Assembly (NCBI GenBank): GCA_964466295.1
Contig: CAYXRC010000007.1
Location: 26,786 to 90,785, forward strand
Origin: an uncultured Ruminococcus sp.
Lineage (GTDB): Bacteria; Bacillota; Clostridia; CAKSNL01; HGM11501
Reading direction: 5' to 3'
Length of the DNA: 64,000 nt
In this document: positions 1 to 64,000 of the stretch, piece by piece
Numbering within the stretch: position 1 is the first letter of the stretch
Layout: every line of letters begins with the position of its first letter
Position numbers and translations under genes: made by a program
Notes under the pieces: generated by a model
Seen by the model: only the letters and a program-made list of their open reading frames with translations
Databases searched by the model: none
What the model was told of the DNA's origin: nothing

Positions 1-1
1 G

Positions 2-646
2 GAGGGAGATTCTGCAGGCGGCTCTGCCAAAAACGGCAGAGACAGCAAGTATCAGGCAATTTTACCTCTTTGGGGAAAGATGTTAAATGTTGAAAAGGCA
101 AGGGCTGATAAGGTTTACGGAAACGATAAGCTGACTCCGGTAATACAGGCTCTGGGTACCGGAATAGGCGAAGGCTTCAGCATGGAAAAATTAAGATACG
201 ACAAGATAATAATAATGGCCGATGCCGATGTTGACGGAGCGCATATTCAAACACTGCTTTTAACCTTTTTCTTCAGATTTATGAAGCCTTTAATAGAGGC
301 AGGACATATTTATCTTGCAAAGCCTCCTCTTTATAAGCTGTCGAGAGGGAAAAAATCACGTGTTGCATTCAGTGATGAGGAAAGAGATTTAATAAGTGAA
401 GAGCTTAAAGACAACGATACAAACGCCAAGGTTGACATAAGCAGATATAAGGGTCTTGGTGAGATGAATCCCGAAGAGCTTTGGGAAACTACTATGGATC
501 CGAAGAACAGAATACTTCTTAAGGTGACAATGGAGGATGCAGAACGTGCGAACGACGTTTTCAGCGTTCTTATGGGCGACGAAGTTGAGCCGAGAAGAAT
601 ATTCATAGAAGAAAACGCACAGTATGTTCAAAACCTTGATATATAA
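2..646 (+). CDS. gyrB: DNA gyrase subunit B, C-terminal part (5' end lies outside the window)
   Basis: The frame is open from nt 2. The translation [12 protein letters not shown]...[17 protein letters not shown]...[22 protein letters not shown]...[17 protein letters not shown] is the conserved GyrB TOPRIM/C-terminal region. gyrA follows immediately. Confidence 0.95.
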
Positions 647-674
647 CCGTCACATTTAATAACGGAGGCAAATT

Positions 675-3176
675 ATGGCTAAAAAAAATAAAAGGTATGA
701 AGAGTCTCATTTTGAGGAGCATCTTGAAAATCAGACTATCGTAAATATAGATATAGAAAAAAGAATGAAGGAAGCGTTCATTGATTATGCCATGAGCGTT
801 ATTATGAGCCGTGCCCTTCCGGATGTAAGGGACGGACTTAAGCCTGTCCACAGAAGAATTCTTTATTCCATGTATGAAGAAAATCTGACCTCGGACAAGC
901 CCTTTTACAAGTCTGCTACGACGGTAGGAAACGTTATAGGCAGGTATCATCCTCACGGCGATGCGTCGGTATACGACGCAATGGTGCGCATGGCGCAGGA
1001 TTTTTCCATGCGTTATCCCTTGATAGACGGTCACGGAAATTTCGGAAGCGTCGACGGAGATCCTCCGGCGGCTTACCGTTATACCGAGGCAAGAATGAGC
1101 AAGATCTCAAATGTTCTTTTAGAGAATATTGAAAAGGATACTGTTGATTTTGTTCCGAATTTCGATGAAAAAAGAAGAGAGCCGGTAGTTCTTCCCACAA
1201 GGATTCCCACCCTTTTGGTTAACGGCTCCTCCGGTATAGCCGTAGGTATGGCGACCGAAATTCCTCCTCATAATTTAAGAGAGGTTTTAGACGGAGTTAT
1301 TGCACAGATTGACGACCCTGAAATTACCGTTGAAGAGCTTATGGATTATATAAAGGGTCCCGATTTTCCCACAAAAGCTACGATTATGGGGAGAAGCGGA
1401 ATAAGAAGCGCTTATGCAACAGGTAAGGGAAAAATAATCATAAGGGCAAAGGCAAATATTGAAGAGCACAAGGACGGAAAAGCGTCTATCATAGTTACCG
1501 AGCTTCCCTATAAGGTAAATAAAAAGGATTTGGTAGAGTCAATCGCAGCCCTTGTAAAGGATAAAAAAATAGACGGGCTTGACGATATAGACGACCACTC
1601 CTCGGACAGAGTGGGAATAAGACTTGAAATATTCCTTAAAAAGGACGCAAATCCGCAGGTAGTATTAAATCAGCTTTATAAATATTCACGCCTTCAGGAC
1701 AGCTTCTCCATAAATATGATTGCGATCGACAACGGCAGACCGCGTACGATGAATCTTAAGGAAATTTTAGACAGATTTATAAAATTCCAGGAGGAAATCG
1801 TTACCCGGAGAACGAAGTTTGACCTTGAAAAGGCAGAAGCGAGAATGCATATTTTAGAGGGCTTAAAAATAGCTCTTGCCAATATCGAAGAAATAATTAA
1901 TACCATAAGAAATTCTTACGATAATGCAAAGGCAAATCTTATTGAAAGATTCGGATTCTCGGACATTCAGGCACAAAGCGTTTTGGATATGCGCCTTATT
2001 CAGCTTCAAAAGTTAAACGGAGAAAAAATCGACGAGGAATATAAAGAGCTTACCCAAAAGGCCGACGAATATAAGCTTTTGCTTTCGGACAAAAAGCTTC
2101 TTTTGGAGCAGATTAAAAAGGAGCTTACCGAAATTAAAGAAAAATACGGTGATGACAGAGAAACAGAAATAGAAAACGTCGTAGAAGAAATCGAGGACGA
2201 GGATCTTATCGAGAAAGAAGACTGCGTTATTACCCTTACCCATTACGGTTATTTAAAAAGAACGGTAAGCTCTGTGTATAAAAGCCAGCACAGAGGAGGG
2301 CGTGGAGTATCCGGCCTTCAGACCCGCGAAGAGGATTTTGTAAAATATATATTTACCGCTTCAACCCACGACTATATTATGTTCTTCACAAATAAGGGAA
2401 GGGTATACAGAATGAAGGGGTATCAGATCCCAGAGTCCGGCAGACAGGCAAAGGGCTCGGCAATTGTAAATTTACTGCCTGTTGAAAAGGACGAAAAGGT
2501 AACGGCAATGATTCCGGTTAAGGAATTTTCAGAGGATAAGTACCTTACAATGCTGACAAAGAAGGGAATTATAAAGAAAACCTCCTTAGACTGTTATGAT
2601 ACTTCAAGAAAAGGCGGTCTTATAGCTATTGTCATAGACGAGGATGACGAGCTTATCAGCGTAAGCATGACCGACGGAGAAAACGATATAATGGTAGGAA
2701 CGAATAAGGGTATGGCGATAAGATTTAACGAAAAGGACGTAAGACCCATGGGAAGAGTCACAAGGGGAGTTAAAGCCATAACCTTAAGAGACGGCGATTA
2801 TGTTGTGGGAATGGCAAATGTTGATGAAAATTCCGAGCTTATGATTGTTACCGAAAAGGGATTCGGTAAAAAGACGGAATTTAGTCTCTTTAAAACCCAA
2901 AAAAGAAGCGGTATGGGACTTATCGGATATAAGGTTTCCGAAAAAACGGGAAAAGTTATCGGTGTAACGGCAGTAACAGAGGATGACGACATTATGCTTA
3001 TAGCTTCGGACGGCGTTATTATAAGAATGAATTCGGAAGAGATAAATTCCATAGGCAGAGCGACAGCCGGAGTAAGACTTATGAGACCGGCTGAAGGCGT
3101 AAAGGTAATAGGCATGGCAAAGACAGCTCATGAGGAGGAAGAAGCTTTAGAAGAGGAAGAAAAGGCAGAAGAATAA
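675..3176 (+). CDS. gyrA: DNA gyrase subunit A
   Basis: The 833-aa product carries the GyrA N-terminal motifs ([22 protein letters not shown]; YHPHGD; active-site Tyr in AAYRYTEAR). The C-terminal beta-pinwheel repeats and an acidic tail are present. An RBS, GGAGG, sits upstream. Confidence 0.97.
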
Positions 3177-3228
3177 GAGAATAAGAGCAAAAGAAGCAAA
3201 TTGCTTCTTTTGCTCTTAAAAAAACAAC

Positions 3229-3504
3229 ATGAAAAGAAAAATATTATATTTATCAGCGGCGGTTTTTTGGATAGCAGTATTTTCATTTTTATATATAAAA
3301 ACCGAAAAAAGGGACAAAATAGAGTATACAGAGGGCAAGCCTTTGGTTTTTGACAGCACGGAAATGGTATTTATAAGCGACAACAGCGAGATATATCATA
3401 AAGAAGACTGTTTTTATGTAAATGAAAATTATTATGAAACAGAAAAAGAAAGAGCGGAATATATAGGAAAAAGAGCTTGTAAAAAATGCTTTAAGGAAAA
3501 ATAA
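3229..3504 (+). CDS. small membrane-anchored protein with a C-terminal Cys-rich YH-x3-C...C-x2-C module
   Basis: The 91-aa ORF has an N-terminal hydrophobic helix (ILYLSAAVFWIAVFSFLYI). Its C-terminus reads EIYHKEDCFYVNENYYETEKERAEYIGKRACKKCF. The same module ends the secreted nuclease at 20154..21431. Confidence 0.5.
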   Translation: MKRKILYLSAAVFWIAVFSFLYIKTEKRDKIEYTEGKPLVFDSTEMVFISDNSEIYHKEDCFYVNENYYETEKERAEYIGKRACKKCFKEK

Positions 3505-3572
3505 AAAAAAGACTTGACAAAAAGGAATATTTATGGTATCCTAATATAGCTGTCACATAAAAGCAGCTATTC

Positions 3573-3649
3573 GGCGGCATAGCTCAGCTGGCTAGAGCAA
3601 ACGGTTCATACCCGTTAGGTCGGCGGTTCAAGTCCACCTGCCGCTACCA
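3573..3649 (+). tRNA. tRNA-Met (anticodon CAT), elongator type
   Basis: The cloverleaf was read directly: acceptor GGCGGCA/TGCCGCT, D-arm GCTC-AGCTGGCTA-GAGC, anticodon loop TTCATAC, T-loop TTCAAGT, and an encoded CCA. The anticodon stem lacks the GGG/CCC pairs of an initiator. The sequence closely resembles Bacillus elongator tRNA-Met. Confidence 0.85.
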
Positions 3650-3654
3650 TATAA

Positions 3655-3729
3655 GGCTCGTTGGTCAAGCGGTTAAGACACCGCCCTTTCACGGCGGTAA
3701 CACCAGTTCAAATCTGGTACGAGTCACCA
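3655..3729 (+). tRNA. tRNA-Glu (anticodon TTC)
   Basis: Acceptor GGCTCGT/ACGAGTC, anticodon stem CCGCC/GGCGG with loop CTTTCAC, T-loop TTCAAAT, and an encoded CCA. Confidence 0.85.
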
Positions 3730-3732
3730 AAA

Positions 3733-3768
3733 CAAAAATCCTATCGCAAGATAGGATTTTTTGTTTTG
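3733..3768 (+). terminator. rho-independent terminator after the tRNA-Met/tRNA-Glu pair
   Basis: AAAATCCTATC-GCAA-GATAGGATTTT is followed by TTGTTTTG. Confidence 0.8.
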
Positions 3769-3851
3769 TATTATCCATTATTAATTATTCATAATTCATT
3801 ATTCATTAATTGCGACAGGATTTTTGTAATGAATAATGAATAATAGAAGTG

Positions 3852-5144
3852 TTATTTTTCAAGACGGAAGGCGTCGATTATTCTGTCAATTTCAGAATCG
3901 TCAATCTTAACCATATTTCCTAACGACTGGGCGTTTATAATTGCCTTGGCGCTGTATTCGGCAACCTCAAGACGGTCAAAGGCATTAAGTAAAGAGGTAC
4001 CCATAACAATACAGCATTCGTTGTCAACCAAGGTAACGGGTTTTTTAAGTCCCAGTTTTTTTGCGGTAGCTTCAGGCTCTAAATAGGTCGAGCCGAAGGG
4101 AAGCTTATCAACGTCACGAAGCATAATGTAGCTTTCCGGAATGATTCTCGAGTCAAGCTCTGCGTCTGATACGGCAAAGGCCATCAGATTCGGCGGATGG
4201 GCAAGAATTACGGAATTTATCTCGGGATGCATATCGTATACATGTTTATGGAAAAGCACGCTTCTGCTCGGATTTTTTCCAAGCTCCTTCATGTCTCCCT
4301 TGACCTTAACAAGATCCTCCGGTTCAAGATACTTTCTGTCCTTGCCGTAAGGAGTTATAATAAATCCGCCGTCAGGCATTCTTTCCGAGAAGGTTCCCTG
4401 TGCGCTGGTGAAAAGCCTCTGATGATATGCCCTTGATATTAAAGAGCACATGGAGGCACGAGCCTCTTTTTCTACGCTTGAATAGCTGTCGGGGACAAAC
4501 TCACTTAAGGATACGCTGTTTTTTGCCTCGGCAACTGCTATGGCACGGTCGCTTAAGGTGTGAAGCGTTCCTATTTTTAACGCTTGGAGCTGAATCCTTG
4601 CACAGTAATCCAAGGTTTCAAAGGCCTTAAACGCTTCAAACAAATCGCTTTTTCCCAGAACAACACCATGGTTTTCAAGCATTACCGTAGAAATGCCGGA
4701 CTGGAACACCTTGGCAATATTTTCGGAAAGCTCACGGCTTCCGGGAAGCTCGTAGGCGGCGTATTTTACCTCACCGCAGACGGTGTCAATATTTGGAATA
4801 ATGTTGGTTTCCGGAATCTGTCTGGCGATTGAAAAGCCCAAAAGAGCCGGAGGATGAGCGTGAAGCACCGCTTTTATATCCGGTCTGCTTTTGTAAATGA
4901 TGCTGTGAAACGGGAACTCCGAGGAGGGCTTGTGCCGTCCTATTACTTCGCCTTCAGGGGTAACCCTTACCATATCGTCCCTGGTAAGAGAGCCCTTGTC
5001 TATTCCTGCCGGAGTAATCCAGATATCTCCGTTATCGTCCAAAATAGACAGATTTCCGCCGGAGGTAGTTGTCATTCCGTAAGAATAAATGCGCTCCATA
5101 ATCATTACAAGCTGGTCGGCCGGATGCATAAGCTTAAAATTCAT
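3852..5144 (-). CDS. tandem (duplicated) class II aldolase/adducin-domain protein
   Basis: The 430-aa product has two aldolase_II-like halves. The N-half carries TSGGNLS and the HAHPP metal-binding HxH motif. The C-half carries ...ILAHPPNLMAF, in which the first His of HxH is lost. Confidence 0.75.
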   Translation of the reverse strand: MNFKLMHPADQLVMIMERIYSYGMTTTSGGNLSILDDNGDIWITPAGIDKGSLTRDDMVRVTPEGEVIGRHKPSSEFPFHSIIYKSRPDIKAVLHAHPPALLGFSIARQIPETNIIPNIDTVCGEVKYAAYELPGSRELSENIAKVFQSGISTVMLENHGVVLGKSDLFEAFKAFETLDYCARIQLQALKIGTLHTLSDRAIAVAEAKNSVSLSEFVPDSYSSVEKEARASMCSLISRAYHQRLFTSAQGTFSERMPDGGFIITPYGKDRKYLEPEDLVKVKGDMKELGKNPSRSVLFHKHVYDMHPEINSVILAHPPNLMAFAVSDAELDSRIIPESYIMLRDVDKLPFGSTYLEPEATAKKLGLKKPVTLVDNECCIVMGTSLLNAFDRLEVAEYSAKAIINAQSLGNMVKIDDSEIDRIIDAFRLEK

Positions 5145-5397
5145 GGCAAAAATCCTTTCATAAATTTTACGGCAAAATTACTTTTACCGATTATATATTT
5201 ATTATACTATTTTGATTATTCACTGTAAAGAAAAATTTTTTACAAGAATGATATATTTATTTTGGATGTTTTAAATAAATTATTCACGGGATTTCATATA
5301 AAGTCAATAAATTTTTAAAAAATTTAAAAAAAGTCTTGCAAATTCATATGAAATCTGTTATTATAATATTTATCGTGACGAAATGGAGGTGTTTTAA

Positions 5398-5586
5398 ATG
5401 GCAAAATGTGATGTTTGCGGAAAGGGCGTAACATTCGGAATCAGAGTCAGCCATTCTCACAGAAGAAGTAACAGAACGTGGAAAGCTAACGTAAAAAAGG
5501 TAAGAGCGCTCGTTAACGGCACTCCCAAGACAATTTCGGTTTGCTCTCGCTGTCTTCGTTCGGGCAAGATAGTGCGCGCTATCTGA
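5398..5586 (+). CDS. rpmB: 50S ribosomal protein L28
   Basis: The 62-aa product MAKCDVCGKGVTFGIRVSHSHRRSNRTWKANVKKV...CSRCLRSGK matches the L28 signature. The RBS is GGAGG. Confidence 0.95.
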   Translation: MAKCDVCGKGVTFGIRVSHSHRRSNRTWKANVKKVRALVNGTPKTISVCSRCLRSGKIVRAI

Positions 5587-5656
5587 TGAATCTGAATATA
5601 AAAGCTTAAAATTAAAAAGGACGGGATTTTTATGCCCGTTTCTTAAATGACAGTAA

Positions 5657-5689
5657 AACGGAGATGTGAATATCACATCTCCGTTTTTG
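5657..5689 (+). terminator. strong rho-independent terminator downstream of rpmB
   Basis: A perfect 13-bp stem, AAACGGAGATGTGA-ATA-TCACATCTCCGTTT, is followed by TTTTG. A weaker hairpin, ACGGGATTTTTATGCCCGT, lies at ~5615-5640. Confidence 0.8.
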
Positions 5690-5739
5690 CATGCTGTTTA
5701 AAGATAAAAAATCTGCTGCCGTAAGAAGAAATTTAATTT

Positions 5740-6018
5740 TCAGCGGCTGAAAAATCTTTTTATATAAATTTCTAAAAAAAGAGAGACAATTGCGGTAATA
5801 TATAATATATCAGAGGAAGCGAAAACAACTTCAACGGAGCCTCGTTGGTGAAGAGGATTATCGGAAAAGGATAAAAAGAGTGCGAAAAGTGTCAAAATAA
5901 AGGAGAATATGAGACCTGTGAAAAAGACCGTTTTGGTTATTTTATGAAGTTTTCTCCATGAAAAAAGCAAATTTTTCATTGAAATCATCCTTATATAAAC
6001 TAAAATTGTAAAATGCAT
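5740..6018 (-). CDS. hypothetical small membrane protein
   Basis: The 92-aa ORF has two hydrophobic helices and sits in an AT-rich context. The call is based on the ORF only. Confidence 0.3.
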   Translation of the reverse strand: MHFTILVYIRMISMKNLLFSWRKLHKITKTVFFTGLIFSFILTLFALFLSFSDNPLHQRGSVEVVFASSDILYITAIVSLFLEIYIKRFFSR

Positions 6019-6282
6019 TATATATTTATAAGTTTATCATAAATAAAACGAATAAATCAAGAAGAATATTATGGTAAATATACAAATAATGTTAAGAAAA
6101 CATTAAGACATTATATGTAGAAAGAGATTGTGAAACGTCAACTGTGCCTAAAATATATCGAACCTTAAAAAATTTTTTCCTTTAAAAAGCCCGCAAACAT
6201 ATGAAATAACCGAAAAAATTACTGGACAAACAGCCGGTAATAAATTAAAATCTAATAGAAATAGGGGAAAGGAATGGTAAAA

Positions 6283-6510
6283 ATGAAGGGCATAATAAAA
6301 AATGATTCCGCATATTCAGTGGACCAAAAAGAAGGCGGATTTGTTTTTAGAATTAAAGTAGGAGAATATGAAAAAGGGGTTTTGGTTAAAAACATTACTG
6401 ACGATGCGGCAGGCAAGTTTTTATCGGTGCTGGCGGATAACGGTGTTGAGCCCGGACATCTTTTTGACGTTGCACAGGACTATGATTTTGCCGAAATATC
6501 CGCCGTTTAA
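6283..6510 (+). CDS. hypothetical small cytoplasmic protein
   Basis: A 75-aa ORF. The start is chosen at the second ATG, 9 nt after GGAAAGGA. Confidence 0.45.
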   Translation: MKGIIKNDSAYSVDQKEGGFVFRIKVGEYEKGVLVKNITDDAAGKFLSVLADNGVEPGHLFDVAQDYDFAEISAV

Positions 6511-6679
6511 TTGATAAAGATTAGGCAAAGAAAGTAGCGTCAGGCTAATGTAAAAGTTGACATAACAAATAAGGTTGTGCTATAATACAATAAAAATGCT
6601 TTGTTGCATTTTTATTGTATTTAAGTTCACACATATACGGTATTCTGATTCATACCGCACTAAAAACGGAGTGATGAAT

Positions 6680-7168
6680 ATGTCAACTAACAACATGGAG
6701 GCCGGAAAAAGCTTTTTTACCGAACGGCTCGTAAGAAAAGAATCGGATAAAAAAGAGCTTTTGCTTTCGCTTTTGACAGCAGTCTTAGCCGCTTTATTAT
6801 GCGCTCTGGCATTTTTATTTTTTAAAACGGCGGCGATAATTATATGGGCGGCAGTAATATACGGAGCTTATTATCTTATAAGTGCACTCCTTTTTAAGGA
6901 GTATGAATATATTTTGACCGAAAGTACCCTTGATATTGATTTGATTACCGCAAAACGCTCAAGAAAAAGATTAAAAAGCATAAATGTAAAGGAGCTTAGC
7001 GGAGGAGGAAAATTTGACGGGAAAAAAAACGGTGAATTTCTTTGCCCTTCTGTCAAATCGGAAAATCTCTATTATCTTGAGGGGAAGAATGAAACGCTTA
7101 TCATAGACCCTAACGACATGATGCTAAGAGCGTTTGAATATTATATGGGAACAAGGTTTAAAAGATGA
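6680..7168 (+). CDS. hypothetical membrane protein (two TM helices plus a C-terminal soluble domain)
   Basis: The ATG at 6680 lies 8 nt after GGAG. Its TGA overlaps the acpS start in an ATGA arrangement, which suggests co-transcription with acpS. Confidence 0.55.
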   Translation: MSTNNMEAGKSFFTERLVRKESDKKELLLSLLTAVLAALLCALAFLFFKTAAIIIWAAVIYGAYYLISALLFKEYEYILTESTLDIDLITAKRSRKRLKSINVKELSGGGKFDGKKNGEFLCPSVKSENLYYLEGKNETLIIDPNDMMLRAFEYYMGTRFKR

Positions 7169-7518
7169 TATACGGGGTCGGTACGGATATTGTCAGGATT
7201 GAGAGAATGAAAAGCTTCTGCGAATCAGGCGGTCTTGACCGCTGTTTCACGGAGGGAGAAAAAGAACACTGCACAAAAAGCCGCAGTCTTTATGAAACTG
7301 CGGCCGGTATTTTTGCGGCAAAGGAAGCTCTTTCCAAAGCCGTCGGAGGCACGCTTTTTTATGTTTTAAAAAACTCTGAGGTATGCTGGGACGACGGCAA
7401 ACCGTTTTTCAAAGTGAAAAATGGTTTGGGGAAAGGGCTTTCTTTGCATCTTTCCGTTTCCCACGACGGAGAATACGCAGTAGCCTTTGTTGTAGCTGAG
7501 GAGGGGAAAAATGTATAA
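7165..7518 (+). CDS. acpS: holo-[acyl-carrier-protein] synthase
   Basis: The product begins MIYGVGTDIVRIERM... and has the 4'-phosphopantetheinyl transferase fold (117 aa). Confidence 0.9.
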   Translation: MIYGVGTDIVRIERMKSFCESGGLDRCFTEGEKEHCTKSRSLYETAAGIFAAKEALSKAVGGTLFYVLKNSEVCWDDGKPFFKVKNGLGKGLSLHLSVSHDGEYAVAFVVAEEGKNV

Positions 7519-8968
7519 AAAAGCGGTATCTTCAGACCAAATGCGCCGTGCCGATAAGAATGCGTCTGAAATGTTCGGAATAAGCGAGGAGATTTTAATA
7601 GAAAATGCGGCTCAGGCGTTGCTTGAGGAGTGTCCTTCGGTGAAAAGCGCCGTAATACTGTGCGGTACGGGAAATAACGGGGCGGACGGGTACGCCCTCG
7701 CAAGAAAGCTTTTCCTTAAAGGGACGGACGTAAGGATATTAACCCTTGACAAAGCCGAGCATAAAAACGCCCGGATTGATGAAAAATTGGGTATAAAAAT
7801 AACGGATTTTTATGAAAAAGATGACTTTGAAGCCGAGCTTTACGTTGACGCACTGTTCGGCACGGGGCTTTCACGCCCGGTCGGCGGCAAAGCGGCAAAG
7901 ATGATAGAATATTTTAATTCGGCTCGAGGCTTTAAGCTTTCGGTGGATATTCCAAGCGGAGTAGACTCGGATACAGGAAGGATAATGTCGTGCGCCGTTA
8001 AAGCGGATAAAACCGTTACCTTTGCTTTTGCGAAAATGGGACTTTATCAGTATCCGGGGAAAGCCATGGCAGGAGAAACCGTTATAAAGGATATTTCACT
8101 TCCGGACACCTTGGGCGATACAAAAAAATATATCGTCCTTGGAGCAAAAGAGGAAAAAAGGCTAAGGGATTCAAATAAAGGTGATTACGGACATGTTTTC
8201 ACCCTCTGCGGCTCTGAAGCCATGACCGGAGCGGCATATATGTCTGCGGCGGCCGCAGTTAAAAGCGGCTGCGGACTTGTCACTGTAGGAGTGCCTGACA
8301 TAATTAAAAATACGGTGGCGTCAATGCTTCCGGAGGCTATGACCGCCCCTCTTTTGTCGGAGGACGGAGCCTTTTCTGCGAAGGCTTTGGACGGAGCAGA
8401 AAAATATTTTGACAGAGCAAACACACTTTTAATCGGCTGCGGTATTCGCAATACCGAAAAAACAGCATATCTTGTAAGAGAGGCTGTAAAACGTTTTGCC
8501 GGTAAAAATATTGTTATTGACGCTGACGGGTTGAACGCTCTTAAAGACGAACCGGCGTATTTTGAAGACACCATAATAACGCCGCACCCGGGAGAAATGG
8601 CAAGGCTTATGAAAACGGATACGGCCTCGGTTCAGAAGGACAGGGCAAAATGCGCATTATCGTTTTCCGAAAGGTACGGCTGCGTTGTGGTATTAAAAGG
8701 AGCGGCTACCGTCACGGCATATCCGGACGGTCGCATATATATTAATACAACGGGAAATCCGGGCATGGCAAACGGCGGAAGCGGAGACGTTTTAGCCGGA
8801 CTTACTGCGTCTTTTGCGGCACAGGGTATAAAGGAGGCTCCGGTAAAGGCGGCGTTTGTCCACGGTCTTGCCGGAGATTTTGCCGCACAAAAATACTCGG
8901 AAGGCTCCTTCAGCGCAACCGATACTTTAAAAATGATACCTCGTGCAATAAAATCCATGTATGATTAA
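7511..8968 (+). CDS. nnr: bifunctional NAD(P)H-hydrate epimerase / ADP-dependent dehydratase (YjeF N+C)
   Basis: The 485-aa product has an N-terminal YjeF_N domain (ILCGTGNNGADG) and a C-terminal carbohydrate-kinase-like dehydratase domain (GNPGMANGGSGDVLAG). Confidence 0.9.
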   Translation: MYKKAVSSDQMRRADKNASEMFGISEEILIENAAQALLEECPSVKSAVILCGTGNNGADGYALARKLFLKGTDVRILTLDKAEHKNARIDEKLGIKITDFYEKDDFEAELYVDALFGTGLSRPVGGKAAKMIEYFNSARGFKLSVDIPSGVDSDTGRIMSCAVKADKTVTFAFAKMGLYQYPGKAMAGETVIKDISLPDTLGDTKKYIVLGAKEEKRLRDSNKGDYGHVFTLCGSEAMTGAAYMSAAAAVKSGCGLVTVGVPDIIKNTVASMLPEAMTAPLLSEDGAFSAKALDGAEKYFDRANTLLIGCGIRNTEKTAYLVREAVKRFAGKNIVIDADGLNALKDEPAYFEDTIITPHPGEMARLMKTDTASVQKDRAKCALSFSERYGCVVVLKGAATVTAYPDGRIYINTTGNPGMANGGSGDVLAGLTASFAAQGIKEAPVKAAFVHGLAGDFAAQKYSEGSFSATDTLKMIPRAIKSMYD

Positions 8969-9142
8969 AGGAAATTGTGAGCAGAATAGGAAGGGGTCGG
9001 AAAAACTGCTCATTGATTTTGCTTCGGATCATACATAAATGGAAGCAGACGGGCGTTTATCCATAAACTGTAATTGACGTACCGGTAAAAAAGATGTATA
9101 ATTACTATATACTGATTATATATCTTAACGGGGGTTCGGTTT

Positions 9143-9415
9143 ATGGGTAACAAAAAAATATTAATTTCCATGCCGGAATCTCTGCTTTGTGAAATAGACA
9201 GATTGTCTTCATCGGAAAATATGAGCCGCAGCAAATGGATTAGACAGACCGTGCAGAGCCATATTTTAAAAAAGCGCCGGGAAAAAAACGAGGAGGCGCT
9301 TAAGCAGGGTTATAGGGCCATGGGAGAAATTAATTTAAGTCTGGCCGAGGAAAGCGTTATTGCCGATAACGAGCAGCTTCTGACCTACGAGCTAAAGTTA
9401 TCGGAGAGTGAATGA
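9143..9415 (+). CDS. ndoAI: antitoxin EndoAI (MazE-family antitoxin)
   Basis: The 90-aa ORF sits immediately upstream of an EndoA/MazF homolog and overlaps it. This is the same acpS-proximal context as the B. subtilis ydcD-ydcE (ndoAI-ndoA) pair. Confidence 0.8.
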
Positions 9416-9773
9416 TTTGATTATTAAAAGAGGAGACATTTTCTATGCGGATTTAAGCCCCGTAATCGGGTCGGAGCAGGGCGGAGTCAGGCCTATTTTG
9501 ATTGTGCAGAACGACGTGGGAAATAAATACAGTCCGACGGTTATCGCGGCGGCGATAACATCGCAGATTAATAAAGCCAAGCTCCCCACTCACATAGAAA
9601 TAGATTCCAAGGAATACGGACTTACAAAGGATTCCGTTATTTTACTCGAGCAGATAAGAACAATTGACAAAAGAAGACTGAGGGAAAAAATCGGTCATCT
9701 GGATGATGAACGCATGAAAAGCGTCAATTATGCGCTTAATGTAAGCTTCGGATTGCCGAGCGAGGATATTTAA
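9408..9773 (+). CDS. ndoA: mRNA interferase EndoA (MazF/PemK-family endoribonuclease toxin)
   Basis: [61 protein letters not shown]...[14 protein letters not shown] is near-identical in pattern to B. subtilis EndoA. A GTG start overlaps the antitoxin stop. Confidence 0.9.
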
Positions 9774-9817
9774 AGCTTAAATATCTAAAAACCTCAAAAA
9801 GGAAGGGAACGGTACTT

Positions 9818-10261
9818 ATGAAAAAGAATAAAAGAGAAAAAATTTTTGCCGCCGTGCTTTTGCTTTCTTTGGCGTTTTGTGTTGTCAGCAACGGTGCGGT
9901 GGGCTCTGACGACGATCCGCTTATATCTTTAAGCTATATCACCAATGTTGTGATGCCGTATATTGACAACGCCGTTTCTTCGGCGCCGGCAAGCGGCTTT
10001 AGCGTAGTGGAGGTGCCCGATGGCAGGTCATTAAGCGCAGGTGAGGGAACGGAGCTTATATTAAGAAGCGGAGAAGGAACTGTTTTGCTGTCAAAAACCG
10101 CCTCCGGAGGATTTACCGATGTTACCGATGGAAGAGATGTAGGTGACGGAGAAAGGGTTTCCTCCAATCATCACCTTATATGCCCGAGAAGCGACGGAAG
10201 AAGCATAAAGGCTAAAGGCACTGTCTATATGATGGTAAAAGGCGTATATGAAATTAAATAA
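9818..10261 (+). CDS. hypothetical secreted protein (signal peptide; Gly/Ser/Asp-rich)
   Basis: The 147-aa ORF starts MKKNKREKIFAAVLLLSLAFCVVSNGAVG, a signal peptide. The RBS is GGAAGGGAAC. It lies directly upstream of the spoIID-like gene. Confidence 0.5.
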   Translation: MKKNKREKIFAAVLLLSLAFCVVSNGAVGSDDDPLISLSYITNVVMPYIDNAVSSAPASGFSVVEVPDGRSLSAGEGTELILRSGEGTVLLSKTASGGFTDVTDGRDVGDGERVSSNHHLICPRSDGRSIKAKGTVYMMVKGVYEIK

Positions 10262-10286
10262 CGGGCGGCAAGGGGAGAAGCAAATC

Positions 10287-11543
10287 ATGAAAAATATTTT
10301 TTTTGCCGCAGCCGTTTTCCTTGTTATGATGTGCTCGGTGATTTTTGCCGCAGATATTCCGTATACGGTAAGAATAGGAATAAATGCGTCAAGTCCTTCG
10401 TCTTTAGTAAAGCTTACCTCAGATACCGGAATATATACATATTCAAATTTTGCCGCCGGTGACTCAGGCGGCGAGGGACCTTACTTAATAGACCAAAGTG
10501 TTACCGTTACCATCTCGGATAGCGGTACGCTTTGCTGTAACGGAATAGATTCCGGTGAAACACAGCTTGACTTTTTTAAGGCGTCGGAATTTATAACGTG
10601 CGACGGCCGGCTTTACCGCGGCGATATAAGGCTTATGGTGAAAAACGGCGGAATACTTATAGTTAATATAGTAAAAACCGACGAATACCTTTACGGTGTT
10701 GTGGGGCGTGAGATGTCGGAGGGATTTCCGATAGAGGCACTTAAGGCTCAGGCGGTTGCCGCAAGAAATTACATGGTAATTTCCATGGGCAGACACTCCT
10801 TTGAGGGCTTTGACCTTTGCAACGGAGTTCACTGTCAGGCGTACGGGGCGGTCGCAAGCGAGGGTGAAAAGGTCAAAAAGGCGGTGGACGAAACCTCGGG
10901 CAAGCTTCTTTTATATAAGGGTGCGCCGGTGCAGTGCTATTATTATTCCTCCAACGGGGGGTACAGTGAAAACAGCGAAAACGTATGGGTAGCCGAGCTT
11001 GGTTATCTTAAGGGTAAAAAAGACCCTTTTGAGCAGGCAGATAGGATTAATGGCTATAACTGGAGCGTTACCTTTACCGCCTCCGAAATAAAAAATACGC
11101 TCGCCCAAAGAAATATAGATATTGGGGACATAAAGGATGTCAAAGTAACAGAATATTCTGAAAATAATCACGCCTTAGAGCTTTTAATAACCGGAACGGC
11201 AGGCACTAAAAGCTATTACAAGGACAATATAAGAGCGGCAATGCCTAAAGGGCTTAAAAGCACTCTTTTCACTGTGGAAAAAAGCGGCGGAGAAACATAT
11301 TCCAAGGTTCTTACCGCAAACGGACTTATTTCTGTTGTAACGCCGGATTCCGACGTTCTTTCGGGCAATGGTAGGGTGCATATCGGCGGAGGCTCAGAGG
11401 AGATAAGCTTTACCTTCAAAGGAAGCGGAAACGGACACGGCGTGGGAATGAGTCAGTACGGAGCTATGTTTATGGCGGAGCAAGGTTATTCCTACATTGA
11501 TATATTAAAATTTTACTTTACGGATACGGAGATAGCAGACTGA
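10287..11543 (+). CDS. spoIID: SpoIID/LytB-domain protein (stage II sporulation protein D family)
   Basis: The start is chosen at MKNIFF, preceded by GGGGAG. A signal/TM segment is present. The C-terminal SpoIID-family signature ...[13 protein letters not shown]... is present. Confidence 0.8.
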
Positions 11544-12571
11544 TGAAATTAGAGGAATTTGATTACGATTTGCCGAAGGAATTTATCGCACAGGAGCCTT
11601 TAAAGGATAGAGCGGCGGCAAAGCTTATGGTTTTGTCAAAGGAAACCGGAGAAATAAGCCACAGGATTTTTAGGGATATTGCGGATATGATAAATCCCGG
11701 CGACTGTCTTGTGCTGAACGATACGAAGGTAATTCCGGCACGTCTTATAGGCACAAAGGAAAAGACCGGCGGCGCAATAGAAATGCTTTTATTAAAAAGA
11801 ATAAATACCACAGACTGGGAGGTTGCCTTAAAGCCCGGAAAGCGTGCCAAAGAGGGAGCAAGGTTTGAGTTTGGCAAAAAAGGCGAGCTTAGAGCTGAGA
11901 TATTAAGTATAGTCGAGGGCGGAAACCGAATGGTAAGATTTGAATATGAAGGGCTTTTTGAGAATGTGCTTGATAAGCTCGGTCAGATTCCGCTTCCCGG
12001 GTACATAACAAAAGAGCTTGGCGATAAGACCATGTATCAGACGGTATACGCTAAATATGACGGAAGTGCCGCGGCACCCACAGCAGGACTGCATTTTACA
12101 GAGGAGCTTTTGGATAAAATTCGCGCTAAAGGCGCAGATACCGCCTTTGTGACTCTGCATGTGGGACTTGGCACCTTCAGACCGGTAAAGACCGAAAATA
12201 TCGAGGAACATAAAATGCATTCCGAGCATTTTCAGATAAGCGATGAAGCCGCCGAAAAAATAAACCGAGCCCGCAAAAACGGAAAAAGGGTCATTGCGGT
12301 CGGCACAACCTCATGCAGAACATTAGAATCGGCGGCAGACTCTGACGGCTTTGTAGCACCCTGTGAAATGGATACAAGCATATTTATCTATCCGGGCTAT
12401 AAATTTAAGGCGGTAGATGCGCTTGTTACAAATTTTCATTTGCCAAAATCCACTCTCATGATGCTTATATCCGCATTCTGCGGCAGGGACAAGGTTATGA
12501 ATGCTTATGAGGAGGCAAAGGAAAACGGTTATAGATTTTTCAGCTTCGGCGATGCGATGTTTATTTTATAA
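11543..12571 (+). CDS. queA: S-adenosylmethionine:tRNA ribosyltransferase-isomerase
   Basis: The 342-aa product is a full-length QueA-like protein. It forms a queA-tgt pair. Confidence 0.92.
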
Positions 12572-12598
12572 AATTTTACTCATAGAAAGAGGAGCTAA

Positions 12599-13729
12599 AT
12601 GTTTGAACTTTTAAAGCAGGAAAAAAGGGCAAGACGCGGACGGTTTACCACTCCCCACGGCACGGTGGAAACTCCGGTATTTATGAATGTGGGAACATCT
12701 GCGGCAATAAAGGGCGGTCTTGATGCAAAAGACCTTAAGGAGCTTGGCTGTCAGGTTGAGCTTTCAAACACATACCATCTGCATGTACGCCCGGGAGATG
12801 ACGTAGTATACGAAATGGGCGGCATACGGAAATTTATGGGATGGGACGGACCTGTGCTTACCGACAGCGGAGGCTTTCAGGTTTTTTCTTTGGCGGATTT
12901 AAGAAAGATAAAGGAAGAGGGAGTGTCTTTTAAATCCCATATCGACGGCAGACCAATATTTATGGGGCCGGAGGAAAGCATGAGAATTCAGTCCAATCTT
13001 GCGTCTACCATTGCCATGGCCTTTGACGAGTGCATTGAAAATCCGTCCCCGTACGAATATGTAAAAGCTTCAATTGAAAGAACCACCAGATGGCTATATA
13101 GATGCAAAAAGGAGCTTTCACGGCTAAACAGCCTTCCCGAAACCATAAATAAGGAGCAGATGCTTTTTGGCATAAATCAGGGCGGAACTTATCCGGACCT
13201 TAGAATCGAGCATATGAAGGCAATAGCCTCTCTTGACCTTCCCGGCTACGCAATAGGCGGTCTTGCCGTCGGAGAAACGGCAGAAGAGATGTATGAAATT
13301 ATAGAAACGGTAGAGCCCTATATGCCTAAGGACAGACCCAGGTATCTTATGGGAGTGGGAACGCCGGAAAATATAATAGAGGCGGTTTGGCGGGGAGTGG
13401 ACTTTTTTGACTGCGTAATGCCGTCGAGAAATGCACGACACGGGCTTTTATTTACAAGCCGGGGGATAGTAAATTTAAATAATAACAAATATTTAAAGGA
13501 TAGCTCCCCCATTGACCCGGACTGCAATTGTCCGGCATGCCGGCACCATTCAAGGGGCTATATAAGGCACCTTCTTAAGGCTAAGGAAATGCTGGGAATG
13601 CGCCTTTGCGTTCAGCATAACATATATTTTTACAACAAGCTTATGACGGATATAAGAAAAGCCTTAGACGAGGACAGATTTGAAAGCTTCAGGGCGGAAA
13701 AAATTCCCCTATACACCCAAAGAGTGTAA
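12599..13729 (+). CDS. tgt: queuine tRNA-ribosyltransferase
   Basis: The 376-aa product carries the Tgt motifs (VFMNVGT; the LTDSGGFQ active-site Asp; the Zn site CxCxxC...H as CNCPACRHHSRGY). Confidence 0.93.
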   Translation: MFELLKQEKRARRGRFTTPHGTVETPVFMNVGTSAAIKGGLDAKDLKELGCQVELSNTYHLHVRPGDDVVYEMGGIRKFMGWDGPVLTDSGGFQVFSLADLRKIKEEGVSFKSHIDGRPIFMGPEESMRIQSNLASTIAMAFDECIENPSPYEYVKASIERTTRWLYRCKKELSRLNSLPETINKEQMLFGINQGGTYPDLRIEHMKAIASLDLPGYAIGGLAVGETAEEMYEIIETVEPYMPKDRPRYLMGVGTPENIIEAVWRGVDFFDCVMPSRNARHGLLFTSRGIVNLNNNKYLKDSSPIDPDCNCPACRHHSRGYIRHLLKAKEMLGMRLCVQHNIYFYNKLMTDIRKALDEDRFESFRAEKIPLYTQRV

Positions 13730-13798
13730 AAAACTATTGCAAATATGAAAAAAGTAGGTTATAATATTGAATAACATAAAAAACGGAGGTAATAAATT

Positions 13799-14134
13799 AT
13801 GATGAACATTTATGCAGCGCCCGAAACGGCCGCAAGCGGTGCTCCCGCAGGCTCGGGCTGGTCAAGCCTTATAATTATGGTTGCGATATTTGCGGTATTT
13901 TATTTCGTACTTATCGTACCTCAGAAAAAGCAGGAGAAAAAACAGCGCCAGATGATCGACGCATTAAGACCCGGAGATGAGGTTATTACCATAGGCGGCG
14001 TTTACGGAAAGATTCAGACGGTTAAGGACGATTATGTAGTGCTTGAATCCACGGCAGACAAGACAAAGATTAAGTTTGCAAAGTCTTCTATCAGCAAGTG
14101 TCTTACCACCCATGACGACGAGCCTGAAAAATAA
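13799..14134 (+). CDS. yajC: preprotein translocase subunit YajC
   Basis: A 111-aa protein with a single TM helix and the YajC core (QKKQ...IDALRPGDEVITIGGVYGKI). It lies upstream of secDF. Confidence 0.85.
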   Translation: MMNIYAAPETAASGAPAGSGWSSLIIMVAIFAVFYFVLIVPQKKQEKKQRQMIDALRPGDEVITIGGVYGKIQTVKDDYVVLESTADKTKIKFAKSSISKCLTTHDDEPEK

Positions 14135-14188
14135 TTAAGTATAAAATAAGCCTTCCTTGAATAAATATATATCAGGGGAGGTTTTTTT

Positions 14189-14602
14189 ATGGCTGAAAAG
14201 GAAAAAGAGGAAAAAACCTTATTTATATACTGTACGCTTAAAAGCTTACTTACGGCGCTTTTATTGACCGCACTGCTTCTTTTGATAATATCAGCGGTAT
14301 ATCTTGCCGCCGATATAAAAGAGGAAGCCTGCCGCGCACTTATTACAGCGAGCGCAGTTTTTTCGGTATTTTTATCCTCTGTATTTGGAGGACGGAGAAT
14401 AAGAAAGCAGGGTATATTCTTAGGTGCGGCTAACGGAATACTTTACACCCTGGTTTTATATTTAACCGGCTTTTTAGCGTTCGGGTTTCCCGGAATGGGA
14501 AAGGGTGTTATAGCAACTGCGGCACTCTCTGCTCTCGCCGGGGCCTTAGGCGGTATAATAGGAGTAAATATCAGGGCAAAAAATGCAAAGAGGCGTCGGT
14601 AG
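14189..14602 (+). CDS. hypothetical small integral membrane protein (3-4 TM)
   Basis: A 137-aa hydrophobic ORF between yajC and secD, with an RBS of GGGGAGG. Confidence 0.5.
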   Translation: MAEKEKEEKTLFIYCTLKSLLTALLLTALLLLIISAVYLAADIKEEACRALITASAVFSVFLSSVFGGRRIRKQGIFLGAANGILYTLVLYLTGFLAFGFPGMGKGVIATAALSALAGALGGIIGVNIRAKNAKRRR

Positions 14603-14613
14603 AAAAGTATAAA

Positions 14614-14650
14614 AAAAGAAGGATTTTAAGTAAAATCCTTCTTTTTTGAC
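14614..14650 (+). terminator. rho-independent terminator
   Basis: AAAAAAGAAGGATTTT-AAGT-AAAATCCTTCTTTTTT. Confidence 0.75.
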
Positions 14651-14733
14651 TGCATTTTAGAAAATTTAGGTTGACTTAGCCCATTTTAAGAGATATAATA
14701 GATATGCTATACATTTTTTAAGGAGGAAAAAGC

Positions 14734-16038
14734 ATGAGAGCAAAAAACATTATCGCATTTCTGCTGATTGCCGCCGTCATATTTATGGCGTGTTTCGTTT
14801 GCGTGTTCGACGTAACGATCGGCGATTACAGATTCCCGGATGCTCTTGATGAGGAGTACGGTATTAAGCAGGGTCTCGACCTTGTAGGCGGCTCGCTTAT
14901 CGAATTTAAGGCGGAGGACGGCGTAAATCCCACTCCCGAACAGATGGAAACGGTTACATCGGTTATGAGAAACCGTCTTGACAGCCAGAGCTATTTTGAC
15001 GCTACGGTGGCAGTTCAGGGCGAAGAAACCGTAAGAATTGAAATTCCCAACATAGACGACCCTTCCGAAGCGGTTGAACTTTTAGGGTCTACCGCCCAGC
15101 TTACCTTCAGAGATTACGAGGGCAATGTTCTTATGGAGGGTACCGAGGAATACGTAAAGAATGCACAGATGCAGTACGGTCAGGTTTCGGAAACCGGCGG
15201 CTCACAGTATTTCGTATCTTTAGAGCTTACCGATAAGGGTCGGATCGCATTCCGTGACGCTACAAGCACTGTTTTGGGCTATCAGGCGGAGGATAACAAA
15301 TATATCGCAATTTACCTTGACGAGGAAGCTGTATCAAAGCCCAGAGTTTCTGAGGTTATAGACGATGACAGCTGCGTCATAACCGGTAATTTCGATAAAG
15401 ACAGCGCAAGCACTCTTGCGGCGCAGATAAGAAGCGGACAGCTTCCCTTTAAGCTTGAGGTTGCACAGCTTCAGAGCGTAGGTCCTACCCTCGGTGAAGA
15501 AGCGTTGTCCAAAAGCCTTATAGCCGGCGGTATAGGCATACTTATGGTTATAATCTTTATGATTGCCATATACAGACTTTCCGGCGTTGTGGCTTCAATC
15601 TGCCTTTGCGCGTATACAAACCTTGTTGTAATTATTCTTATAAGACTCGGAGCGACGCTTACTCTTTCCGGTATTGCGGGACTTGTTCTTTCAATAGGTA
15701 TGGCGGTTGACGCCGACTGTATTATATTCGAGCGTCTTAAGGAGGAATTAAGAACAGGTAAGACTGTCGGAGCGTCTATTGATGCGGCCTTTAACCGTGC
15801 TATGATAACTATTTTTGACGCCAATATTACGACCATGATAGCCGCAGTAGTGCTTTATATGTTCGGAACAGGCTCAATAAAGGGCTTTGCCGTTACTCTC
15901 GGCGTAGGTACCTTGGTAAGCTTCTTTACGGCGATAGTTCTTGCCAAGATAATAATGAAGCTTATTGTAAAAGGATTTGGTGTAAAGAGTTCCGGCTGGT
16001 TCGGAGTGAAAAGGGGTGCTGTAAATGAAACAGTTTAA
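14734..16038 (+). CDS. secD: protein translocase subunit SecD
   Basis: The 434-aa product has an N-terminal TM helix, a periplasmic domain and a C-terminal 6-TM RND-like bundle. It overlaps secF. Confidence 0.92.
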   Translation: MRAKNIIAFLLIAAVIFMACFVCVFDVTIGDYRFPDALDEEYGIKQGLDLVGGSLIEFKAEDGVNPTPEQMETVTSVMRNRLDSQSYFDATVAVQGEETVRIEIPNIDDPSEAVELLGSTAQLTFRDYEGNVLMEGTEEYVKNAQMQYGQVSETGGSQYFVSLELTDKGRIAFRDATSTVLGYQAEDNKYIAIYLDEEAVSKPRVSEVIDDDSCVITGNFDKDSASTLAAQIRSGQLPFKLEVAQLQSVGPTLGEEALSKSLIAGGIGILMVIIFMIAIYRLSGVVASICLCAYTNLVVIILIRLGATLTLSGIAGLVLSIGMAVDADCIIFERLKEELRTGKTVGASIDAAFNRAMITIFDANITTMIAAVVLYMFGTGSIKGFAVTLGVGTLVSFFTAIVLAKIIMKLIVKGFGVKSSGWFGVKRGAVNETV

Positions 16039-17002
16039 GTATACTCAGAAAAGCAAATTTTTTGCTCTCGTATCTTTGGTGCTCATAATTGCCGGAGTTA
16101 TAGGGCTTTTGATAAACGGCGGTCTTTCCTACGGCATTGATTTCACCGGCGGTACAAATATCCAGGTAGATATGCAGGGCGCAGAGTTTTCAACAGACGA
16201 TATTGAAGCGGTTGTTTCCGAAGCTATTGGCGGAGCGGACGTTCAGGCTCAGCTTTTAGACGGCGGAAAATCGGTAACTATAAAGACCGTTGAACTTTCA
16301 ACTTATGCCGAAAACGGCGAAGAAAGCGAAGTTGACAGCGTTTTTTCCGCCCTCGAGGACAAGTATAATATAACGATTCCGGCAAGCGAGCGTAACGTTA
16401 CGACTATCGGCGAAGCTACAAGCAAGAAAATACTCACCGACTCTATGTATGCGATAATCATCGCAGTTGCGCTGATGCTTTTATACATCACCGTAAGATT
16501 TGAGTTCTTGTCCGGCGTTTCAGCGGTAGTGGGACTTATTCACAATATCGTTATAATGATAGGCTTCTATGCACTGTTTAAGATTCCCGTAAACAACTCC
16601 TTTGTTGCGGCGGTCCTTACAATAGTCGGGTATTCCATAAACAATACCATTGTAATTTTTGACCGTGTACGTGAAAACGTAAGGAAAAATAAAAATGCGT
16701 CCTACGAGGAAATTGCCGATACAAGTATAAAGCAGTCCTTGAACAGAACTATTAACAGCTCTATAACAACGCTTCTTACTATAGGTATGCTTTATATTCT
16801 CGGCGTAAATTCCATAAGGGAATTTGCTCTTCCGATAATCGTAGGTATTATCGCAGGAACCTATGCGTCTATATTCCTCTGCGCTCCTCTTTGGGTTAAG
16901 ATGAAGGAAGCGGCGGCAAAACACAGAAGAAATAAGATTGCAAATAAAAAGACTCCCGGAAAGAAAAAATATGAGGGAGCGCCCAAAAAGAATCAGGACT
17001 AA
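16025..17002 (+). CDS. secF: protein translocase subunit SecF
   Basis: A 325-aa protein with the SecF topology. Its start overlaps secD. Confidence 0.92.
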   Translation: MKQFKYTQKSKFFALVSLVLIIAGVIGLLINGGLSYGIDFTGGTNIQVDMQGAEFSTDDIEAVVSEAIGGADVQAQLLDGGKSVTIKTVELSTYAENGEESEVDSVFSALEDKYNITIPASERNVTTIGEATSKKILTDSMYAIIIAVALMLLYITVRFEFLSGVSAVVGLIHNIVIMIGFYALFKIPVNNSFVAAVLTIVGYSINNTIVIFDRVRENVRKNKNASYEEIADTSIKQSLNRTINSSITTLLTIGMLYILGVNSIREFALPIIVGIIAGTYASIFLCAPLWVKMKEAAAKHRRNKIANKKTPGKKKYEGAPKKNQD

Positions 17003-17005
17003 AAA

Positions 17006-17038
17006 AACGGCAGACGCATTTTGCGTCCGCCGTTTTTG
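17006..17038. terminator. bidirectional terminator between secF and the convergent alcohol dehydrogenase gene
   Basis: AAAAAACGGCAGACGCA-TTT-TGCGTCCGCCGTTTTTG. Confidence 0.7.
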
Positions 17039-17062
17039 TCATTGAAATTAGCCTTTAATATT

Positions 17063-18211
17063 TTATATTAAGGCTTCGTAAAGCTTTGTAATTTCCTCAA
17101 CGCTTGTATCCTTAGGATTGCCCGGTCTGCAGGCATCGTCGAATGCTGACTTGGCAAGGAAAGGAATATCCTCTCTCTTTACGATTTCCTTTAGGTTTTC
17201 AGGAATCCCCACGTCGGAGGAGAGCTTTCTTACCGCATCTACCGCAGCCTTTCTGTATTCGTCCTGACTCATTGACTCGGTGCCTTCGACGCCCATGGCT
17301 TTTGCGATATATTTATACTTGTCGCCGGTAGCCGGAGCGTTATACTCCATAACAGTTGGAAGAATTATGGCATTTGCGACGCCGTGGGGAGTGTTGTAAA
17401 GTGCTCCTAAGGGATGCGCCATTGAGTGCACTATGCCAAGACCGACGTTGGAAAAGCCCATGCCGGCAACATACTGTCCCAGCGCCATGCCTTCACGTCC
17501 CTCGGGCGTATTTTTAACAGCTCCTCTTAAATTGTTTGATATAATCTCAATTGCCTTAAGATGGAACATATCGGAAAGCTCCCATGCTCCCTTGGTGATG
17601 TAGCCCTCAATTGCGTGAGTGAGCGCATCCATGCCGGTAGCGGCAGTAAGAGAAGGAGGCATGCTTGACATCATATCGGGATCTACAACGGCGATAACCG
17701 GAATGTCGTGAACGTCAACGCAGACCATTTTGCGGCTTTTTTCCTCATCGGTTATAACATAGTTTATCGTTACCTCGGCGGCAGTGCCGGCGGTTGTCGG
17801 AACAGCTATAATCGGAACGGACTTTCTTTTTGTGGGAGCAACTCCCTCAAGGCTTCTTACGTCGGCAAATTCGGGATTTTCGATTATAATTCCGATAGCC
17901 TTTGAGGTGTCCATTGCCGAGCCGCCTCCGACGGCGATAAGAGCGTCGGCGCCGCTATCTTTAAAAGCTTGAACGCCGTCCTTAACATTGGTTATTGTGG
18001 GGTTTGCCTGGATTTTTGAGAAAACCGAATAGGGAATGGCTTCACGGTCTAAAATATCTGTCACCTTATTCGTTACTTTGAATTTCAAAAGATCCGGGTC
18101 TGTCACAACAAGGATTTTCTTAAATCCTCTTGCCTTTATTTCGGCCGGAATTGAGTTTACGGCACCCGCACCGTGATACGAGGTTTCATTTAGAACAAAT
18201 CTGTTTACCAT
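17063..18211 (-). CDS. iron-containing (group III) alcohol dehydrogenase, FucO/DhaT-like
   Basis: The 382-aa product has the Fe-ADH signatures (GGGSAMDTSKA; the His cluster ...HAIEGY...HSMAHPLG...HGVANA). Confidence 0.88.
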   Translation of the reverse strand: MVNRFVLNETSYHGAGAVNSIPAEIKARGFKKILVVTDPDLLKFKVTNKVTDILDREAIPYSVFSKIQANPTITNVKDGVQAFKDSGADALIAVGGGSAMDTSKAIGIIIENPEFADVRSLEGVAPTKRKSVPIIAVPTTAGTAAEVTINYVITDEEKSRKMVCVDVHDIPVIAVVDPDMMSSMPPSLTAATGMDALTHAIEGYITKGAWELSDMFHLKAIEIISNNLRGAVKNTPEGREGMALGQYVAGMGFSNVGLGIVHSMAHPLGALYNTPHGVANAIILPTVMEYNAPATGDKYKYIAKAMGVEGTESMSQDEYRKAAVDAVRKLSSDVGIPENLKEIVKREDIPFLAKSAFDDACRPGNPKDTSVEEITKLYEALI

Positions 18212-18349
18212 ATTAACAACTCCTTTTTATATTTTGGGCTTTTTGCTAAACCCTACACCTTCATATTAAAACAAATTCTCAAACGTGTCAACATATAAAA
18301 GTAAATAAAATGTAAAAAGTAAAAAAGCATGTACAGATTTTGCCCGTAC

Positions 18350-18377
18350 TTGACAATTTCAATAAGTATGATATAAT
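18350..18377 (+). promoter_or_regulatory. sigma-A promoter for the GH13 gene
   Basis: TTGACA (18350-18355), a 16-nt spacer, and an extended -10 TGaTATAAT (18369-18377). Confidence 0.55.
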
Positions 18378-18474
18378 TAATCAAAAGTGCGTAAGGAAAA
18401 TATAGCCTAAAGCGCTTTATAAAGAAATTAATTTCATATTTTATATGTGACATGATTTTAAGGAGGGTGTTTTT

Positions 18475-20073
18475 ATGCTTACAAAAAGACAGGAAGAATT
18501 TTACGACTGGATATTTTATCAAATTTATCCGAGAAGCTTTATGGATTCAAACAAAGACGGAATCGGCGATTTAAACGGTATCACCGAAAAATTGGACTAT
18601 CTTAAAGATTTGGGAGTTAACGCCGTCTGGCTTTCTCCGTGCTATAAAAGCCCCAATGACGATAACGGCTATGATATATCCGATTATTGCGATATTATGG
18701 ACGAGTTCGGCACGATGGACGATTGGAAACGAATGATAAACGAGATGCATAAACGGGGCATAAAATTGATTATGGATTTTGTCGCCAATCATACCTCGTC
18801 AGAGCACAGATGGTTTAAGGAGGCGAGAAAATCCAAGGATAACCCCTACCGTGATTATTATTTCTGGGCGGATGAGCCTTTAAACGACTGGAAATGCGCA
18901 TTCGGCGGCTCTGCGTGGGAATATGATGAAACGACCAATCAGTATTATCTTCACTCTTATGCAGTAAGTCAGCCGGACTTAAACTGGGATAATCCCAAGG
19001 TAAGGGAGGAGATGGTTAAGGTTGTTGATTTTTGGGTAGACCTGGGTGTTGACGGCTTCCGCTGCGATGTACTTGACCAGATTTCAAAGGATTTTGAAAA
19101 GAATATGGATAGGAACGGACCGCATCTTCATGAGTACATAAGACTTCTTTTCGGCAGAGAAAAAACGAAACACCTCTTCACGGTCGGCGAATGCTGGGGA
19201 GCGGACGAGAAAAATATAAAAGACCTTGTGGACGGCAGCAGAGGAGAGCTGTCTGCGGTATTCAATTTTGAGCATGCTACTTTAGGGTTTTGCGGCAGCA
19301 AATTTAACCCGGTGAAATTTTCTTTGGACAATTTGAGAGACGTTTTGGTAAAATGGCAGAATATAATGCAGAAAAACGAGCTTTTATATACGCTGTTTCT
19401 TGAAAATCACGACTTGCCCCGCTCTGTTTCAAAGTTTGGAAACGTCAGGGATAAAAGGTATGAATCGGCAACAATGCTTGCGACAATGATGTATATGCAA
19501 AAGGGAGTACCGTTTATTTATCAGGGACAGGAAATCGGCGTAACAAATGATGTTTCCGACAAAATAGAGGACTTTAACGATATTGAAACGATAAACTACT
19601 ATAATGAAAATAAAGATAAAAAATCCCATGAAGAGCTGATGGCGGGCATTAATTACTCGAGCCGTGACCATGCAAGACATCCCATGCCCTGGAACGGCAA
19701 TAAGGATTCGGGCTTCGGCAGTGACAAGCCCTGGATGGGAATATATAAAGGGCACGAGGAAATTAATGTTGAGAGCGATATAAAGAGCGAAAAGTCAATC
19801 CATGAATTTTATCAGAAGCTTATTAATATAAGAAAGAATTCAAATGCCATACGTCACGGACTTTATGAGGATATGACAAATGGGGGAAAGGGCTTTTATA
19901 TCTATAGACGTAAAGACGCTGATGAGGAGCTTTGGATAATCTGTAATTTTGAAAACGAAAGCGATATAAAGCTTGATATTAAAGGCGAAATCCTCCTTAC
20001 GAACTTAAAAAGACGCAACATAAGCGGAGTGTATGCTCCTTATGAATGTGCGGTTGTAAGGATAGTCCGCTAA
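18475..20073 (+). CDS. glycoside hydrolase family 13 alpha-glucosidase / oligo-1,6-glucosidase-like
   Basis: The 532-aa product carries the GH13 conserved regions (DGIGDLNGI; GVNAVWLSP; GFRCDV catalytic Asp; EHD...). Confidence 0.9.
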   Translation: MLTKRQEEFYDWIFYQIYPRSFMDSNKDGIGDLNGITEKLDYLKDLGVNAVWLSPCYKSPNDDNGYDISDYCDIMDEFGTMDDWKRMINEMHKRGIKLIMDFVANHTSSEHRWFKEARKSKDNPYRDYYFWADEPLNDWKCAFGGSAWEYDETTNQYYLHSYAVSQPDLNWDNPKVREEMVKVVDFWVDLGVDGFRCDVLDQISKDFEKNMDRNGPHLHEYIRLLFGREKTKHLFTVGECWGADEKNIKDLVDGSRGELSAVFNFEHATLGFCGSKFNPVKFSLDNLRDVLVKWQNIMQKNELLYTLFLENHDLPRSVSKFGNVRDKRYESATMLATMMYMQKGVPFIYQGQEIGVTNDVSDKIEDFNDIETINYYNENKDKKSHEELMAGINYSSRDHARHPMPWNGNKDSGFGSDKPWMGIYKGHEEINVESDIKSEKSIHEFYQKLINIRKNSNAIRHGLYEDMTNGGKGFYIYRRKDADEELWIICNFENESDIKLDIKGEILLTNLKRRNISGVYAPYECAVVRIVR

Positions 20074-20102
20074 AAAATAAAGGCTTGTAAGGATTATAAA
20101 AA

Positions 20103-20142
20103 GAACAAAAAGTCCCCGTTCAACCTTGAACGGGGACTTTTT
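20103..20142. terminator. bidirectional rho-independent terminator
   Basis: AAAAAGTCCCCGTTCAA-CC-TTGAACGGGGACTTTTTG. It serves convergent genes. Confidence 0.8.
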
Positions 20143-20153
20143 GTTCTTGTACG

Positions 20154-21431
20154 CTATGCGGCGCATTTTGAGCAGGGTGTAAGCCCGGCTTTTTTCGCTT
20201 CATCAAGAGTTATTTCAAAGCTGTTTTTTCCTCCGCATTGGGGGGCTAAATGATATTTTTTTCCAGTAGGAGTGCGGTATACTGAGGTGGGAATTTTTAA
20301 AATTTCGTCACGGGAGGCTTCGGGAGGCGCATCTTGTGTTATGTGCTCGCCGACAAAAGAGCTTGCTCCTGTTTTATAGTCGATTTTTATGTTCGGCTGT
20401 ACGTTGTAGCAGTACACGCAAAAGGATATTCCCTGTCCTTTGTCAGGGACGGAATACGCTTCTAAAAGCACACCGTCGGCAACAAGGTTATTTTCCTTAA
20501 ATACCGGAGTGGAGCGGTAAATAACACGGTTTTTGGTTTCCTCTATATAATCTGCCACCATGTTCTCAAAAGGAAGCATGCCGGAAACGTTTAAATATCT
20601 GGTTCCTGTAATTAGATTTTTTTCGTTGGCGTTTTCGCCTGTAAGCTGAAAGCCGATAAGATGGCATCTGTTATAAAGATAGCCGCCGTCAATATTGTCA
20701 TAGGAGGCGTTTAACCAGCCTGTCGGCGTTACGGAGCTTATGCTTTCCCGTTTTTCCTCTGGCATTATATCTTCCGCAATCGAAGCGAAGCAAACATCGC
20801 ACCGCCCCAGGAAGTCGACCTTGCTGTAATATTCAAAGGAGCCGGTTATTATTTCGTAATCCTTAAAAAATGGCTTGTTTCCGTTAACCTCTGCATAAGG
20901 CTTTCCCGAATAATCGGGAAGGATACCGGTTAGAAAGCTATACTCGTCGTCGGTAAGCGAATCTCTTATAATTGATACGGTTTTGGTATCGCTGTCCCAG
21001 GCAACGCCCAGATTAAAGCCCTCGGCAATAAACCTTATGGGGAGCATTGTGCGGCCGTTTATAACAGCCGGCGCCGTATCGAGAGCTTCCTCATCATTGT
21101 TCAAATAAGCAATATTACTTCCGATAACTAATTTGATTGTATCCTCCTCCATTGTCAGCAATACGGCTTTTGAGCCCTCGTCCCAGACCACATCGCCGCC
21201 GAAGGCCTCTATTATTGCCCGTATAGGCACCAAGGTGCGACCGTTTATCACTTTGGGAGCAGTGCCTCGCCCTGCATCGATTTCAAAATCGACACCGTTT
21301 ACCGCCATTATGGGATTATCTATTTTAAGACTGACAACGACATCGGGAAGGTTATCGGCAAAAGCGGCAGAAGGGAAGAAGATTGTGCAAAAAAGCATAA
21401 CAGATAGGATTAAAAGCTTGTGTTTTCTCAT
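20154..21431 (-). CDS. secreted EndA-family DNA/RNA non-specific endonuclease, fused to two copper-amine-oxidase-N-terminal-like domains and ending in a Cys-rich Zn-ribbon-like tail
   Basis: The product has a signal peptide (MRKHKLLILSVMLFCTIFFPSAAFA) and two INGRT(L/M)(V/L)PIR(A/F)I(I/A)E repeat domains. The nuclease core, NRCHLIGFQL...NLITGTRYLN...RVIYRSTPVF...FCVYCYNVQPNIKIDYKTGA, aligns to the Streptococcus EndA pattern DRGHLLG...RVRYRVT...[20 protein letters not shown]. The C-terminus is KKYHLAPQCGG...EAKKAGLTPCSKCAA. Confidence 0.75.
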   Translation of the reverse strand: MRKHKLLILSVMLFCTIFFPSAAFADNLPDVVVSLKIDNPIMAVNGVDFEIDAGRGTAPKVINGRTLVPIRAIIEAFGGDVVWDEGSKAVLLTMEEDTIKLVIGSNIAYLNNDEEALDTAPAVINGRTMLPIRFIAEGFNLGVAWDSDTKTVSIIRDSLTDDEYSFLTGILPDYSGKPYAEVNGNKPFFKDYEIITGSFEYYSKVDFLGRCDVCFASIAEDIMPEEKRESISSVTPTGWLNASYDNIDGGYLYNRCHLIGFQLTGENANEKNLITGTRYLNVSGMLPFENMVADYIEETKNRVIYRSTPVFKENNLVADGVLLEAYSVPDKGQGISFCVYCYNVQPNIKIDYKTGASSFVGEHITQDAPPEASRDEILKIPTSVYRTPTGKKYHLAPQCGGKNSFEITLDEAKKAGLTPCSKCAA

Positions 21432-21511
21432 GTTTTCACCTCAGAAAACAGTATATCACACATTTAAAAAATTGTCTATATAAATATAGTGAAGCAGCGT
21501 ATAAGTTTCTT

Positions 21512-21709
21512 ATGAAAAATAATAAACATAAAGTTATTTATGAGGATCGGAACGGAGAAAAGATAAAGTTTTTAAGACTTAGCGCTTCAGAGTTCACGAG
21601 AAGTAAGGAAAGCACGAGATATTATAATAATGACCCTGAAACATTCAATAAAAAAATGAGACTCATACCGAGCCTCAAAGATTTGCTGTTAAATTACGAA
21701 GTATCGTGA
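21512..21709 (+). CDS. hypothetical small protein
   Basis: A 65-aa ORF only, with no convincing RBS. Confidence 0.2.
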   Translation: MKNNKHKVIYEDRNGEKIKFLRLSASEFTRSKESTRYYNNDPETFNKKMRLIPSLKDLLLNYEVS

Positions 21710-22011
21710 TATAGTAAGTATCACAAAAAACACAAGCTTTTCAATAAAAACGGATTTTCAAATTACCGCGGCAGAGTAAAATTTGACAATATCATGTTTA
21801 ATTATGTTGTCAGAGTTGGAAAAACAAACACCGACAATATATTTTATGACATAAATTTAGAGGTTGCCTCTTACCTCCCTCACGCCAATAAAATCGACGC
21901 TTCAGATACGACAACCTCTAAAGACAGTGTATCACAAAGAAACAAAACTGTCAATAGTAATTATATGCAAAATGGAGAAATAAGACCTTCAGCATAAACT
22001 GCGAATATGTA

Positions 22012-22302
22012 ATGAAAAACGGATACGCTTATGTTGCTCTTGACGGAAGCGGTGAAATAGAAATCGAATTTGATATGCCCGTAAGACTTATCGCCGCAAA
22101 CCGCCGTGTCCATGCCGACGCAGGGAGAGTCGCAATAATGCGTGGTCCCGTTGTTTACTGCGCCGAGGGCTTGGACAACGGAGACCCGCACCCCTCGACA
22201 CGCTCCGCGTGCCGAGTATTCAAGACTATTTACACAATCAAAAAAGAGAAAGCACCGACAAAATCGGTGCTTTCTCTTTTTGGCAGGGGCAGTAAGACTT
22301 GA
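22012..22302 (+). pseudogene. probable remnant of a DUF1680/GH127-family (beta-L-arabinofuranosidase-like) C-terminal region
   Basis: The translation ...GEIEIEFDMPVRLIAANRRVHADAGRVAIMRGPVVYCAEGLDNGD resembles the conserved C-terminal beta-sandwich of GH127 proteins. It sits with no upstream N-terminal domains. The upstream ORF 21794..21997 is in another frame. The 3' end runs into tRNA-Trp. Confidence 0.3.
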
Positions 22303-22356
22303 ACTCACGGCACGCGGTTTTGGAGACCGCTGCTCTACCAACTGAGCTATACCCCT
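22281..22356 (-). tRNA. tRNA-Trp (anticodon CCA)
   Basis: The reverse complement reads AGGGGTATAGCTCAGTTGGTAGAGCAGCGGTCTCCAAAACCGCGTGCCGTGAGTTCAAGTCTTACTGCCCCTGCCA. The anticodon loop is CTCCAAA, and CCA is encoded. A consensus promoter lies on the minus strand (TTGACA at 22400-22405, TGaTATAAT ending at 22376). The terminator hairpin is at 22247-22280. Confidence 0.85.
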
Positions 22357-22524
22357 AAAACAATATAACAAGGTTATTATATCACGAAAACATCGGTCGT
22401 GTCAATACCTATTTTATTTTTTATTGTAATTCTTTGGAAAGCTTTTCGGAGGGGTTTTAAATTAATTTGAAAGTTAAAGGTGCATTAACGATGTTTGGCG
22501 GACATGCTAATTTAAAGTACAGGT

Positions 22525-22989
22525 TTAATAATCGGAAAAATCGTCATTCGTTTCATATGCGGAAAACATATCCTTCATACAGACTGAAAGCTCACCGTAC
22601 TCGGGAGAGTCGGGTGTAAAATGACGGTAAGAATCCCCTGTGCCCCGTATAAACCTGAAAAGGTAATCGTATTTTTTGCCGTGAGTGGAAAAATCCGCCT
22701 CATTAAACTGAATATAGCTTCGTGATGAGCCGTCCCGGTCGGTATATGTATAATGGGGAGTGTTGCTTGAAAAAAATATTATATCGCCGGGCAGGGCTTT
22801 AAAGCTTTCGTTACCCGTTCCGCATATGAGAGAGCCCGAGTCAACATAGATAAGCTCAAGCTTGTCATGGTAATGATAAATATTTTGCCAGTTGTCGCCC
22901 TTGCACCAGGTATTCATCGGCTGCTTTACGGTAACGCCCAAATTTAAGTTTTGTACCGAAATAACCGGATGTTCGTTAGTAAGTCCCAA
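22525..22989 (-). CDS. cupin-domain protein
   Basis: The 154-aa product has the cupin motifs (HYHDKLELIYVDSG...PGDIIFFSSNTPH). Confidence 0.6.
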   Translation of the reverse strand: MGLTNEHPVISVQNLNLGVTVKQPMNTWCKGDNWQNIYHYHDKLELIYVDSGSLICGTGNESFKALPGDIIFFSSNTPHYTYTDRDGSSRSYIQFNEADFSTHGKKYDYLFRFIRGTGDSYRHFTPDSPEYGELSVCMKDMFSAYETNDDFSDY

Positions 22990-22997
22990 AATTCACC

Positions 22998-23645
22998 TCA
23001 CACATTATCCGGGAGTCTTGTAGCCTCAGTGCCCATAAAGTCCGCAACGTCTGCATAAACCTCCTCGATATGACCGTCCTCGTAATAGTCTGCGGCGGAA
23101 ACAGAGGCGTTTCTCACCCACGGGATAAGCCTCATATCTTCTTCTGAAATATTGCGCCAGCGGCACATCAGTGCGCGTATCGGCGTTGCATGAGTCGCCG
23201 TCAGCACGGTTTTCCCCATGTTCTTTTTTGCAATTTCAAGGGCGGCGGAATTTACTCTCTCATAAAGCTCTTTTACGCTTTCGCCGCCGACAGGCTTTGC
23301 TTTTCCGATGTCGGAAAGCCATAGACCGTATTCTAAGGGATATTTTTTCTCTAAAGCGGAAAAAAGTGTATTTTCCCATTCGCCGCCGAAAATTTCACGC
23401 ATTTTCTTTAGGGGAACGGGAGTCTTACCGTGTCTTTTGGCGATGTGCACGGCGGTTTCATAAGCCCTAATTAAGTCGCTTGAGTAAAAAACGTCTATTT
23501 TTTCATCTTTTAAAAATTCAGCGGTAAGCTCTGCCTGAAGATGCCCCTTTTCGCTTAGGGGCGAATCGGTATGCCCCACATAAATTCCGTCTAAGTTACC
23601 CATGCTCTGACCGTGTCTTACAAATATCATTCTTGTTTTATTCAT
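22998..23645 (-). CDS. histidine phosphatase family protein (phosphoglycerate mutase-like)
   Basis: It has the RHGQSxxN catalytic motif (IFVRHGQSMGNLDG) and the downstream His (TVLTATHATPIR). Confidence 0.8.
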   Translation of the reverse strand: MNKTRMIFVRHGQSMGNLDGIYVGHTDSPLSEKGHLQAELTAEFLKDEKIDVFYSSDLIRAYETAVHIAKRHGKTPVPLKKMREIFGGEWENTLFSALEKKYPLEYGLWLSDIGKAKPVGGESVKELYERVNSAALEIAKKNMGKTVLTATHATPIRALMCRWRNISEEDMRLIPWVRNASVSAADYYEDGHIEEVYADVADFMGTEATRLPDNV

Positions 23646-24478
23646 TTCTCTTCCCCCAACTTGTATGCGGCATATATGTCGCTTTTTTTAACTCCTCTGT
23701 CCTTTGCGGCGGCCTTCATTGCGTCCTTTTCGGTCATGCCGCTTTTGATATAATTTTCAACATGCTCCTTAATGCTTATATCGGAAAAGTCCGCCTCCTT
23801 TTTCTCTGCGCCGGAAAGCACCAGAACAAATTCACCCTTAGGAGGGGACTCTGTGTATTTTTCTATCGCTTCGCCGACCGTACATCTTACATATTCCTCG
23901 TGTATTTTTGTAAGCTCCCGGCAAAGGCATATGCGTCTTTCGGCACCGAAATATTCGGAAAAGTCCTTAAGGGTTGACAAAAGCTTGTGCGGCGCCTCGT
24001 AAAAAATCATTGTCCTCGTTTCGTCCTTAAGAGACAAAAGATGCTCACGCCGGCTTTGGCGGTTGACCGACAAAAAGCCCTCGAAGCAAAATCTTCCCGT
24101 GGACAGTCCGCTTCCGATAAGCCCGTTTACTGCCGCCACGGGGCCGGGAACGGGAACAATGTCAATGCCCCGGCTTATGCATATGGCAACCAAATCCTCG
24201 CCGGGGTCGCTTATTGCCGGAGTTCCGGCGTCGGTTACAAGGGCGACTGATTTTCCGTCAAGCATTTGGCTTGCCAGGTGTTCGCCCTTTTCCTTTCTGT
24301 TATGCTCGTAATAGCTCGTAAGAGGCTTTGAAATTTCAAAATGATTTAGAAGTGTAAGAGTCCTTCTCGTGTCCTCTGCGGCGATAAGGTCGACTGATTT
24401 TAATACTTCAAGACAGCGCAGCGTTATATCGGACAGATTGCCGATAGGCGTTGCACAAAGATATAGCTTTCCTGCCAT
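23642..24478 (-). CDS. rsmI: 16S rRNA (cytidine1402-2'-O)-methyltransferase
   Basis: The 278-aa tetrapyrrole-methylase-fold product starts MAGKLYLCATPIGNLSDITLRCLEVLKSVDLIAAEDTRRT. Confidence 0.9.
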   Translation of the reverse strand: MAGKLYLCATPIGNLSDITLRCLEVLKSVDLIAAEDTRRTLTLLNHFEISKPLTSYYEHNRKEKGEHLASQMLDGKSVALVTDAGTPAISDPGEDLVAICISRGIDIVPVPGPVAAVNGLIGSGLSTGRFCFEGFLSVNRQSRREHLLSLKDETRTMIFYEAPHKLLSTLKDFSEYFGAERRICLCRELTKIHEEYVRCTVGEAIEKYTESPPKGEFVLVLSGAEKKEADFSDISIKEHVENYIKSGMTEKDAMKAAAKDRGVKKSDIYAAYKLGEEK

Positions 24479-24479
24479 T

Positions 24480-25163
24480 TTACTGCTCCTTAATATACAT
24501 CATGTAGGTTTTTAAATAATGTCCGCCGCCCTTTTGCCCTTCGATAAGAATAAGGGATGTAGGGGATTTCCTCGAGTCTGAAACAATTGCCAGCCGTTTA
24601 GGCTCAAGAGAATATTTTCTCATAAGGCACATTATATCCGTAAGGCGGTGGGGTCTGTGCACCATGGTAAAAAAGCCGCAGGGCTTTAGAAGACGGGCGG
24701 CGCATGAAACAACATCCTCTAAGGTGCAGAAAATTTCATGTCTTGCCGCAGCCTTGTCCCTGTCGGGATTTACAAGACCGCCGCCCTCATTCATATAGGG
24801 CGGATTGCAGGTTATTAAATCAAACTGTCTGCCCTTATAAATTTCAGCGGAGTTTTTAACATCGCCGCAGGTTATGCGGATTGTATTTGAAAGACCGTTA
24901 AGCTCCATTGTTCTTTTTGCCATGTCAGCGCATTTTTCGGATATTTCCAAAGCTTCGAAAAAAGACGCCTTGTTTTTTCCGTACATTAAAAGAGGCACTA
25001 TGCCGCTTCCTGTGCAAAAATCAAGCACAGCGCCGCCTTTTTTGACCTTGGCAAAATCCGCCAAAAGCACGGCGTCGGTTCCGAATTTAAATAAACTGTC
25101 CGACTGTATTACCTTAAGTCCGCCGAGCCCAAGCTCATGAACTTGTTCGTCAGAATACAGCAA
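24480..25163 (-). CDS. N6-adenine methyltransferase of the YabB/TrmN6 family
   Basis: It has a class I SAM-binding motif (VLDFCTGSG) and the NPPY motif (ITCNPPY). It is adjacent to rsmI, as yabB-yabC are in Bacillus. Confidence 0.75.
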   Translation of the reverse strand: MLYSDEQVHELGLGGLKVIQSDSLFKFGTDAVLLADFAKVKKGGAVLDFCTGSGIVPLLMYGKNKASFFEALEISEKCADMAKRTMELNGLSNTIRITCGDVKNSAEIYKGRQFDLITCNPPYMNEGGGLVNPDRDKAAARHEIFCTLEDVVSCAARLLKPCGFFTMVHRPHRLTDIMCLMRKYSLEPKRLAIVSDSRKSPTSLILIEGQKGGGHYLKTYMMYIKEQ

Positions 25164-25338
25164 AAAATCACCTCATTTTAATATATAGATACATTATAAA
25201 ACAAAAATCGGTTTTTCACAAGTAAAATTAATAAATAAATTATAAATTTTCGGAAAAGACATTTTTTTTCATCTTGCATAAAGTAAGAGGGCGTGATATA
25301 ATTAAAAAGAAGTTATTTTATGGGAAGGAAGTGTCTTT

Positions 25339-26517
25339 ATGGCAGACCTTAATTTGTTAAAAGAGGAATTTATAAAGGTATACGGCGACGGGGGAGAAAT
25401 AAGATTTTTCTCTTCTCCCGGACGTGTTAATTTAATCGGAGAGCATACCGACTATAACGGTGGCTTCGTGTTCCCGGCGGCGATTTCCGCCTCAACCACA
25501 ATTGCGGTGAGAAAAAGGGAGGATAACATTGTCAGAATTAAGGCGACGGATTTGCCGGAGGTTGTTACGATAGAGCTTGATAAAACAGGCGACTATAAAA
25601 ATTTGTCCTACGGCAACTATCAGGCCGGTGTAATAGATGAAATGAAAAAGGACGGCTATATTTTAACGGGCGCCGATATGCTTTATGAGGACGGCGTTCC
25701 CCACGGAGGCGGACTTTCCTCCTCTGCGGCAATAGAGGTGGCGACTGCCTGCGTATTTTCAACCTTTTCAGGCGAGGCCGGCGGAAAAACGGCAGACAAG
25801 ACCGAAATGGCTTTAATCGGGCAGAGGGCGGAAAATAACTACGTGGGCGTAAACTGCGGCATAATGGATCAGTTCGCCTCGGCAAACGGCAAGGCGGATA
25901 TGGCGATTTTCTTAAAGTGCGACACCTTAAAATACGAGCTTGTTCCGATTGTACTTGGCGATTGCAAGCTGGTGCTTTCAAATACAAATAAAAAGCACAA
26001 GCTCGGCGAATCTAAGTATAACGAAAGAAGAAGTCAGTGCGAGGAGGGCTTTGCCGCACTTAAAAAGGTAATGCCCGATAAAAACTGTTTGGGCGAGATC
26101 AGCCCCCGGGAGTTTGAGGCTCATAAGGACGTACTCGGCGACGAAATCATTAAAAACAGAATTACCCACGTTATATACGAGGACGACAGGGTGTTAAAGT
26201 CTGTTGAGGCGCTTAAAAAAGGCGATATAGAAGCCTTCGGCAAATATATGAATCAGTCCCATGCTTCCCTTCGTGATTTATATGAGGTTACCGGAGAAGA
26301 GCTTGATACCTTGGCAGCTGCGGCACAGAGCCTTCCCGGCGTTATCGGAAGCAGAATGACCGGCGGCGGCTTCGGCGGCTGTACGGTAAGCATTGTTAAG
26401 GAAAGCGAAATAGAGAATTTCACCGAAACCGTCGGTAAAATTTACAGAGAAAAGATAGGCTATGACGCGTCGTTTTACATTTTTGACATCGGCGACGGCG
26501 CAAGAGAATTGAAATAA
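25339..26517 (+). CDS. galK: galactokinase
   Basis: The GHMP kinase signature (GRVNLIGEHTDYNGG) and GLSSSAA are present (392 aa). Confidence 0.93.
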   Translation: MADLNLLKEEFIKVYGDGGEIRFFSSPGRVNLIGEHTDYNGGFVFPAAISASTTIAVRKREDNIVRIKATDLPEVVTIELDKTGDYKNLSYGNYQAGVIDEMKKDGYILTGADMLYEDGVPHGGGLSSSAAIEVATACVFSTFSGEAGGKTADKTEMALIGQRAENNYVGVNCGIMDQFASANGKADMAIFLKCDTLKYELVPIVLGDCKLVLSNTNKKHKLGESKYNERRSQCEEGFAALKKVMPDKNCLGEISPREFEAHKDVLGDEIIKNRITHVIYEDDRVLKSVEALKKGDIEAFGKYMNQSHASLRDLYEVTGEELDTLAAAAQSLPGVIGSRMTGGGFGGCTVSIVKESEIENFTETVGKIYREKIGYDASFYIFDIGDGARELK

Positions 26518-26530
26518 TGCTTTTATAAGC

Positions 26531-26568
26531 TAAAAAAGGTATACCGTTCTTAGGGTATACCTTTTTTA
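26531..26568 (+). terminator. rho-independent terminator after galK
   Basis: AAAAAAGGTATACC-GTTCTTAG-GGTATACCTTTTTTAT. Confidence 0.85.
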
Positions 26569-26606
26569 TGATATTTGCTGTATTTTATACAATTCGGGCT
26601 GTAATT

Positions 26607-26654
26607 TATGCATAAATTATGCACATTTTCCTTAAAAATGCATAAAAATACATT
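26607..26654. promoter_or_regulatory. two ARG-box-like palindromes (putative ArgR/AhrC operator) upstream of argCJBD
   Basis: Box 1 at 26607-26624 is TATGCATAAATTATGCAC, a 7-1-7 palindrome. Box 2 at 26637-26654 is AATGCATAAAAATACATT. Both are 18-bp AT-rich dyads in the ARG-box format. A TTGACA-17-TATAAT promoter follows at 26672-26700. Confidence 0.4.
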
Positions 26655-26735
26655 TTAGACAAACGAAAGCCTTGACAAGAGAGGCTTTACGGCATATAAT
26701 TACATTTATTATTATTTATACGGCGGTGGCGGAAA

Positions 26736-27662
26736 ATGAAAAAGATTTTTATAGACGGAAAATCCGGGACTACGGGACTGAAAATAGCGGACAGACTTAA
26801 AGAAAGAGAAGATATAAGCCTTATCACCTTAGCGGAGGAGGAAAGAAAAAATCCCGAGGCAAGGAAAAAAGCCATAAACGAATCGGATATAACCTTCTTA
26901 TGCCTTCCCGACGATGCGGCGAGAGAGGCCGTTACTTTAACGGAAAATCCCGATACGGTAATTATAGACACATCTACCGCCCACAGAACAGAGGAGGGCT
27001 GGGCGTACGGCTTTCCCGAGCTTTCAGAGGATTTTTACGAAAAAATAAAAGCGTCAAAAAGAATTGCCGTGCCCGGCTGTCACGCCGGCGGCTTTATCGC
27101 CTTGGTCTATCCTCTTGTAAAGGCAGGAGTGATAGCTAAAGACTCAGAATTAGTCTGCACCTCGATTACCGGCTATTCCGGCGGCGGCAAGAAAATGATT
27201 GCCGAATATGAAGCTGAGGAAAGAAGCCCTCTTTTATCCGCTCCCAGACAGTACGCCTTAGGGCAGATTCATAAGCATCTTAAGGAAATGAAGGGTATCA
27301 CGGGGCTTTCAAAGGAGCCGGTATTTTGTCCCTTTGTAGCCGACTTTTACAGCGGCATGGAGGTGACTATTCCTCTATTTAAAAGCCGAACGGGTGCATC
27401 ATTTGAGGATATACGGAAAATATATGAAGAAAGCTATAAAGGTCCTATAGTTTCCTACTCTCCCGATTTGGGCAGGGACGGATTTTTGTCCGCAGCCTCT
27501 TTTTCGGGGCTTGACTGTATGAAAATAGGGGTTTTGGGAAACAGCGACAGAATTTTACTTACAGCGGTATACGACAATTTGGGAAAAGGTGCGTCGGGCG
27601 CCGCAATAGAGTGCATGAATATAGTCCTTGGAGCGGATAAAACCAAGGGACTTGACTTATAA
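26736..27662 (+). CDS. argC: N-acetyl-gamma-glutamyl-phosphate reductase (short, type-2 ArgC)
   Basis: It has an N-terminal NAD(P)-binding motif (DGKSGTTG) and the active-site Cys context (VPGCHAGG) (308 aa). Confidence 0.88.
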   Translation: MKKIFIDGKSGTTGLKIADRLKEREDISLITLAEEERKNPEARKKAINESDITFLCLPDDAAREAVTLTENPDTVIIDTSTAHRTEEGWAYGFPELSEDFYEKIKASKRIAVPGCHAGGFIALVYPLVKAGVIAKDSELVCTSITGYSGGGKKMIAEYEAEERSPLLSAPRQYALGQIHKHLKEMKGITGLSKEPVFCPFVADFYSGMEVTIPLFKSRTGASFEDIRKIYEESYKGPIVSYSPDLGRDGFLSAASFSGLDCMKIGVLGNSDRILLTAVYDNLGKGASGAAIECMNIVLGADKTKGLDL

Positions 27663-27674
27663 CGGAGGTATAAA

Positions 27675-28886
27675 ATGAATATTATAGAAGGCGGCGTGTG
27701 TGCCGCAAAGGGTTTTTCCGCTTCGGGCGTTCACTGCGGAATACGGAAAAATAAAAAAAAGCGCGACCTTGCGCTCATTTACAGTGAAAAGCCGGCCTCT
27801 GCGGCGGCGGTATATACGAAAAATCTGGTAAAGGGCGCGCCCTTAAGAGTGACGAGAGAGCACCTTTCAGACGGCAGAGCCCAGGCTATTATCTGCAACA
27901 GCGGAAATGCCAATACCTGCAACGCAAACGGCAGAGAAATTGCTCTTGAAACCTGCCGGCTTACGGCAGAGGCTCTCGGTATAAGCGAAAAGGATGTTGT
28001 TGTAGCTTCCACGGGAGTTATCGGTCAGCCCATGACTATTGACCCGATAAAAGAGGGAATACCCCGGCTTATTAAAAATCTGGGAAATCACTCTGCCGAA
28101 GCGGCGGAGGCGATAATGACCACGGATACACGCTTAAAGGAAATTGCGGTAAGCTTTGATTTGGACGGTCACGAGTGCAAAATAGGCGGTATCGCCAAGG
28201 GCTCGGGCATGATACATCCCGATATGGCGACAATGCTTGTGTTTATTACAACCGACTGCGCCATATCGCCCGAAATGCTTAAAAAGGCATTGTCGACCGA
28301 CGTTAACAATACCTTTAATATGGTAAGCGTTGACGGGGATACCTCCACAAACGACATGGTAACCGTTCTTGCCAACTCTATGGCGGGAAATGACGAAATC
28401 ACGGAGGACGGAGAAGCTTTTAACGTATTTATGCAGGCGCTTAACACGGTGACCTTAAATCTTTGCCGGCGCATAGCGGCAGACGGAGAGGGCGCAACGA
28501 AGCTTATAGAATGTAAGGTAAGCGGAGCGAATTGCGAAATGACCGCAAAGACCGTTGCAAAAAGCGTAATCTGCTCGTCCCTTACAAAGGCGGCTATTTT
28601 CGGAGCGGACGCCAACTGGGGAAGAGTCCTTTGCGCCATAGGCTACAGCAAGGTGGAGGTTGACATAGACAAAATAGACGTAAGCTTCGCTTCGGACAAG
28701 GGAACAATTCTTGTCTGCAAAAACGGCTCCGGCGTAGATTTTTCCGAGGAGAAGGCAAAGGAAATTCTTCTTCGTGACGAAATTGAAATTCTTATAGATT
28801 TAAATTCCGGCGAATTTTCGTCAACCGCCTGGGGCTGCGATTTAACCTATGAATATGTAAAAATAAACGGCGATTACAGAACTTGA
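27675..28886 (+). CDS. argJ: bifunctional ornithine acetyltransferase / N-acetylglutamate synthase
   Basis: The self-cleavage site ATML (DMATMLVFITTD) is present (403 aa). Confidence 0.92.
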   Translation: MNIIEGGVCAAKGFSASGVHCGIRKNKKKRDLALIYSEKPASAAAVYTKNLVKGAPLRVTREHLSDGRAQAIICNSGNANTCNANGREIALETCRLTAEALGISEKDVVVASTGVIGQPMTIDPIKEGIPRLIKNLGNHSAEAAEAIMTTDTRLKEIAVSFDLDGHECKIGGIAKGSGMIHPDMATMLVFITTDCAISPEMLKKALSTDVNNTFNMVSVDGDTSTNDMVTVLANSMAGNDEITEDGEAFNVFMQALNTVTLNLCRRIAADGEGATKLIECKVSGANCEMTAKTVAKSVICSSLTKAAIFGADANWGRVLCAIGYSKVEVDIDKIDVSFASDKGTILVCKNGSGVDFSEEKAKEILLRDEIEILIDLNSGEFSSTAWGCDLTYEYVKINGDYRT

Positions 28887-28904
28887 TTTTAAGGAGCATT
28901 TAAA

Positions 28905-29762
28905 ATGGAAATTACGAACGCACAGCGTGCGTCAATACTGGTGCACGCACTTCCGTATATACAAGAGTACAGCGGAAAAATCGTGGTAATAAAATACGGC
29001 GGCAACGCCATGATAAACGAAAAGCTTAAGGACTCGGTAATGCGTGACATTGTGCTTTTATCCCTTATCGGAGTTAAGGTGGTACTGATTCACGGCGGCG
29101 GTCCCGAAATTACCCAGATGTTAGACAAGGTGGGCAAAAAAAGCGTTTTTTGTGACGGTCTTAGGGTAACGGACAAGGAAACTGTTGACATTGTTCAGAT
29201 GGTTTTAGCCGGAAAGGTTAATAAAAGTCTTGTCGGACTTATCGAAAATAAGGGCGGCAGCGCAATCGGGCTGTCGGGCATTGACGGACATATGATAGAA
29301 GTCAAAATGAAGGACGAGCGGCTGGGCTTTGTGGGCGATATTACCAAGGTCAACGTAAAGCCGATATTGGACGTGCTTGAAAAGGGCTACATACCCGTTG
29401 TTTCCACAATCGGTTGTGACAGCGAGGGAAATGCGTACAATATAAATGCCGATACCGCCGCCGCAAAAATTGCCGGCGAGCTTGGCGCCGAAAGCCTCAT
29501 TTCCATGACGGATATAAGCGGCATATTAAAGGATAAGGACGACCCTTCTACCTTAATTTCCGAAATAAGGATAAGCGAGGCGCCAGCTTTAGTCGAAGAG
29601 GGGATTATCTCGGGCGGTATGATACCTAAGGTGGAGTGTTGTATCAACGCCATAAAATGGGGCGTTCGCAGAGTGTTTATAATAGACGGCAGAATTCCCC
29701 ATTCAATTTTGATAGAAATGCTTACAAACGAAGGTATCGGTACCATGTTTATTGACGAGTGA
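28905..29762 (+). CDS. argB: acetylglutamate kinase
   Basis: The amino-acid-kinase fold has the N-terminal KYGG (VVIKYGGNAM) and HGGGP motifs. Confidence 0.92.
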   Translation: MEITNAQRASILVHALPYIQEYSGKIVVIKYGGNAMINEKLKDSVMRDIVLLSLIGVKVVLIHGGGPEITQMLDKVGKKSVFCDGLRVTDKETVDIVQMVLAGKVNKSLVGLIENKGGSAIGLSGIDGHMIEVKMKDERLGFVGDITKVNVKPILDVLEKGYIPVVSTIGCDSEGNAYNINADTAAAKIAGELGAESLISMTDISGILKDKDDPSTLISEIRISEAPALVEEGIISGGMIPKVECCINAIKWGVRRVFIIDGRIPHSILIEMLTNEGIGTMFIDE

Positions 29763-30934
29763 GGTTTAAAATGGATATAAAAGAACTGGATAAAAGCTAT
29801 ATAGCCCATACCTACGGGCGGTTTGACACTGCTCTGTGCCGAGGCGAGGGCTCGTTTATATGGGACGATAACGGGAAAAAATATATTGATATGGCCACGG
29901 GAATTGCGGTCAATACCTTCGGAATTGCAGACAAAGAGTGGATTGGCGCCGTAACGGCACAGCTTGGCAAATTGCAGCACACGTCAAACCTTTATTACAG
30001 TGAGCCCTGCGCTCTTTTGGCGAAAATGCTTTGCGAAAGAACGGGCTTTTCCAAGGTGTTTTTCTCAAACTCGGGTGCCGAGGCAAACGAATGTGCCATT
30101 AAGGCGGCGAGAAAATATTCCCAGGAGAAAAAGGGCAGGGAGTATTATAATATAATCACCTTAAAAAACAGCTTTCACGGCAGAACGGTAACTACCCTTG
30201 CGGCAACGGGACAGGAGGTTTTCCATAAGGACTTCACTCCTCTGACCGAGGGATTTTTATATGCCGAGCCTAACGATATAGAATCGGCAAAAAGGCTTAT
30301 CGAAAATAATAAATGCGCCGCCTTTATGCTGGAGGTCGTTCAGGGCGAGGGCGGAGTTAAGCCCCTTTCAAAGGAATATTTAAAGGAGCTTTATTCACTT
30401 TTAAAAGAAAACGATATTCTTATGATTTGCGACGAGGTGCAGACAGGAAACGGACGGACGGGCAAGCTTTACGGCTATATGAACTATGATATTATGCCGG
30501 ATATTGTGTCTACGGCAAAGGGACTTGGCGGAGGACTTCCCATCGGAGCCACCATGATGACCGAAGAGGTGGGAAAGGTTCTTGTTCCCGGAAGTCACGG
30601 CTCTACCTTCGGAGGTAATCCCGTATGTGCCGCCGGAGCGGTTAACATACTCTCACGCATAGACGATAAGCTTCTTTCGGGAGTGCAAAGAAAGTCTGAA
30701 TATATAAAAGGTGAGCTTTCGGGCGCAAGGGGCATAAAAAGCGTAACGGGGCTTGGACTTATGCTGGGCATTGAAACTTTTAAAAGCGCCGGCGAGGTAA
30801 TAGATGAATGTATGAAAAACGGCGTTTTGGTAATTAAGGCAAAGGAGAAGGTGCGCCTTCTTCCGGCTCTTAATATACCGGACGAGCTTTTACGCGAGGC
30901 GGTTTCTGTAATAAAAAAAGCGTGTGAAATTTAA
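29759..30934 (+). CDS. argD: acetylornithine aminotransferase
   Basis: A class-III PLP aminotransferase (ICDEVQTGNGRTGK; PLP Lys in TAKGLGGG). Confidence 0.92.
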   Translation: MRFKMDIKELDKSYIAHTYGRFDTALCRGEGSFIWDDNGKKYIDMATGIAVNTFGIADKEWIGAVTAQLGKLQHTSNLYYSEPCALLAKMLCERTGFSKVFFSNSGAEANECAIKAARKYSQEKKGREYYNIITLKNSFHGRTVTTLAATGQEVFHKDFTPLTEGFLYAEPNDIESAKRLIENNKCAAFMLEVVQGEGGVKPLSKEYLKELYSLLKENDILMICDEVQTGNGRTGKLYGYMNYDIMPDIVSTAKGLGGGLPIGATMMTEEVGKVLVPGSHGSTFGGNPVCAAGAVNILSRIDDKLLSGVQRKSEYIKGELSGARGIKSVTGLGLMLGIETFKSAGEVIDECMKNGVLVIKAKEKVRLLPALNIPDELLREAVSVIKKACEI

Positions 30935-30965
30935 AAGGGCGGTCTTTTGACCGCCCTTTTGTAAA
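30935..30965 (+). terminator. rho-independent terminator after argD
   Basis: AAAGGGCGGTC-TTTT-GACCGCCCTTTTG. Confidence 0.85.
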
Positions 30966-31105
30966 AAATACAGGTAAAAGTCTGTCTTCTTGGTATATAT
31001 TTGGTTAATAATTAAGCCTTGACTTTAAGCATATATAATGGTATAATGTTTATCACATTAGTGCGTTAGCACATTAGCGTGATGAAGTGAACGGGAGGAA
31101 AGCCG

Positions 31106-32212
31106 ATGATAGACGAGGCGGTATTAAAAAGCGAAGAGAAAGCGGTGCTTGCCCTTCGGGGTCTTTATAAAAAATACGGTTATCAGCCGTATAAGGTAAG
31201 CAAATTTGAGGAATACGAGCTTTATTTGAGAAATAAGGACTTTTTGGTAAGCGACAGGATAATAACCTTTAACGATACGGGCGGACAGCTTCTTGCCTTA
31301 AAGCCCGACGTTACCCTTTCCATAATAAAAACAGGAGAGGATATACAGGGCGTAAAGCAAAAGGTGTGCTACAACGAAAATGTATACAGGGTATCGGAAA
31401 GCACCAATCATTTTAAGGAAATAATGCAGGCAGGGCTTGAGTGCATAGGAGATATTGATATATACGACGTTTCGGAAGCCATAATTCTTGCCGCAAAAAG
31501 TCTGTCACTGCTTAAAGGCTCCTTTTTATTAGATGTTTCGCACCTTGGCATATTGTCCGCCATATTGGAGGAGATAAGCTCCGATGAGGGATTTTTAAAA
31601 GACGCAACGGCATACATCGCCGCTAAAAACGCCCATGATTTAAGGGCGCTTTGCGAAAAAGAGGGCGTTACGGGCGATAAAACCGAAAAGCTTTTAAGTC
31701 TTATAAAAATATACGGAAAAAGAAGCGAGGTTATAAAAAAGCTTGAGGCTATATGCTCTTCCGATAAGGCGAAAAAGGCGCTTTCAGAGCTTTCGGAGCT
31801 TTCGGCTCTTCTTGACGGCACTGAATTTTCCGATAAAATCTTTTTTGATTTTTCCGTGGTAAACGATATGAACTATTACAGCGGTATCGTGTTCAAGGGC
31901 TTTATTGACGGTATATGCGAGGGAATTTTATCCGGCGGCAGATACGACAAGCTTATGAAAAAGCTTGGCAGAAAGTCGGGAGCCGTAGGCTTTGCCATTT
32001 ATCTTGACCTTTTGGAGGGCTTAAATAAGATGAAAGAGCGAAGCGTGGATTATATAGTTTTATACGACGATAAAACCGATAAAAAGGATGTTTTAAAAGC
32101 GGTCAAAGGTGCGGCGGATGAAGGGAAAAGCGCAAGCGCTCAGAAAGCGCTGCCCTATGACTTAAAATACGGAGCAATAATTGATTTAAGAAAGGAGGCG
32201 CCGGAATGTTAA
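31106..32212 (+). CDS. hisZ: ATP phosphoribosyltransferase regulatory subunit (HisRS-like)
   Basis: A 368-aa class-II aaRS-like paralog immediately upstream of a short-form hisG. Confidence 0.85.
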   Translation: MIDEAVLKSEEKAVLALRGLYKKYGYQPYKVSKFEEYELYLRNKDFLVSDRIITFNDTGGQLLALKPDVTLSIIKTGEDIQGVKQKVCYNENVYRVSESTNHFKEIMQAGLECIGDIDIYDVSEAIILAAKSLSLLKGSFLLDVSHLGILSAILEEISSDEGFLKDATAYIAAKNAHDLRALCEKEGVTGDKTEKLLSLIKIYGKRSEVIKKLEAICSSDKAKKALSELSELSALLDGTEFSDKIFFDFSVVNDMNYYSGIVFKGFIDGICEGILSGGRYDKLMKKLGRKSGAVGFAIYLDLLEGLNKMKERSVDYIVLYDDKTDKKDVLKAVKGAADEGKSASAQKALPYDLKYGAIIDLRKEAPEC

Positions 32213-32829
32213 ATATCGCTTTGCCGAAGGGCAGGCTGGGAGAAAAGGTTTACACCATGTTTGAAAACGCAGGCTTTCCCTGTCCTTCTATTATGGAAAA
32301 GGGAAGGCGGCTGATATTTGAAAATCCCGAAAAAGGAGTAAGCTTTTTCTGGGTTAAGCCCTCCGACGTTTCCATATACGTGGAAAGGGGAGCGGCGGAT
32401 ATAGGCGTTGCCGGAAAGGACATTTTATTAGAGTACGAGCCTGACGTTTACGAGCTTTTAGATTTAGACATCGGTAAATGCCGCATGGCGGTTGCCGCTA
32501 AAGAGGATTTTTTTGACGACGGAGAAAAAACCTTAAAGGTTGCCACGAAATTTACAAATATCGCCTCCAAATACTATGCCGGACTGGGGCGTGATATAGA
32601 CATTATAAAGCTTAACGGCTCTATCGAGCTTGCACCCATACTGGGGCTTTCCGACGTTATAGTGGATATTGTGGAAACCGGAGCCACATTAAGAGAGAAC
32701 AACCTTAAGGTCGTTGAAACGGTAGTGCCCATAAGCGCACGGCTTATTGCCAACAAGGCTTCGTTTAAGTTTAAGAATAAGGAAACCGAAAAAATAGTTG
32801 AAGGCATGAGGAAAGAGGCGGAAAAATGA
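32206..32829 (+). CDS. hisG: ATP phosphoribosyltransferase (short form)
   Basis: A 207-aa product starting MLNIALPKGRL..., a short-form HisG. Confidence 0.92.
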   Translation: MLNIALPKGRLGEKVYTMFENAGFPCPSIMEKGRRLIFENPEKGVSFFWVKPSDVSIYVERGAADIGVAGKDILLEYEPDVYELLDLDIGKCRMAVAAKEDFFDDGEKTLKVATKFTNIASKYYAGLGRDIDIIKLNGSIELAPILGLSDVIVDIVETGATLRENNLKVVETVVPISARLIANKASFKFKNKETEKIVEGMRKEAEK

Positions 32830-34127
32830 TTAAAATTATAAAGTGCGGCGATATAAAAAACGAAAATATTTTTAAAAGAGAAACCACAAAATATGATGTT
32901 TCGGATACCGTAAGTGAAATTATTAAAACCGTACAGGAAAAAGGGGACGAAGCTCTTTTTTACTATGCCCGAAAGTTTGACGGCGCTGATCTTACCTCTC
33001 TTGAGGTTACAAAAGAGGAAATCGACGAGGCGGCAGACTCCGTAAGCAAGGAATTTTTGGATATATTATCCGAGGCGGCGGGAAATATCAGGCAATTTCA
33101 CCAAAATCAGGTGAGAACAAGCTTTATTATAAACGATAAGGACGGTGTGATAACCGGTCAGAAGGTTACTCCCATCGAAAGAGTAGGTCTATATGTTCCC
33201 GGCGGTACGGCGGCGTACCCCTCCACGGTTTTAATGGACAGCATACCGGCAAAAATAGCCGGCTGCGGTCAGATTGTTATAACAACTCCTCCGGGAAAGG
33301 ACGGCAAGGTAAATCCCGTTATTCTTGCGGCGGCAAAAATCGCCGGAGTGGACCGCATATTTAAAGTCGGCGGAGCGCAGGCGATAGCGGCGCTTGCCTA
33401 CGGAACGAAAACCGTTCCCAGGGTGGATAAAATAGTAGGCCCCGGCAACGCCTTTGTGTCGGAGGCAAAAAGACAGGTTTTCGGTCGTGTTTCCATAGAT
33501 ATGATAGCAGGTCCAAGCGAAATTTTAATTGTGGCGGATAAAGGCGCCAATCCCCGTTTTGCGGCGGCAGACCTATTATCTCAGGCAGAGCACGATAAAA
33601 TGGCGAGCGCGGTTTTAATATGCGACAGTGAGGAATTTGCTAAAAAAACAGCTATGGAGATAGAAAAACAGCTTCCCCTTTTAGAGCGTCGGGAAATAGC
33701 AAGAGAGTCCATTGACAATAACGGTAAAATCATAGTAGCAAAGGACAATCTTAATCTGGCAATGGATATTGCCAACGAAATTGCGCCGGAGCATTTGGAG
33801 CTTTGCGTGGAAAATCCCTTTGAATGGCTGGACAAGGTTAAAAACGCCGGCTCGGTATTTATGGGAAATAACTGCCCCGAGGCGCTGGGCGACTATTTTG
33901 CAGGACCCAATCACACGCTTCCCACAAGCGGAACGGCGAGATTTTCTTCGCCCCTCTCGGTGGACGATTTTGTGAAAAAGACCCAGTATACCTATTACAG
34001 CAAAAACGCACTTTCTAAGGTTTCAAAAAAGGTAGAGTATTTCGCTCTTAAGGAGGGACTCCATGCCCATGCAAAGAGCGCAGTTATACGGTTTGAAAAT
34101 GAAAATGGGACAGAGGAAGAAAAATGA
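32826..34127 (+). CDS. hisD: histidinol dehydrogenase
   Basis: A 433-aa HisD (NAD/Zn motifs; ...GPSEILI...AEHD...). Confidence 0.93.
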   Translation: MIKIIKCGDIKNENIFKRETTKYDVSDTVSEIIKTVQEKGDEALFYYARKFDGADLTSLEVTKEEIDEAADSVSKEFLDILSEAAGNIRQFHQNQVRTSFIINDKDGVITGQKVTPIERVGLYVPGGTAAYPSTVLMDSIPAKIAGCGQIVITTPPGKDGKVNPVILAAAKIAGVDRIFKVGGAQAIAALAYGTKTVPRVDKIVGPGNAFVSEAKRQVFGRVSIDMIAGPSEILIVADKGANPRFAAADLLSQAEHDKMASAVLICDSEEFAKKTAMEIEKQLPLLERREIARESIDNNGKIIVAKDNLNLAMDIANEIAPEHLELCVENPFEWLDKVKNAGSVFMGNNCPEALGDYFAGPNHTLPTSGTARFSSPLSVDDFVKKTQYTYYSKNALSKVSKKVEYFALKEGLHAHAKSAVIRFENENGTEEEK

Positions 34128-35188
34128 GCAGATTTTTTTCGTCAAAATATGATAATCTTACGCCCTATACGCCGGGCGAACAGCCGGTTGACAGGCGATA
34201 TATAAAGCTTAATACCAACGAATCGCCCTATCCGCCCCCTGAGCCTGTGAAAAAGGCGGCGGTGGACTCATCGGAAAATCTTAATCTTTACTGCGACCCC
34301 GAATGTACGGCTTTAAGGGAAAAGCTTTCCGGTGTATACGGTGTAAAAAAAGAGAAAATTATTGTCACAAACGGCTCGGACGAGGCGCTGGATTTTGCAT
34401 TTAAGTCGTTCTGCGATAAAAAAACGGGTGCGGCATTTTCCGACATCACCTACGGCTTTTACAGGGTTTTTGCCGAGGCGAACGGAGTTTCTTATAAGGA
34501 AATTCCATTAAAAGAGGATTTTTCCTTAGATATTTCGGATTATTTTAACATAGGAAAAACCGTATTTATTGCCAATCCAAACGCTCCGACGGGACTTTGT
34601 ATTCCCCTTTGCGATATTGAAAAAATCGTAAAAGAGAATAAAAACAATGTGGTTGTCATCGACGAGGCGTACATTGATTTCGGCGGCGAAAGCGCATTAG
34701 AGCTCACCGAGAAATACGACAATCTTTTAGTGGTACGAACCTTTTCAAAATCTCGCTCCATGGCAGGAGCACGCTTAGGCTTTGCCGTCGGAAGCGAGGA
34801 GTTAATCGGCGACCTTAATACCTTAAGATTTTCAGTAAATCCCTATAATGTCAACAGCATGACTCAAAAGACCGGCATTGCGGCTCTTTCGCAAGAGGAG
34901 TATTTTAAGAATAAGGCAGGCGAAATAATAAAGGAAAGAGAGCGCGCAAAGCGAGAGCTTTCAAAGATGGGCTTTTACACCTTGGACTCGTCGGCAAATT
35001 TCCTTTTCGCAAGGTCAGACAAAATAGGCGGAAAAGAGCTTTATTTAAGACTTAAGGAGAAAGGAATTTTGGTACGTCATTTTGACTCGGAAAGAATAAA
35101 AGAATTTAACAGAATAACCGTCGGCACAAGGGAGCAAATGGATGCTCTTTTCTCGGCGGTAAAAACCATATTGGAGGAACGGTTATGA
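34124..35188 (+). CDS. hisC: histidinol-phosphate aminotransferase
   Basis: A class II aminotransferase (LNTNESPYPP; PLP Lys in TFSKSRSMAG). Confidence 0.92.
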   Translation: MSRFFSSKYDNLTPYTPGEQPVDRRYIKLNTNESPYPPPEPVKKAAVDSSENLNLYCDPECTALREKLSGVYGVKKEKIIVTNGSDEALDFAFKSFCDKKTGAAFSDITYGFYRVFAEANGVSYKEIPLKEDFSLDISDYFNIGKTVFIANPNAPTGLCIPLCDIEKIVKENKNNVVVIDEAYIDFGGESALELTEKYDNLLVVRTFSKSRSMAGARLGFAVGSEELIGDLNTLRFSVNPYNVNSMTQKTGIAALSQEEYFKNKAGEIIKERERAKRELSKMGFYTLDSSANFLFARSDKIGGKELYLRLKEKGILVRHFDSERIKEFNRITVGTREQMDALFSAVKTILEERL

Positions 35189-35772
35189 GAGAAGCGCAAA
35201 TCAAAAGAAAAACAGCAGAAACCGACATCGAGCTTTCGCTTAATTTAGACGGAATCGGAAAATCTGAGTGTGATACGCTCTGCCCGTTTTTTGACCATAT
35301 GATGACGCTTTTTGCCCGTCACGGCAGATTCGATATTTCCCTTCGCTGCAAGGGGGATATAAAGGTGGACTATCATCACACTGTGGAGGACGTGGCAATA
35401 TGCTTAGGACAGGCGTTTAATAAGGCCCTCGGCGATAAGAGGGGGATAAACCGTTACGGTGACGCTCTTCTTCCCATGGACGAGGCTTTGGTATTGTCGG
35501 CGGCGGATATTTCCGGACGGGGCGGATATTATTCGGACGTTTCGGTGCCGACCGAAAAGGTGGGGGATTTTGACACGGAGCTTTTCAAAGAGTTTTTTAC
35601 GGCTTTTGCACGGGAAGCCGGAATTACTCTCCACATAAGGCTTTTGACAGGCGAAAACTCACATCATATAATAGAGGGTGCGTTTAAGTCTGTGGCAAGA
35701 AGCTTAAAGACGGCAGTTTCAATCCAAGAGGGCTATGAAAACGAAATTCCCTCCACGAAGGGAGTACTTTGA
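35185..35772 (+). CDS. hisB: imidazoleglycerol-phosphate dehydratase
   Basis: A 195-aa IGPD with two metal-binding His-rich half-domains (DHHHTVED; GENSHHIIE). Confidence 0.93.
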   Translation: MREAQIKRKTAETDIELSLNLDGIGKSECDTLCPFFDHMMTLFARHGRFDISLRCKGDIKVDYHHTVEDVAICLGQAFNKALGDKRGINRYGDALLPMDEALVLSAADISGRGGYYSDVSVPTEKVGDFDTELFKEFFTAFAREAGITLHIRLLTGENSHHIIEGAFKSVARSLKTAVSIQEGYENEIPSTKGVL

Positions 35773-36392
35773 TGATTGCGGTAATAGATTACGGCGTGGG
35801 AAATCTTTTTTCCCTCTGCTCCTCTCTTAAATTTATCGGCGAAGACGCAAAGATTACCGCAGATGTAAATGAAATAAAAAGCGCAGATAAGCTGATTTTA
35901 CCCGGCGTGGGAGCCTTTGCCGACGCAAAAAAGAAGTTAGACGATACGGGGCTTTCAGACCTTATTAAGGAAGAGGTAAAAAGAGGTAAGGAGATTTTGG
36001 GCATTTGCCTTGGCATGCAGCTTTTGTTTGAGGAAAGTCACGAGTTCGGCGTACACGAGGGGCTTGGACTTTTAAAGGGCAAGGTCGTTGCCATGGAGGG
36101 GAAAATTCCGGACAAGCTTAAAATTCCCCATATCGGCTGGAATTCACTTCACCTTGTCAAGGATAATCCCCTTTTGAAATATGTAAACGAGGGCGATTTT
36201 GTATATTTCGTTCATTCGTATTTTGCCAAGGACTGCCAAGAAAGTCTTATAGCCGAAACAACATACGGAATCCCCATGACTGCGGCGGCGTCCTTTGAGA
36301 ACGTTTCGGGCTGTCAGTTTCATCCGGAAAAAAGCGGCAAAACGGGACTTTCCATTCTTAAGGCGTTTTGCGAAAAGGAGGCTTTAAAATGA
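35769..36392 (+). CDS. hisH: imidazole glycerol phosphate synthase, glutaminase subunit
   Basis: A class I glutamine amidotransferase (GICLGMQ catalytic Cys; HPEKS). Confidence 0.93.
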   Translation: MMIAVIDYGVGNLFSLCSSLKFIGEDAKITADVNEIKSADKLILPGVGAFADAKKKLDDTGLSDLIKEEVKRGKEILGICLGMQLLFEESHEFGVHEGLGLLKGKVVAMEGKIPDKLKIPHIGWNSLHLVKDNPLLKYVNEGDFVYFVHSYFAKDCQESLIAETTYGIPMTAAASFENVSGCQFHPEKSGKTGLSILKAFCEKEALK

Positions 36393-37105
36393 TTATATTG
36401 CCGGCAATTGACCTTTACGGGAAAAAGGCGGTAAGGCTTTACAAGGGCGACTATGAGAAAATGACCGTTTACAGCGACTCGCCCTTAAAGGTCGCTTACG
36501 ATTTTGAAAGAAGCGGAGCCGAATACATTCATATTGTAGACCTTGAGGGTGCAAAGGACGGGACTACCCCCAATCTTTCGGTTGTTTCGGAAATTGCCGG
36601 TGCTACCAAGATGAAAATCGAGGTGGGCGGCGGAATCAGGAGCATAGAGGTCATCGAAAAATACTTAAATTCCGGAGCAGACAAAGTGATTTTGGGTACG
36701 GCCGCCGTAACCGACAGAACGTTTTTAACAGAAGCGGTAAAACGGTACGGACAGGCGGTTGCCGTGGGAGCGGACGTAAAGGACGGCTTTGTCGCCATAC
36801 GGGGCTGGAAGGAAAAAAGCGCCTTCACCCTTTCCGAGTTTATGAAGGATATAGAAAAGGTGGGGGTAAAGAACATAATCTGCACGGACATTTCAAAGGA
36901 CGGCGCAATGCAGGGAACAAATCTTTCCCTTTATAAGGAGCTTTCCGAAAAATATCAAATGGACATAACCGCCTCCGGCGGAATATCAGGAATAGAGGAC
37001 ATAGAGGCGTTAAAGAAAATGGGCATATACGGGGCGATAGTCGGAAAGGCATATTACGAGGGCGCCTTAGACCTCGCCCCTGCAATTGAGGTGGCAAGAT
37101 GTTAA
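36389..37105 (+). CDS. hisA: 1-(5-phosphoribosyl)-5-[(5-phosphoribosylamino)methylideneamino]imidazole-4-carboxamide isomerase
   Basis: The start is chosen at MIILPAIDL, preceded by AAGGAGG. It is a (beta/alpha)8 HisA. Confidence 0.9.
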   Translation: MIILPAIDLYGKKAVRLYKGDYEKMTVYSDSPLKVAYDFERSGAEYIHIVDLEGAKDGTTPNLSVVSEIAGATKMKIEVGGGIRSIEVIEKYLNSGADKVILGTAAVTDRTFLTEAVKRYGQAVAVGADVKDGFVAIRGWKEKSAFTLSEFMKDIEKVGVKNIICTDISKDGAMQGTNLSLYKELSEKYQMDITASGGISGIEDIEALKKMGIYGAIVGKAYYEGALDLAPAIEVARC

Positions 37106-37857
37106 CGAAAAGAATTATCCCCTGCCTTGACGTAAAGGATAAAAGAGTGGTAAAGGGTGTAAATTTTAAAGGTATATCGGACGTGTCGTCGCCCGTGGAT
37201 TTGGCTAAATATTATTCGGAAAGCGGCGCAGATGAGCTGGTTTTTTACGATATTACCGCATCCTTTGAAGAGAGGGAGCTTTTTACCGATATACTAAAAA
37301 AGGTTGCCGAAGAGATTTTTATCCCACTTACGGTGGGCGGCGGAATAAACAGCCTCGAGGATTTTGACAGGGTGTTAAAGTGCGGCGCCGACAAGGTAAG
37401 CGTAAACTCCGGCGCCATAAAAAATCCCGATTTAATAGGCGAGGCGGCGAAAAAATACGGAAGTCAGTGCGTGGTTATTTCCGCCGACGTAAAAAGGGTA
37501 GGCGGCGAATTTCACGTATTTTCAAAGGGCGGACGCATAGATACCGGCATGGAGGCAATATCCTGGATAAAAAGATGTACCGAAGAGGGCGCCGGCGAGG
37601 TAGTGGTAAATTCCATTGACACCGACGGCGTGAAAAAAGGCTTCGATATTGAGCTTTTGGATTTGGTGTTAAAGGCTGTCAAGGTGCCCGTTATCGCCTC
37701 CGGCGGAGCCGGCTCTGTCGAGGACTTTATAAAGCTATTTCACACTCTGCCCGATATAGACGCAGCTTTGGCGGCGTCGGTCTTTCACTTCGGAGAGATA
37801 AAAATTCCCGACCTTAAGGCAAGGCTTAAGGAAGAAAATATATTAGTGAGGTATTGA
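37099..37857 (+). CDS. hisF: imidazole glycerol phosphate synthase, cyclase subunit
   Basis: [10 protein letters not shown]...VKGVNF is the HisF signature. Confidence 0.93.
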
Positions 37858-37858
37858 T

Positions 37859-38509
37859 ATGATAGATATAAAGGAGCTTAAATTCAATAAACACGGACTT
37901 ATTCCGGCAATTGTTCAGGACGCAGTCACAAAAAGAGTGCTTACCTTGGCTTATATGAACGAGGAAAGCCTTAAAATATCCATGGAAAAGGGGCTGACCT
38001 GCTTTTACAGCCGCTCCCGTCAGGAGCTTTGGCTTAAGGGAGAAACCAGCGGAAACTATCAGCATATCGTTTCGATTACCGCAGACTGCGACAAGGACGC
38101 TCTTTTGATTACCGTTGAAAAGGACGGACCGGCATGCCATCTGGGAAACGACAGCTGCTTTGAAAATCCCCTTTGGCACAGCGATTCTAAAAATGAATTC
38201 AGCTTATATGGGCTTTACAGTCTTTTGGAGGGACGGAAAAAGGAACGCCCCGAGGGCTCTTACACCTCATATCTTTTCGACAAGGGACTTGACAAAATAT
38301 TAAAAAAGGTGGGAGAGGAAAGCACAGAGGTTATTATCGCCGGCAAGGCAGAGGACAAAAAGGAAACCGTTTATGAAATCGCCGATTTATTTTATCACGT
38401 AATGGTGCTTATGGTCGAGATGGGCATAAGCGTAAACGACGTTATGGCAGAGCTTGCCTCCCGTCATATCATTGACCACAAGGTTAAGCAGGAGAAAATG
38501 ACAAAATGA
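37859..38509 (+). CDS. hisI: bifunctional phosphoribosyl-AMP cyclohydrolase / phosphoribosyl-ATP pyrophosphatase
   Basis: The 216-aa product has a HisI domain N-terminally and a HisE (MazG-like) domain C-terminally. Confidence 0.9.
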
Positions 38510-39273
38510 CGGAGTCAAATTTCCACACGCACACTTCCTTCTGCGACGGAAAGGACACGCCGGAGGAGCTTATTAAAAAGGCTTTGGAAAAAGGGTGCAA
38601 AAAGATAGGCTTTTCAGGGCACTCCTACACGGCGTTTGACGAATCCTACTGCATGTCAAGGGAGGGCACTGACCTTTATAAAAAAGAGATTCGGGCTCTT
38701 AAAGAAAAGTACTCGGGGCAAATTGAAATCCTGCTCGGAGTGGAGCAGGACTATTTTTCTAAAGAGGAAACGTCAGATTACGACTATGTAATAGGCTCGG
38801 TGCACTATGTAAAAAAGGACGGACTGTTTTTCCCCATAGATTTGGATAAGGAAAGCTTTGTGAAAACGGTAAATGAGCATTACGGCGGCGACTTTTACGC
38901 TCTGTCGGAGGATTATTACGCTCTTTTATCTGAAATTTACGAAAAAACCAAATGCGGTATTATCGGTCATTTTGACCTTGTTACAAAATACAACGAGAAA
39001 AATAATCTTTTTGATACAAGAAATGAAAGATATATAAACGCCGCATATAAAGCCATAGACGCTCTTTGTGGTACAGGCGCGCTGATAGAAATAAATACCG
39101 GCGCCATTGCAAGGGGCTTAAGGGAGGAGCCGTATCCTGAAGAGCTTTTGAGAGAATATATGAATAAAAAGGGCTTTAAGTTTATAAAAAGCTCAGACTG
39201 TCACGATAAGGAAAAGCTTTTATTCGGATTTGAGAAGATAGGCTTCGGAAAGCTCGAAATGACGTCCCTTTGA
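38506..39273 (+). CDS. hisK: histidinol-phosphatase, PHP family
   Basis: The PHP-domain metal-binding motif ([11 protein letters not shown]...HSD) is present. It ends the his operon. Confidence 0.85.
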
Positions 39274-39879
39274 TTTTATTAGCCCCTCTCGCCGAAGGGA
39301 CGAAAGACAGCGTGCCATGGCGCTTCGCTCAAGGCACAGATAGTCGGCAAGCGCCGATTGAGTATAGGGAATGTCAAAGGACAGGGAATTGTTTTTCTTT
39401 GAAAAGCTTTCAAGAAACGCAAGAATTTTTTCTCTTGCGCTTCTTTTTTTTAATAAAGAAAGGTGAAGCCCCTCTTCGCTTATACGCTCTGAGGACATTC
39501 TGAATAGATTTGACAACACGGCGGTATGATAATAGCAGGCGTTTTGGCAGGGATGTATTATTTTCTGATAGTCGAAAAACAGCACCGTACAGTCGGAGTC
39601 GGCGAAAACCTCTACGGTATGTCCCAAAGGAGGAAAACCGAAAAGCTCTCCGAAGGCGGAGCCCTTTGAGTAAACGTCCTTGCGATACACGAAATCATTG
39701 TTGCTCTGCCGGATTAAAATTTTGCCGTCGGCAACAACGCCGACCTTTAATATACGGTCGGGATTGTATGTATATATGCTCTCACCCTGCATATAGTATT
39801 TTTCTTCGCAGTGCATACAATTTTTTATTTTTTCCGTATCAGAACGCGGAATCCCAGAAAATACCGATGTTTTAGCCAT
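39220..39879 (-). CDS. Crp/Fnr-family transcriptional regulator
   Basis: An N-terminal cNMP-binding beta-barrel and a C-terminal HTH (ERSAMARCLSSLRREGLIK). It is divergent from nrdDG. Confidence 0.8.
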   Translation of the reverse strand: MAKTSVFSGIPRSDTEKIKNCMHCEEKYYMQGESIYTYNPDRILKVGVVADGKILIRQSNNDFVYRKDVYSKGSAFGELFGFPPLGHTVEVFADSDCTVLFFDYQKIIHPCQNACYYHTAVLSNLFRMSSERISEEGLHLSLLKKRSAREKILAFLESFSKKNNSLSFDIPYTQSALADYLCLERSAMARCLSSLRREGLIKSKGRHFELSEAYLLKSE

Positions 39880-39888
39880 TTTTATACC

Positions 39889-39934
39889 CCCTATATATAG
39901 ATGATAACCAAATAAAAATATACTATATATAGAA
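39889..39934. promoter_or_regulatory. tandem NrdR-box-like palindromes upstream of nrdDG
   Basis: Two copies of CTATATATAG lie at 39891-39900 and 39923-39932, 32 bp apart, within the contexts CCCCTATATATAGATG and ATACTATATATAGAAT. These are NrdR-box-like dyads, and the 32-bp spacing matches the tandem arrangement described for NrdR operators. Confidence 0.5.
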
Positions 39935-40048
39935 TTATATCACAAAAAAGTTGCAAATGCAACAATAAATGTTTTACATTATCAAAGCTGTTAGTATATA
40001 ATGAAAAAGCGATATAAAATATGCCGTATAGCAAGAGGGAGTATAAAT

Positions 40049-42232
40049 ATGAAAATTATAAAAAGAAACGGCTCTGAAGAAGAATTCGACAGACTTAAAA
40101 TAAAAAAGGCTATTGAGAAAGCGAATAAGGCGACCTCCGGCACAAGGGAGCTTACCGACAGACAGATTGACTACATATCCTTAGTTATCGAGGATTACTG
40201 CCGGGATATTGGGCGTGCCATGTCGGTTGAAGAGATACAGGAAATGGTGGAAACACACATAATTATGCAGGCGGCGCCGGAAACGGCGAAGCGGTATATA
40301 AGATACCGTTTTACCAGAAATCTTGCCCGTGTGGCGAATACCACCGATAACCAGATACTTACGCTTATCGAGTGCAATAATGAAGAGGTAAAGCAGGAAA
40401 ACTCCAATAAAAATCCCACGGTCAACAGCGTGCAGAGAGATTACATGGCAGGCGAGGTAAGCAAGGACCTTACCAAGAGAATTTTGCTTCCGGCTGACGT
40501 GGTAGAGGCTCATGAAAGCGGAATAATCCACTTCCATGACGCAGACTATTTTGCACAGCATATGCATAACTGCGACCTTGTAAACCTTGATGACATGCTC
40601 CAGAACGGAACGGTAATTTCAGGCACAATGATTGAAAAGCCTCACAGCTTTTCCACGGCGTGCAATATTGCCACTCAGATAATCGCTCAGGTAGCGTCAA
40701 ATCAGTACGGAGGACAGAGCATAAGCCTTACGCATCTTGCTCCGTTTGTCCAGATATCAAGAGAAAAGATTAAAAAGCAGGTTACAAAAGAGGTTGCGGA
40801 CGCCGGTGTTTCTCTTAGCGAGGAGAAGATAGACAAAATTGTGGAAGCAAGGCTTTTGGACGAAATAAAGCGAGGCGTTCAGACCATACAGTATCAGGTG
40901 GTGACGCTTCTTACCACTAACGGACAGGCTCCCTTTGTTACCGTATTTATGTACCTTAACGAGGCAAAGGATCCCGTTTTGAAGCACGACCTTGCGCTTA
41001 TCATCGAAGAGGTGTTAAAGCAAAGGCACGAGGGCGTTAAAAACGAAGCCGGCGTTTATGTAACACCGGCGTTCCCGAAGCTTATTTATGTGCTTGAGGA
41101 GGATAATATTACCGAGGATTCGCCCTACTGGTATTTGACCGAGCTTGCGGCGGCATGCACCGCCAAGAGAATGGTGCCCGACTATATTTCCGAAAAAATC
41201 ATGCTGGAGCTTAAAAAGGACAAAAACGGCGAAGGTCACTGCTATCCCTGCATGGGCTGCAGAAGCTTTTTAACTCCTTACGTTAACAAGGACGGCAAGC
41301 CCCAATATTACGGCAGATTCAATCAAGGCGTAGTTACGTTAAATCTTGTGGACGTTGCCTGCACGGCGTGCAGCGGAAAAAAGGACGAGGAGCGGTTTTG
41401 GAAGATATTGGACGAGAGATTGGAGCTTTGCCATAAGGCGTTAAAGTGCCGTCACGAAAGACTTGAGGGCACCTTGTCCGATGCGGCTCCCATACTCTGG
41501 CAGTACGGCGCAATCGCCCGTCTTGACAAGGGTGAGCCTATAAACGAGCTTTTACACGGCGGATATTCAACCCTGTCTTTGGGCTTCGCCGGTCTTTGGG
41601 AGTGCGTTTACGAGGTTACCGGCAAGAAGCTTACCGAAAAAGAGGGCGAAGAGTTCGGCATGAAGGTTCTTGAAAAAATGAACGAGGCGTGCAGAAAGTG
41701 GAAGGCGGAGGAAAATATAGATTACTCCATTTACGGAACGCCTCTTGAATCCACAACATATAAGTTTGCAAAGTGCCTGCAAAAGCGCTTTGGCAAAATT
41801 GAAGGCGTAACCGATAAAAACTATATTACAAATTCCTATCACGTGCACGTAACCGAGAAGATAGACGCATTTTCCAAGCTTGCTCTTGAGGCAAAATTCC
41901 AGGCGCTTTCTCCCGGCGGCGCAATAAGCTATGTGGAGGTGCCCAATATGCAGGACAACATTCCGGCGGTGCTTGAGGTTATGAAGTTTATCTATAACAA
42001 CATTATGTACGCCGAGCTTAACACGAAGTCCGATTACTGTCAGGTATGCGGCTATGACGGCGAGATACAGATTGTAGAAGAGGACGGAAAGCTCCAATGG
42101 GAATGCCCGAACTGCAAAAATCGTGACCAGTCGAAAATGAACGTGGCACGAAGGACCTGCGGATATATCGGCTCTCAGTTCTGGAATCAGGGCAGAACGC
42201 AGGAAATAAAGGAAAGGGTTCTGCACTTATAA
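40049..42232 (+). CDS. nrdD: anaerobic ribonucleoside-triphosphate reductase (class III RNR)
   Basis: The start is chosen at MKIIKRNG, preceded by GGGAG. An N-terminal ATP-cone and a C-terminal Zn-ribbon Cys cluster are present. The glycyl-radical motif (RTCGYIGSQFWN) is at the C-terminus. Confidence 0.93.
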   Translation: MKIIKRNGSEEEFDRLKIKKAIEKANKATSGTRELTDRQIDYISLVIEDYCRDIGRAMSVEEIQEMVETHIIMQAAPETAKRYIRYRFTRNLARVANTTDNQILTLIECNNEEVKQENSNKNPTVNSVQRDYMAGEVSKDLTKRILLPADVVEAHESGIIHFHDADYFAQHMHNCDLVNLDDMLQNGTVISGTMIEKPHSFSTACNIATQIIAQVASNQYGGQSISLTHLAPFVQISREKIKKQVTKEVADAGVSLSEEKIDKIVEARLLDEIKRGVQTIQYQVVTLLTTNGQAPFVTVFMYLNEAKDPVLKHDLALIIEEVLKQRHEGVKNEAGVYVTPAFPKLIYVLEEDNITEDSPYWYLTELAAACTAKRMVPDYISEKIMLELKKDKNGEGHCYPCMGCRSFLTPYVNKDGKPQYYGRFNQGVVTLNLVDVACTACSGKKDEERFWKILDERLELCHKALKCRHERLEGTLSDAAPILWQYGAIARLDKGEPINELLHGGYSTLSLGFAGLWECVYEVTGKKLTEKEGEEFGMKVLEKMNEACRKWKAEENIDYSIYGTPLESTTYKFAKCLQKRFGKIEGVTDKNYITNSYHVHVTEKIDAFSKLALEAKFQALSPGGAISYVEVPNMQDNIPAVLEVMKFIYNNIMYAELNTKSDYCQVCGYDGEIQIVEEDGKLQWECPNCKNRDQSKMNVARRTCGYIGSQFWNQGRTQEIKERVLHL

Positions 42233-42233
42233 T

Positions 42234-42752
42234 ATGAATTATTCCGCTGTAAAAAACTGCGATATAGCAAACGGTTTAGGCGTGAGAGTGACGCTTTTCG
42301 TTTCGGGCTGCACTCACAGGTGCGACGGGTGCTTTAACAAGGAAACCTGGAGCTTTGACGCAGGAGAAAAATTCACGAAGGAAACCGAGAATCAGCTTTT
42401 AAAAATGCTTGAGCCCTCCTACATAAACGGGCTTACGCTTTTGGGCGGAGAGCCGATGGAAAAGGTGAATCAGGAGGGACTTATAGGATTTTTAAGGCGT
42501 GTTAAAGAGCGTTTTCCCGAAAAGAATATATGGTGCTATACAGGATACCTTTTAGAGGACCTCTTGCCCGGCGGACGAGCGCATTATAGCGTTACGGACG
42601 AGCTTTTGTCCATGATAGACGTTTTGGTGGACGGTGAATTTAAAAAAGAGCGTTACAGCATTGTATTAAAATTCAGAGGCTCGGACAATCAGAGAGTGAT
42701 AGATTTAAAAGAAACAAAAAAACAGGGAAAAATCGTTTTATTTTTAGAATGA
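42234..42752 (+). CDS. nrdG: anaerobic ribonucleotide reductase activating protein (radical SAM)
   Basis: A CxxxCxxC cluster (GCTHRCDGC) in a 172-aa product. Confidence 0.9.
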   Translation: MNYSAVKNCDIANGLGVRVTLFVSGCTHRCDGCFNKETWSFDAGEKFTKETENQLLKMLEPSYINGLTLLGGEPMEKVNQEGLIGFLRRVKERFPEKNIWCYTGYLLEDLLPGGRAHYSVTDELLSMIDVLVDGEFKKERYSIVLKFRGSDNQRVIDLKETKKQGKIVLFLE

Positions 42753-42772
42753 CTCCTTATAAAAAATTAACA

Positions 42773-42806
42773 TAAAAATCGCCCGGGATTTATCCCGGGC
42801 GGTTTT
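42773..42806 (+). terminator. rho-independent terminator after nrdG
   Basis: AAAAATCGCCCGGGA-TTTA-TCCCGGGCGGTTTTTG. Confidence 0.85.
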
Positions 42807-42845
42807 TGCCTTTAGGAGCCGAAATGTGAAAAAGCTTTTCTTTTG

Positions 42846-42875
42846 TTGACACATATATTATTTTTGTGTTATAAT
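42846..42875 (+). promoter_or_regulatory. consensus sigma-A promoter driving the large non-coding region
   Basis: TTGACA (42846-42851), an 18-nt spacer (42852-42869), and an extended -10 TGtTATAAT (42867-42875). Confidence 0.7.
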
Positions 42876-42881
42876 ACATAG

Positions 42882-43560
42882 GGAATATACGGGCGGAAAA
42901 ACCTGATCCGTAAATTCCAAAGTCCGTTTTATACGGGAAAAATAAAAAAAATTTAAGGTGGCGCAGTATTCTAGTCAGCTCCTGCCGTTTTGAAGGCGGT
43001 CGTAAAAAGCCGCTTAAGGGCACATCGATGAAGTTCCTCGTGCGTGCTTCCGATGCCAGTCGGGGGTGTGTGCCGGGAGTTAAGGTCTGAGGGCGAACCG
43101 CAATGGCATGCGGCGAATGACCCTCTCTCCGCGGAGACCTTGCTTCGTGGGAGGCGCTTTAGGCGCGTGTCCTACGGGTAAGGGTTAAACCTGTCATGCA
43201 GTACCTTTTTTCTGTGATGCTGTGGACAGCGTAGCCTGCCTTGAGTGGATATGCGGGATAGAGGACAGACAAAATTTTTTTGGCCAGAAGGATTTCGTTA
43301 TAGCTTCTTGAAAGTATATCTGCAAAAGAGGATAGGGACGGTTTCGACTGATGGGGAAAACCCCTAGACTGTATTTTCAGGCGTAAAAGGGATTGCAGTG
43401 CGGAACTTAGTGGCAATTCGGTACTGTGACAGGCGACGTCACAGGGATGGATTTAAAGGGGAACCGCTCTCATCGGCGACGGGGGAGCATCCGTTTGGGA
43501 AAGCCAACCGAACCTATGCCGCAAAATTTACTTTTTACGCCGCCACTAACTTTTTTTCGG
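42882..43560 (+). ncRNA. ole: candidate OLE (ornate large extremophilic) RNA
   Basis: About 680 nt are GC-rich relative to the flanks and have no ORF >90 codons on either strand. The region is bounded by the nrdG terminator and a strong promoter upstream. No intrinsic terminator separates it from a downstream 4-TM protein gene, which is then followed by dxs and tlyA. This is the ole-oapA-dxs-tlyA arrangement reported for OLE RNA loci. I checked for tmRNA, RNase P and SRP RNA motifs and found none. The boundaries are approximate. Confidence 0.55.
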
Positions 43561-43573
43561 AGTGTGATTATTT

Positions 43574-44185
43574 TTGGATACCACAGGACAGGGCAGACCC
43601 GACCCGTCGGAAAAAGCCCGGAGACAGCGAAGAAAATACTTACGATGGACTTTATTAAGCACGCTTTTAACCTTTTCGCTGTCATTTATTATTAATCTTT
43701 TATCGGAGGTATCCATTAACGGAGCGCCGCCTCAAGCGGCGATCTTGGTGCTTTTTTTGATAGTTTTGATAGGCGTTCTTTTCGACATGATAGGCACGGC
43801 GGTAACAGCGGCAGAGGAGGCGCCCTTTCATTCAATGGCGGCGAGGCGTGTAAAAGGTGCCGCAACCGGCATTAAGCTTATAAAAAATGCGGAAAGAGTA
43901 TCTAATATATGCAACGACGTTATAGGCGATATTTGCGGAATTGTAAGCGGATCCACTACGGCGGTGATTGTGGCACGGCTAGTAGCTTCCGATACTGCCG
44001 GAGGATTTTTTTCCGGAATCGCATTGACCGCTTTTGTGGCGGCGCTGACCGTCGGAGGCAAGGCTTTCGGTAAAAGCATAGCGATTTCAAGCAGTAACAA
44101 TATTGTGTTTACCGTTGCCAAGATACTTTCTGTTTTTGAAAAGGACTCAAAAAATGGAAAAAAGAATAAGAAAAATACTAAATGA
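43574..44185 (+). CDS. oapA: candidate OLE-associated protein A (small 4-TM membrane protein)
   Basis: About 200 aa with four predicted TM helices (AAILVLFLIVLIGVLF; ICGIVSGSTTAVIVARLVA; FFSGIALTAFVAALTV; IAISSSNNIVFTVAKILSV). It sits immediately 3' of the ncRNA and overlaps the dxs start. The start codon is uncertain (TTG at 43574, or an internal TTG/GTG/ATG). Confidence 0.5.
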   Translation: MDTTGQGRPDPSEKARRQRRKYLRWTLLSTLLTFSLSFIINLLSEVSINGAPPQAAILVLFLIVLIGVLFDMIGTAVTAAEEAPFHSMAARRVKGAATGIKLIKNAERVSNICNDVIGDICGIVSGSTTAVIVARLVASDTAGGFFSGIALTAFVAALTVGGKAFGKSIAISSSNNIVFTVAKILSVFEKDSKNGKKNKKNTK

Positions 44186-46010
44186 AAATATAAATCATGA
44201 AACGCTTGAAAGGCTTAATTTCCAGGAGCTTTCCTGCCTTTGCGAGGAAATAAGGGAATTTTTGATTGAAAGCGTTTCCAAAACAGGAGGGCATCTTGCG
44301 TCTAATCTGGGAGTGGTCGAGCTCACGGTTATGCTGCACAGATGCTTTGATTTTAGTGCGGACGACCGTATAATATTTGATGTAGGGCATCAGAGCTATA
44401 TCCATAAAATTCTTACGGGTCGCATGAAATATTTTGACAGCTTAAGAATGACTGACGGGCTTTCGGGCTTTCCGAGGCATGAGGAGAATAGTCAGGATCT
44501 TTTTGATACAGGACACTCGGGAACATCCCTTTCCTTGGCGGACGGTATAGCGTCGGCTAAAATGATAAAGGGCGAAAAGGGCTTTTCCGTCGCTCTTATC
44601 GGCGACGGCGCAATGACCGGAGGGCTTTGCTACGAAGCGTTGAACAACATAGGCAACACGAAAAAGAATATAATAATAATACTTAACGACAACGGAATGT
44701 CCATTTCAAAAAATGTGGGCGCTCTTTCAAATATTTTATTGAGGGTCAGGACGAGCAAGGGCTATTTCCGTGCGAAAAAGGATTTAAAAGGAGCGCTTAA
44801 GGCACATCCCGAAGCAGAACGGCATATAAGGAGGCTTAAGGACAGGCTTAAGCTTATGATGGTGCCGGGTACCTTTGCGGAAAGCTTCGGAATTAAGTAT
44901 TTCGGGCCCGTCGACGGTCACGATTTAAAACAGCTCGGAACTTATATCGAACGGGCTAAGACGGTTACAGGTCCCGTTTTAATACATGTTAAAACCGTAA
45001 AGGGCAAGGGCTACGGATATGCGGAGGCGCAGCCGTCAAGATTTCACGGCGTGTCTGCATTCGAGGTAGATAAAGGCACGACTCACAGCCTTAAGGAGGA
45101 CTATTCCGAAGCCGTGGGAATGGAGCTTTCTTTACTTGCCTGTAAAAATAGCAATATGGCGGTAATATGCCCGGCTATGACGAAGGGGTGCGGGCTTTCC
45201 GGCTTTGCAGAAGCTTATCCGGAAAGATTTTTTGACTGCGGAATTGCGGAAGAGCATGCCGTTACCTTTGCGGCAGGTCTTGCAAGAGAGGGTATGATAC
45301 CCGTCGTGTGCACCTATTCCACATTTATGCAGCGTGCCTATGACCAGATTTTGCACGATGCGGCGATAAACGGTCTGCACATTGTATTCTGCCTTGACCG
45401 TGCAGGAAAGCCCGGCGCTGACGGGAAAACACATCAGGGCATATACGACCTTTCATATCTTGGAAGCATACCGAATGTTGCTGTCCTGTCGCCGTCGTCT
45501 TTTTCAGAGCTTTCGGCAATGTTAAAATATGCGGTGGAGGAGCATAAGGGACCTATAGCCATAAGATACCCGAAGGGCAGGGAGGAGCTTTCCGGCAGAG
45601 CGGGATTTAAATTCGGAAAGGCGAGGGTTGTATCTGCCGGAAAAGACATTACTCTGTGTGCAGAGGGAATTATGCTTAAAACCGCTCTTGATGCGGCAGG
45701 GAAGGCGGAAAACGCCGGATTTAAGGTGGAGGTTATTGAGCTTTCCACTATTTACCCCACAGATTTTGAAACAATAGAAAAATCAGTTCAAAAGACCGGA
45801 AGGCTTATTACCCTTGAGGCCAACGCCTTAAGGGGAGGCATGGGCGAGGAAATTTTCGCCCGTCTTAAGTGTCCGGGAAAAGCAATATCCTTTCCCGACG
45901 TCTTTATCGAGCACGGAAAAACAAAAACGCTTATGGAAAGGTACGGATTGGATTCTGATTCCGTAGCCGAGGATATATTAAAGCTTTGCGGAGGGCAAAA
46001 TGAGGCTTGA
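44154..46010 (+). CDS. dxs: 1-deoxy-D-xylulose-5-phosphate synthase
   Basis: The start is chosen at MEKRIRKIL, preceded by AAGGA, by alignment of ...LERLNFQELSCLCEEIREFL to the Dxs N-terminus. The ThDP motif (GDGAMTGG...NDN) and the transketolase-like C-terminus are present. Confidence 0.93.
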   Translation: MEKRIRKILNENINHETLERLNFQELSCLCEEIREFLIESVSKTGGHLASNLGVVELTVMLHRCFDFSADDRIIFDVGHQSYIHKILTGRMKYFDSLRMTDGLSGFPRHEENSQDLFDTGHSGTSLSLADGIASAKMIKGEKGFSVALIGDGAMTGGLCYEALNNIGNTKKNIIIILNDNGMSISKNVGALSNILLRVRTSKGYFRAKKDLKGALKAHPEAERHIRRLKDRLKLMMVPGTFAESFGIKYFGPVDGHDLKQLGTYIERAKTVTGPVLIHVKTVKGKGYGYAEAQPSRFHGVSAFEVDKGTTHSLKEDYSEAVGMELSLLACKNSNMAVICPAMTKGCGLSGFAEAYPERFFDCGIAEEHAVTFAAGLAREGMIPVVCTYSTFMQRAYDQILHDAAINGLHIVFCLDRAGKPGADGKTHQGIYDLSYLGSIPNVAVLSPSSFSELSAMLKYAVEEHKGPIAIRYPKGREELSGRAGFKFGKARVVSAGKDITLCAEGIMLKTALDAAGKAENAGFKVEVIELSTIYPTDFETIEKSVQKTGRLITLEANALRGGMGEEIFARLKCPGKAISFPDVFIEHGKTKTLMERYGLDSDSVAEDILKLCGGQNEA

Positions 46011-46770
46011 CGTTTATCTTGTTAAAAATTCTCTTGCCACCGGACGGGATAGAGCCAAGGAGATGATTTTATCCGGCAAGGTAAAGGTTTCCGGCACTGT
46101 TTGCTTAAAGCCAAGCCTTGAAACGGACGGAAAGACCGTTGAGGTTTTAAGGGATGAGTGCTATGTGGGGCGGGGCGCTTACAAGATAAAAAAGGCGGCG
46201 GAGGAATTTTCTCTTAAAATTTCTGAAAAAACATGCCTTGACGCTGGGGCAAGCACGGGCGGATTTACCGAATATATGCTAAATTGCGGTGCAAAAAAGG
46301 TATATGCGGTAGACGTAGGTCACGGACAGCTTGCCGAAAAGCTAAGGTGTGATGAGCGTGTTGTCAATATGGAGGGTACGGATATAAGAAGCTTACACCT
46401 TGACGAAAAATGCTCGTTTTTTGCCTGCGACGTTTCTTTTATTTCGTTAAAGCAGGTGCTTTTTCCTCTTTATTCTCTGACAGACTCTTTTGCAGAGGGA
46501 GTGTGTCTTATAAAGCCTCAGTTTGAGGTCGGCAGAGCCGCCGTGGGGAAAAGGGGCGTTGTTAAGGACAAAAAGGCGCAGAGAAAAGCCGCCGAAAGTG
46601 TTATGGAATATGCCCGGTCGGTGGGGTTTTATATATCGGGGCTGACATTTTCACCCGTAACCGGTCAAAACGGCAATATAGAGTTTTTACTGTATCTTAC
46701 AAAGGACGACCGAAAGCTTGTCCCGGATACAGAAAAAGTGGTAAATAAAGCATGGGAGGCTCTTTTATGA
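46000..46770 (+). CDS. tlyA: TlyA-family rRNA 2'-O-methyltransferase (hemolysin A family)
   Basis: An S4 domain N-terminally (RLDVYLVKNSLATGRDRAKEMILSGKVKV) plus an FtsJ-like MTase (LDAGASTGGFT). Confidence 0.9.
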   Translation: MRLDVYLVKNSLATGRDRAKEMILSGKVKVSGTVCLKPSLETDGKTVEVLRDECYVGRGAYKIKKAAEEFSLKISEKTCLDAGASTGGFTEYMLNCGAKKVYAVDVGHGQLAEKLRCDERVVNMEGTDIRSLHLDEKCSFFACDVSFISLKQVLFPLYSLTDSFAEGVCLIKPQFEVGRAAVGKRGVVKDKKAQRKAAESVMEYARSVGFYISGLTFSPVTGQNGNIEFLLYLTKDDRKLVPDTEKVVNKAWEALL

Positions 46771-47411
46771 ATATTGAAAAAACATTGAAAAATCTTAAAA
46801 AAAATAACATGACGCCCTATGTGGTAAAGGACAAAAACGAGGCCGCAAGGAAGGTGTTATCTCTTCTTTCGGAAAATGAAACCGTTGCGGTGGGCGGCTC
46901 AATGACGCTTTTCGAATGCGGAATTATCGAGCTTTTAAGAAGCGGTAAGTACAACTTTTTAGACCGTTATAAAGAGGGTATTTCACGTGAGGAGGTTATG
47001 AAGCTTTACAGGGAAAGCTTTTTCGCCGACACCTATATATCAAGCTCTAACGCCGTTACCGAAAACGGGGAGCTTTATAACGTGGACGGAAATTCAAACA
47101 GAGTGGCCGCATTGCTTTTCGGTCCTAAGTCCGTTATAATCGTGGTCGGAAAGCAGAAAATTGTCGAAAATCTTGACGAGGCGGTGCGCCGTGTTAAAAA
47201 AGTCGCCGCACCGAAAAACTCAAAAAGGCTCTCGTGCAGTACATACTGTGAGAAAAAGGGAGTCTGTGTATCGGAAGCGTATTCAGCCTCCGATATGACG
47301 GACGGCTGCGCTTCAGATGACAGAATATGCGCAAACTATACGGTCATGGCGCAGCAGAGAATAAAAGACAGAATAAAGGTAATCATAATAGACGAGGAAG
47401 CCGGATATTGA
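46767..47411 (+). CDS. LUD (lactate-utilisation, LutC-like) domain protein
   Basis: The start is chosen at MNIEKTL, 7 nt after GGGAGG. It carries the LUD/DUF162 fold with a C-terminal Cys cluster (CSTYCEKKGVC). Confidence 0.65.
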   Translation: MNIEKTLKNLKKNNMTPYVVKDKNEAARKVLSLLSENETVAVGGSMTLFECGIIELLRSGKYNFLDRYKEGISREEVMKLYRESFFADTYISSSNAVTENGELYNVDGNSNRVAALLFGPKSVIIVVGKQKIVENLDEAVRRVKKVAAPKNSKRLSCSTYCEKKGVCVSEAYSASDMTDGCASDDRICANYTVMAQQRIKDRIKVIIIDEEAGY

Positions 47412-47426
47412 TTGGGAGGGATACAT

Positions 47427-48125
47427 ATGGACAGAAAGAAAATTCTTGTTGTAGACGACGAAAAAAATATCGGGGACATTTTAAAGATAAACCTTGAAAA
47501 GGAGGGCTATGGGGTTTCGGTTGCCATGGACGGCGAGGAGGGCTTGGCTCTTGCGCTGTCGGAAAATCCGGATCTTGTGCTTCTTGACGTTATGCTTCCG
47601 AAAATGGACGGCTTTGAGGTCTGCAAAAAAATAAGGCAAAAAAGCGAAGTGCCCATTGTTATGCTTACGGCAAGAAGTGAGGAAATAGATAAGATTTTAG
47701 GACTTGAGCTGGGAGCCGACGACTATGTAACAAAGCCCTTTTCCGTAAGAGAGCTTCTTGCCAGGGTAAAGGCGAATTTAAGGCGCACCGTCCCGGCAAC
47801 CGAGGCGTTGCAAACGGGCGAAGGCGACATAAAGATAGGCGAGATTACCATAAATACCGAGCGCTATGAGTTAAGAAAGAACGGCAAGCCCATAGAGCTT
47901 ACCTTAAGAGAGTTTGAGCTTGTGAAATTCCTTGCCGAAACGCCCAACAGAATATGCTCGAGAGAAACTATTTTAAGAAAAGTGTGGGGCTATGAATATG
48001 TGGGCGACGACCGCACGGTTGACGTTACCATAAGCAGGCTGAGAGAAAAAATCGAGGATAATCCGAGCGAGCCGAAATATATAATGACCAGGCGGGGTAT
48101 CGGCTATTATTTTTATAAGGAATAG
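47427..48125 (+). CDS. walR: OmpR-family response regulator, WalR/YycF-like
   Basis: The start is chosen at MDRKKILVVDDE, preceded by GGGAGGG. The receiver and winged-helix domains are nearly collinear with B. subtilis YycF (…IVMLTARSEEIDKILGLELGADDYVTKPFSVRELLARVKANLRR). Confidence 0.85.
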   Translation: MDRKKILVVDDEKNIGDILKINLEKEGYGVSVAMDGEEGLALALSENPDLVLLDVMLPKMDGFEVCKKIRQKSEVPIVMLTARSEEIDKILGLELGADDYVTKPFSVRELLARVKANLRRTVPATEALQTGEGDIKIGEITINTERYELRKNGKPIELTLREFELVKFLAETPNRICSRETILRKVWGYEYVGDDRTVDVTISRLREKIEDNPSEPKYIMTRRGIGYYFYKE

Positions 48126-48130
48126 CTTGT

Positions 48131-49876
48131 ATGTTTAGGAGTATTCAGTGGAGAATACTGACCCTTTTTATAATACTGACGGTAAGCGTCATGTCATTTG
48201 TGGGCGTATTTTCCGCATGGGGAATAAAAAAATACTATAACATGCAGTTTACCGAGGATATGCAGATAAACACCTTTACCGAAGCTATGACGGCAGAGCT
48301 TTCAAGAGCGGCCGCAAGCTCTCTTGACGACCTTAAAAAGGTGCTCTCGGCGTTCAGCGTCAGAATGGGAATAGACTCATACAGGGACGCATATGTGCTT
48401 TCGGGAGAGGACGCAAAATGCCTTTACTCTCTTTCCGGGCGAAATACTGGCGAGGATTTTGAAATTACAGAAAACATCATAGCCGCACTTTCCGGAAAAA
48501 TCGGAAACGAAACAAACGAAATCGGAGAGTTTATGGATTTTGCCGTGCCGGTAAAATCGGGCGGAAAAGTAATGTATATAGTATATGTCAGGGACACCAA
48601 GGTTGAGATGTACGAGGTAATGAAGAGCATCCTTAAAAATATTTTCCTTGCACTTTTAATCGGGTTGGTGCTGTCGGTATTTTTGGGCTATGTCTTTTCT
48701 AAATCGCTAATTGCTCCCTTGGTAAGGCTTAAAAATTCCGCTTCCCATATGGCAAAGGGGAATTTCAGCGATAAAATAAAGGTGTCGGGCGACGACGAAA
48801 TAGGAAGCCTTACCGAAGCCTTTAATCACATGGCCGAGGAGCTTAACTTTACCATGAGCGAAATGGCGGCGGAAAAAAACAAGATTGAAACGGTTCTTTT
48901 ATATATGACAGACGGAGTTGTCGCCTTTAATTCGGACGGAAAGCTTATCCATATAAATCCGGCGGCAATGAAGCTTTTGGGTGTAACCGAGGAATCGGTT
49001 ACCGGCTTTGACGAATTTTTTGCCATGCTTGGTACCGATATTACTATCGGACAGTTTCTGTATCTTGCCAAGGAGCCGGCAGAGAAAAGCATAGACTACG
49101 ACGGCAGACATTTTATGGTTTATCTTGCGCCTCTTGAAAGCGAGGACAAGGTAATAGGCGTCGTTTCGGTATTTCAGGACTATACCAAGCAGCAAAGGCT
49201 TGACAATGCAAGGCGTGAGTTTGTGGCAAACGTATCTCATGAATTAAGGACTCCCATAACCGTCATAAAAAGCTATACGGAAACGCTTATGGATTATCCG
49301 GGGCATGATGAAACGGAAAATAATTTCCTTGCGGTCATAGACGGGGAAACCGACCGCATGACACGCCTTATCAGCGATCTTTTATCGTTGTCCCAGCTTG
49401 ATAACAACATTGAAATGAAAAAAGAGCCCTTTGACATTAAGGAGCTTTTAGAGCTTGCATGTCATAGAATGAATGTAGAGGCTAAAAAGCACGGACAGAA
49501 GATTGTTTTTAAAGCAGAGGAGCTCATGCCTAAGGTAAGCGGCGACAGAAACAGGCTTGAACAGGTGATTGTCAACATTATAGGAAACGCAGTAAAATAC
49601 ACCCAGGACGGCGGCGAGATTTGGGTTAGCTTAAATGCGGATAAGGGTTTTGCATATATTAAGGTAAGGGATAACGGAATCGGTATCCCCAAGGAGGATA
49701 TTCCGCATCTTTTTGAAAGATTTTACCGTGTGGATAAGGCAAGAAGCCGCGCCAAAGGTGGCACAGGCTTAGGGCTTGCTATTGCAAAGGAAATTATAGA
49801 CGCTCACGGAGGAAATATCAATATTGAGAGCGAAGAGGGAGAGGGCACCGAGGTTACGGTTGCACTGCCGCTTTAA
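48131..49876 (+). CDS. walK: sensor histidine kinase, WalK/YycG-like
   Basis: Two TM helices flank a ~150-aa extracytoplasmic domain. HAMP, PAS and HisKA (VANVSHELRTPIT) domains and a HATPase_c domain (GGTGLGLAI) follow. Confidence 0.85.
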   Translation: MFRSIQWRILTLFIILTVSVMSFVGVFSAWGIKKYYNMQFTEDMQINTFTEAMTAELSRAAASSLDDLKKVLSAFSVRMGIDSYRDAYVLSGEDAKCLYSLSGRNTGEDFEITENIIAALSGKIGNETNEIGEFMDFAVPVKSGGKVMYIVYVRDTKVEMYEVMKSILKNIFLALLIGLVLSVFLGYVFSKSLIAPLVRLKNSASHMAKGNFSDKIKVSGDDEIGSLTEAFNHMAEELNFTMSEMAAEKNKIETVLLYMTDGVVAFNSDGKLIHINPAAMKLLGVTEESVTGFDEFFAMLGTDITIGQFLYLAKEPAEKSIDYDGRHFMVYLAPLESEDKVIGVVSVFQDYTKQQRLDNARREFVANVSHELRTPITVIKSYTETLMDYPGHDETENNFLAVIDGETDRMTRLISDLLSLSQLDNNIEMKKEPFDIKELLELACHRMNVEAKKHGQKIVFKAEELMPKVSGDRNRLEQVIVNIIGNAVKYTQDGGEIWVSLNADKGFAYIKVRDNGIGIPKEDIPHLFERFYRVDKARSRAKGGTGLGLAIAKEIIDAHGGNINIESEEGEGTEVTVALPL

Positions 49877-49998
49877 TAAAGTTTCTCTCTTGTTAAGTAA
49901 AAATAACTCCGCCGTAACAGTCCTGTAACAATAACGTGGTATAATAAGCGTATAATAAAAATGAAAATCCGAAATTCTTAAAAAAGGAGGTGCCGATT

Positions 49999-50457
49999 AT
50001 GAAAAAAATAACAGCGATGGTTTTAGCATTTGTTATGATGATTTCTATGTCGGCAGTCTGCCTTGCGTCAGGTGTTACTTATAAGGATGTCGGAAACGCC
50101 GCAAATATTCTGGTTATAAAAAAGCCCGAAAATGCTCAGTCCCAGAGCAATAAAAGCGTTTATCCCGTATCCGGAGTCGCCGATCCGTACTGCACGGTAA
50201 CCGTGCTTACATATAATTCGTCGGACGGTCTTTATTATCCCGCTACGGATTCCGAGGGGAAGACCCTTCAGACTACGGTAGGCGCAAGCGGTCTGTTTTG
50301 CTTTAATGTTCAGCTTAAAACCGGCGATAACAATTTGGCTGTTCAGGCAGTTACAAGCGACAGAGCAAAGGTACAGAGAGTATTTTTCAAAATTAATCTG
50401 GTGTCGCAGGGCTGGTTCAGCAGTATAAAAAGTCTTATTAACGGTTGGAACCGCTGA
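49999..50457 (+). CDS. hypothetical secreted protein inserted between walK and yycH
   Basis: The start is chosen at MKKITAMV, 6 nt after AAGGAGGTG. A signal peptide precedes a beta-rich ~130-aa domain. Confidence 0.55.
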   Translation: MKKITAMVLAFVMMISMSAVCLASGVTYKDVGNAANILVIKKPENAQSQSNKSVYPVSGVADPYCTVTVLTYNSSDGLYYPATDSEGKTLQTTVGASGLFCFNVQLKTGDNNLAVQAVTSDRAKVQRVFFKINLVSQGWFSSIKSLINGWNR

Positions 50458-50476
50458 CGGACAGGAGAGAAAATAA

Positions 50477-51925
50477 GTGAAGGAACGAATTAAGAGTTTT
50501 GTATTGATACTGTTGGTTTTGGTCAGTATAGGTCTTACTTCGGTCACATGGATGGATGAAAGGCTATGGCCGGAAGGCTATAGCCTTTTTGCTAATGTAA
50601 AAAGCTGGCCGATAATCAGAAATTTTTTCGATAATTATTATTCTGAGCCCTTGGAAAACTTAAAAAAGGCGAGAAAAATAGTAATCGCCGACGGAAACGG
50701 TTCAAGCTCGGTTTTTTATAACAGCGACAAGGCTTTTGAAAACGTCTACACCGATATAGGGAATCTGGTATCTGGCTTCCTTGACGGCAGTATAGAAATA
50801 ACGGAGGAGTCGCAGCTTTCCAAAGAGGATTTAAGGAAGATGTTAAACGAGCAGGTCATGTACGCCTATGTCAGCTATCCGGTCGCAACGACTCCGAAGC
50901 TTTTCAGCCGTCTTATGGGCGTTTCCGATTCTGAGAGTCTTAACAGAATTGACGCCGTAAGGGATTTTTTCATACTCCCGACAGGAGGTGACAGCGTTGA
51001 ATTTCTTGCGGTTGATTATGAGGATAAAAATGCCGTCCGCTATGAGCTTTTCTACAAAGGGACGCAGGATTTAATAAACTCCTTCACAAATTATGTGGCA
51101 GGTGTGGACCCGGATCATAACTGTACCTTAGCCCTTGAGATGAACTTAGATACCGTAAATGAGGACGAGGCGGTAAAAATGAAAACGGTGCTGGATTCAT
51201 TTTTGGTATTGGACTCGGCATCCACGGCAAAAAATCAAAGGCAGAAGATTTCCGGCATAAATCCCTTGGCAAAAAGCTCCGAAGCGGCAGCTCGTGCGAT
51301 TGGATGCTTCGGCTATAACCCCAAATCTATACACCGCTATGTGGACAGCGACGGCACCGAGATATACCTTGAAAACGATTCCATGCTTAAGATTTATAAT
51401 AACGGAGTTATCGAATACGAGGCGACGGGCTCCTCCCACGGAATAAAAATCTCCGGCGACGGGTCCTTGTACGAATCCCTTAACAGCGCGGTAAAATTTG
51501 CAGGAGAGGTATACTCCGAAGCCTCCGGTGCCGACTTTAAGGTTAACGTTTCCGGCGACCTTTTATACGCTTCCTCGGGAGAGATGAATTTTTCGTTCGA
51601 TTATTATTTTTCGGGCATACCTGTTACGACAGAGGTTGAGGTCGGCGGAAATAAGCTTGACCATGCGATAGAAATAACGGTAGAGGACGGATATATTACC
51701 AAGGTTAAAATGCTTTTGAGGGAATATGAGGAAACGGACGATTATTTGGATACCTTAACTATCTATGAAGCAATAGATAAAATCGCTCTGCTCTATAATG
51801 AAAAAGAAGAGCCGGTGAGAATTTATGATATTTTCTTATCTTACGGAGAATACGGGAGCGAGGGAGTTATCTCCCCGGTATGGACGGGATATGCCGACGG
51901 AGAACGTGTTATTATAAAAAATTAA
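50477..51925 (+). CDS. yycH: YycH-like WalK-regulatory protein
   Basis: A GTG start after GGAGAG, an N-terminal TM helix and a large extracytoplasmic domain (482 aa). The position immediately after walRK matches Bacillus yycH. Confidence 0.65.
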   Translation: MKERIKSFVLILLVLVSIGLTSVTWMDERLWPEGYSLFANVKSWPIIRNFFDNYYSEPLENLKKARKIVIADGNGSSSVFYNSDKAFENVYTDIGNLVSGFLDGSIEITEESQLSKEDLRKMLNEQVMYAYVSYPVATTPKLFSRLMGVSDSESLNRIDAVRDFFILPTGGDSVEFLAVDYEDKNAVRYELFYKGTQDLINSFTNYVAGVDPDHNCTLALEMNLDTVNEDEAVKMKTVLDSFLVLDSASTAKNQRQKISGINPLAKSSEAAARAIGCFGYNPKSIHRYVDSDGTEIYLENDSMLKIYNNGVIEYEATGSSHGIKISGDGSLYESLNSAVKFAGEVYSEASGADFKVNVSGDLLYASSGEMNFSFDYYFSGIPVTTEVEVGGNKLDHAIEITVEDGYITKVKMLLREYEETDDYLDTLTIYEAIDKIALLYNEKEEPVRIYDIFLSYGEYGSEGVISPVWTGYADGERVIIKN

Positions 51926-51961
51926 AAGACTCTTTAATAAGGAAAGGAGCTTTAAGAAGAA

Positions 51962-52726
51962 ATGAACTGGCCTAAAATAAAAACGGTTTTAATATGTCTT
52001 TTTCTTGTAATAGACCTGTTTTTGGCAGGCTGGGACATTTCCCAAAGGCACGGGAAAAATAGTGTCAGCGAAGAGGTGATTGAAAACACCGTTAAGCTTT
52101 TGGAGGACAGGACAATAAAGGTTTCGCCTGACCTTATAAGGCGCTCTTTGCCGAAAATGGGAGCGGTCACCGTTAAAAATCCCATGTCTGACGAGGCGGA
52201 ATTTATCGGAAAAATATTGGGAAGCGGCTATGCCAAAGAGGATAACCGGTTTTATATCCCCGGTAAAGAGGTTGTAATAGATACCAACAGCTTTAAAATA
52301 ATCGAGGAGAAAACCTTAAATTCCCTTGAGGAAGCAAAAAAATGGCTGGAGGAAAACGGCTTTGATTTAAGCGGCACGGTGGAAACCGAATACATGGGAA
52401 GCTATGTGTTCAGGACTGTTTACGACGGCTTCGAGCTTTTCGGAAGCAATATTACCGTAACCTTTGAAGATAAAACCGCCGTTGCCGAGGGAAGCTTTTT
52501 CTACGTTACAGAGTCCGGCAGAGAAAGCGGAGAGATACTGCATGTAACCTCGGTTTTGCCGCATCTTATATCGGACGGAGCAGAAAACTCTGAGATAACA
52601 AATATTACACCGGGATATAGGTGTATGTCCGCAGAAGATGTGCGCTTTTCGGAGGCAAGCGCCAGTCCCGTATACAGAATAATATTGTCCGACGGTCGTG
52701 AATTTTTTTACGATGCGGTAAAATAG
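51962..52726 (+). CDS. yycI: YycI-like WalK-regulatory protein
   Basis: An N-terminal TM helix plus a ~230-aa extracytoplasmic domain. It follows yycH, as in Bacillus. Confidence 0.6.
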   Translation: MNWPKIKTVLICLFLVIDLFLAGWDISQRHGKNSVSEEVIENTVKLLEDRTIKVSPDLIRRSLPKMGAVTVKNPMSDEAEFIGKILGSGYAKEDNRFYIPGKEVVIDTNSFKIIEEKTLNSLEEAKKWLEENGFDLSGTVETEYMGSYVFRTVYDGFELFGSNITVTFEDKTAVAEGSFFYVTESGRESGEILHVTSVLPHLISDGAENSEITNITPGYRCMSAEDVRFSEASASPVYRIILSDGREFFYDAVK

Positions 52727-52769
52727 TATTTACAAAAACGGATTTTTGTGATATTATAATAAAAGATAT

Positions 52770-52846
52770 GTGCCCGTAGCTCAGCCGGATAGAGCAATGG
52801 CCTCCGACGCCATGTGTCGTGCGTTCGAATCGCATCGGGCATACCA
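52770..52846 (+). tRNA. tRNA-Arg (anticodon CCG)
   Basis: GTGCCCG-TA-GCTC-AGCCGGATA-GAGC-A-ATGGC-CTCCGAC-GCCAT-GTGTC-GTGCG-TTCGAAT-CGCAT-CGGGCAT-A-CCA. A TATAAT box lies upstream at 52753-52758. Confidence 0.8.
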
Positions 52847-52850
52847 CGTC

Positions 52851-52886
52851 GGAGCAAGCTTTATATCGCTTGCTCTGATTTTTTTA
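52851..52886 (+). terminator. rho-independent terminator after tRNA-Arg
   Basis: GGAGCAAGC-TTTATATC-GCTTGCTCTGATTTTTTT. Confidence 0.8.
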
Positions 52887-52995
52887 ATTAAAACAATGCT
52901 TAAAACGTCTTAAAATATCTTTTGCCGATACGGATATTTTAAGACTGAATTTTTAAATGGCAGATAAGAATAACAATGCCAAAGGGTGTGAAGAT

Positions 52996-53766
52996 ATGAG
53001 AATGGTAGTAAAGGTGGGCACCTCTACGCTTGCCCACGAAACAGGAAGGCTTAATATAAGGCGCATTGAAAGCCTTTGCAAGGTTTTAAGCGACCTAAAA
53101 AATGCCGGACATGAAATTATACTTGTGTCCTCCGGCGCTATAGGAATGGGTGTCGGAAAGCTGGGGCTTGAGAAAAGACCGTCGGATATTCCGGGCAAGC
53201 AGGCCGCCGCGGCGGTCGGACAGTGCGAGCTTATGTATACATACGACAAGCTTTTTTCCGAGTACAATCATAATGTAGCGCAGATACTTATTACGGCGGC
53301 GGATATACGGGATAAGGAAAGGAAAGAAAATTTCCACAATACAATAGAAAGGCTTCTTGAGCTTTCAGTCCTTCCCGTAATCAACGAAAACGACACGGTT
53401 GCTACAGACGAAATCGCAATAGGCGACAACGACACTCTTTCAGCAGTGGTCAGCGTAAGCATAAGGGCCGACCTTTTGGTGCTTTTGACCGATATAGACG
53501 GGCTTTACGATAAAAATCCCAAGGAGGATCCCGGCGCCGTGCTTATAAAAGAGGTAGACGAAATAACCGACAAAATAGCGGCTCTGGCAAAGGATACAAA
53601 GGGCTCTCTCGGCACGGGAGGTATGATAACAAAATTAAGCGCCGCCCGTCTTGCAACCGAGTCAGGCTGTGATATGATAATAGCCAACGGGAAAAATCCC
53701 GATATACTTTACGATATTGCCGACGGTAAAAAAATCGGCACTTTTTTCAAAAAGAGGGTGAAATGA
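52996..53766 (+). CDS. proB: glutamate 5-kinase (short form without PUA domain)
   Basis: The start is chosen at MRMVVKVGTS. The amino-acid-kinase fold is present (SGAIGMG; ...NENDTVAT...). Confidence 0.9.
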   Translation: MRMVVKVGTSTLAHETGRLNIRRIESLCKVLSDLKNAGHEIILVSSGAIGMGVGKLGLEKRPSDIPGKQAAAAVGQCELMYTYDKLFSEYNHNVAQILITAADIRDKERKENFHNTIERLLELSVLPVINENDTVATDEIAIGDNDTLSAVVSVSIRADLLVLLTDIDGLYDKNPKEDPGAVLIKEVDEITDKIAALAKDTKGSLGTGGMITKLSAARLATESGCDMIIANGKNPDILYDIADGKKIGTFFKKRVK

Positions 53767-55022
53767 TGACAACGCTTAATATACTAAAAGCCACAAAGGC
53801 GGCGGAGGCAGACATAAAAAATTTAAGCACAGATAAGAAAAACGAAATCATGATGAATATGGCAAAGCGCCTTGAGGAGGAGCAGGAGAGGATACTTTCC
53901 GAAAACCTTAAGGACCTTGAGGCGGCCAAAGGGAAAATAACTGAGGTAATGGCAGACAGGCTTAAGCTTGATAAGAAAAGAATTGCCGCCATGGCAGACG
54001 GGATAAGGCAGATTGCCGCATTGCCCGACCCGGCAAATGAAGATATTGAAAAAATCGTAAGACCGAACGGCCTTATCATTCATAAAAGACGTGTTCCTTT
54101 AGGGCTTGTCGCCATAATTTATGAAAGCCGTCCCAATGTAACGTCGGATGCGGCGGCGCTTTCCTTAAAAAGCGGAAACGCCTGCGTTTTAAGATGCGGA
54201 AAAGAGGCTCATAAAAGCTCTAAGGCGATAGTGGAGGCTCTTAAAAAGGGAATCGCCGATTCGGGCGTTAACGATAATGTTTTAAATATAATTGAGGATA
54301 CCCAGAGGAAAAGCGCCGAAGAGCTTATGAGGGCGGAGGGGATAGTCGACCTTTTAATTCCCAGGGGCGGAAAGGGGCTTATCTCCGCCTGCGTTAAAAA
54401 CGCCACTGTTCCCTGTATTCAGACAGGTACCGGCATATGCCACGTATATGTGGATAAAGCTGCGGATATAAATAAGGCGCTTGATATAATAGAAAACGCA
54501 AAAACCTCAAGACCGTCCGTATGCAATGCCGAAGAGGTTTGTCTTTTGCATAAGGATATTGCAAAAACCTTTCTTCCGCTCCTTAAAAAGAGGCTGACTG
54601 ATGACAGGGAAAAAAGAGGAGAAATCCCTGTGGAGCTTAGGCTTTGTCCCGAGGCCTTAAAAATAATTGACGGAAAAGAAGCGGGAAATGACGACTTTGA
54701 CACTGAGTTTTTAGACTATATTCTTGCGGTTAAGGTTGTAAATTCCGTTACGGACGCCGCAGAGCATATTCTTTTACATTCCACCGGTCACAGCGAAGCC
54801 ATTATAACCGAGGATAAAAAGGCGGCAAAATATTTTGCCGATTATACCGACAGTGCGGCGGTATATATTAATGCGTCAACAAGATTTACAGACGGAGGAG
54901 AATTCGGCATGGGCTGTGAAATGGGAATATCTACCCAAAAGCTTCATGCAAGAGGACCGATGGGCTTAAAAGAGCTTACAACATACAAATATATAATAGA
55001 AGGAAACGGTCAGATACGATAA
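53763..55022 (+). CDS. proA: gamma-glutamyl phosphate reductase
   Basis: A 419-aa ALDH-fold ProA (catalytic Cys in ...ASTRFTDGGEFGMGCEMGIS...). Confidence 0.92.
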   Translation: MMTTLNILKATKAAEADIKNLSTDKKNEIMMNMAKRLEEEQERILSENLKDLEAAKGKITEVMADRLKLDKKRIAAMADGIRQIAALPDPANEDIEKIVRPNGLIIHKRRVPLGLVAIIYESRPNVTSDAAALSLKSGNACVLRCGKEAHKSSKAIVEALKKGIADSGVNDNVLNIIEDTQRKSAEELMRAEGIVDLLIPRGGKGLISACVKNATVPCIQTGTGICHVYVDKAADINKALDIIENAKTSRPSVCNAEEVCLLHKDIAKTFLPLLKKRLTDDREKRGEIPVELRLCPEALKIIDGKEAGNDDFDTEFLDYILAVKVVNSVTDAAEHILLHSTGHSEAIITEDKKAAKYFADYTDSAAVYINASTRFTDGGEFGMGCEMGISTQKLHARGPMGLKELTTYKYIIEGNGQIR

Positions 55023-55034
55023 GGGGGAATTAAA

Positions 55035-55844
55035 ATGAGGTATAAAGCCGGATTTTTAGGCACAGGAAACATGGGCTTTGCCCTGGCGCTTGCCGCATCA
55101 AAGGAGTGCGGTGGCAAAAATATAATTCTGTCTTGTAAGGATATAAAGCACGCAGAAGAAAAGGCGAAAGGTTTAGACGCCGCTTTCGGCACCGCCGAAG
55201 ATGCGGCAGAAAATTCGGATTTTATTTTTTTGGGAGTTAAACCGAAAGCGCTTAAAGAGATATGTGGGCAAACAAAGGGCGTTATAAACGAAAAAAACAA
55301 AGGGGCGGTTTTGGTTTCAATGCTTGCCGGTGTAAGCATCGAAACCATAGGAGAGTGTTTCGGGGCAGATAAAAAAATAATAAGGATAATGCCTAACACT
55401 CCGGCGGCGGCAGGGAGCGGTCTTATATTGATGTGTGCCTCTTGTAATGTTACAGAGGAGGACAAAACGGAATTTAAAAATTTAATGAGGCATGCCGGGA
55501 TTTTAGATGACATTGACGAAAAGCTGATTGATGCTGCCAGTGCCGTGTCGGGGTGCGGTCCGGCATTTTTGTATATGTTTGCCGAGGCATTGGCAAACGG
55601 CGGTCTTTTGTGCGGACTTCCCAAAAATAAGGCTTTATTTTATGCCCTTAATATGATTAAGGGCTCCTGCGACCTGGCGCTTTTAACAGGCAAGCATCCG
55701 TCGGTTTTAAAAGACGAGGTTACAAGTCCCGGCGGAAGCACGGCCGAGGGGCTTTTATCCCTGGAGCTTTCGGGTTTTAGCGGAGCCGTAACCGAGGCGG
55801 TAAGAAAATCCTATGAAAAAACAAAGGCGCTGGGGAAAAAGTAA
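55035..55844 (+). CDS. proC: pyrroline-5-carboxylate reductase
   Basis: GFLGTGNMG Rossmann motif; 269 aa. It completes proBAC. Confidence 0.92.
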   Translation: MRYKAGFLGTGNMGFALALAASKECGGKNIILSCKDIKHAEEKAKGLDAAFGTAEDAAENSDFIFLGVKPKALKEICGQTKGVINEKNKGAVLVSMLAGVSIETIGECFGADKKIIRIMPNTPAAAGSGLILMCASCNVTEEDKTEFKNLMRHAGILDDIDEKLIDAASAVSGCGPAFLYMFAEALANGGLLCGLPKNKALFYALNMIKGSCDLALLTGKHPSVLKDEVTSPGGSTAEGLLSLELSGFSGAVTEAVRKSYEKTKALGKK

Positions 55845-55878
55845 TAAAAAGTTAATATTTATGTTAATTAAGGACATA

Positions 55879-55907
55879 TTGACATAAACGGGGTAAAATG
55901 ATATAAT
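55879..55907 (+). promoter_or_regulatory. perfect-consensus extended -10 sigma-A promoter for the SLH-domain surface protein gene
   Basis: TTGACA (55879-55884), a 17-nt spacer, and TGaTATAAT (55899-55907). Confidence 0.7.
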
Positions 55908-55955
55908 TTAATCAAATGATTAAATAAAAAAACAAAGGGAAAGGGGTATATTAAT

Positions 55956-58493
55956 ATGTTTAAAAAGCTTCTGGCGTTTGCCGCTGCCGCAGCACTTTCG
56001 GTGTCGCTTGTTCCGATATGGGCGGCGGAGGACTTAAGCGATGTGCAAATCAGCGCCGAGGATAGCGAAGCTATAATAAAGTACTCTACTGAAAACGATG
56101 ATACGGTCACATTTAAGGTAACGGATTTTGAAAAATACTGTCTTGATAAGACCGGCGATAATCTGGCGTATGTTAACTTTACCTTGCCGGCCTCCTCCAA
56201 CGGCTCTCTCTGGTACGACTTTGAGGGTGACAAGGAAGAAAAGGTTACGGCAACGACAAAGTATTACAGAAACGCTTCAAGCTCAAGCTACCGTCTTATA
56301 GGGAATGTAACCTTCGTTCCCAAGGCTTCCTTTGTGGGCGAAGCGGAAATTTCCTTTAAGGGATATTCCAACGACAGAACTGCCTTCGAGGGGAAAATAG
56401 TGATAACCGTCAGCGCCGGCGTAAACAAGGGAGATTTGGACAAGCTTACCTATGACCTTGAGCCCGGCGATAAATTGAACATTGACTCATCAGAGATAAA
56501 CAGAGTGTGCAGAAACGCAGGCTTTGTGTTAAGCTACGTAAGATTCGTGCTTCCTGCTGAAAATGTCGGAATATATTATTATGATTATTCCTCGGCGGAT
56601 CGCTATAATACATATGTAAAAGAGTCAACCAAGTATTACAGAAGCTCGTCCGATTCCGGCAATTATCTTATAGATAATGTTACATTGGTAACGTCAAAGG
56701 AAGCAGGGGATACCGCAGAGCTTACATATTACGCATACGACTCTGACGACGAGGAGTACGAGGGCACCATAAAAATAAAGTTTGACAGCGAATCGTCGGA
56801 TATAAACTATTCCACTGGCGGAGAGGTAGTGTTTATAAATCCTGCGGACATAAATAAAATCTGCCTTACTCAGACAGGTGCAAAGCTTTCTTACGTTAAG
56901 TTCACCCTTCCCTCAAAGGGCACGCTTTATTATGACTACGACAACGAGGATGACGCAAGAGCAACAGTTAAGAGCTCTTCAAAATATTACTATAGCAAGT
57001 CGCCCTATCTTTATCTTGTAGGATATGTTCCGGCGGCAAACTATGCCGGCACGGTTTTGATTGATTATGCTGCCTACAATGTAGACGGGGATAGCTGCAA
57101 CGGAAGCATAACCGTCAAGGTAGACACAAAAAATATTGCAGAGGCCGATGATATTACCTATACGGTAAAAAATAATTCCTACATAACCTTTTCATCTGCG
57201 TCCGAGTTTAACTCAGAGTGTAAAAACGCAACGGGTGAAAGGCTTGACTACATACGCTTCGGCACGGTTTCGTCGGGAAATCTTTACTACAAATATTCCT
57301 ACAGCAATGATTCCTATGAGTCAAAGGTAACAAGCTCCGGAAGATATTACTATGAGAGCGGCGACGAATATATAAAGAATGTTTCCTATGTTCCGAAATC
57401 AACCTACACAGGAACGGCGACAATTCAGTATACCGGCTATTCCGTTGAGGGGACAAGCTTTACCGGCAAGATAAAAATTACGGTAAATTCATCAAGCAAT
57501 TCTTCATCATCTTCAAGCGATGACGAGGAAGCGAGCGATATAAAGTATTCCGGTAAGGTCGGCGACAAGATATATTTTGACGGAGCAGACTTTAACGCAG
57601 AGAGCAAGGACCTTTTCGCCTCCACTCTTTCTTATGTTAAATTTAAGCTTCCCTCAAGCTCTTACGGAACGCTTATGTATAACGGCAAGGAGGAAATAGC
57701 CTCCAGCTATAAGTGCTATTACAAAAATGAAGAAATTCTTATTTCCGATATTTGCTTTATACCTGAAAAAACCGGAAAGATAACGATTAGCTATACCGGA
57801 TACTCTGCTGACGGTGATGTGTTTACCGGAAACGTGGTTGTAACAGTTACCGCCAAGGAAGAGGATAAGACTGAAGAAAAGCCGACAACGGGAATGGGCA
57901 ATTTCGGTTATGTTACAAGCTATAAGGATACGCTGTTTGACGATATAGACGAGGATGCATGGTACGGAAATAATCAGACCGGCGCCGTAAAGCAGGCTTA
58001 CAGATACGGCTTTGTACAGGGTAAAGGCAACAAAAAGTTTGACCCCATGGGGAATATAACAATTGCGGAGGCGATTACAATCGCCGCAAGAATTGCCGAT
58101 ATTTATTACGGCGAGGAAACCGAATTTACCTCCGGAAAAACCAACTGGTACGACGATTACGTTAACTATGCGGTGTCTAAGAAAATAATCGGTAGAAACG
58201 ACTTTACAAACTATAATAAAACCGCTACGAGAGCGGAAATGGCATATATATTTGCCAATGTTCTTCCTTTAGAAGAATATAAAGAAATAAATGACATTAC
58301 ATCAATTCCCGATGTTAAGAACGGACTTAAATACTATGATGAAATCATGCTTTTATACAATGCCGGAGTTCTTTCGGGTAACGACAGCACGGGAACATTT
58401 GCTCCGTCAACAAATATAACGAGAGCAGAGGTTTCGGCGATTGTTGTAAGAATAGCAAATCCCGAAGAAAGACGCATAAATAACTTCGACTGA
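55956..58493 (+). CDS. cell-surface (S-layer-associated) protein: signal peptide, five tandem ~115-aa repeats, three C-terminal SLH domains
   Basis: The signal peptide is MFKKLLAFAAAAALSVSLVPIWAAE. Each repeat carries (L/Y)SYV(K/R/N)F(T/V/K)LP...G(T/S/I)L(Y/W)YDY...(K/R)YY...Y(L/R)(I/V)...V.(F/Y)VP...(F/Y).G...I.(F/Y).(G/A)Y...G..F.G.I.I.V. The C-terminal ~200 aa contain three SLH-like segments. Confidence 0.8.
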   Translation: MFKKLLAFAAAAALSVSLVPIWAAEDLSDVQISAEDSEAIIKYSTENDDTVTFKVTDFEKYCLDKTGDNLAYVNFTLPASSNGSLWYDFEGDKEEKVTATTKYYRNASSSSYRLIGNVTFVPKASFVGEAEISFKGYSNDRTAFEGKIVITVSAGVNKGDLDKLTYDLEPGDKLNIDSSEINRVCRNAGFVLSYVRFVLPAENVGIYYYDYSSADRYNTYVKESTKYYRSSSDSGNYLIDNVTLVTSKEAGDTAELTYYAYDSDDEEYEGTIKIKFDSESSDINYSTGGEVVFINPADINKICLTQTGAKLSYVKFTLPSKGTLYYDYDNEDDARATVKSSSKYYYSKSPYLYLVGYVPAANYAGTVLIDYAAYNVDGDSCNGSITVKVDTKNIAEADDITYTVKNNSYITFSSASEFNSECKNATGERLDYIRFGTVSSGNLYYKYSYSNDSYESKVTSSGRYYYESGDEYIKNVSYVPKSTYTGTATIQYTGYSVEGTSFTGKIKITVNSSSNSSSSSSDDEEASDIKYSGKVGDKIYFDGADFNAESKDLFASTLSYVKFKLPSSSYGTLMYNGKEEIASSYKCYYKNEEILISDICFIPEKTGKITISYTGYSADGDVFTGNVVVTVTAKEEDKTEEKPTTGMGNFGYVTSYKDTLFDDIDEDAWYGNNQTGAVKQAYRYGFVQGKGNKKFDPMGNITIAEAITIAARIADIYYGEETEFTSGKTNWYDDYVNYAVSKKIIGRNDFTNYNKTATRAEMAYIFANVLPLEEYKEINDITSIPDVKNGLKYYDEIMLLYNAGVLSGNDSTGTFAPSTNITRAEVSAIVVRIANPEERRINNFD

Positions 58494-58496
58494 TTA

Positions 58497-58530
58497 AATA
58501 CCGGGCAGATATATCTGCCCGGTATTTTTA
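58497..58530 (+). terminator. rho-independent terminator after the SLH protein gene
   Basis: ATACCGGGCAGATAT-ATCTGCCCGGTATTTTTAT. Confidence 0.85.
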
Positions 58531-58595
58531 TATATGAAGGGTTTTCATGGAATTATATTTCTTAAGGACGGTTATAATTATTTTTGGGTGATTTC

Positions 58596-58964
58596 ATGAA
58601 AAAATTATGGATATTTATGTTCGGCGCATATGCCTATTGCTTTATCGAAATTTTGTGGAGAGGAAGAACGCACTGGAGCATGGCATTGGCAGGCGGAGCC
58701 GTGTTTTTAACGCTTTATCTTTTAAGAAAGAGGACGAATATTTTAACTTTTCCGTTTGTTTCCATGGGTGTAATAACCTCTGTCGAGCTTATTTTCGGAG
58801 TAGTATTTAATATTGCATTAAAAATGAACGTCTGGGATTATTCGGCTATGCCGTTAAATTATAAAGGGCAGATATGTCTGCCCTATTCGCTTTTATGGTT
58901 CTCACTTGGATTTCCCTTGTATTATATATGTATATTTTTTAAAAATATTGAAAAATCGGCATAA
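58596..58964 (+). CDS. hypothetical small polytopic membrane protein (4 TM)
   Basis: A 122-aa hydrophobic ORF (MKKLWIFMFGAYAYCFIEILW...). Confidence 0.5.
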   Translation: MKKLWIFMFGAYAYCFIEILWRGRTHWSMALAGGAVFLTLYLLRKRTNILTFPFVSMGVITSVELIFGVVFNIALKMNVWDYSAMPLNYKGQICLPYSLLWFSLGFPLYYICIFFKNIEKSA

Positions 58965-59004
58965 TTCGTGCTATAATAATACTAACCGAAACGGAGGGGA
59001 TTAT

Positions 59005-59835
59005 GTGGAGCTTCATATATCGGTTTACAGTGATGAAATTCGTGAGTATCTTGAAAAGCTTATAAGACTTATCGGCAGAAAATCTCAAAAGCCGCTTTGG
59101 GGCAGAGCTTTTGAAAACTGTATGGACTCTAAAAGTATTTTATATCTTGACCCGGGCGGCGGAATTTATGATTTGGCCTCGGTTTCCAAAACAATCGGAG
59201 CCACATACAGAGAATATATCGTATTTAAGAAGGACGGAAGAAAGGTACATATAATTTCAGATTTAAGCCGGAAAGCGGAGATTGATTACGAGGATATAAA
59301 TAAAGAGCTTGTAATGCGATGCGCCGAGCTTGACGGTGAAATGAGGCGTGGTGTTTTCTCCTTTATAGATCCGGATTTTATGCATACAAGGGCTCATTTT
59401 TCGGAAATCTGCCGAAAAATTAAAGACGCTGTCAAAAATGGCGTCCTTTATGAAAGAATGAACAAGTCCCTGATAAAGCAAGGATGGATAGGTGAAACAG
59501 ATGTATTTATCACCGACGAATTTACAGAAAGCGCAGTATTGATAAGCTTGGCGGAGGAAAACGACCCGATAGTAATACACATGGGCGCACCCGGGAAAGA
59601 GATTTTTGCACCCTTTTCATCTATCATGCTAAGTTGCTTCATGCCTAATAAAAAGGCATACAGAGAAACTCTTTACGCCGTAGCTTTATGGCTTTTGGGT
59701 ATCGGGCTTAAGAGTCAGTCGGAGCATCTTAAAAAAGCCGCAGACAAGTTTGTGTCGCCGGAGGAAATATACAAGGAAATGGAAAAGCCTTTAAGAGAAA
59801 GGGGAAAGAAAAATGGAAAGCAGAATCAGACTTGA
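59005..59835 (+). CDS. hypothetical cytoplasmic protein
   Basis: A GTG start 6 nt after GGAGGGG gives 276 aa. I recognise no domain. Confidence 0.5.
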   Translation: MELHISVYSDEIREYLEKLIRLIGRKSQKPLWGRAFENCMDSKSILYLDPGGGIYDLASVSKTIGATYREYIVFKKDGRKVHIISDLSRKAEIDYEDINKELVMRCAELDGEMRRGVFSFIDPDFMHTRAHFSEICRKIKDAVKNGVLYERMNKSLIKQGWIGETDVFITDEFTESAVLISLAEENDPIVIHMGAPGKEIFAPFSSIMLSCFMPNKKAYRETLYAVALWLLGIGLKSQSEHLKKAADKFVSPEEIYKEMEKPLRERGKKNGKQNQT

Positions 59836-60625
59836 AAGGGATTTTCTTCCGGAGCATACCTTTGACTGCGGTCAGTGCTTCAGGTGGAATAAGGAAGAGG
59901 ACGGCAGCTTTACCGGCGTCGCCCACAAAAAAGCGGTGAATATTTCCTATGACAATAAGGACATTTTGATAAAGGGCGCATCGGAGGAGGATATAAAGGA
60001 AATATGGAGAGAATATTTAGACATAGACCGGGATTATTCAGCGATAAAAAAAGCGGTGTCAATTTCGCCGGTTATGGAAGAGGCGGTTGCTTTCGGGAGC
60101 GGAATAAGGATTTTAAAGCAGGAGTTTTTTGAAGCGCTTTTATCTTTTATAATATCTCAGAGAAACGCTATCCCTAACATAAAGAAATGTGTAGAGAAGC
60201 TTTGCTCCGCATACGGCGAGCCCTTAGAGCTTATGGGAAAAACCTACTATTCCTTTCCCGACCCGGAGGCGCTGTCTGATGTGACTGAGGCTGATTACGC
60301 TTCATTGGGAGTCGGATACCGGGCTAAATATTTAAGGCGTGCGGTTTTGGACATATTAAACGGGAAGATAGACGAGGGCTTTTTAAGAAAGGCGACAACT
60401 AAGGAAGCACGCCGTGCGCTTTTGGAAATTTACGGAGTGGGCAACAAGGTTGCCGACTGTGTGCTTTTATTCGCTCTTTCACGCTTCGATTCTTTTCCGG
60501 TGGACGTATGGATAGATCGTGCGGTTAACGAGAATCTCGGCGGAAAAAAGGGAGAGGAGCTTTTCGGCGAAAATTCGGGCTTTGCACAGCAGTATCTTTT
60601 TTACTGGAAAAGAAGCAACGCATAG
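59813..60625 (+). CDS. ogg: 8-oxoguanine DNA glycosylase / AP lyase (Ogg, HhH-GPD family)
   Basis: It has the HhH-GPD motif with catalytic Lys/Asp (YGVGNKVADCVLLFAL...FPVDVWI). Confidence 0.8.
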   Translation: MESRIRLERDFLPEHTFDCGQCFRWNKEEDGSFTGVAHKKAVNISYDNKDILIKGASEEDIKEIWREYLDIDRDYSAIKKAVSISPVMEEAVAFGSGIRILKQEFFEALLSFIISQRNAIPNIKKCVEKLCSAYGEPLELMGKTYYSFPDPEALSDVTEADYASLGVGYRAKYLRRAVLDILNGKIDEGFLRKATTKEARRALLEIYGVGNKVADCVLLFALSRFDSFPVDVWIDRAVNENLGGKKGEELFGENSGFAQQYLFYWKRSNA

Positions 60626-60629
60626 TTAT

Positions 60630-60665
60630 AAACAGGACATTTTAAGAATGTCCTGTTTTTCTTTT
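60630..60665. terminator. bidirectional terminator between ogg and ylbJ
   Basis: AAACAGGACATT-TTAAGA-ATGTCCTGTTTTTCTTTTT. Confidence 0.8.
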
Positions 60666-61679
60666 TCGGATAAGAAAAAATAATGCTCCCGGACAAAAAA
60701 GCCCCAAGGAAAGAAGAATAACGTGGGCGTGGGTTAAAAAACCCGAAACCTCAAATTTGGAAAAATAAAAGGCAGCGAGCATTGCGGCCACGGAAGAAAA
60801 AGCGCATATAAGCTTTCCCGTTATACACTTTAAAGGAGAAAGTCCGCTGCCGAAAAATACAGACGCCGTCTGCATATGAATACAAAGACCGTTAAAGCCC
60901 AAAATGAAGGATGCGGCGATTAAATCCTTGGGTGTTTTGCCTAAAGAAAATATCCCGCCCACCATTTCAAAAATGCCTTTCAAAACGGCGGAGCCTGTTG
61001 TGTCAAATCCCGAAAAAAGTATGTAGGTTACTGCACGGAACACTATAAAATTTGCCGAAATTGCCGCCATCGCCTTTACGGAAGAGAAGATACAGCCGGG
61101 AAAAACTGCCGTCAACGAGGGAGGAGTAAATTCCGACAGGGATTTTTTAAGAAAGTTTTTTTCAAAGGAATACATTTTTTCTTTAGGTCTTGTAATTATG
61201 CCGGCAACTACCGAGGATAATATGTGGACGGCATACAGTGTAAGACCGATTGAGATGGAGCCGAAAAATTCCTTTCCCACGGCGGATATTACAAACATAA
61301 TTCCTGCGTTATTGCAAAAAACGGGAAGCCTTTCGGCCTCGTCTTTACTTATTTTTTTCTGCTTATAAAGAGAGGCGGCAACTGAGGCACCGGTAGGAAA
61401 GCCGCCTAAGGTCCCTAAAACAAAAGCGGAGGCGGCAGGTACGCTTATATTGAAAACGGGACACAAAAGCGGAGCGAAAACCGAAGAAAGAACGCCGCCG
61501 CAAAACTGTGACAAAAGACTTGAGAAAAATAAAAAAGGGAAAAGGGAGGGAATCAGCGTATTAAGACATATATCAACGCCGCTTTTTACGGCGTCTACGC
61601 AAAGACTGTTTTTAAATGGCAATAGAAACGTAATAAAGCAAATAAGAAAAATATTTATCCAGCCTAATTTTCTATTCAC
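60642..61679 (-). CDS. ylbJ: sporulation integral membrane protein YlbJ-like (two nucleoside-recognition/Gate domains)
   Basis: A 345-aa polytopic membrane protein with a duplicated Gate-like architecture. Confidence 0.6.
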   Translation of the reverse strand: MNRKLGWINIFLICFITFLLPFKNSLCVDAVKSGVDICLNTLIPSLFPFLFFSSLLSQFCGGVLSSVFAPLLCPVFNISVPAASAFVLGTLGGFPTGASVAASLYKQKKISKDEAERLPVFCNNAGIMFVISAVGKEFFGSISIGLTLYAVHILSSVVAGIITRPKEKMYSFEKNFLKKSLSEFTPPSLTAVFPGCIFSSVKAMAAISANFIVFRAVTYILFSGFDTTGSAVLKGIFEMVGGIFSLGKTPKDLIAASFILGFNGLCIHMQTASVFFGSGLSPLKCITGKLICAFSSVAAMLAAFYFSKFEVSGFLTHAHVILLSLGLFCPGALFFLIRKRKTGHS

Positions 61680-61791
61680 TTAAAATAACCCCCTTTTTTA
61701 AGATTTATTCCTCTTTTTATATCTTATGCCGCCTTTTACGGTTATAAGACTAAAGATTCGGCATAAAATTAAACGTGGAGGTGACGCCTTT

Positions 61792-62055
61792 ATGAAGAAA
61801 AAGCAAAAAAACAGCGACGCTCCATCAGAGCTTCCCTGCGCGGTGATGCTGGATGTTCCTTATATATCTATGGCGGGAGATAAGGAGGTAACCGTAGAAA
61901 ATTACCGCGGAATAATTTCCTATGAAAGCTCGGGCGTCAAAATAAATACCAATGACAAAATTATAAAAATAGACGGAGAAAATCTTACGCTTTCTCATAT
62001 TACCGACGAGATAATAAGCGTGTCCGGAAAAATTGTTTCATTAGAATTTATTTAG
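61792..62055 (+). CDS. yqfC: sporulation protein YqfC
   Basis: The start is chosen at MKKKQKN, 8 nt after GGAGGTG (87 aa). It is immediately followed by yqfD and phoH, as in the Bacillus yqfC-yqfD-phoH locus. A CATAAAATTA sigE/sigK-like -10 lies at ~61763-61772. Confidence 0.7.
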   Translation: MKKKQKNSDAPSELPCAVMLDVPYISMAGDKEVTVENYRGIISYESSGVKINTNDKIIKIDGENLTLSHITDEIISVSGKIVSLEFI

Positions 62056-62067
62056 CGAGGTAATTCT

Positions 62068-63243
62068 GTGATTTTAAGAATATTAGGTTATATAAGAGGG
62101 TATCTTGTTATTTTGGTTTCCGGCGAGTTTCCGGAAAGGTTCTTAAATCTGTGCGCCGCCGAGGGAATTTATTTATGGGGAGCCCAAAAAGAAGAAAACG
62201 GCATTTTGTTAAGAACCTCAATTAAAGCGTTTAAGCATATGAGAAAAGCTGCAAAAAAGTCCGGATGCCGTGTAAAAATTCAAAAAAAGTGCGGTCTTTG
62301 GTTTAGAATAGAAAGGTATAAAACGAGAAAGGCTTTAATAATAGGTCTTTTACTGTTTCTCCTTTTTATCGGCGTTTCTGAAAGCTTTATCTGGACAATA
62401 AGAGTGGACGGAAACGAAAATATGACCGATGAAGAAATAAAATTTGTCGCAGAGTATTGCGGTTTGAAGCAAGGTGTGGTAAAATACAAGATAAATAAAA
62501 CAAAATTCCGAGATGACGCCTTAAAGTACGAGCCGCGTCTTTCGTGGATTTATCCCGAAATAAAGGGGACGGTAGCTTACATACACGTCAGAGAAAAAAC
62601 CTTGGCCGCCGCACCCGTCGATGTTAAAAAGCCCTGTAACGTTATCGCAAAAAGAAGCGGCGTTATAAAAAAAATTACGGTAAAGCGAGGGCAAGCTCTT
62701 GTTAAGGAGCAGGATACGGTGACCGAGGGACAGATTTTAATTTCCGGCATAAGCGAAGGGTTTTCTCCCGTTCATGCAGAGGGAGAGGTTACAGCCTCCT
62801 GGTGGGCAGAGGAAAAAATGGAGGTAACAGGCTATAAAGAAACCTCCTATTATACAGGGAAAGAAAAAACAAAATACAGCGTCAATATTTTGGGCTTCGG
62901 AATGAAATTTGCTTTTTCCGACAAAGAGCCCTTTGAAAGCTGTGAAAAAGAAGAGGACGTAAAGGAGCTTAAAATTTTGGGCGACGTTTTTCTTCCGGTT
63001 ACGGTTAAAAAAACAAAATATAAGGAAACATATAAAGTAAAAGATAAAATAACTTTAGACGAGGCTGAAGAGAATGCAAAAAAACAAATGTACTCAGAGT
63101 TTGAAAAAAGCTTAAAGGACGGGGTAACAATAGTAGGTGCGTCCGATACAACGGTAATAAACGGCGAGGGCGCAACCGTTACAATGGTTTTTGAGTGCGA
63201 GGAAAGCATTGCGCTTACCGATTATATTTTTACGGAGGAATAA
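62068..63243 (+). CDS. yqfD: sporulation protein YqfD (stage IV sporulation family)
   Basis: A GTG start and an N-terminal cytoplasmic region. A central TM helix (ALIIGLLLFLLFIGV) follows. 391 aa. Confidence 0.75.
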   Translation: MILRILGYIRGYLVILVSGEFPERFLNLCAAEGIYLWGAQKEENGILLRTSIKAFKHMRKAAKKSGCRVKIQKKCGLWFRIERYKTRKALIIGLLLFLLFIGVSESFIWTIRVDGNENMTDEEIKFVAEYCGLKQGVVKYKINKTKFRDDALKYEPRLSWIYPEIKGTVAYIHVREKTLAAAPVDVKKPCNVIAKRSGVIKKITVKRGQALVKEQDTVTEGQILISGISEGFSPVHAEGEVTASWWAEEKMEVTGYKETSYYTGKEKTKYSVNILGFGMKFAFSDKEPFESCEKEEDVKELKILGDVFLPVTVKKTKYKETYKVKDKITLDEAEENAKKQMYSEFEKSLKDGVTIVGASDTTVINGEGATVTMVFECEESIALTDYIFTEE

Positions 63244-63245
63244 AA

Positions 63246-64000
63246 GTGGTAGAAAAAACATTTCATATTGAAGAGATGTCAAAAATTCCCGAGCTTTTCG
63301 GAAGCTTCGATTTCAACATAAAGCTTGTGGAGCATGAGCTTGACGTTCAGATAATAAACAGGGGCGACGCTCTTAAAATTATGGGCGCCGAGGATAATGT
63401 TTTGGCGGCGTACGATACGGTTTCGGCAATGATGAGCGTTTTAAAAAACGGTGAGCCTCTGACCGAGCAGGGAATAAGATACTGCATATCCATGGCAAAG
63501 GAGGGAAGCGCAAGGTCAATCGTGTCGTTAGGCGGCGACTTTGTATGCATCACCTCCAAGGGAAAGCCCATAAAGGCTAAGACCTTAGGACAAAAGGAAT
63601 ATATAAAGGCGATAGGCGAAAATCCCATATGCTTCGGAATCGGACCGGCAGGAACGGGAAAGACCTTTCTTGCCGTTGCCATGGCGGTTGAAGCCTTCAG
63701 AAAAAAAGAGGTAAGCAGGATAATCCTTACCCGTCCGGCGGTTGAGGCCGGAGAAAAGCTGGGATTTCTGCCCGGCGACCTTCAGATGAAGGTGGATCCT
63801 TATTTAAGACCGCTTTACGACGCTATGTACGAGATGATGGGAGTCGAGGCGTATCAGAAGTATCTGGAACGGGCTCAGATTGAGGTAGCACCCTTAGCCT
63901 ACATGCGCGGACGGACCCTTGACGACGCATTTATAATTTTGGACGAGGCGCAGAACACCACGCCCGAGCAAATGAAAATGTTTCTGACAAGAATAGGCTT
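63246..64000 (+). CDS. phoH: PhoH-like ATPase (3' end lies outside the window)
   Basis: A GTG start 6 nt after GGAGG. Walker A is GPAGTGKTFLAVA. The conserved ...ILTRPAVEAGEKLGFLPGDL... and DEAQN Walker B are present. Confidence 0.9.
   Translation, partial: MVEKTFHIEEMSKIPELFGSFDFNIKLVEHELDVQIINRGDALKIMGAEDNVLAAYDTVSAMMSVLKNGEPLTEQGIRYCISMAKEGSARSIVSLGGDFVCITSKGKPIKAKTLGQKEYIKAIGENPICFGIGPAGTGKTFLAVAMAVEAFRKKEVSRIILTRPAVEAGEKLGFLPGDLQMKVDPYLRPLYDAMYEMMGVEAYQKYLERAQIEVAPLAYMRGRTLDDAFIILDEAQNTTPEQMKMFLTRIG

Follow-up and report, generated by a model that had tools for sequence, protein, structure and literature searches.

The RNAs termed OLE (for ornate, large, extremophilic) are structured bacterial RNAs of ~600 nt, in which near-invariant nucleotides are arranged in large blocks and account for about 25% of the positions. 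In the Bacillus-type arrangement, as found in Halalkalibacterium halodurans, the RNA gene lies inside a long operon, within the cluster asp23(yqhY)-nusB-folD-xseA-xseB-ispA-ole-oapA-dxs-tlyA. The product of the adjacent gene, OapA, carries a DxxxD motif whose two aspartates are strictly conserved and are those mutated in the PM1 allele. Two further partners, the KOW-motif protein OapB (YbzG) and the L7Ae-family k-turn binder OapC (YbxF), are encoded by genes that are normally unlinked to ole. OapC has its site in an alternative k-turn at P5, and OapA binds palindromes near P2 and P4a. As a class, OLE RNAs are characterized as abundant and stable transcripts that are found at the membrane within a ribonucleoprotein.

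The OLE system of H. halodurans, including the particle, its partners and its roles under stress, has been described previously, as has the resemblance of the OapA transmembrane domain to Mg2+ transporters of the CNNM/MpfA type (PMC12265935, PMC7936274, PMC9723947, PMC11332333). The DxxxD motif is distinctive for OapA (PMC11332333, PMC7936274), and the top structural match published for the H. halodurans protein is MtCorB (PMC11332333). Two variant forms of the RNA have also been reported: variant 1 (TANB77), in which P7-P9 are shortened and the OapB site in P13 is often missing, and variant 2 (RF39), which is without P7 and P8 (Fernando & Breaker 2024, PMC11332333).

Here we analysed a 64-kb stretch of DNA (hereafter the window) from an uncultured Clostridia bacterium. 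We are highly confident that positions 42942-43562 hold a full-length OLE RNA gene and positions 43574-44185 the gene for its membrane partner, OapA (Table 1). The locus adds a clear but unremarkable case to a well-known class. It shares with H. halodurans the full-length RNA type (RF01071) with a GNRA tetraloop and bulge in P13, an oapA gene directly 3’ on the same strand whose product has DxxxD and four transmembrane (TM) helices, the dxs and tlyA genes that follow, and the lack of a terminator dividing ole from oapA. The two differ upstream of the RNA (Crp(-)-nrdD-nrdG and a terminator in the window, xseAB-ispA in H. halodurans), in the position of OLE (heading a unit behind its own consensus promoter, rather than inside a long operon), past tlyA (a LUD gene and a WalRK/YycH-like module, where Bacillus-type loci have other genes), in the TTG start codon of the window oapA and in the host. 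With variants 1 and 2, which occur in uncultured Bacillota that are anaerobic or live in the gut, the window RNA has the core nucleotides and the oapA partner in common; unlike them, it spans the whole 616-position model. The order OLE-oapA-dxs-tlyA is also that of the loci sampled from metagenome-assembled genomes (MAGs) of Oscillospiraceae and other Clostridia (L003-L081).

Table 1. Features of the ole-oapA locus and the downstream gene string (coordinates of the window).
Feature	Position	Strand	Evidence
Intrinsic terminator hairpin, bidirectional, closing nrdDG	42780..42801		9-pair stem, 8 G-C; T-runs on both strands
Sigma-70-type promoter, TTGACA-18-(TG)TATAAT	42846..42875	+	12/12 consensus and extended -10 TG
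5’ leader, about 60-75 nt, two predicted hairpins	42876..42941	+	Fold of 42882-42960: -21.4 kcal/mol, z = -3.46
OLE RNA gene, full-length type	42942..43562	+	RF01071 474.1 bits; 145/156 pairs canonical
oapA ribosome-binding site, GGAG	43559..43562	+	Last four nt of the OLE model match
oapA, 203 aa, TTG start	43574..44185	+	DxxxD, four hydrophobic segments, CNNM 27.0 bits, OLE synteny
dxs (1-deoxy-D-xylulose-5-phosphate synthase)	44154..46010	+	TIGR00204 659.8 bits
tlyA (rRNA cytidine-2’-O-methyltransferase), overlaps dxs	46000..46770	+	TIGR00478 229.8 bits
LUD-domain protein gene, overlaps tlyA	46752..47411	+	Pfam LUD_dom E = 1e-54
WalR/YycF-like response regulator	47412..48125	+	NF040534 335.6 bits, cut-off 340
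WalK-like histidine kinase	48131..49876	+	NF033092 467.6 bits, cut-off 725
155-aa protein gene	49990..50457	+	Same-strand string
Divergent YycH-like protein gene, 482 aa	50477..51925	+	Full-length alignment with P0460, E = 1e-36
254-aa protein gene, N-terminal TM helix	51962..52726	+	Same-strand string
tRNA-Arg(CCG)	52770..52846	+	ARAGORN
First strong plus-strand terminator after the OLE promoter	52848..52879	+	12-pair stem, then T-run

Results

The intergenic region holds a full-length OLE RNA gene

The stop codon of nrdG (42752) is separated from the next real ORF by a non-coding gap of 821 nt, of which 621 nt are matched by the Rfam OLE model RF01071 (plus strand; E = 5e-136; gathering threshold 50 bits). 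The match runs untruncated from model position 1 to 616 (of 616) and has no sizeable deletions against the model. What the initial annotation had put forward as a candidate OLE gene is thereby an unambiguous one, with no rival family near threshold. The span given there, 42846-44185, locates the locus correctly but not the RNA, since it runs from the promoter to the stop codon of oapA. The GC richness noted for the region was also evident, with 50.9% for the OLE RNA as compared with a mean of 30.3% (s.d. 7%) in the window’s 18 remaining intergenic regions and of 44.9% in coding DNA.

Both sequence and structure place the RNA in the OLE family. Seven other fetched loci were confirmed as OLE by the same model at 387-543 bits, the range seen for OLE RNAs from cultured species. 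In an alignment of 69 OLE RNAs, the window RNA among them, about 150 columns are invariant and roughly 95 more are conserved at ≥90%, forming near-invariant blocks such as GCAGUAUUCUAGUC, GGGCACAUCGAUGAAG, CCUAGACUGU and ACCUAUGCCGCAAAAUUUAC. In the window, 93% of the 156 consensus pairs of the Rfam structure are canonical, and the 11 that are not all fall within variable stems. Across the 20 helices of the 69 RNAs, 86.3% of the cells are paired, as compared with 40-47% in slid controls, and double compensatory changes occur at 126 of the 156 pairs; the covariation score was 0.507 (0.11-0.13 in controls), and none of 500 shuffles attained the observed values.

The P13 hairpin of the window reads CUGUGAC-A-G[GCGA]C-GUCACAG, with a GCGA tetraloop of the GNRA type and a 1-nt bulge. 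Two P13 pairs that are non-canonical in the Rfam register suggested an altered OapB site; this was rejected after P13 was folded in the 69 OLE RNAs, where the distance from the GNRA loop down to the bulge is 1 bp in 13 cases, 2 bp in 14 and 3 bp in 13, making the window hairpin an ordinary one within the natural range. Conserved nucleotides flanking the expected P5 k-turn and the palindromes near P2 and P4a align to the model. Because the whole model is matched and the P13 loop and bulge are kept, we assign the RNA to the full-length type. The host is likewise of the kind in which OLE RNAs occur, the anaerobic or extremophilic Bacillota: named homologs of its GyrA and OapA proteins belong to “Clostridia bacterium” or Oscillospiraceae, and the window carries markers of an anaerobic lifestyle or of sporulation, namely nrdDG, a member of the YabP family (by Pfam) and, by eye, spoIID, yqfD-like and ylbJ-like genes.

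The downstream gene encodes OapA

The TTG start codon of oapA lies 12 nt past the end of the OLE RNA, whose last nucleotides provide the ribosome-binding site, and this context, GGAG(T/C)GTG...TTTT-TTG, is kept in 7/7 clade members, so that both the ribosome-binding site and the TTG start are conserved. The encoded protein has hydrophobic segments at about residues 25-46, 52-80, 113-137 and 143-166, in agreement with the four-TM protein of ~200 aa that had been proposed as OapA. Its DxxxD motif reads D115-V-I-G-D119, and in a comparison with 44 homologs (alignment A1) D115 and D119 were invariant.

The sole Pfam signal in the protein is CNNM (PF01595), the model on which OapA proteins rank next after MpfA, with a score near the cut-off of 28.4 bits; falling just under the gathering score, OapA is a distant relative of CNNM and not a member. 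An AlphaFold model of the protein is all-helical (pLDDT 88.7), and a Foldseek search with it placed the MtCorB structures 7M1T and 7M1U at PDB ranks 1-4 (probability 0.99-1.00, query-normalised TM-score 0.38-0.51), the same top match as in H. halodurans; by sequence, no PDB entry matched at E up to 1. The TM-domain fold of MtCorB, one of the MpfA/CorB/CNNM Mg2+ transporters, is thus, among solved structures, the nearest to the OapA model. In contrast to these transporters, OapA possesses DxxxD and an additional, fourth TM helix, and is without a CBS pair or a CorC/HlyC domain.

Among about 5,600 homologs the name “OapA” appears in no source, with public records giving “hypothetical protein”, and we found no NCBIfam model for OapA; membership was therefore set by synteny, motif and fold. 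On every count examined, sequence, synteny and predicted fold support 43574-44185 as OapA. The uninformative label and the missing NCBIfam model leave OapA-bearing loci under-annotated.

Upstream neighbors vary, while the OLE-oapA-dxs-tlyA order is retained

In a survey of genome loci, 75 of 80 had OLE directly upstream of an oapA homolog and on its strand, dxs followed oapA in 76 of 81 and tlyA followed dxs in 73 of 81. The upstream context varied widely: ispA was absent upstream in 36 of 66 OLE loci, and many loci from MAGs of Oscillospiraceae and other Clostridia have NUDIX and DinB-type polymerase genes, or divergent genes, at this position. One locus (L005) was discarded as a reference because it was too frameshifted.

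We also compared the window with seven fetched relatives of the same clade. In four of these nrdG lies upstream of OLE, in one with the exact order of the window, and nrdDG was found next to OLE only among such close clade members, which were fetched by exact-protein look-up; among the 80 GTDB loci, none has nrdDG within 10 kb, and a single one (L002) has the block of LUD gene, response regulator and histidine kinase. Being common to several related species, nrdDG upstream of OLE is a clade arrangement rather than a one-off, and both flanks, nrdDG and WalRK-like, are peculiar to the clade of the window. The locus had initially been described as rearranged. Its departure from the canonical order, with nrdDG present and ispA missing, is real, but it is not unusual, since ispA is missing upstream in about half of the OLE loci sampled and related species share nrdDG.

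Such a departure could in principle mark a decaying or non-functional OLE relic, left by a rearrangement in which the canonical ispA cluster upstream was lost, and several features are in line with this: no homolog of ispA, xseA, xseB, nusB, folD or asp23 was found anywhere in the 64-kb window, the upstream flank differs even among close relatives, and the window RNA has the 11 non-canonical pairs described above. We nevertheless consider a relic highly improbable, given that the match is full-length and that its 474 bits fall inside the range of the OLE RNAs of cultured species. In addition, relatives with 69-86% nucleotide identity retain the RNA, and the pairing is upheld by compensatory changes across the class. 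Conservation extends to the promoter and the ribosome-binding site, to oapA, which is intact and has its invariant residues, and to the genes downstream. The absence of ispA upstream, as the survey indicates, is in itself common.

OLE is predicted to head its own transcription unit

The OLE unit is bounded upstream by the nrdG terminator, present as initially reported in the form of a G-C-rich hairpin with T-runs. It is followed by a promoter that was the top site of our promoter scan, is located 67 nt upstream of the OLE match and fully merits the description “textbook” that it had been given (Table 1). This promoter is conserved in the closest relative (L082), with which homology starts at 42838. 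Five other clade relatives have a strong promoter of their own that abuts OLE, with some 7-10 nt between the -10 box and the OLE 5’ end, and the leader that separates promoter from RNA was seen only in the window and in L082.

This leader, which folds better than shuffled sequence and is matched by no RNA family, might speak for a structured RNA of another kind that happens to adjoin isoprenoid genes, be it a riboswitch, a leader, an intron of group I or II or a large unclassified RNA; the OLE call was exposed to this reading as long as it rested on context, size and composition alone. However, OLE is the sole family that reaches gathering thresholds in the region, and a permissive Rfam scan of 42740-43700 gave next-best scores of 15-29 bits against cut-offs of 44-100, all of them on the nrdG terminator hairpin. 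The OLE model explains 621 of the 821 intergenic nt, and the leader is missing in 5/7 clade relatives. The model match refutes a different RNA for the main body of the region, and for the region as a whole we give this reading practically no credence. Just as negligible is the prospect that the region encodes small proteins instead of an RNA: eight ORFs of 40-89 aa on both strands overlap 42790-43695, but each of them contains stops in 33-64 of the 68 related OLE sequences compared, or changes length out of frame in 22-53. None of the eight is conserved, and conservation tracks base-pairing rather than codons, in agreement with the initial finding of no credible ORF.

A scan of the plus strand detected no convincing terminator between OLE and oapA, in accord with the initial annotation, and none from the OLE promoter up to 52848. 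Two terminator-like sites, one a conserved OLE hairpin (43352-43366) and the other inside oapA, were both judged unconvincing. The predicted position of OLE at the head of its own transcription unit is a minor new detail.

The gene string extends into a WalRK/YycH-like module

The stop codon of oapA (44183-44185) overlaps dxs, which begins with ATG at 44154, by 32 nt, and tlyA follows, both as first noted. A LUD-domain gene comes after tlyA in 7/7 clade relatives and is a clade-specific member of the string; the response regulator and histidine kinase beyond it are conserved in all clade relatives. These two proteins score below the YycF and WalK equivalog cut-offs of WalRK (YycFG), respectively (Table 1). 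The 482-aa protein aligns with an intermediate homolog, P0460, that passes the Pfam YycH model (31.5 bits against 27), but no direct profile match was found for the 155-aa, 482-aa or 254-aa proteins, including matches to YycH/YycI for the latter two. Because of the sub-cut-off scores, and because the YycH link runs only through an intermediate homolog, we call the module WalRK/YycH-like and not a member of WalRK. A 113-nt gap at 49877-49989, together with several promoter-like sites, could split the string.

Discussion

The arrangement of the locus suggests how it may work. Transcription would start near 42882 and yield the leader, OLE and then a polycistronic message over at least oapA-dxs-tlyA, which may run on via the LUD gene and the WalRK-like pair into the YycH-like gene and end at the 52848-52879 terminator; spacing and missing terminators are what point to co-transcription past tlyA. 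The stable OLE RNA would be released from the 5’ end of the transcript, or retained there. By homology to H. halodurans, OapA dimers would bind the OLE RNA (2:1) and hold it at the cell membrane, and OapB (via the P13 GNRA hairpin) and OapC (via a k-turn) would complete the ribonucleoprotein. By the same analogy, the particle would help the cell to tolerate alcohol, cold and excess Mg2+ and to manage on poor carbon sources.

Within the 64-kb window, neither OapB nor OapC was matched by 18 concatenated small ORFs (≤160 aa) compared with PDB sequences that include the OapB and YbxF structures, and none of ten window proteins scanned with Pfam had a KOW or L7Ae match. The small-ORF and Pfam searches yielded only MazE/MazF, AcpS, cupin, YajC, YabP and DUF3792.

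In the window and its seven relatives, ole-oapA heads a same-strand string of ~10 kb that has no strong internal terminator and runs through dxs, tlyA and the LUD gene to the WalRK/YycH-like module. If this string is co-transcribed, production of the OLE particle might be coupled to the main envelope-sensing system, a speculative idea that we think is probably wrong. It would be in keeping with a recent proposal in which OLE RNA crosses the membrane and its domain 2 contacts the cell wall (PMC12265935). The literature that we searched makes no mention of WalRK beside ole.

The locus leaves knowledge of the OLE class unchanged. OLE RNAs are among the largest and best-conserved bacterial RNAs of unknown biochemical function, and each well-delimited example therefore adds comparative data. 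Together with its relatives, the locus is a clean case of OLE behind a consensus promoter of its own. In five relatives the promoter is positioned such that the start would fall within a few nt of the conserved 5’ GGUGGCGCAG, which helps to delimit the native 5’ terminus of the RNA. The weak TTG start of oapA is likewise conserved, again a minor new detail. Finally, its lineage-specific neighbors, nrdDG upstream and the WalRK/YycH-like module downstream, extend the list of gene associations from which the function of OLE can be guessed.

The OLE RNA and its conserved structure

The intergenic region upstream of oapA encodes an OLE RNA of the full-length type. The Rfam model RF01071 (gathering score 50) matched 42942-43562 on the forward strand with 474.1 bits (E = 5e-136), untruncated and covering model positions 1-616 of 616, confirming the RNA class that the initial annotation had proposed. 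A permissive scan of 42740-43700 found no other Rfam family of note: with cut-offs of 44-100 bits, the next-best matches reached 15-29, and these sub-threshold matches all fell on the nrdG terminator. The region was also, as first described, GC-rich and poor in ORFs. Its 621-nt core has 50.9% GC, as compared with a mean of 30.3% (sd 7%) in the other 18 intergenic regions and 44.9% in coding DNA. Eight ORFs of 40-89 aa overlap the gap, none of them conserved among 68 related sequences, where each is mostly interrupted by stop codons or changed in length out of frame; the first real ORF starts at 43574.

The structure of this RNA is under purifying selection. When the Rfam consensus structure was projected onto the window, 145 of the 156 mappable pairs were canonical. 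In an alignment of the window RNA with 68 OLE RNAs from other genomes, standard pairs occupied 86.3% of cells, as compared with 40-47% when the 3' partners were slid by 1-3 columns, and the covariation score was 0.507 versus 0.11-0.13 in the slid versions. Changes on both sides were seen in 126/156 pairs, and none of 500 shuffles reached the observed pairing and covariation values. The window RNA is neither variant 1 nor variant 2, the shortened OLE RNAs described by Fernando & Breaker (PMC11332333). A displaced bulge in P13 was considered and rejected: the distance from loop to bulge is 1, 2 or 3 bp in 13, 14 and 13 of the 69 sequences, respectively, and its position in the window is unremarkable because it varies naturally. 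An extra hairpin of ~25-30 nt, GAAGCGCG...CGCGCTTGC, is present in a subset of Oscillospiraceae-type OLE RNAs (loci L045, L021, L055, L077 and others) and absent from the window RNA; it occupies columns 147-174 of the OLE alignment A3, directly 3' of a long hairpin at columns 99-146.

The OapA homolog

The same-strand ORF starting 12 nt past the end of the OLE match is unnamed in every source and lacks an NCBIfam model; some 5,600 OapA-family homologs likewise carry no functional name and are publicly annotated as "hypothetical protein". We assessed it against features reported for OapA (PMC11332333, PMC7936274, PMC12265935). As anticipated in the initial annotation, the protein has four hydrophobic segments. 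Both termini are basic, and it carries the distinctive DxxxD motif of OapA (PMC11332333, PMC7936274), here D115-VIG-D119, both aspartates of which are invariant in an alignment of 44 diverse homologs. The Pfam CNNM profile scored 27.0 bits, slightly below its cut-off of 28.4, in line with the published placing of OapA as the class that comes next after MpfA. The four best PDB matches of its AlphaFold model (pLDDT 88.7) were to the archaeal CNNM protein MtCorB (7M1T, 7M1U; probability ~1.0, 139-151 aligned columns), the same top structural match as published for H. halodurans OapA (PMC11332333).

Synteny agrees with this assignment. Among 80 genome loci fetched using the 44-homolog alignment, 75 carried an OLE RNA directly upstream of the homolog on the same strand (nhmmer, with the window RNA as query); four of the other five had too little upstream DNA, and the fifth (L063) had ~400 nt without a match. 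Seven re-scanned fetched loci, five of them from the 80-locus set, scored 387-543 bits with the Rfam OLE model. In one locus from a bin labelled Bacteroidaceae (L071:6205-9078), the OLE RNA (386.7 bits) and the OapA homolog lie ~1.8 kb apart and are not adjacent. Binning error or transfer is noted in the literature for OLE matches outside Bacillota, and the label of this bin probably has the same origin.

The TTG start of oapA, ~11 nt after a GGAG that makes up the final 4 nt of the OLE match (43559-43576), is kept in 7/7 clade members (the window, L082, L083, L085, L086, L087 and L089). Because the start is TTG, some public gene calls (173-175 aa) lack the N-terminal basic segment.

Features of the OLE locus and promoter sites in clade relatives (L-numbers, fetched genome loci)
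Feature	Position	Strand	Remarks
nrdD	40001-42232		equivalog-level match
nrdG	42234-42752		equivalog-level match
nrdG terminator hairpin	42780-42801		9 pairs, 8 G-C; T-runs on both sides
OLE promoter	42846-42875	+	TTGACA-18-TATAAT, extended -10 TG; 12/12 match, best in region
Leader	42876-42941
OLE RNA	42942-43562	+	RF01071
oapA	43574-44185	+	203 aa, TTG start
dxs	ATG 44154	+	overlaps oapA by 32 nt
tlyA	46000-46770	+	overlaps dxs
LUD-domain protein	46752-47411	+
155-aa protein	after WalK-like kinase	+
Terminator after tRNA-Arg(CCG)	52848-52879	+	end of string; first strong terminator
Promoter, L083	4700-4790
Promoter, L085	7540-7625
Promoter, L086	6460-6548
Promoter, L087	9290-9378
Promoter, L089	8505-8590

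Promoter position relative to the OLE RNA

The consensus promoter noted initially at the start of the region matches at all 12 positions. Strong promoters (TTTACx or TTGACT, a 17-nt spacer, and TGnTATAAT or TATAAT) were found in five clade relatives (L083, L085, L086, L087 and L089), with the -10 box ending ~7-10 nt upstream of the conserved GGUGGCGCAG at the OLE 5' terminus, such that the OLE 5' end is probably the transcription start in these five. In contrast, the equally strong promoter of the window and L082 lies ~75 nt further upstream of OLE, and for the leader in between, folding predicts two hairpins (-21.4 kcal/mol, z = -3.46). No convincing forward-strand terminator follows the OLE promoter until the one just past tRNA-Arg(CCG), in line with the early observation that none precedes oapA.

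Gene neighborhood

Upstream, the window locus is non-canonical, as the initial annotation had judged, yet a variable upstream context is normal for OLE. The Bacillus-type string asp23-nusB-(folD)-xseA-xseB-ispA, verified with Pfam, was found in 30/66 loci with enough upstream sequence and assorted other genes in 36/66; homologs of these six genes are absent from the 64-kb window, and nrdDG occurred within 10 kb in 0/80 loci of the broad sample. Clade members were retrieved by exact-protein look-up. Of these, L086 (66% OapA identity) shows precisely the order Crp(-)-nrdD-nrdG-OLE-oapA, and in L083, L085 and L089 nrdG is followed by a variable insert of 4-6 genes and then OLE. This insert (L083:351-4631, L085:863-7488, L089:4103-8440), absent in the window and L086, has as its first gene one for a PG_binding_1-domain protein, and its last gene, of ~350 aa, is divergently oriented; the genes of the L083 insert, the only one compared, have no homologs in the window. 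In L087 the upstream block is a different one, made up of genes found around 23-26.5 kb of the window. The closest relative, L082, is 86% identical at the nucleotide level and carries an SLH-domain gene upstream of OLE; homology between L082 and the window starts at 42838, immediately upstream of the -35 box. The conserved block begins with the promoter and extends across OLE and beyond, with breakpoints recurring at its 5' edge.

Downstream, the overlapping dxs and then tlyA were correctly read at the outset; dxs follows oapA in 76/81 loci and tlyA in 73/81. The LUD gene is followed by a YycF/WalR-like regulator (335.6 bits versus a cut-off of 340) and a WalK-like kinase (467.6 versus 725). 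The string also encodes a 482-aa divergent YycH-like protein, which can be aligned end to end (E = 1e-36) with a homolog passing Pfam YycH, and a protein of 254 aa that has a TM helix at its N-terminus and matched no profile. The portion from LUD to the terminator (46752-52879) is kept in 7/7 clade relatives, but in only 1/80 broader OLE loci. Neither WalRK nor nrdDG is mentioned beside ole in the OLE literature searched; the contiguity of ole with this putative WalRK/YycH-like module is read from gene order.

The window carries anaerobic nrdDG and sporulation genes, and its host is an uncultured Clostridia bacterium; the named GyrA homologs, at 74-76% identity, come from "Clostridia bacterium" or Oscillospiraceae. 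The end of gyrB (3' part) and then gyrA (833 aa) stand at the start of the window (80-3176). The window also contains a MazE/EndoAI-like antitoxin and MazF/EndoA toxin (E = 1e-48 to B. subtilis YdcE/EndoA); the holo-ACP synthase gene acpS precedes this pair, an arrangement shared with the Bacillus acpS...ndoA region (9143-9773, 7165-7518). We recognized by eye argCJBD, a complete his operon (hisZGDCBHAF-IE plus a HisJ-type phosphatase, the only member of the arg/his/pro set confirmed by profile search) and proBAC (26736-39273; 52957-55844).

Discussion

Sequence analysis establishes which families the RNA and the protein belong to, along with predicted signals for their co-expression. By homology to H. 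halodurans, OapA dimers would anchor the OLE RNA at the membrane, OapB would bind P13 and OapC a P5 k-turn, and the particle may help the cell withstand alcohol, cold, Mg2+ and poor carbon sources. A dimer of the RNA that spans the bilayer is suggested by recent cryo-EM models (PMC12265935, PMC12286853). Neither oapB nor oapC was found in the window, where 18 small ORFs of up to 160 aa were compared with PDB sequences and ten proteins were scanned with Pfam, as expected for genes normally unlinked to ole. As a new member of a well-known RNA class, readily picked up by the standard model, the locus brings no surprise and no new kind of element. What it adds is modest: a comparison across the clade of where the promoter sits relative to the 5' end of OLE, the TTG start kept in oapA, the clade-shared nrdDG flank and the contiguity with a WalRK/YycH-like module.

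Follow-up and report, generated by a model that had tools for sequence, protein, structure and literature searches.

S-layer proteins are typically 40 to 200 kDa in size and have an acidic pI and little if any Cys, His, or Met. The SLH-anchored S-layer proteins of Bacillota, such as Sap, EA1, and Geobacillus SbsB, are acidic proteins of about 90 kDa with a Sec signal peptide, a triple SLH module, and a chain of about five to six Ig-like beta-sandwich domains, and they are made from very strong promoters. In the characterised lattice-forming proteins of this type (Sap, EA1, SbsB, and SpaA), the SLH domains are N-terminal. A triplet at the C terminus is seen more typically in S-layer-associated proteins, among them exoenzymes and cellulosome anchors. 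In solved SLH domains, the polymer is contacted by a TRAE-type motif. Adhesins are the best-known carriers of the domain superfamily that includes Cadherin_5, Big_9, CshA, and RTX extender domains. The gene described here, which probably belongs to an uncultured, Oscillospirales-like bacterium of the gut Clostridia, shares with Sap, EA1, and SbsB the secretion signal, the triple SLH module, the size and acidity, the chain of Ig-like domains, and a promoter predicted to be very strong. It differs from them in that the SLH triplet is C-terminal, in that the outer part repeats a single cadherin-like module five times rather than combining heterogeneous Ig-like domains, and in that no sequence similarity extends beyond the SLH region; a lattice, known for those proteins, is only inferred here.

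In the window, which is the whole 64-kb stretch of DNA analysed, the gene is a single ORF at 55956..58493 (plus strand, as are all features given below) that begins with ATG and encodes 845 aa. It is preceded by a sigma-70/sigma-A-type promoter with an extended -10 element at 55879..55907, made up of TTGACA (55879-55884), a 17-nt spacer, TG (55899-55900), and TATAAT (55902-55907), which agrees with the TTGACA, 17 nt, TGnTATAAT consensus at 12/12 positions, with the TG. An exact match to this promoter occurs once in the window and in none of 100 shuffles (0 expected by chance). Both hexamers, the TG, and the next TTA are identical at six orthologous loci, whose proteins share 47-100% identity and whose spacers are unrelated. 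At the level of sequence comparison, this identity shows that the promoter is real and under selection, and the consensus promoter proposed in the first-pass annotation is borne out. The scan of genome contigs yielded just two orthologous loci because it relied on exact peptide patterns.

The region at 55836..55878, which begins at the proC stop codon and abuts the -35 hexamer, is A/T-rich, carries AAAAAGTTAAT twice, and contains a period-10 repeat at 55836-55857 as detected by TRF. The orthologous loci L002 and L003 retain the upstream motif AATAAAAAGTTAA(T/C)A, and the region may act as an UP element. A Shine-Dalgarno region, GGGAAAGGGG, lies at 55937..55946, 9 nt 5' of the ATG, and is kept as GAGGGAAAGG(A/G)G in the same two loci. 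The leader of about 42 nt is unstructured, with a fold stability not above that of shuffled sequences (z -0.43), which rules out a regulatory or stabilising structure in the 5' leader. Downstream, an intrinsic terminator at 58496..58537 has a stem of 14 bp (7 of them G-C) capped by a 4-nt loop and ends in a T-rich tail; the hairpin proper spans 58496-58527 with its 14 pairs and is followed by the T-run. Together, the unstructured leader, its good ribosome-binding site, and the strong terminator indicate that the unit is monocistronic. We also considered a functional link to the upstream proB-proA-proC genes but rejected it, since this synteny is kept in close relatives but lost at the orthologous locus L006, where the gene retains its own promoter although the gene neighbourhood is entirely different. 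Codon bias is weak, slightly above the local norm (Nc of 45.4 versus about 48-49), and compared with that norm gives no clear high-expression signal. Horizontal acquisition was also ruled out, as GC content and codon use match those of the surroundings.

The mature protein has a mass of about 91.5 kDa and a pI of 4.55 and contains 9.3% Tyr, no His, 6 Met, and 7 Cys, a composition typical of S-layer proteins in its size, acidity, lack of His, and few Cys and Met residues. A Sec signal peptide recognised by inspection covers aa 1-23 (55956..56024) and reads MFKKLLAFAAAAALSVSLVPIWA/AEDL, with a basic N terminus, a hydrophobic core, and an A-x-A-like site, and cleavage is predicted after IWA; in the AlphaFold2 (AF2) model it forms a lone helix of low pLDDT. 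The initial description of a secreted, SLH-anchored protein of 845 aa agrees with the ORF, the signal peptide, and the three SLH motifs found. That description had also placed a Ser-rich linker before the SLH domains. The Ser-rich run actually separates repeats 4 and 5, where a flexible linker rich in Ser, Asp, and Glu occupies aa 509-525 (57480..57530; NSSSNSSSSSSDDEE) and pLDDT falls below 50 at aa 514-523. The segment that precedes the SLH region (aa 639-660, 57870..57935; KEEDKTEEKPTT) is instead a linker rich in Lys, Glu, and Thr together with the SLH lead-in, with pLDDT values under 50 at aa 635-643. The full-length model has a pLDDT of 77.8 but a pTM of 0.33, with low confidence in the linkers, which fits an arrangement of beads on a string. 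The ectodomain is one module repeated five times, with no enzymatic or lectin head, and larger homologues differ just by added Big_2 Ig domains.

Three SLH motifs form the wall-anchoring module at aa 661-845 (57936..58490). The Pfam model SLH (PF00395) matches in three stretches with 64.5 bits (cut-off, 20.8 bits; E value of 8.8e-18), so the three C-terminal SLH domains of the first-pass annotation stand well above the cut-off. The motifs are TIAE at position 702, TRAE at 758, and TRAE at 822. Across 26 relatives, the TRAE motifs of SLH2 and SLH3 show no variation at R759 and R823-A824-E825. The region is modelled as helical with a pLDDT of 85-95, and among solved structures the Bacillus anthracis Sap SLH domain is closest to it (PDB 3pyw; E value of 6.7e-6). 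No pyruvyl transferase was found among 20 ORFs of the window scanned against Pfam.

The five tandem repeats proposed earlier were recovered, each about 115-125 aa long and with pairwise identities of 33-39%. Repeat 1, a cadherin-like beta-sandwich, occupies aa 34-160 (56055..56435), repeat 2 aa 159-281 (56430..56798), repeat 3 aa 280-396 (56793..57143), repeat 4 aa 397-517 (57144..57506), and repeat 5 aa 526-638 (57531..57869). Scores against the family profile range from 98 to 123 bits (122.6, 98.8, 119.0, and 98.2 bits for repeats 1, 2, 4, and 5, respectively), and the anchor L.Y[VI].F recurs at aa 70, 192, 311, 430, and 558. Repeat 5 is the shortest in the repeat alignment, with a shortened C-D loop, and repeat 1, the most distal, is the most variable among orthologues (mean pairwise identity of 0.49). 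TRF detected no DNA-level tandem repeat within the gene, and repeats 1 to 5 show strict positional orthology throughout the five-repeat clade, which excludes recent repeat expansion or slippage and indicates that each domain has kept its own identity. Of the 21 close homologues, 20 have five repeats. Such retained domain identities are as expected for fixed inter-domain contacts rather than for a length-variable stalk.

Repeat 3, modelled on its own with AF2, is an Ig/cadherin-like beta-sandwich with one inserted helix (pLDDT of 93.5), and all five repeats have one strand-helix-strand topology, in which the extra alpha-helix lies between strands A and B. The Ig-like beta-sandwich suggested beforehand is thus supported by the model and by fold matches, among which are SbsB and SbsC; the full-length Foldseek matches have TM-scores of 0.07-0.14 and show only a tandem Ig-like array. 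The novelty first claimed for the repeats did not hold. In direct scans of the protein, every Pfam and NCBIfam model is below threshold on the repeat region: Cadherin_5 scores 16.0 bits against a threshold of 26.5, CshA_repeat (PF19076) 21.7 against 27, the tandem-95 repeat (NF012211) 20.7 against 90, and the CshA fibril repeat (TIGR04225) 16.1 against 60; Big_9 is not reported, and repeat 3 alone has no Pfam match at an E value of ≤0.01. However, a named domain of the cadherin-like or Big type was in effect recovered when the family profile was aligned by hhalign with repeats that Pfam scores as full-length Cadherin_5, Big_9, or Cadherin_4 (98.0%; E value of 1.7e-13; 109 aligned columns). These template repeats score 30-47 bits each against the family profile, and among 146 family members, Cadherin_5 is matched by 36 and Big_9 by 25. 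The profile comparisons and the model indicate that the repeats represent not a new domain but a diverged lineage within a known cadherin-like family.

The homology with Cadherin_5 (PF17892), Big_9 (PF17963), and Cadherin_4 (PF17803) extends over the whole domain and includes the helix-bearing N-terminal motif f.a.DF...f.d..G..L..V.f..LP..G.L and the C-terminal F-G hairpin motif F.P...y.Gt..f.Yt..D..G....g.v.i.V. In contrast to those families, the repeats here lie below the gathering thresholds, are about 115-125 aa long against Pfam models of about 90-98 positions, have a longer, Tyr-rich C-D region (LYYxY ... KYY), and are SLH anchored, whereas the others sit in giant multi-repeat proteins. 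They differ from eukaryotic cadherin, dystroglycan-type CADG, and CSPG repeats in sharing only about 3-16% identity with them, in lacking Ca2+-linker motifs (a regex search of the protein for DxNDN, DRE/LDRE, and DxD found none), and in having the A-B helix. For the Tyr pattern, earlier read as a putative binding surface, the best-conserved residues (G43, L45, Y49, and G104 in repeat 3) look to be determinants of the fold. The repeat family is very common, with 9,800 clusters at 50% identity, of which 855 are at an E value of ≤1e-30. Its members are mostly SLH proteins of gut Oscillospirales, and they include giant proteins unlike S-layer proteins with up to 36 copies. Because the family occurs in thousands of proteins, these giants included, the domain alone is no sign of lattice formation. 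Literature searches on the S-layer of Oscillospiraceae or Oscillibacter and on SLH combined with cadherin-like domains found no work on the repeat family.

The reading we favour, with a probability of roughly 55%, is that the protein is the main coat protein of the cell, either an S-layer subunit or the subunit of an S-layer-like surface array. The near-maximal promoter, read by the housekeeping sigma factor, would drive a single-gene unit and yield an abundant, acidic surface protein of about 91.5 kDa. After export by the Sec pathway and removal of the signal peptide, the C-terminal triple-SLH module would fold into a three-pronged unit and bind a secondary cell-wall polymer, presumably pyruvylated, in a non-covalent manner. 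This anchor would keep the protein on the peptidoglycan, and the five N-terminal domains would point outward like beads on a string. These domains are probably old, individually specialised members of the cadherin-like (Cadherin_5/Big_9) superfamily with a helix between strands A and B. The C-terminal SLH placement counts against an S-layer role, because the characterised lattice formers carry their SLH domains at the N terminus, and so do the adhesin-typical domain superfamily and the weak codon bias. The narrower proposal, that in a clade of uncultured gut Clostridia the S-layer lattice is in fact built from this protein and its five-repeat orthologues of about 850 aa, which would make them an undescribed S-layer family, is put forward only tentatively, at less than even odds. 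The traits of the family so proposed are C-terminal SLH domains, helix-bearing cadherin-like domains only, and an invariant perfect promoter.

The protein could also be an S-layer-associated adhesin, held by its SLH module beneath or among a different S-layer, with cadherin-like domains that extend or bind and form no lattice of their own; its putative targets would be mucus or glycans of the host, particles from the diet, or other cells. We regard this as possible but rather unlikely. Homology of the repeats with Cadherin_5, Big_9, and Cadherin_4 points in this direction, as does their weak similarity to CshA and RTX-adhesin repeats, families typical of adhesins. C-terminal placement of the SLH triplet is typical of S-layer-associated proteins, and the repeats are aromatic-rich (10.4% Tyr). 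In addition, an SLH protein encoded near the orthologue in L006 indicates that at least one relative has a second such protein. The resemblance to fibrillar and RTX adhesin repeats comprises weak sequence matches to CshA_repeat (PF19076/TIGR04225), tandem-95 (NF012211), and RTX extender domains, a marginal PDB profile match (E value of 0.028) to an RTX protein, limited to its C-terminal strands, and tandem Ig-like arrays in the Foldseek matches, such as 6xi1. However, the family-model matches fall far short of their thresholds, the repeats are non-identical and only five in number, and the anchor is an SLH module with neither an LPXTG nor a type-1-secretion signal. All five domains are one module, which leaves no distinct ligand-binding head or tip domain, and the canonical cadherin Ca2+-linker motifs are missing. 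Many adhesin stalks are length variable, whereas the domains here are positionally orthologous, are not homogenised, and number five in nearly all close homologues. A perfect extended -10 promoter conserved in the clade would also be unusual for an accessory adhesin.

It is quite improbable that the protein is a passive coat, abundant but neither crystalline nor adhesive, that protects or spaces, for example by shielding the cell against phages or immunoglobulins or by holding other proteins of the wall at a distance. This reading would draw on the same evidence of abundance and anchoring as the S-layer reading, and the sequence offers no distinction between the two roles. Consistent with a surface exposed to phages or antibodies, the outermost parts are the most variable among orthologues, with identities of 0.18 in the N-terminal tail and 0.49 in repeat 1 against 0.71 in SLH1; however, the gradient is modest, and repeat 5, beside the wall, is nearly as variable (0.51). 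That the repeats are a truly new family unrelated to Ig- and cadherin-like ones, acting as a novel carbohydrate-binding module, is very unlikely and largely refuted: the subthreshold model scores would suit it, as would the fact that Cadherin_5, where it matches SLH homologues, spans no more than the final ~36 residues per repeat (profile positions ~62-98), but the full-length hhalign alignment, the scores of the template repeats, the direct Cadherin_5 and Big_9 matches within the family, and the ordinary Ig/cadherin-like sandwich of the predicted fold all contradict it.

If the protein is the major coat protein, as favoured here, it would be the main surface antigen of these uncultured gut Clostridia and a likely contact surface for phages or immunoglobulins, and its invariant promoter and leader could be put to use in related organisms as a ready-made signal for strong expression. 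If the lattice-forming reading were true, the larger, Big_2-carrying relatives would form the S-layers in Oscillibacter, Intestinimonas, and comparable common gut commensals. Otherwise, the architecture of the protein is a familiar one. The cadherin-like repeats of about 120 aa represent an annotation gap, as current Pfam models detect them only in part, and a dedicated repeat profile would better annotate many surface proteins in gut metagenomes. At present, family members carry no annotation beyond "S-layer homology domain-containing protein."

One long open reading frame (ORF) at the locus (55956..58493, + strand) encodes the 845-amino-acid (aa) SLH protein. In the promoter ahead of it, a −35 hexamer TTGACA (55879-55884) and a −10 hexamer TATAAT (55902-55907) are separated by 17 nt, with TG at the end of the spacer, giving a score of 12/12 with the extended −10 TG. 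The consensus promoter proposed in the first-pass annotation was borne out, as TTGACA-N14-TGnTATAAT has one exact copy in the 64-kb window, and 100 dinucleotide-preserving shuffles produced none. Just two sites with a single mismatch occur in the window, both away from the SLH gene. A purine-rich ribosome-binding site (GGGAAAGGGG, 55937-55946) is located 9 nt upstream of the ATG, the leader is not structured (fold z of −0.43), and a terminator hairpin of 14 pairs with a T-tail (58496-58527) directly follows the stop codon. Having its own promoter, ribosome-binding site, unstructured leader, and terminator, the SLH gene is an independent, monocistronic unit.

Five further orthologous loci, whose proteins share 70, 61, 55, 49, and 47% identity with the SLH protein, were compared. 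TTGACA-N17-TGnTATAAT followed by TTA precedes the gene in all six loci, whereas the 14 spacer nucleotides that come before the TG are unrelated in sequence, and locus L006 keeps the promoter although its neighboring genes are entirely different. This pattern indicates that the promoter is under selection, and its invariance makes the predicted very high expression well supported by sequence and comparison. In the closer relatives, proB-proA-proC precede the SLH gene, a linkage that looks positional, not functional. An A/T-rich direct repeat (AAAAAGTTAAT twice, 55836-55857, + strand) starts at the stop codon of proC and adjoins the −35 hexamer; the motif is conserved upstream of the −35 in loci L002 and L003 and may be an UP element. 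The gap between proC and the promoter holds no terminator at this locus, and a hairpin is found there in locus L005.

The protein begins with a typical signal peptide (MFKKLLAFAAAAALSVSLVPIWA|AEDL), and the mature form (91.5 kDa, pI 4.55) contains no His, 6 Met, and 7 Cys. The five tandem repeats and three SLH domains described earlier were both confirmed, the former by L.Y[VI].F anchors at aa 70, 192, 311, 430, and 558 with repeat-to-repeat identities of 33 to 39% and the latter by a Pfam score of 64.5 bits (cutoff, 20.8; E = 8.8e-18). The SLH domains carry the motifs TIAE, TRAE, and TRAE; in both TRAE copies Arg and Glu are invariant, and the nearest solved sequence to this region is the Bacillus anthracis Sap SLH domain. 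The Ser-rich linker had been misplaced ahead of the SLH domains; the Ser-rich run (aa 509-525) separates repeats 4 and 5, and the linker preceding the SLH region is KEEDKTEEKPTT. No DNA-level tandem repeat was found in the gene, which indicates that the repeats are old.

Among the close homologues of about 840 to 870 aa (P0002-P0022), each repeat is always closest to the query repeat at the same position, and the copy number is five throughout except in P0019. Mean pairwise identity among orthologues is 0.71 for SLH1; 0.62, 0.60, 0.54, 0.51, and 0.49 for repeats 3, 4, 2, 5, and 1, respectively; and 0.18 for the N-terminal tail. P0019 (1184 aa) has eight repeats, ordered by best match as r2-r3 and then r1-r2-r3-r4-r5 with one copy unassigned, which shows that block duplication can enlarge the array. 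In homologues farther away, the positional correspondence is lost and extra N-terminal Big_2 Ig domains occur; no enzyme or lectin head was found in the more distant homologues examined.

AlphaFold2 predicted repeat 3 (146-sequence alignment; pLDDT, 93.5; pTM, 0.85) as a beta-sandwich in which a single alpha-helix (residues 17-28) is inserted between strands one and two. A Foldseek search with this model gave no match at E ≤ 1e-3, the top-ranked entries being dystroglycan, classical cadherins, and Rib. In the full-length model (pLDDT, 77.8; pTM, 0.33), the strand-helix-strand topology is common to all five repeats, the linkers at aa 278-281, 514-523, and 635-643 have low confidence, and the helical SLH region is well predicted, so that the modeled picture is of five beads on a string joined to an SLH anchor. 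Its Foldseek matches, with very low TM-scores, are tandem Ig arrays, namely, cadherin and protocadherin ectodomains, SbsB, and an RTX adhesin extender. Unlike classical cadherins, this protein lacks the Ca2+-linker motifs.

The architecture and anchoring mode are secure. The role that we infer, with a probability of roughly 0.55, is that of an abundant surface-coat protein and candidate S-layer subunit. This reading is favored because the promoter is invariant and maximal, the unit is monocistronic, the composition is typical of S-layer proteins, the ectodomain is all Ig without a head domain, and the domains are fixed and individually conserved. An S-layer-associated adhesin, the main competing explanation, is possible but rather unlikely; the domain superfamily has adhesin associations, and the SLH triplet is C-terminal, a placement seen more often in S-layer-associated proteins than in lattice subunits.

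That the repeats form a novel domain, as first proposed, is now very improbable and largely refuted by their full-length alignment to known cadherin-like repeats. Direct scans of the protein fell below threshold for CshA_repeat (21.7 bits; cutoff, 27), Cadherin_5 (16.0 bits; cutoff, 26.5), and NCBIfam tandem-95 (20.7 bits; cutoff, 90). A profile of the five copies detected 4 to 8 tandem copies in each of 120 homologues among the matches listed, and the few whose source is named are SLH proteins from Oscillibacter, Intestinimonas, Oscillospiraceae, and Clostridia/Bacillota metagenome-assembled genomes (MAGs). The family profile A2, built from 146 diverse repeat copies, matches 9800 clusters (50% identity) at E ≤ 1e-3, with 855 still matched at E ≤ 1e-30; the repeat is very common. 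Of the 146 copies, 36 match Cadherin_5 and 25 match Big_9 (E ≤ 0.01). In whole SLH homologues, Cadherin_5 exceeds its threshold only through summed partial matches at profile positions ~62-98, a region that corresponds to the F-G hairpin formed by the final ~36 residues of a repeat. The A2 profile also found two giant proteins, P0150 (4957 aa) and P0158 (3467 aa), each repeat of which aligns to A2 positions 2-117 with 30 to 47 bits; in Pfam these repeats score as complete Cadherin_5, Big_9, and Cadherin_4 domains (for example, aa 2883-2994 cover profile positions 2-98 of 98; protein total, 1038 bits). An hhalign comparison of A2 with the alignment of these repeats gave 98.0% probability (E = 1.7e-13) over 109 columns, including the helix-bearing N-terminal part. 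These links show that the repeats belong to the bacterial cadherin-like domain superfamily, as a divergent branch of it, and do not constitute a new domain. The feature is genuine and well described, an SLH-anchored surface protein of cadherin-like Ig domains with a strong conserved promoter, and is a further member of an already known type. A useful by-product is that gut Clostridia were recognized to carry a very large subfamily of cadherin-like repeats that is under-annotated. P0150 and P0158 carry 23 to 36 copies of the repeat superfamily each, with no SLH match at E ≤ 1e-4 and weaker, mostly partial matches including FctA isopeptide-type, He_PIG, and Calx-beta, and they show that very long surface proteins also use the module as an extender.

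The locus is an ordinary chromosomal region, with neighboring genes including gyrA, nrdD, dxs, secDF, proBAC, OGG glycosylase, and yqfD. The SLH gene has native base composition and codon use, and its product is the only SLH or repeat protein within the window. An identical protein is recorded both in an NCBI assembly and in public sequencing runs assembled by Logan; the nearest relatives in the genome collection are a human-gut "Clostridia bacterium" MAG and an "uncultured Ruminococcus sp." MAG. A 425-aa protein (20154-21431, − strand) combines Cu_amine_oxidN1 and nonspecific DNA/RNA endonuclease domains. Since Cu_amine_oxidN1 proteins also occur near relatives of the SLH gene (L005, 1-2836; L006, 12423-14012; L007, 5955-6794), this domain may be a second kind of surface-attachment module in these organisms. 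A near-perfect extended −10 promoter with one mismatch (TTGACT-N14-TGGTATAAT, 31019-31047, + strand) lies just upstream of ORF 31106..32212, the first of tightly packed codirectional ORFs reaching about 39273, and probably acts as the strong promoter driving a large operon. Four ORFs flanking the locus, 50477-51925, 51962-52726, and 58906-59835 (+) and 60642-61679 (−), of 482, 254, 309, and 345 aa, respectively, had no Pfam match at E ≤ 1e-3. A palindrome with an 8-bp stem (58865-58884) has a terminator score on either strand, and the mechanically called ORF 58906..59835 contains an 11/12 promoter with TG (58948-58977). Given these signals, the gene's true start is probably downstream of 58977, and the gene for a small CmpB-like membrane protein (58584-58964) is probably a separate unit.
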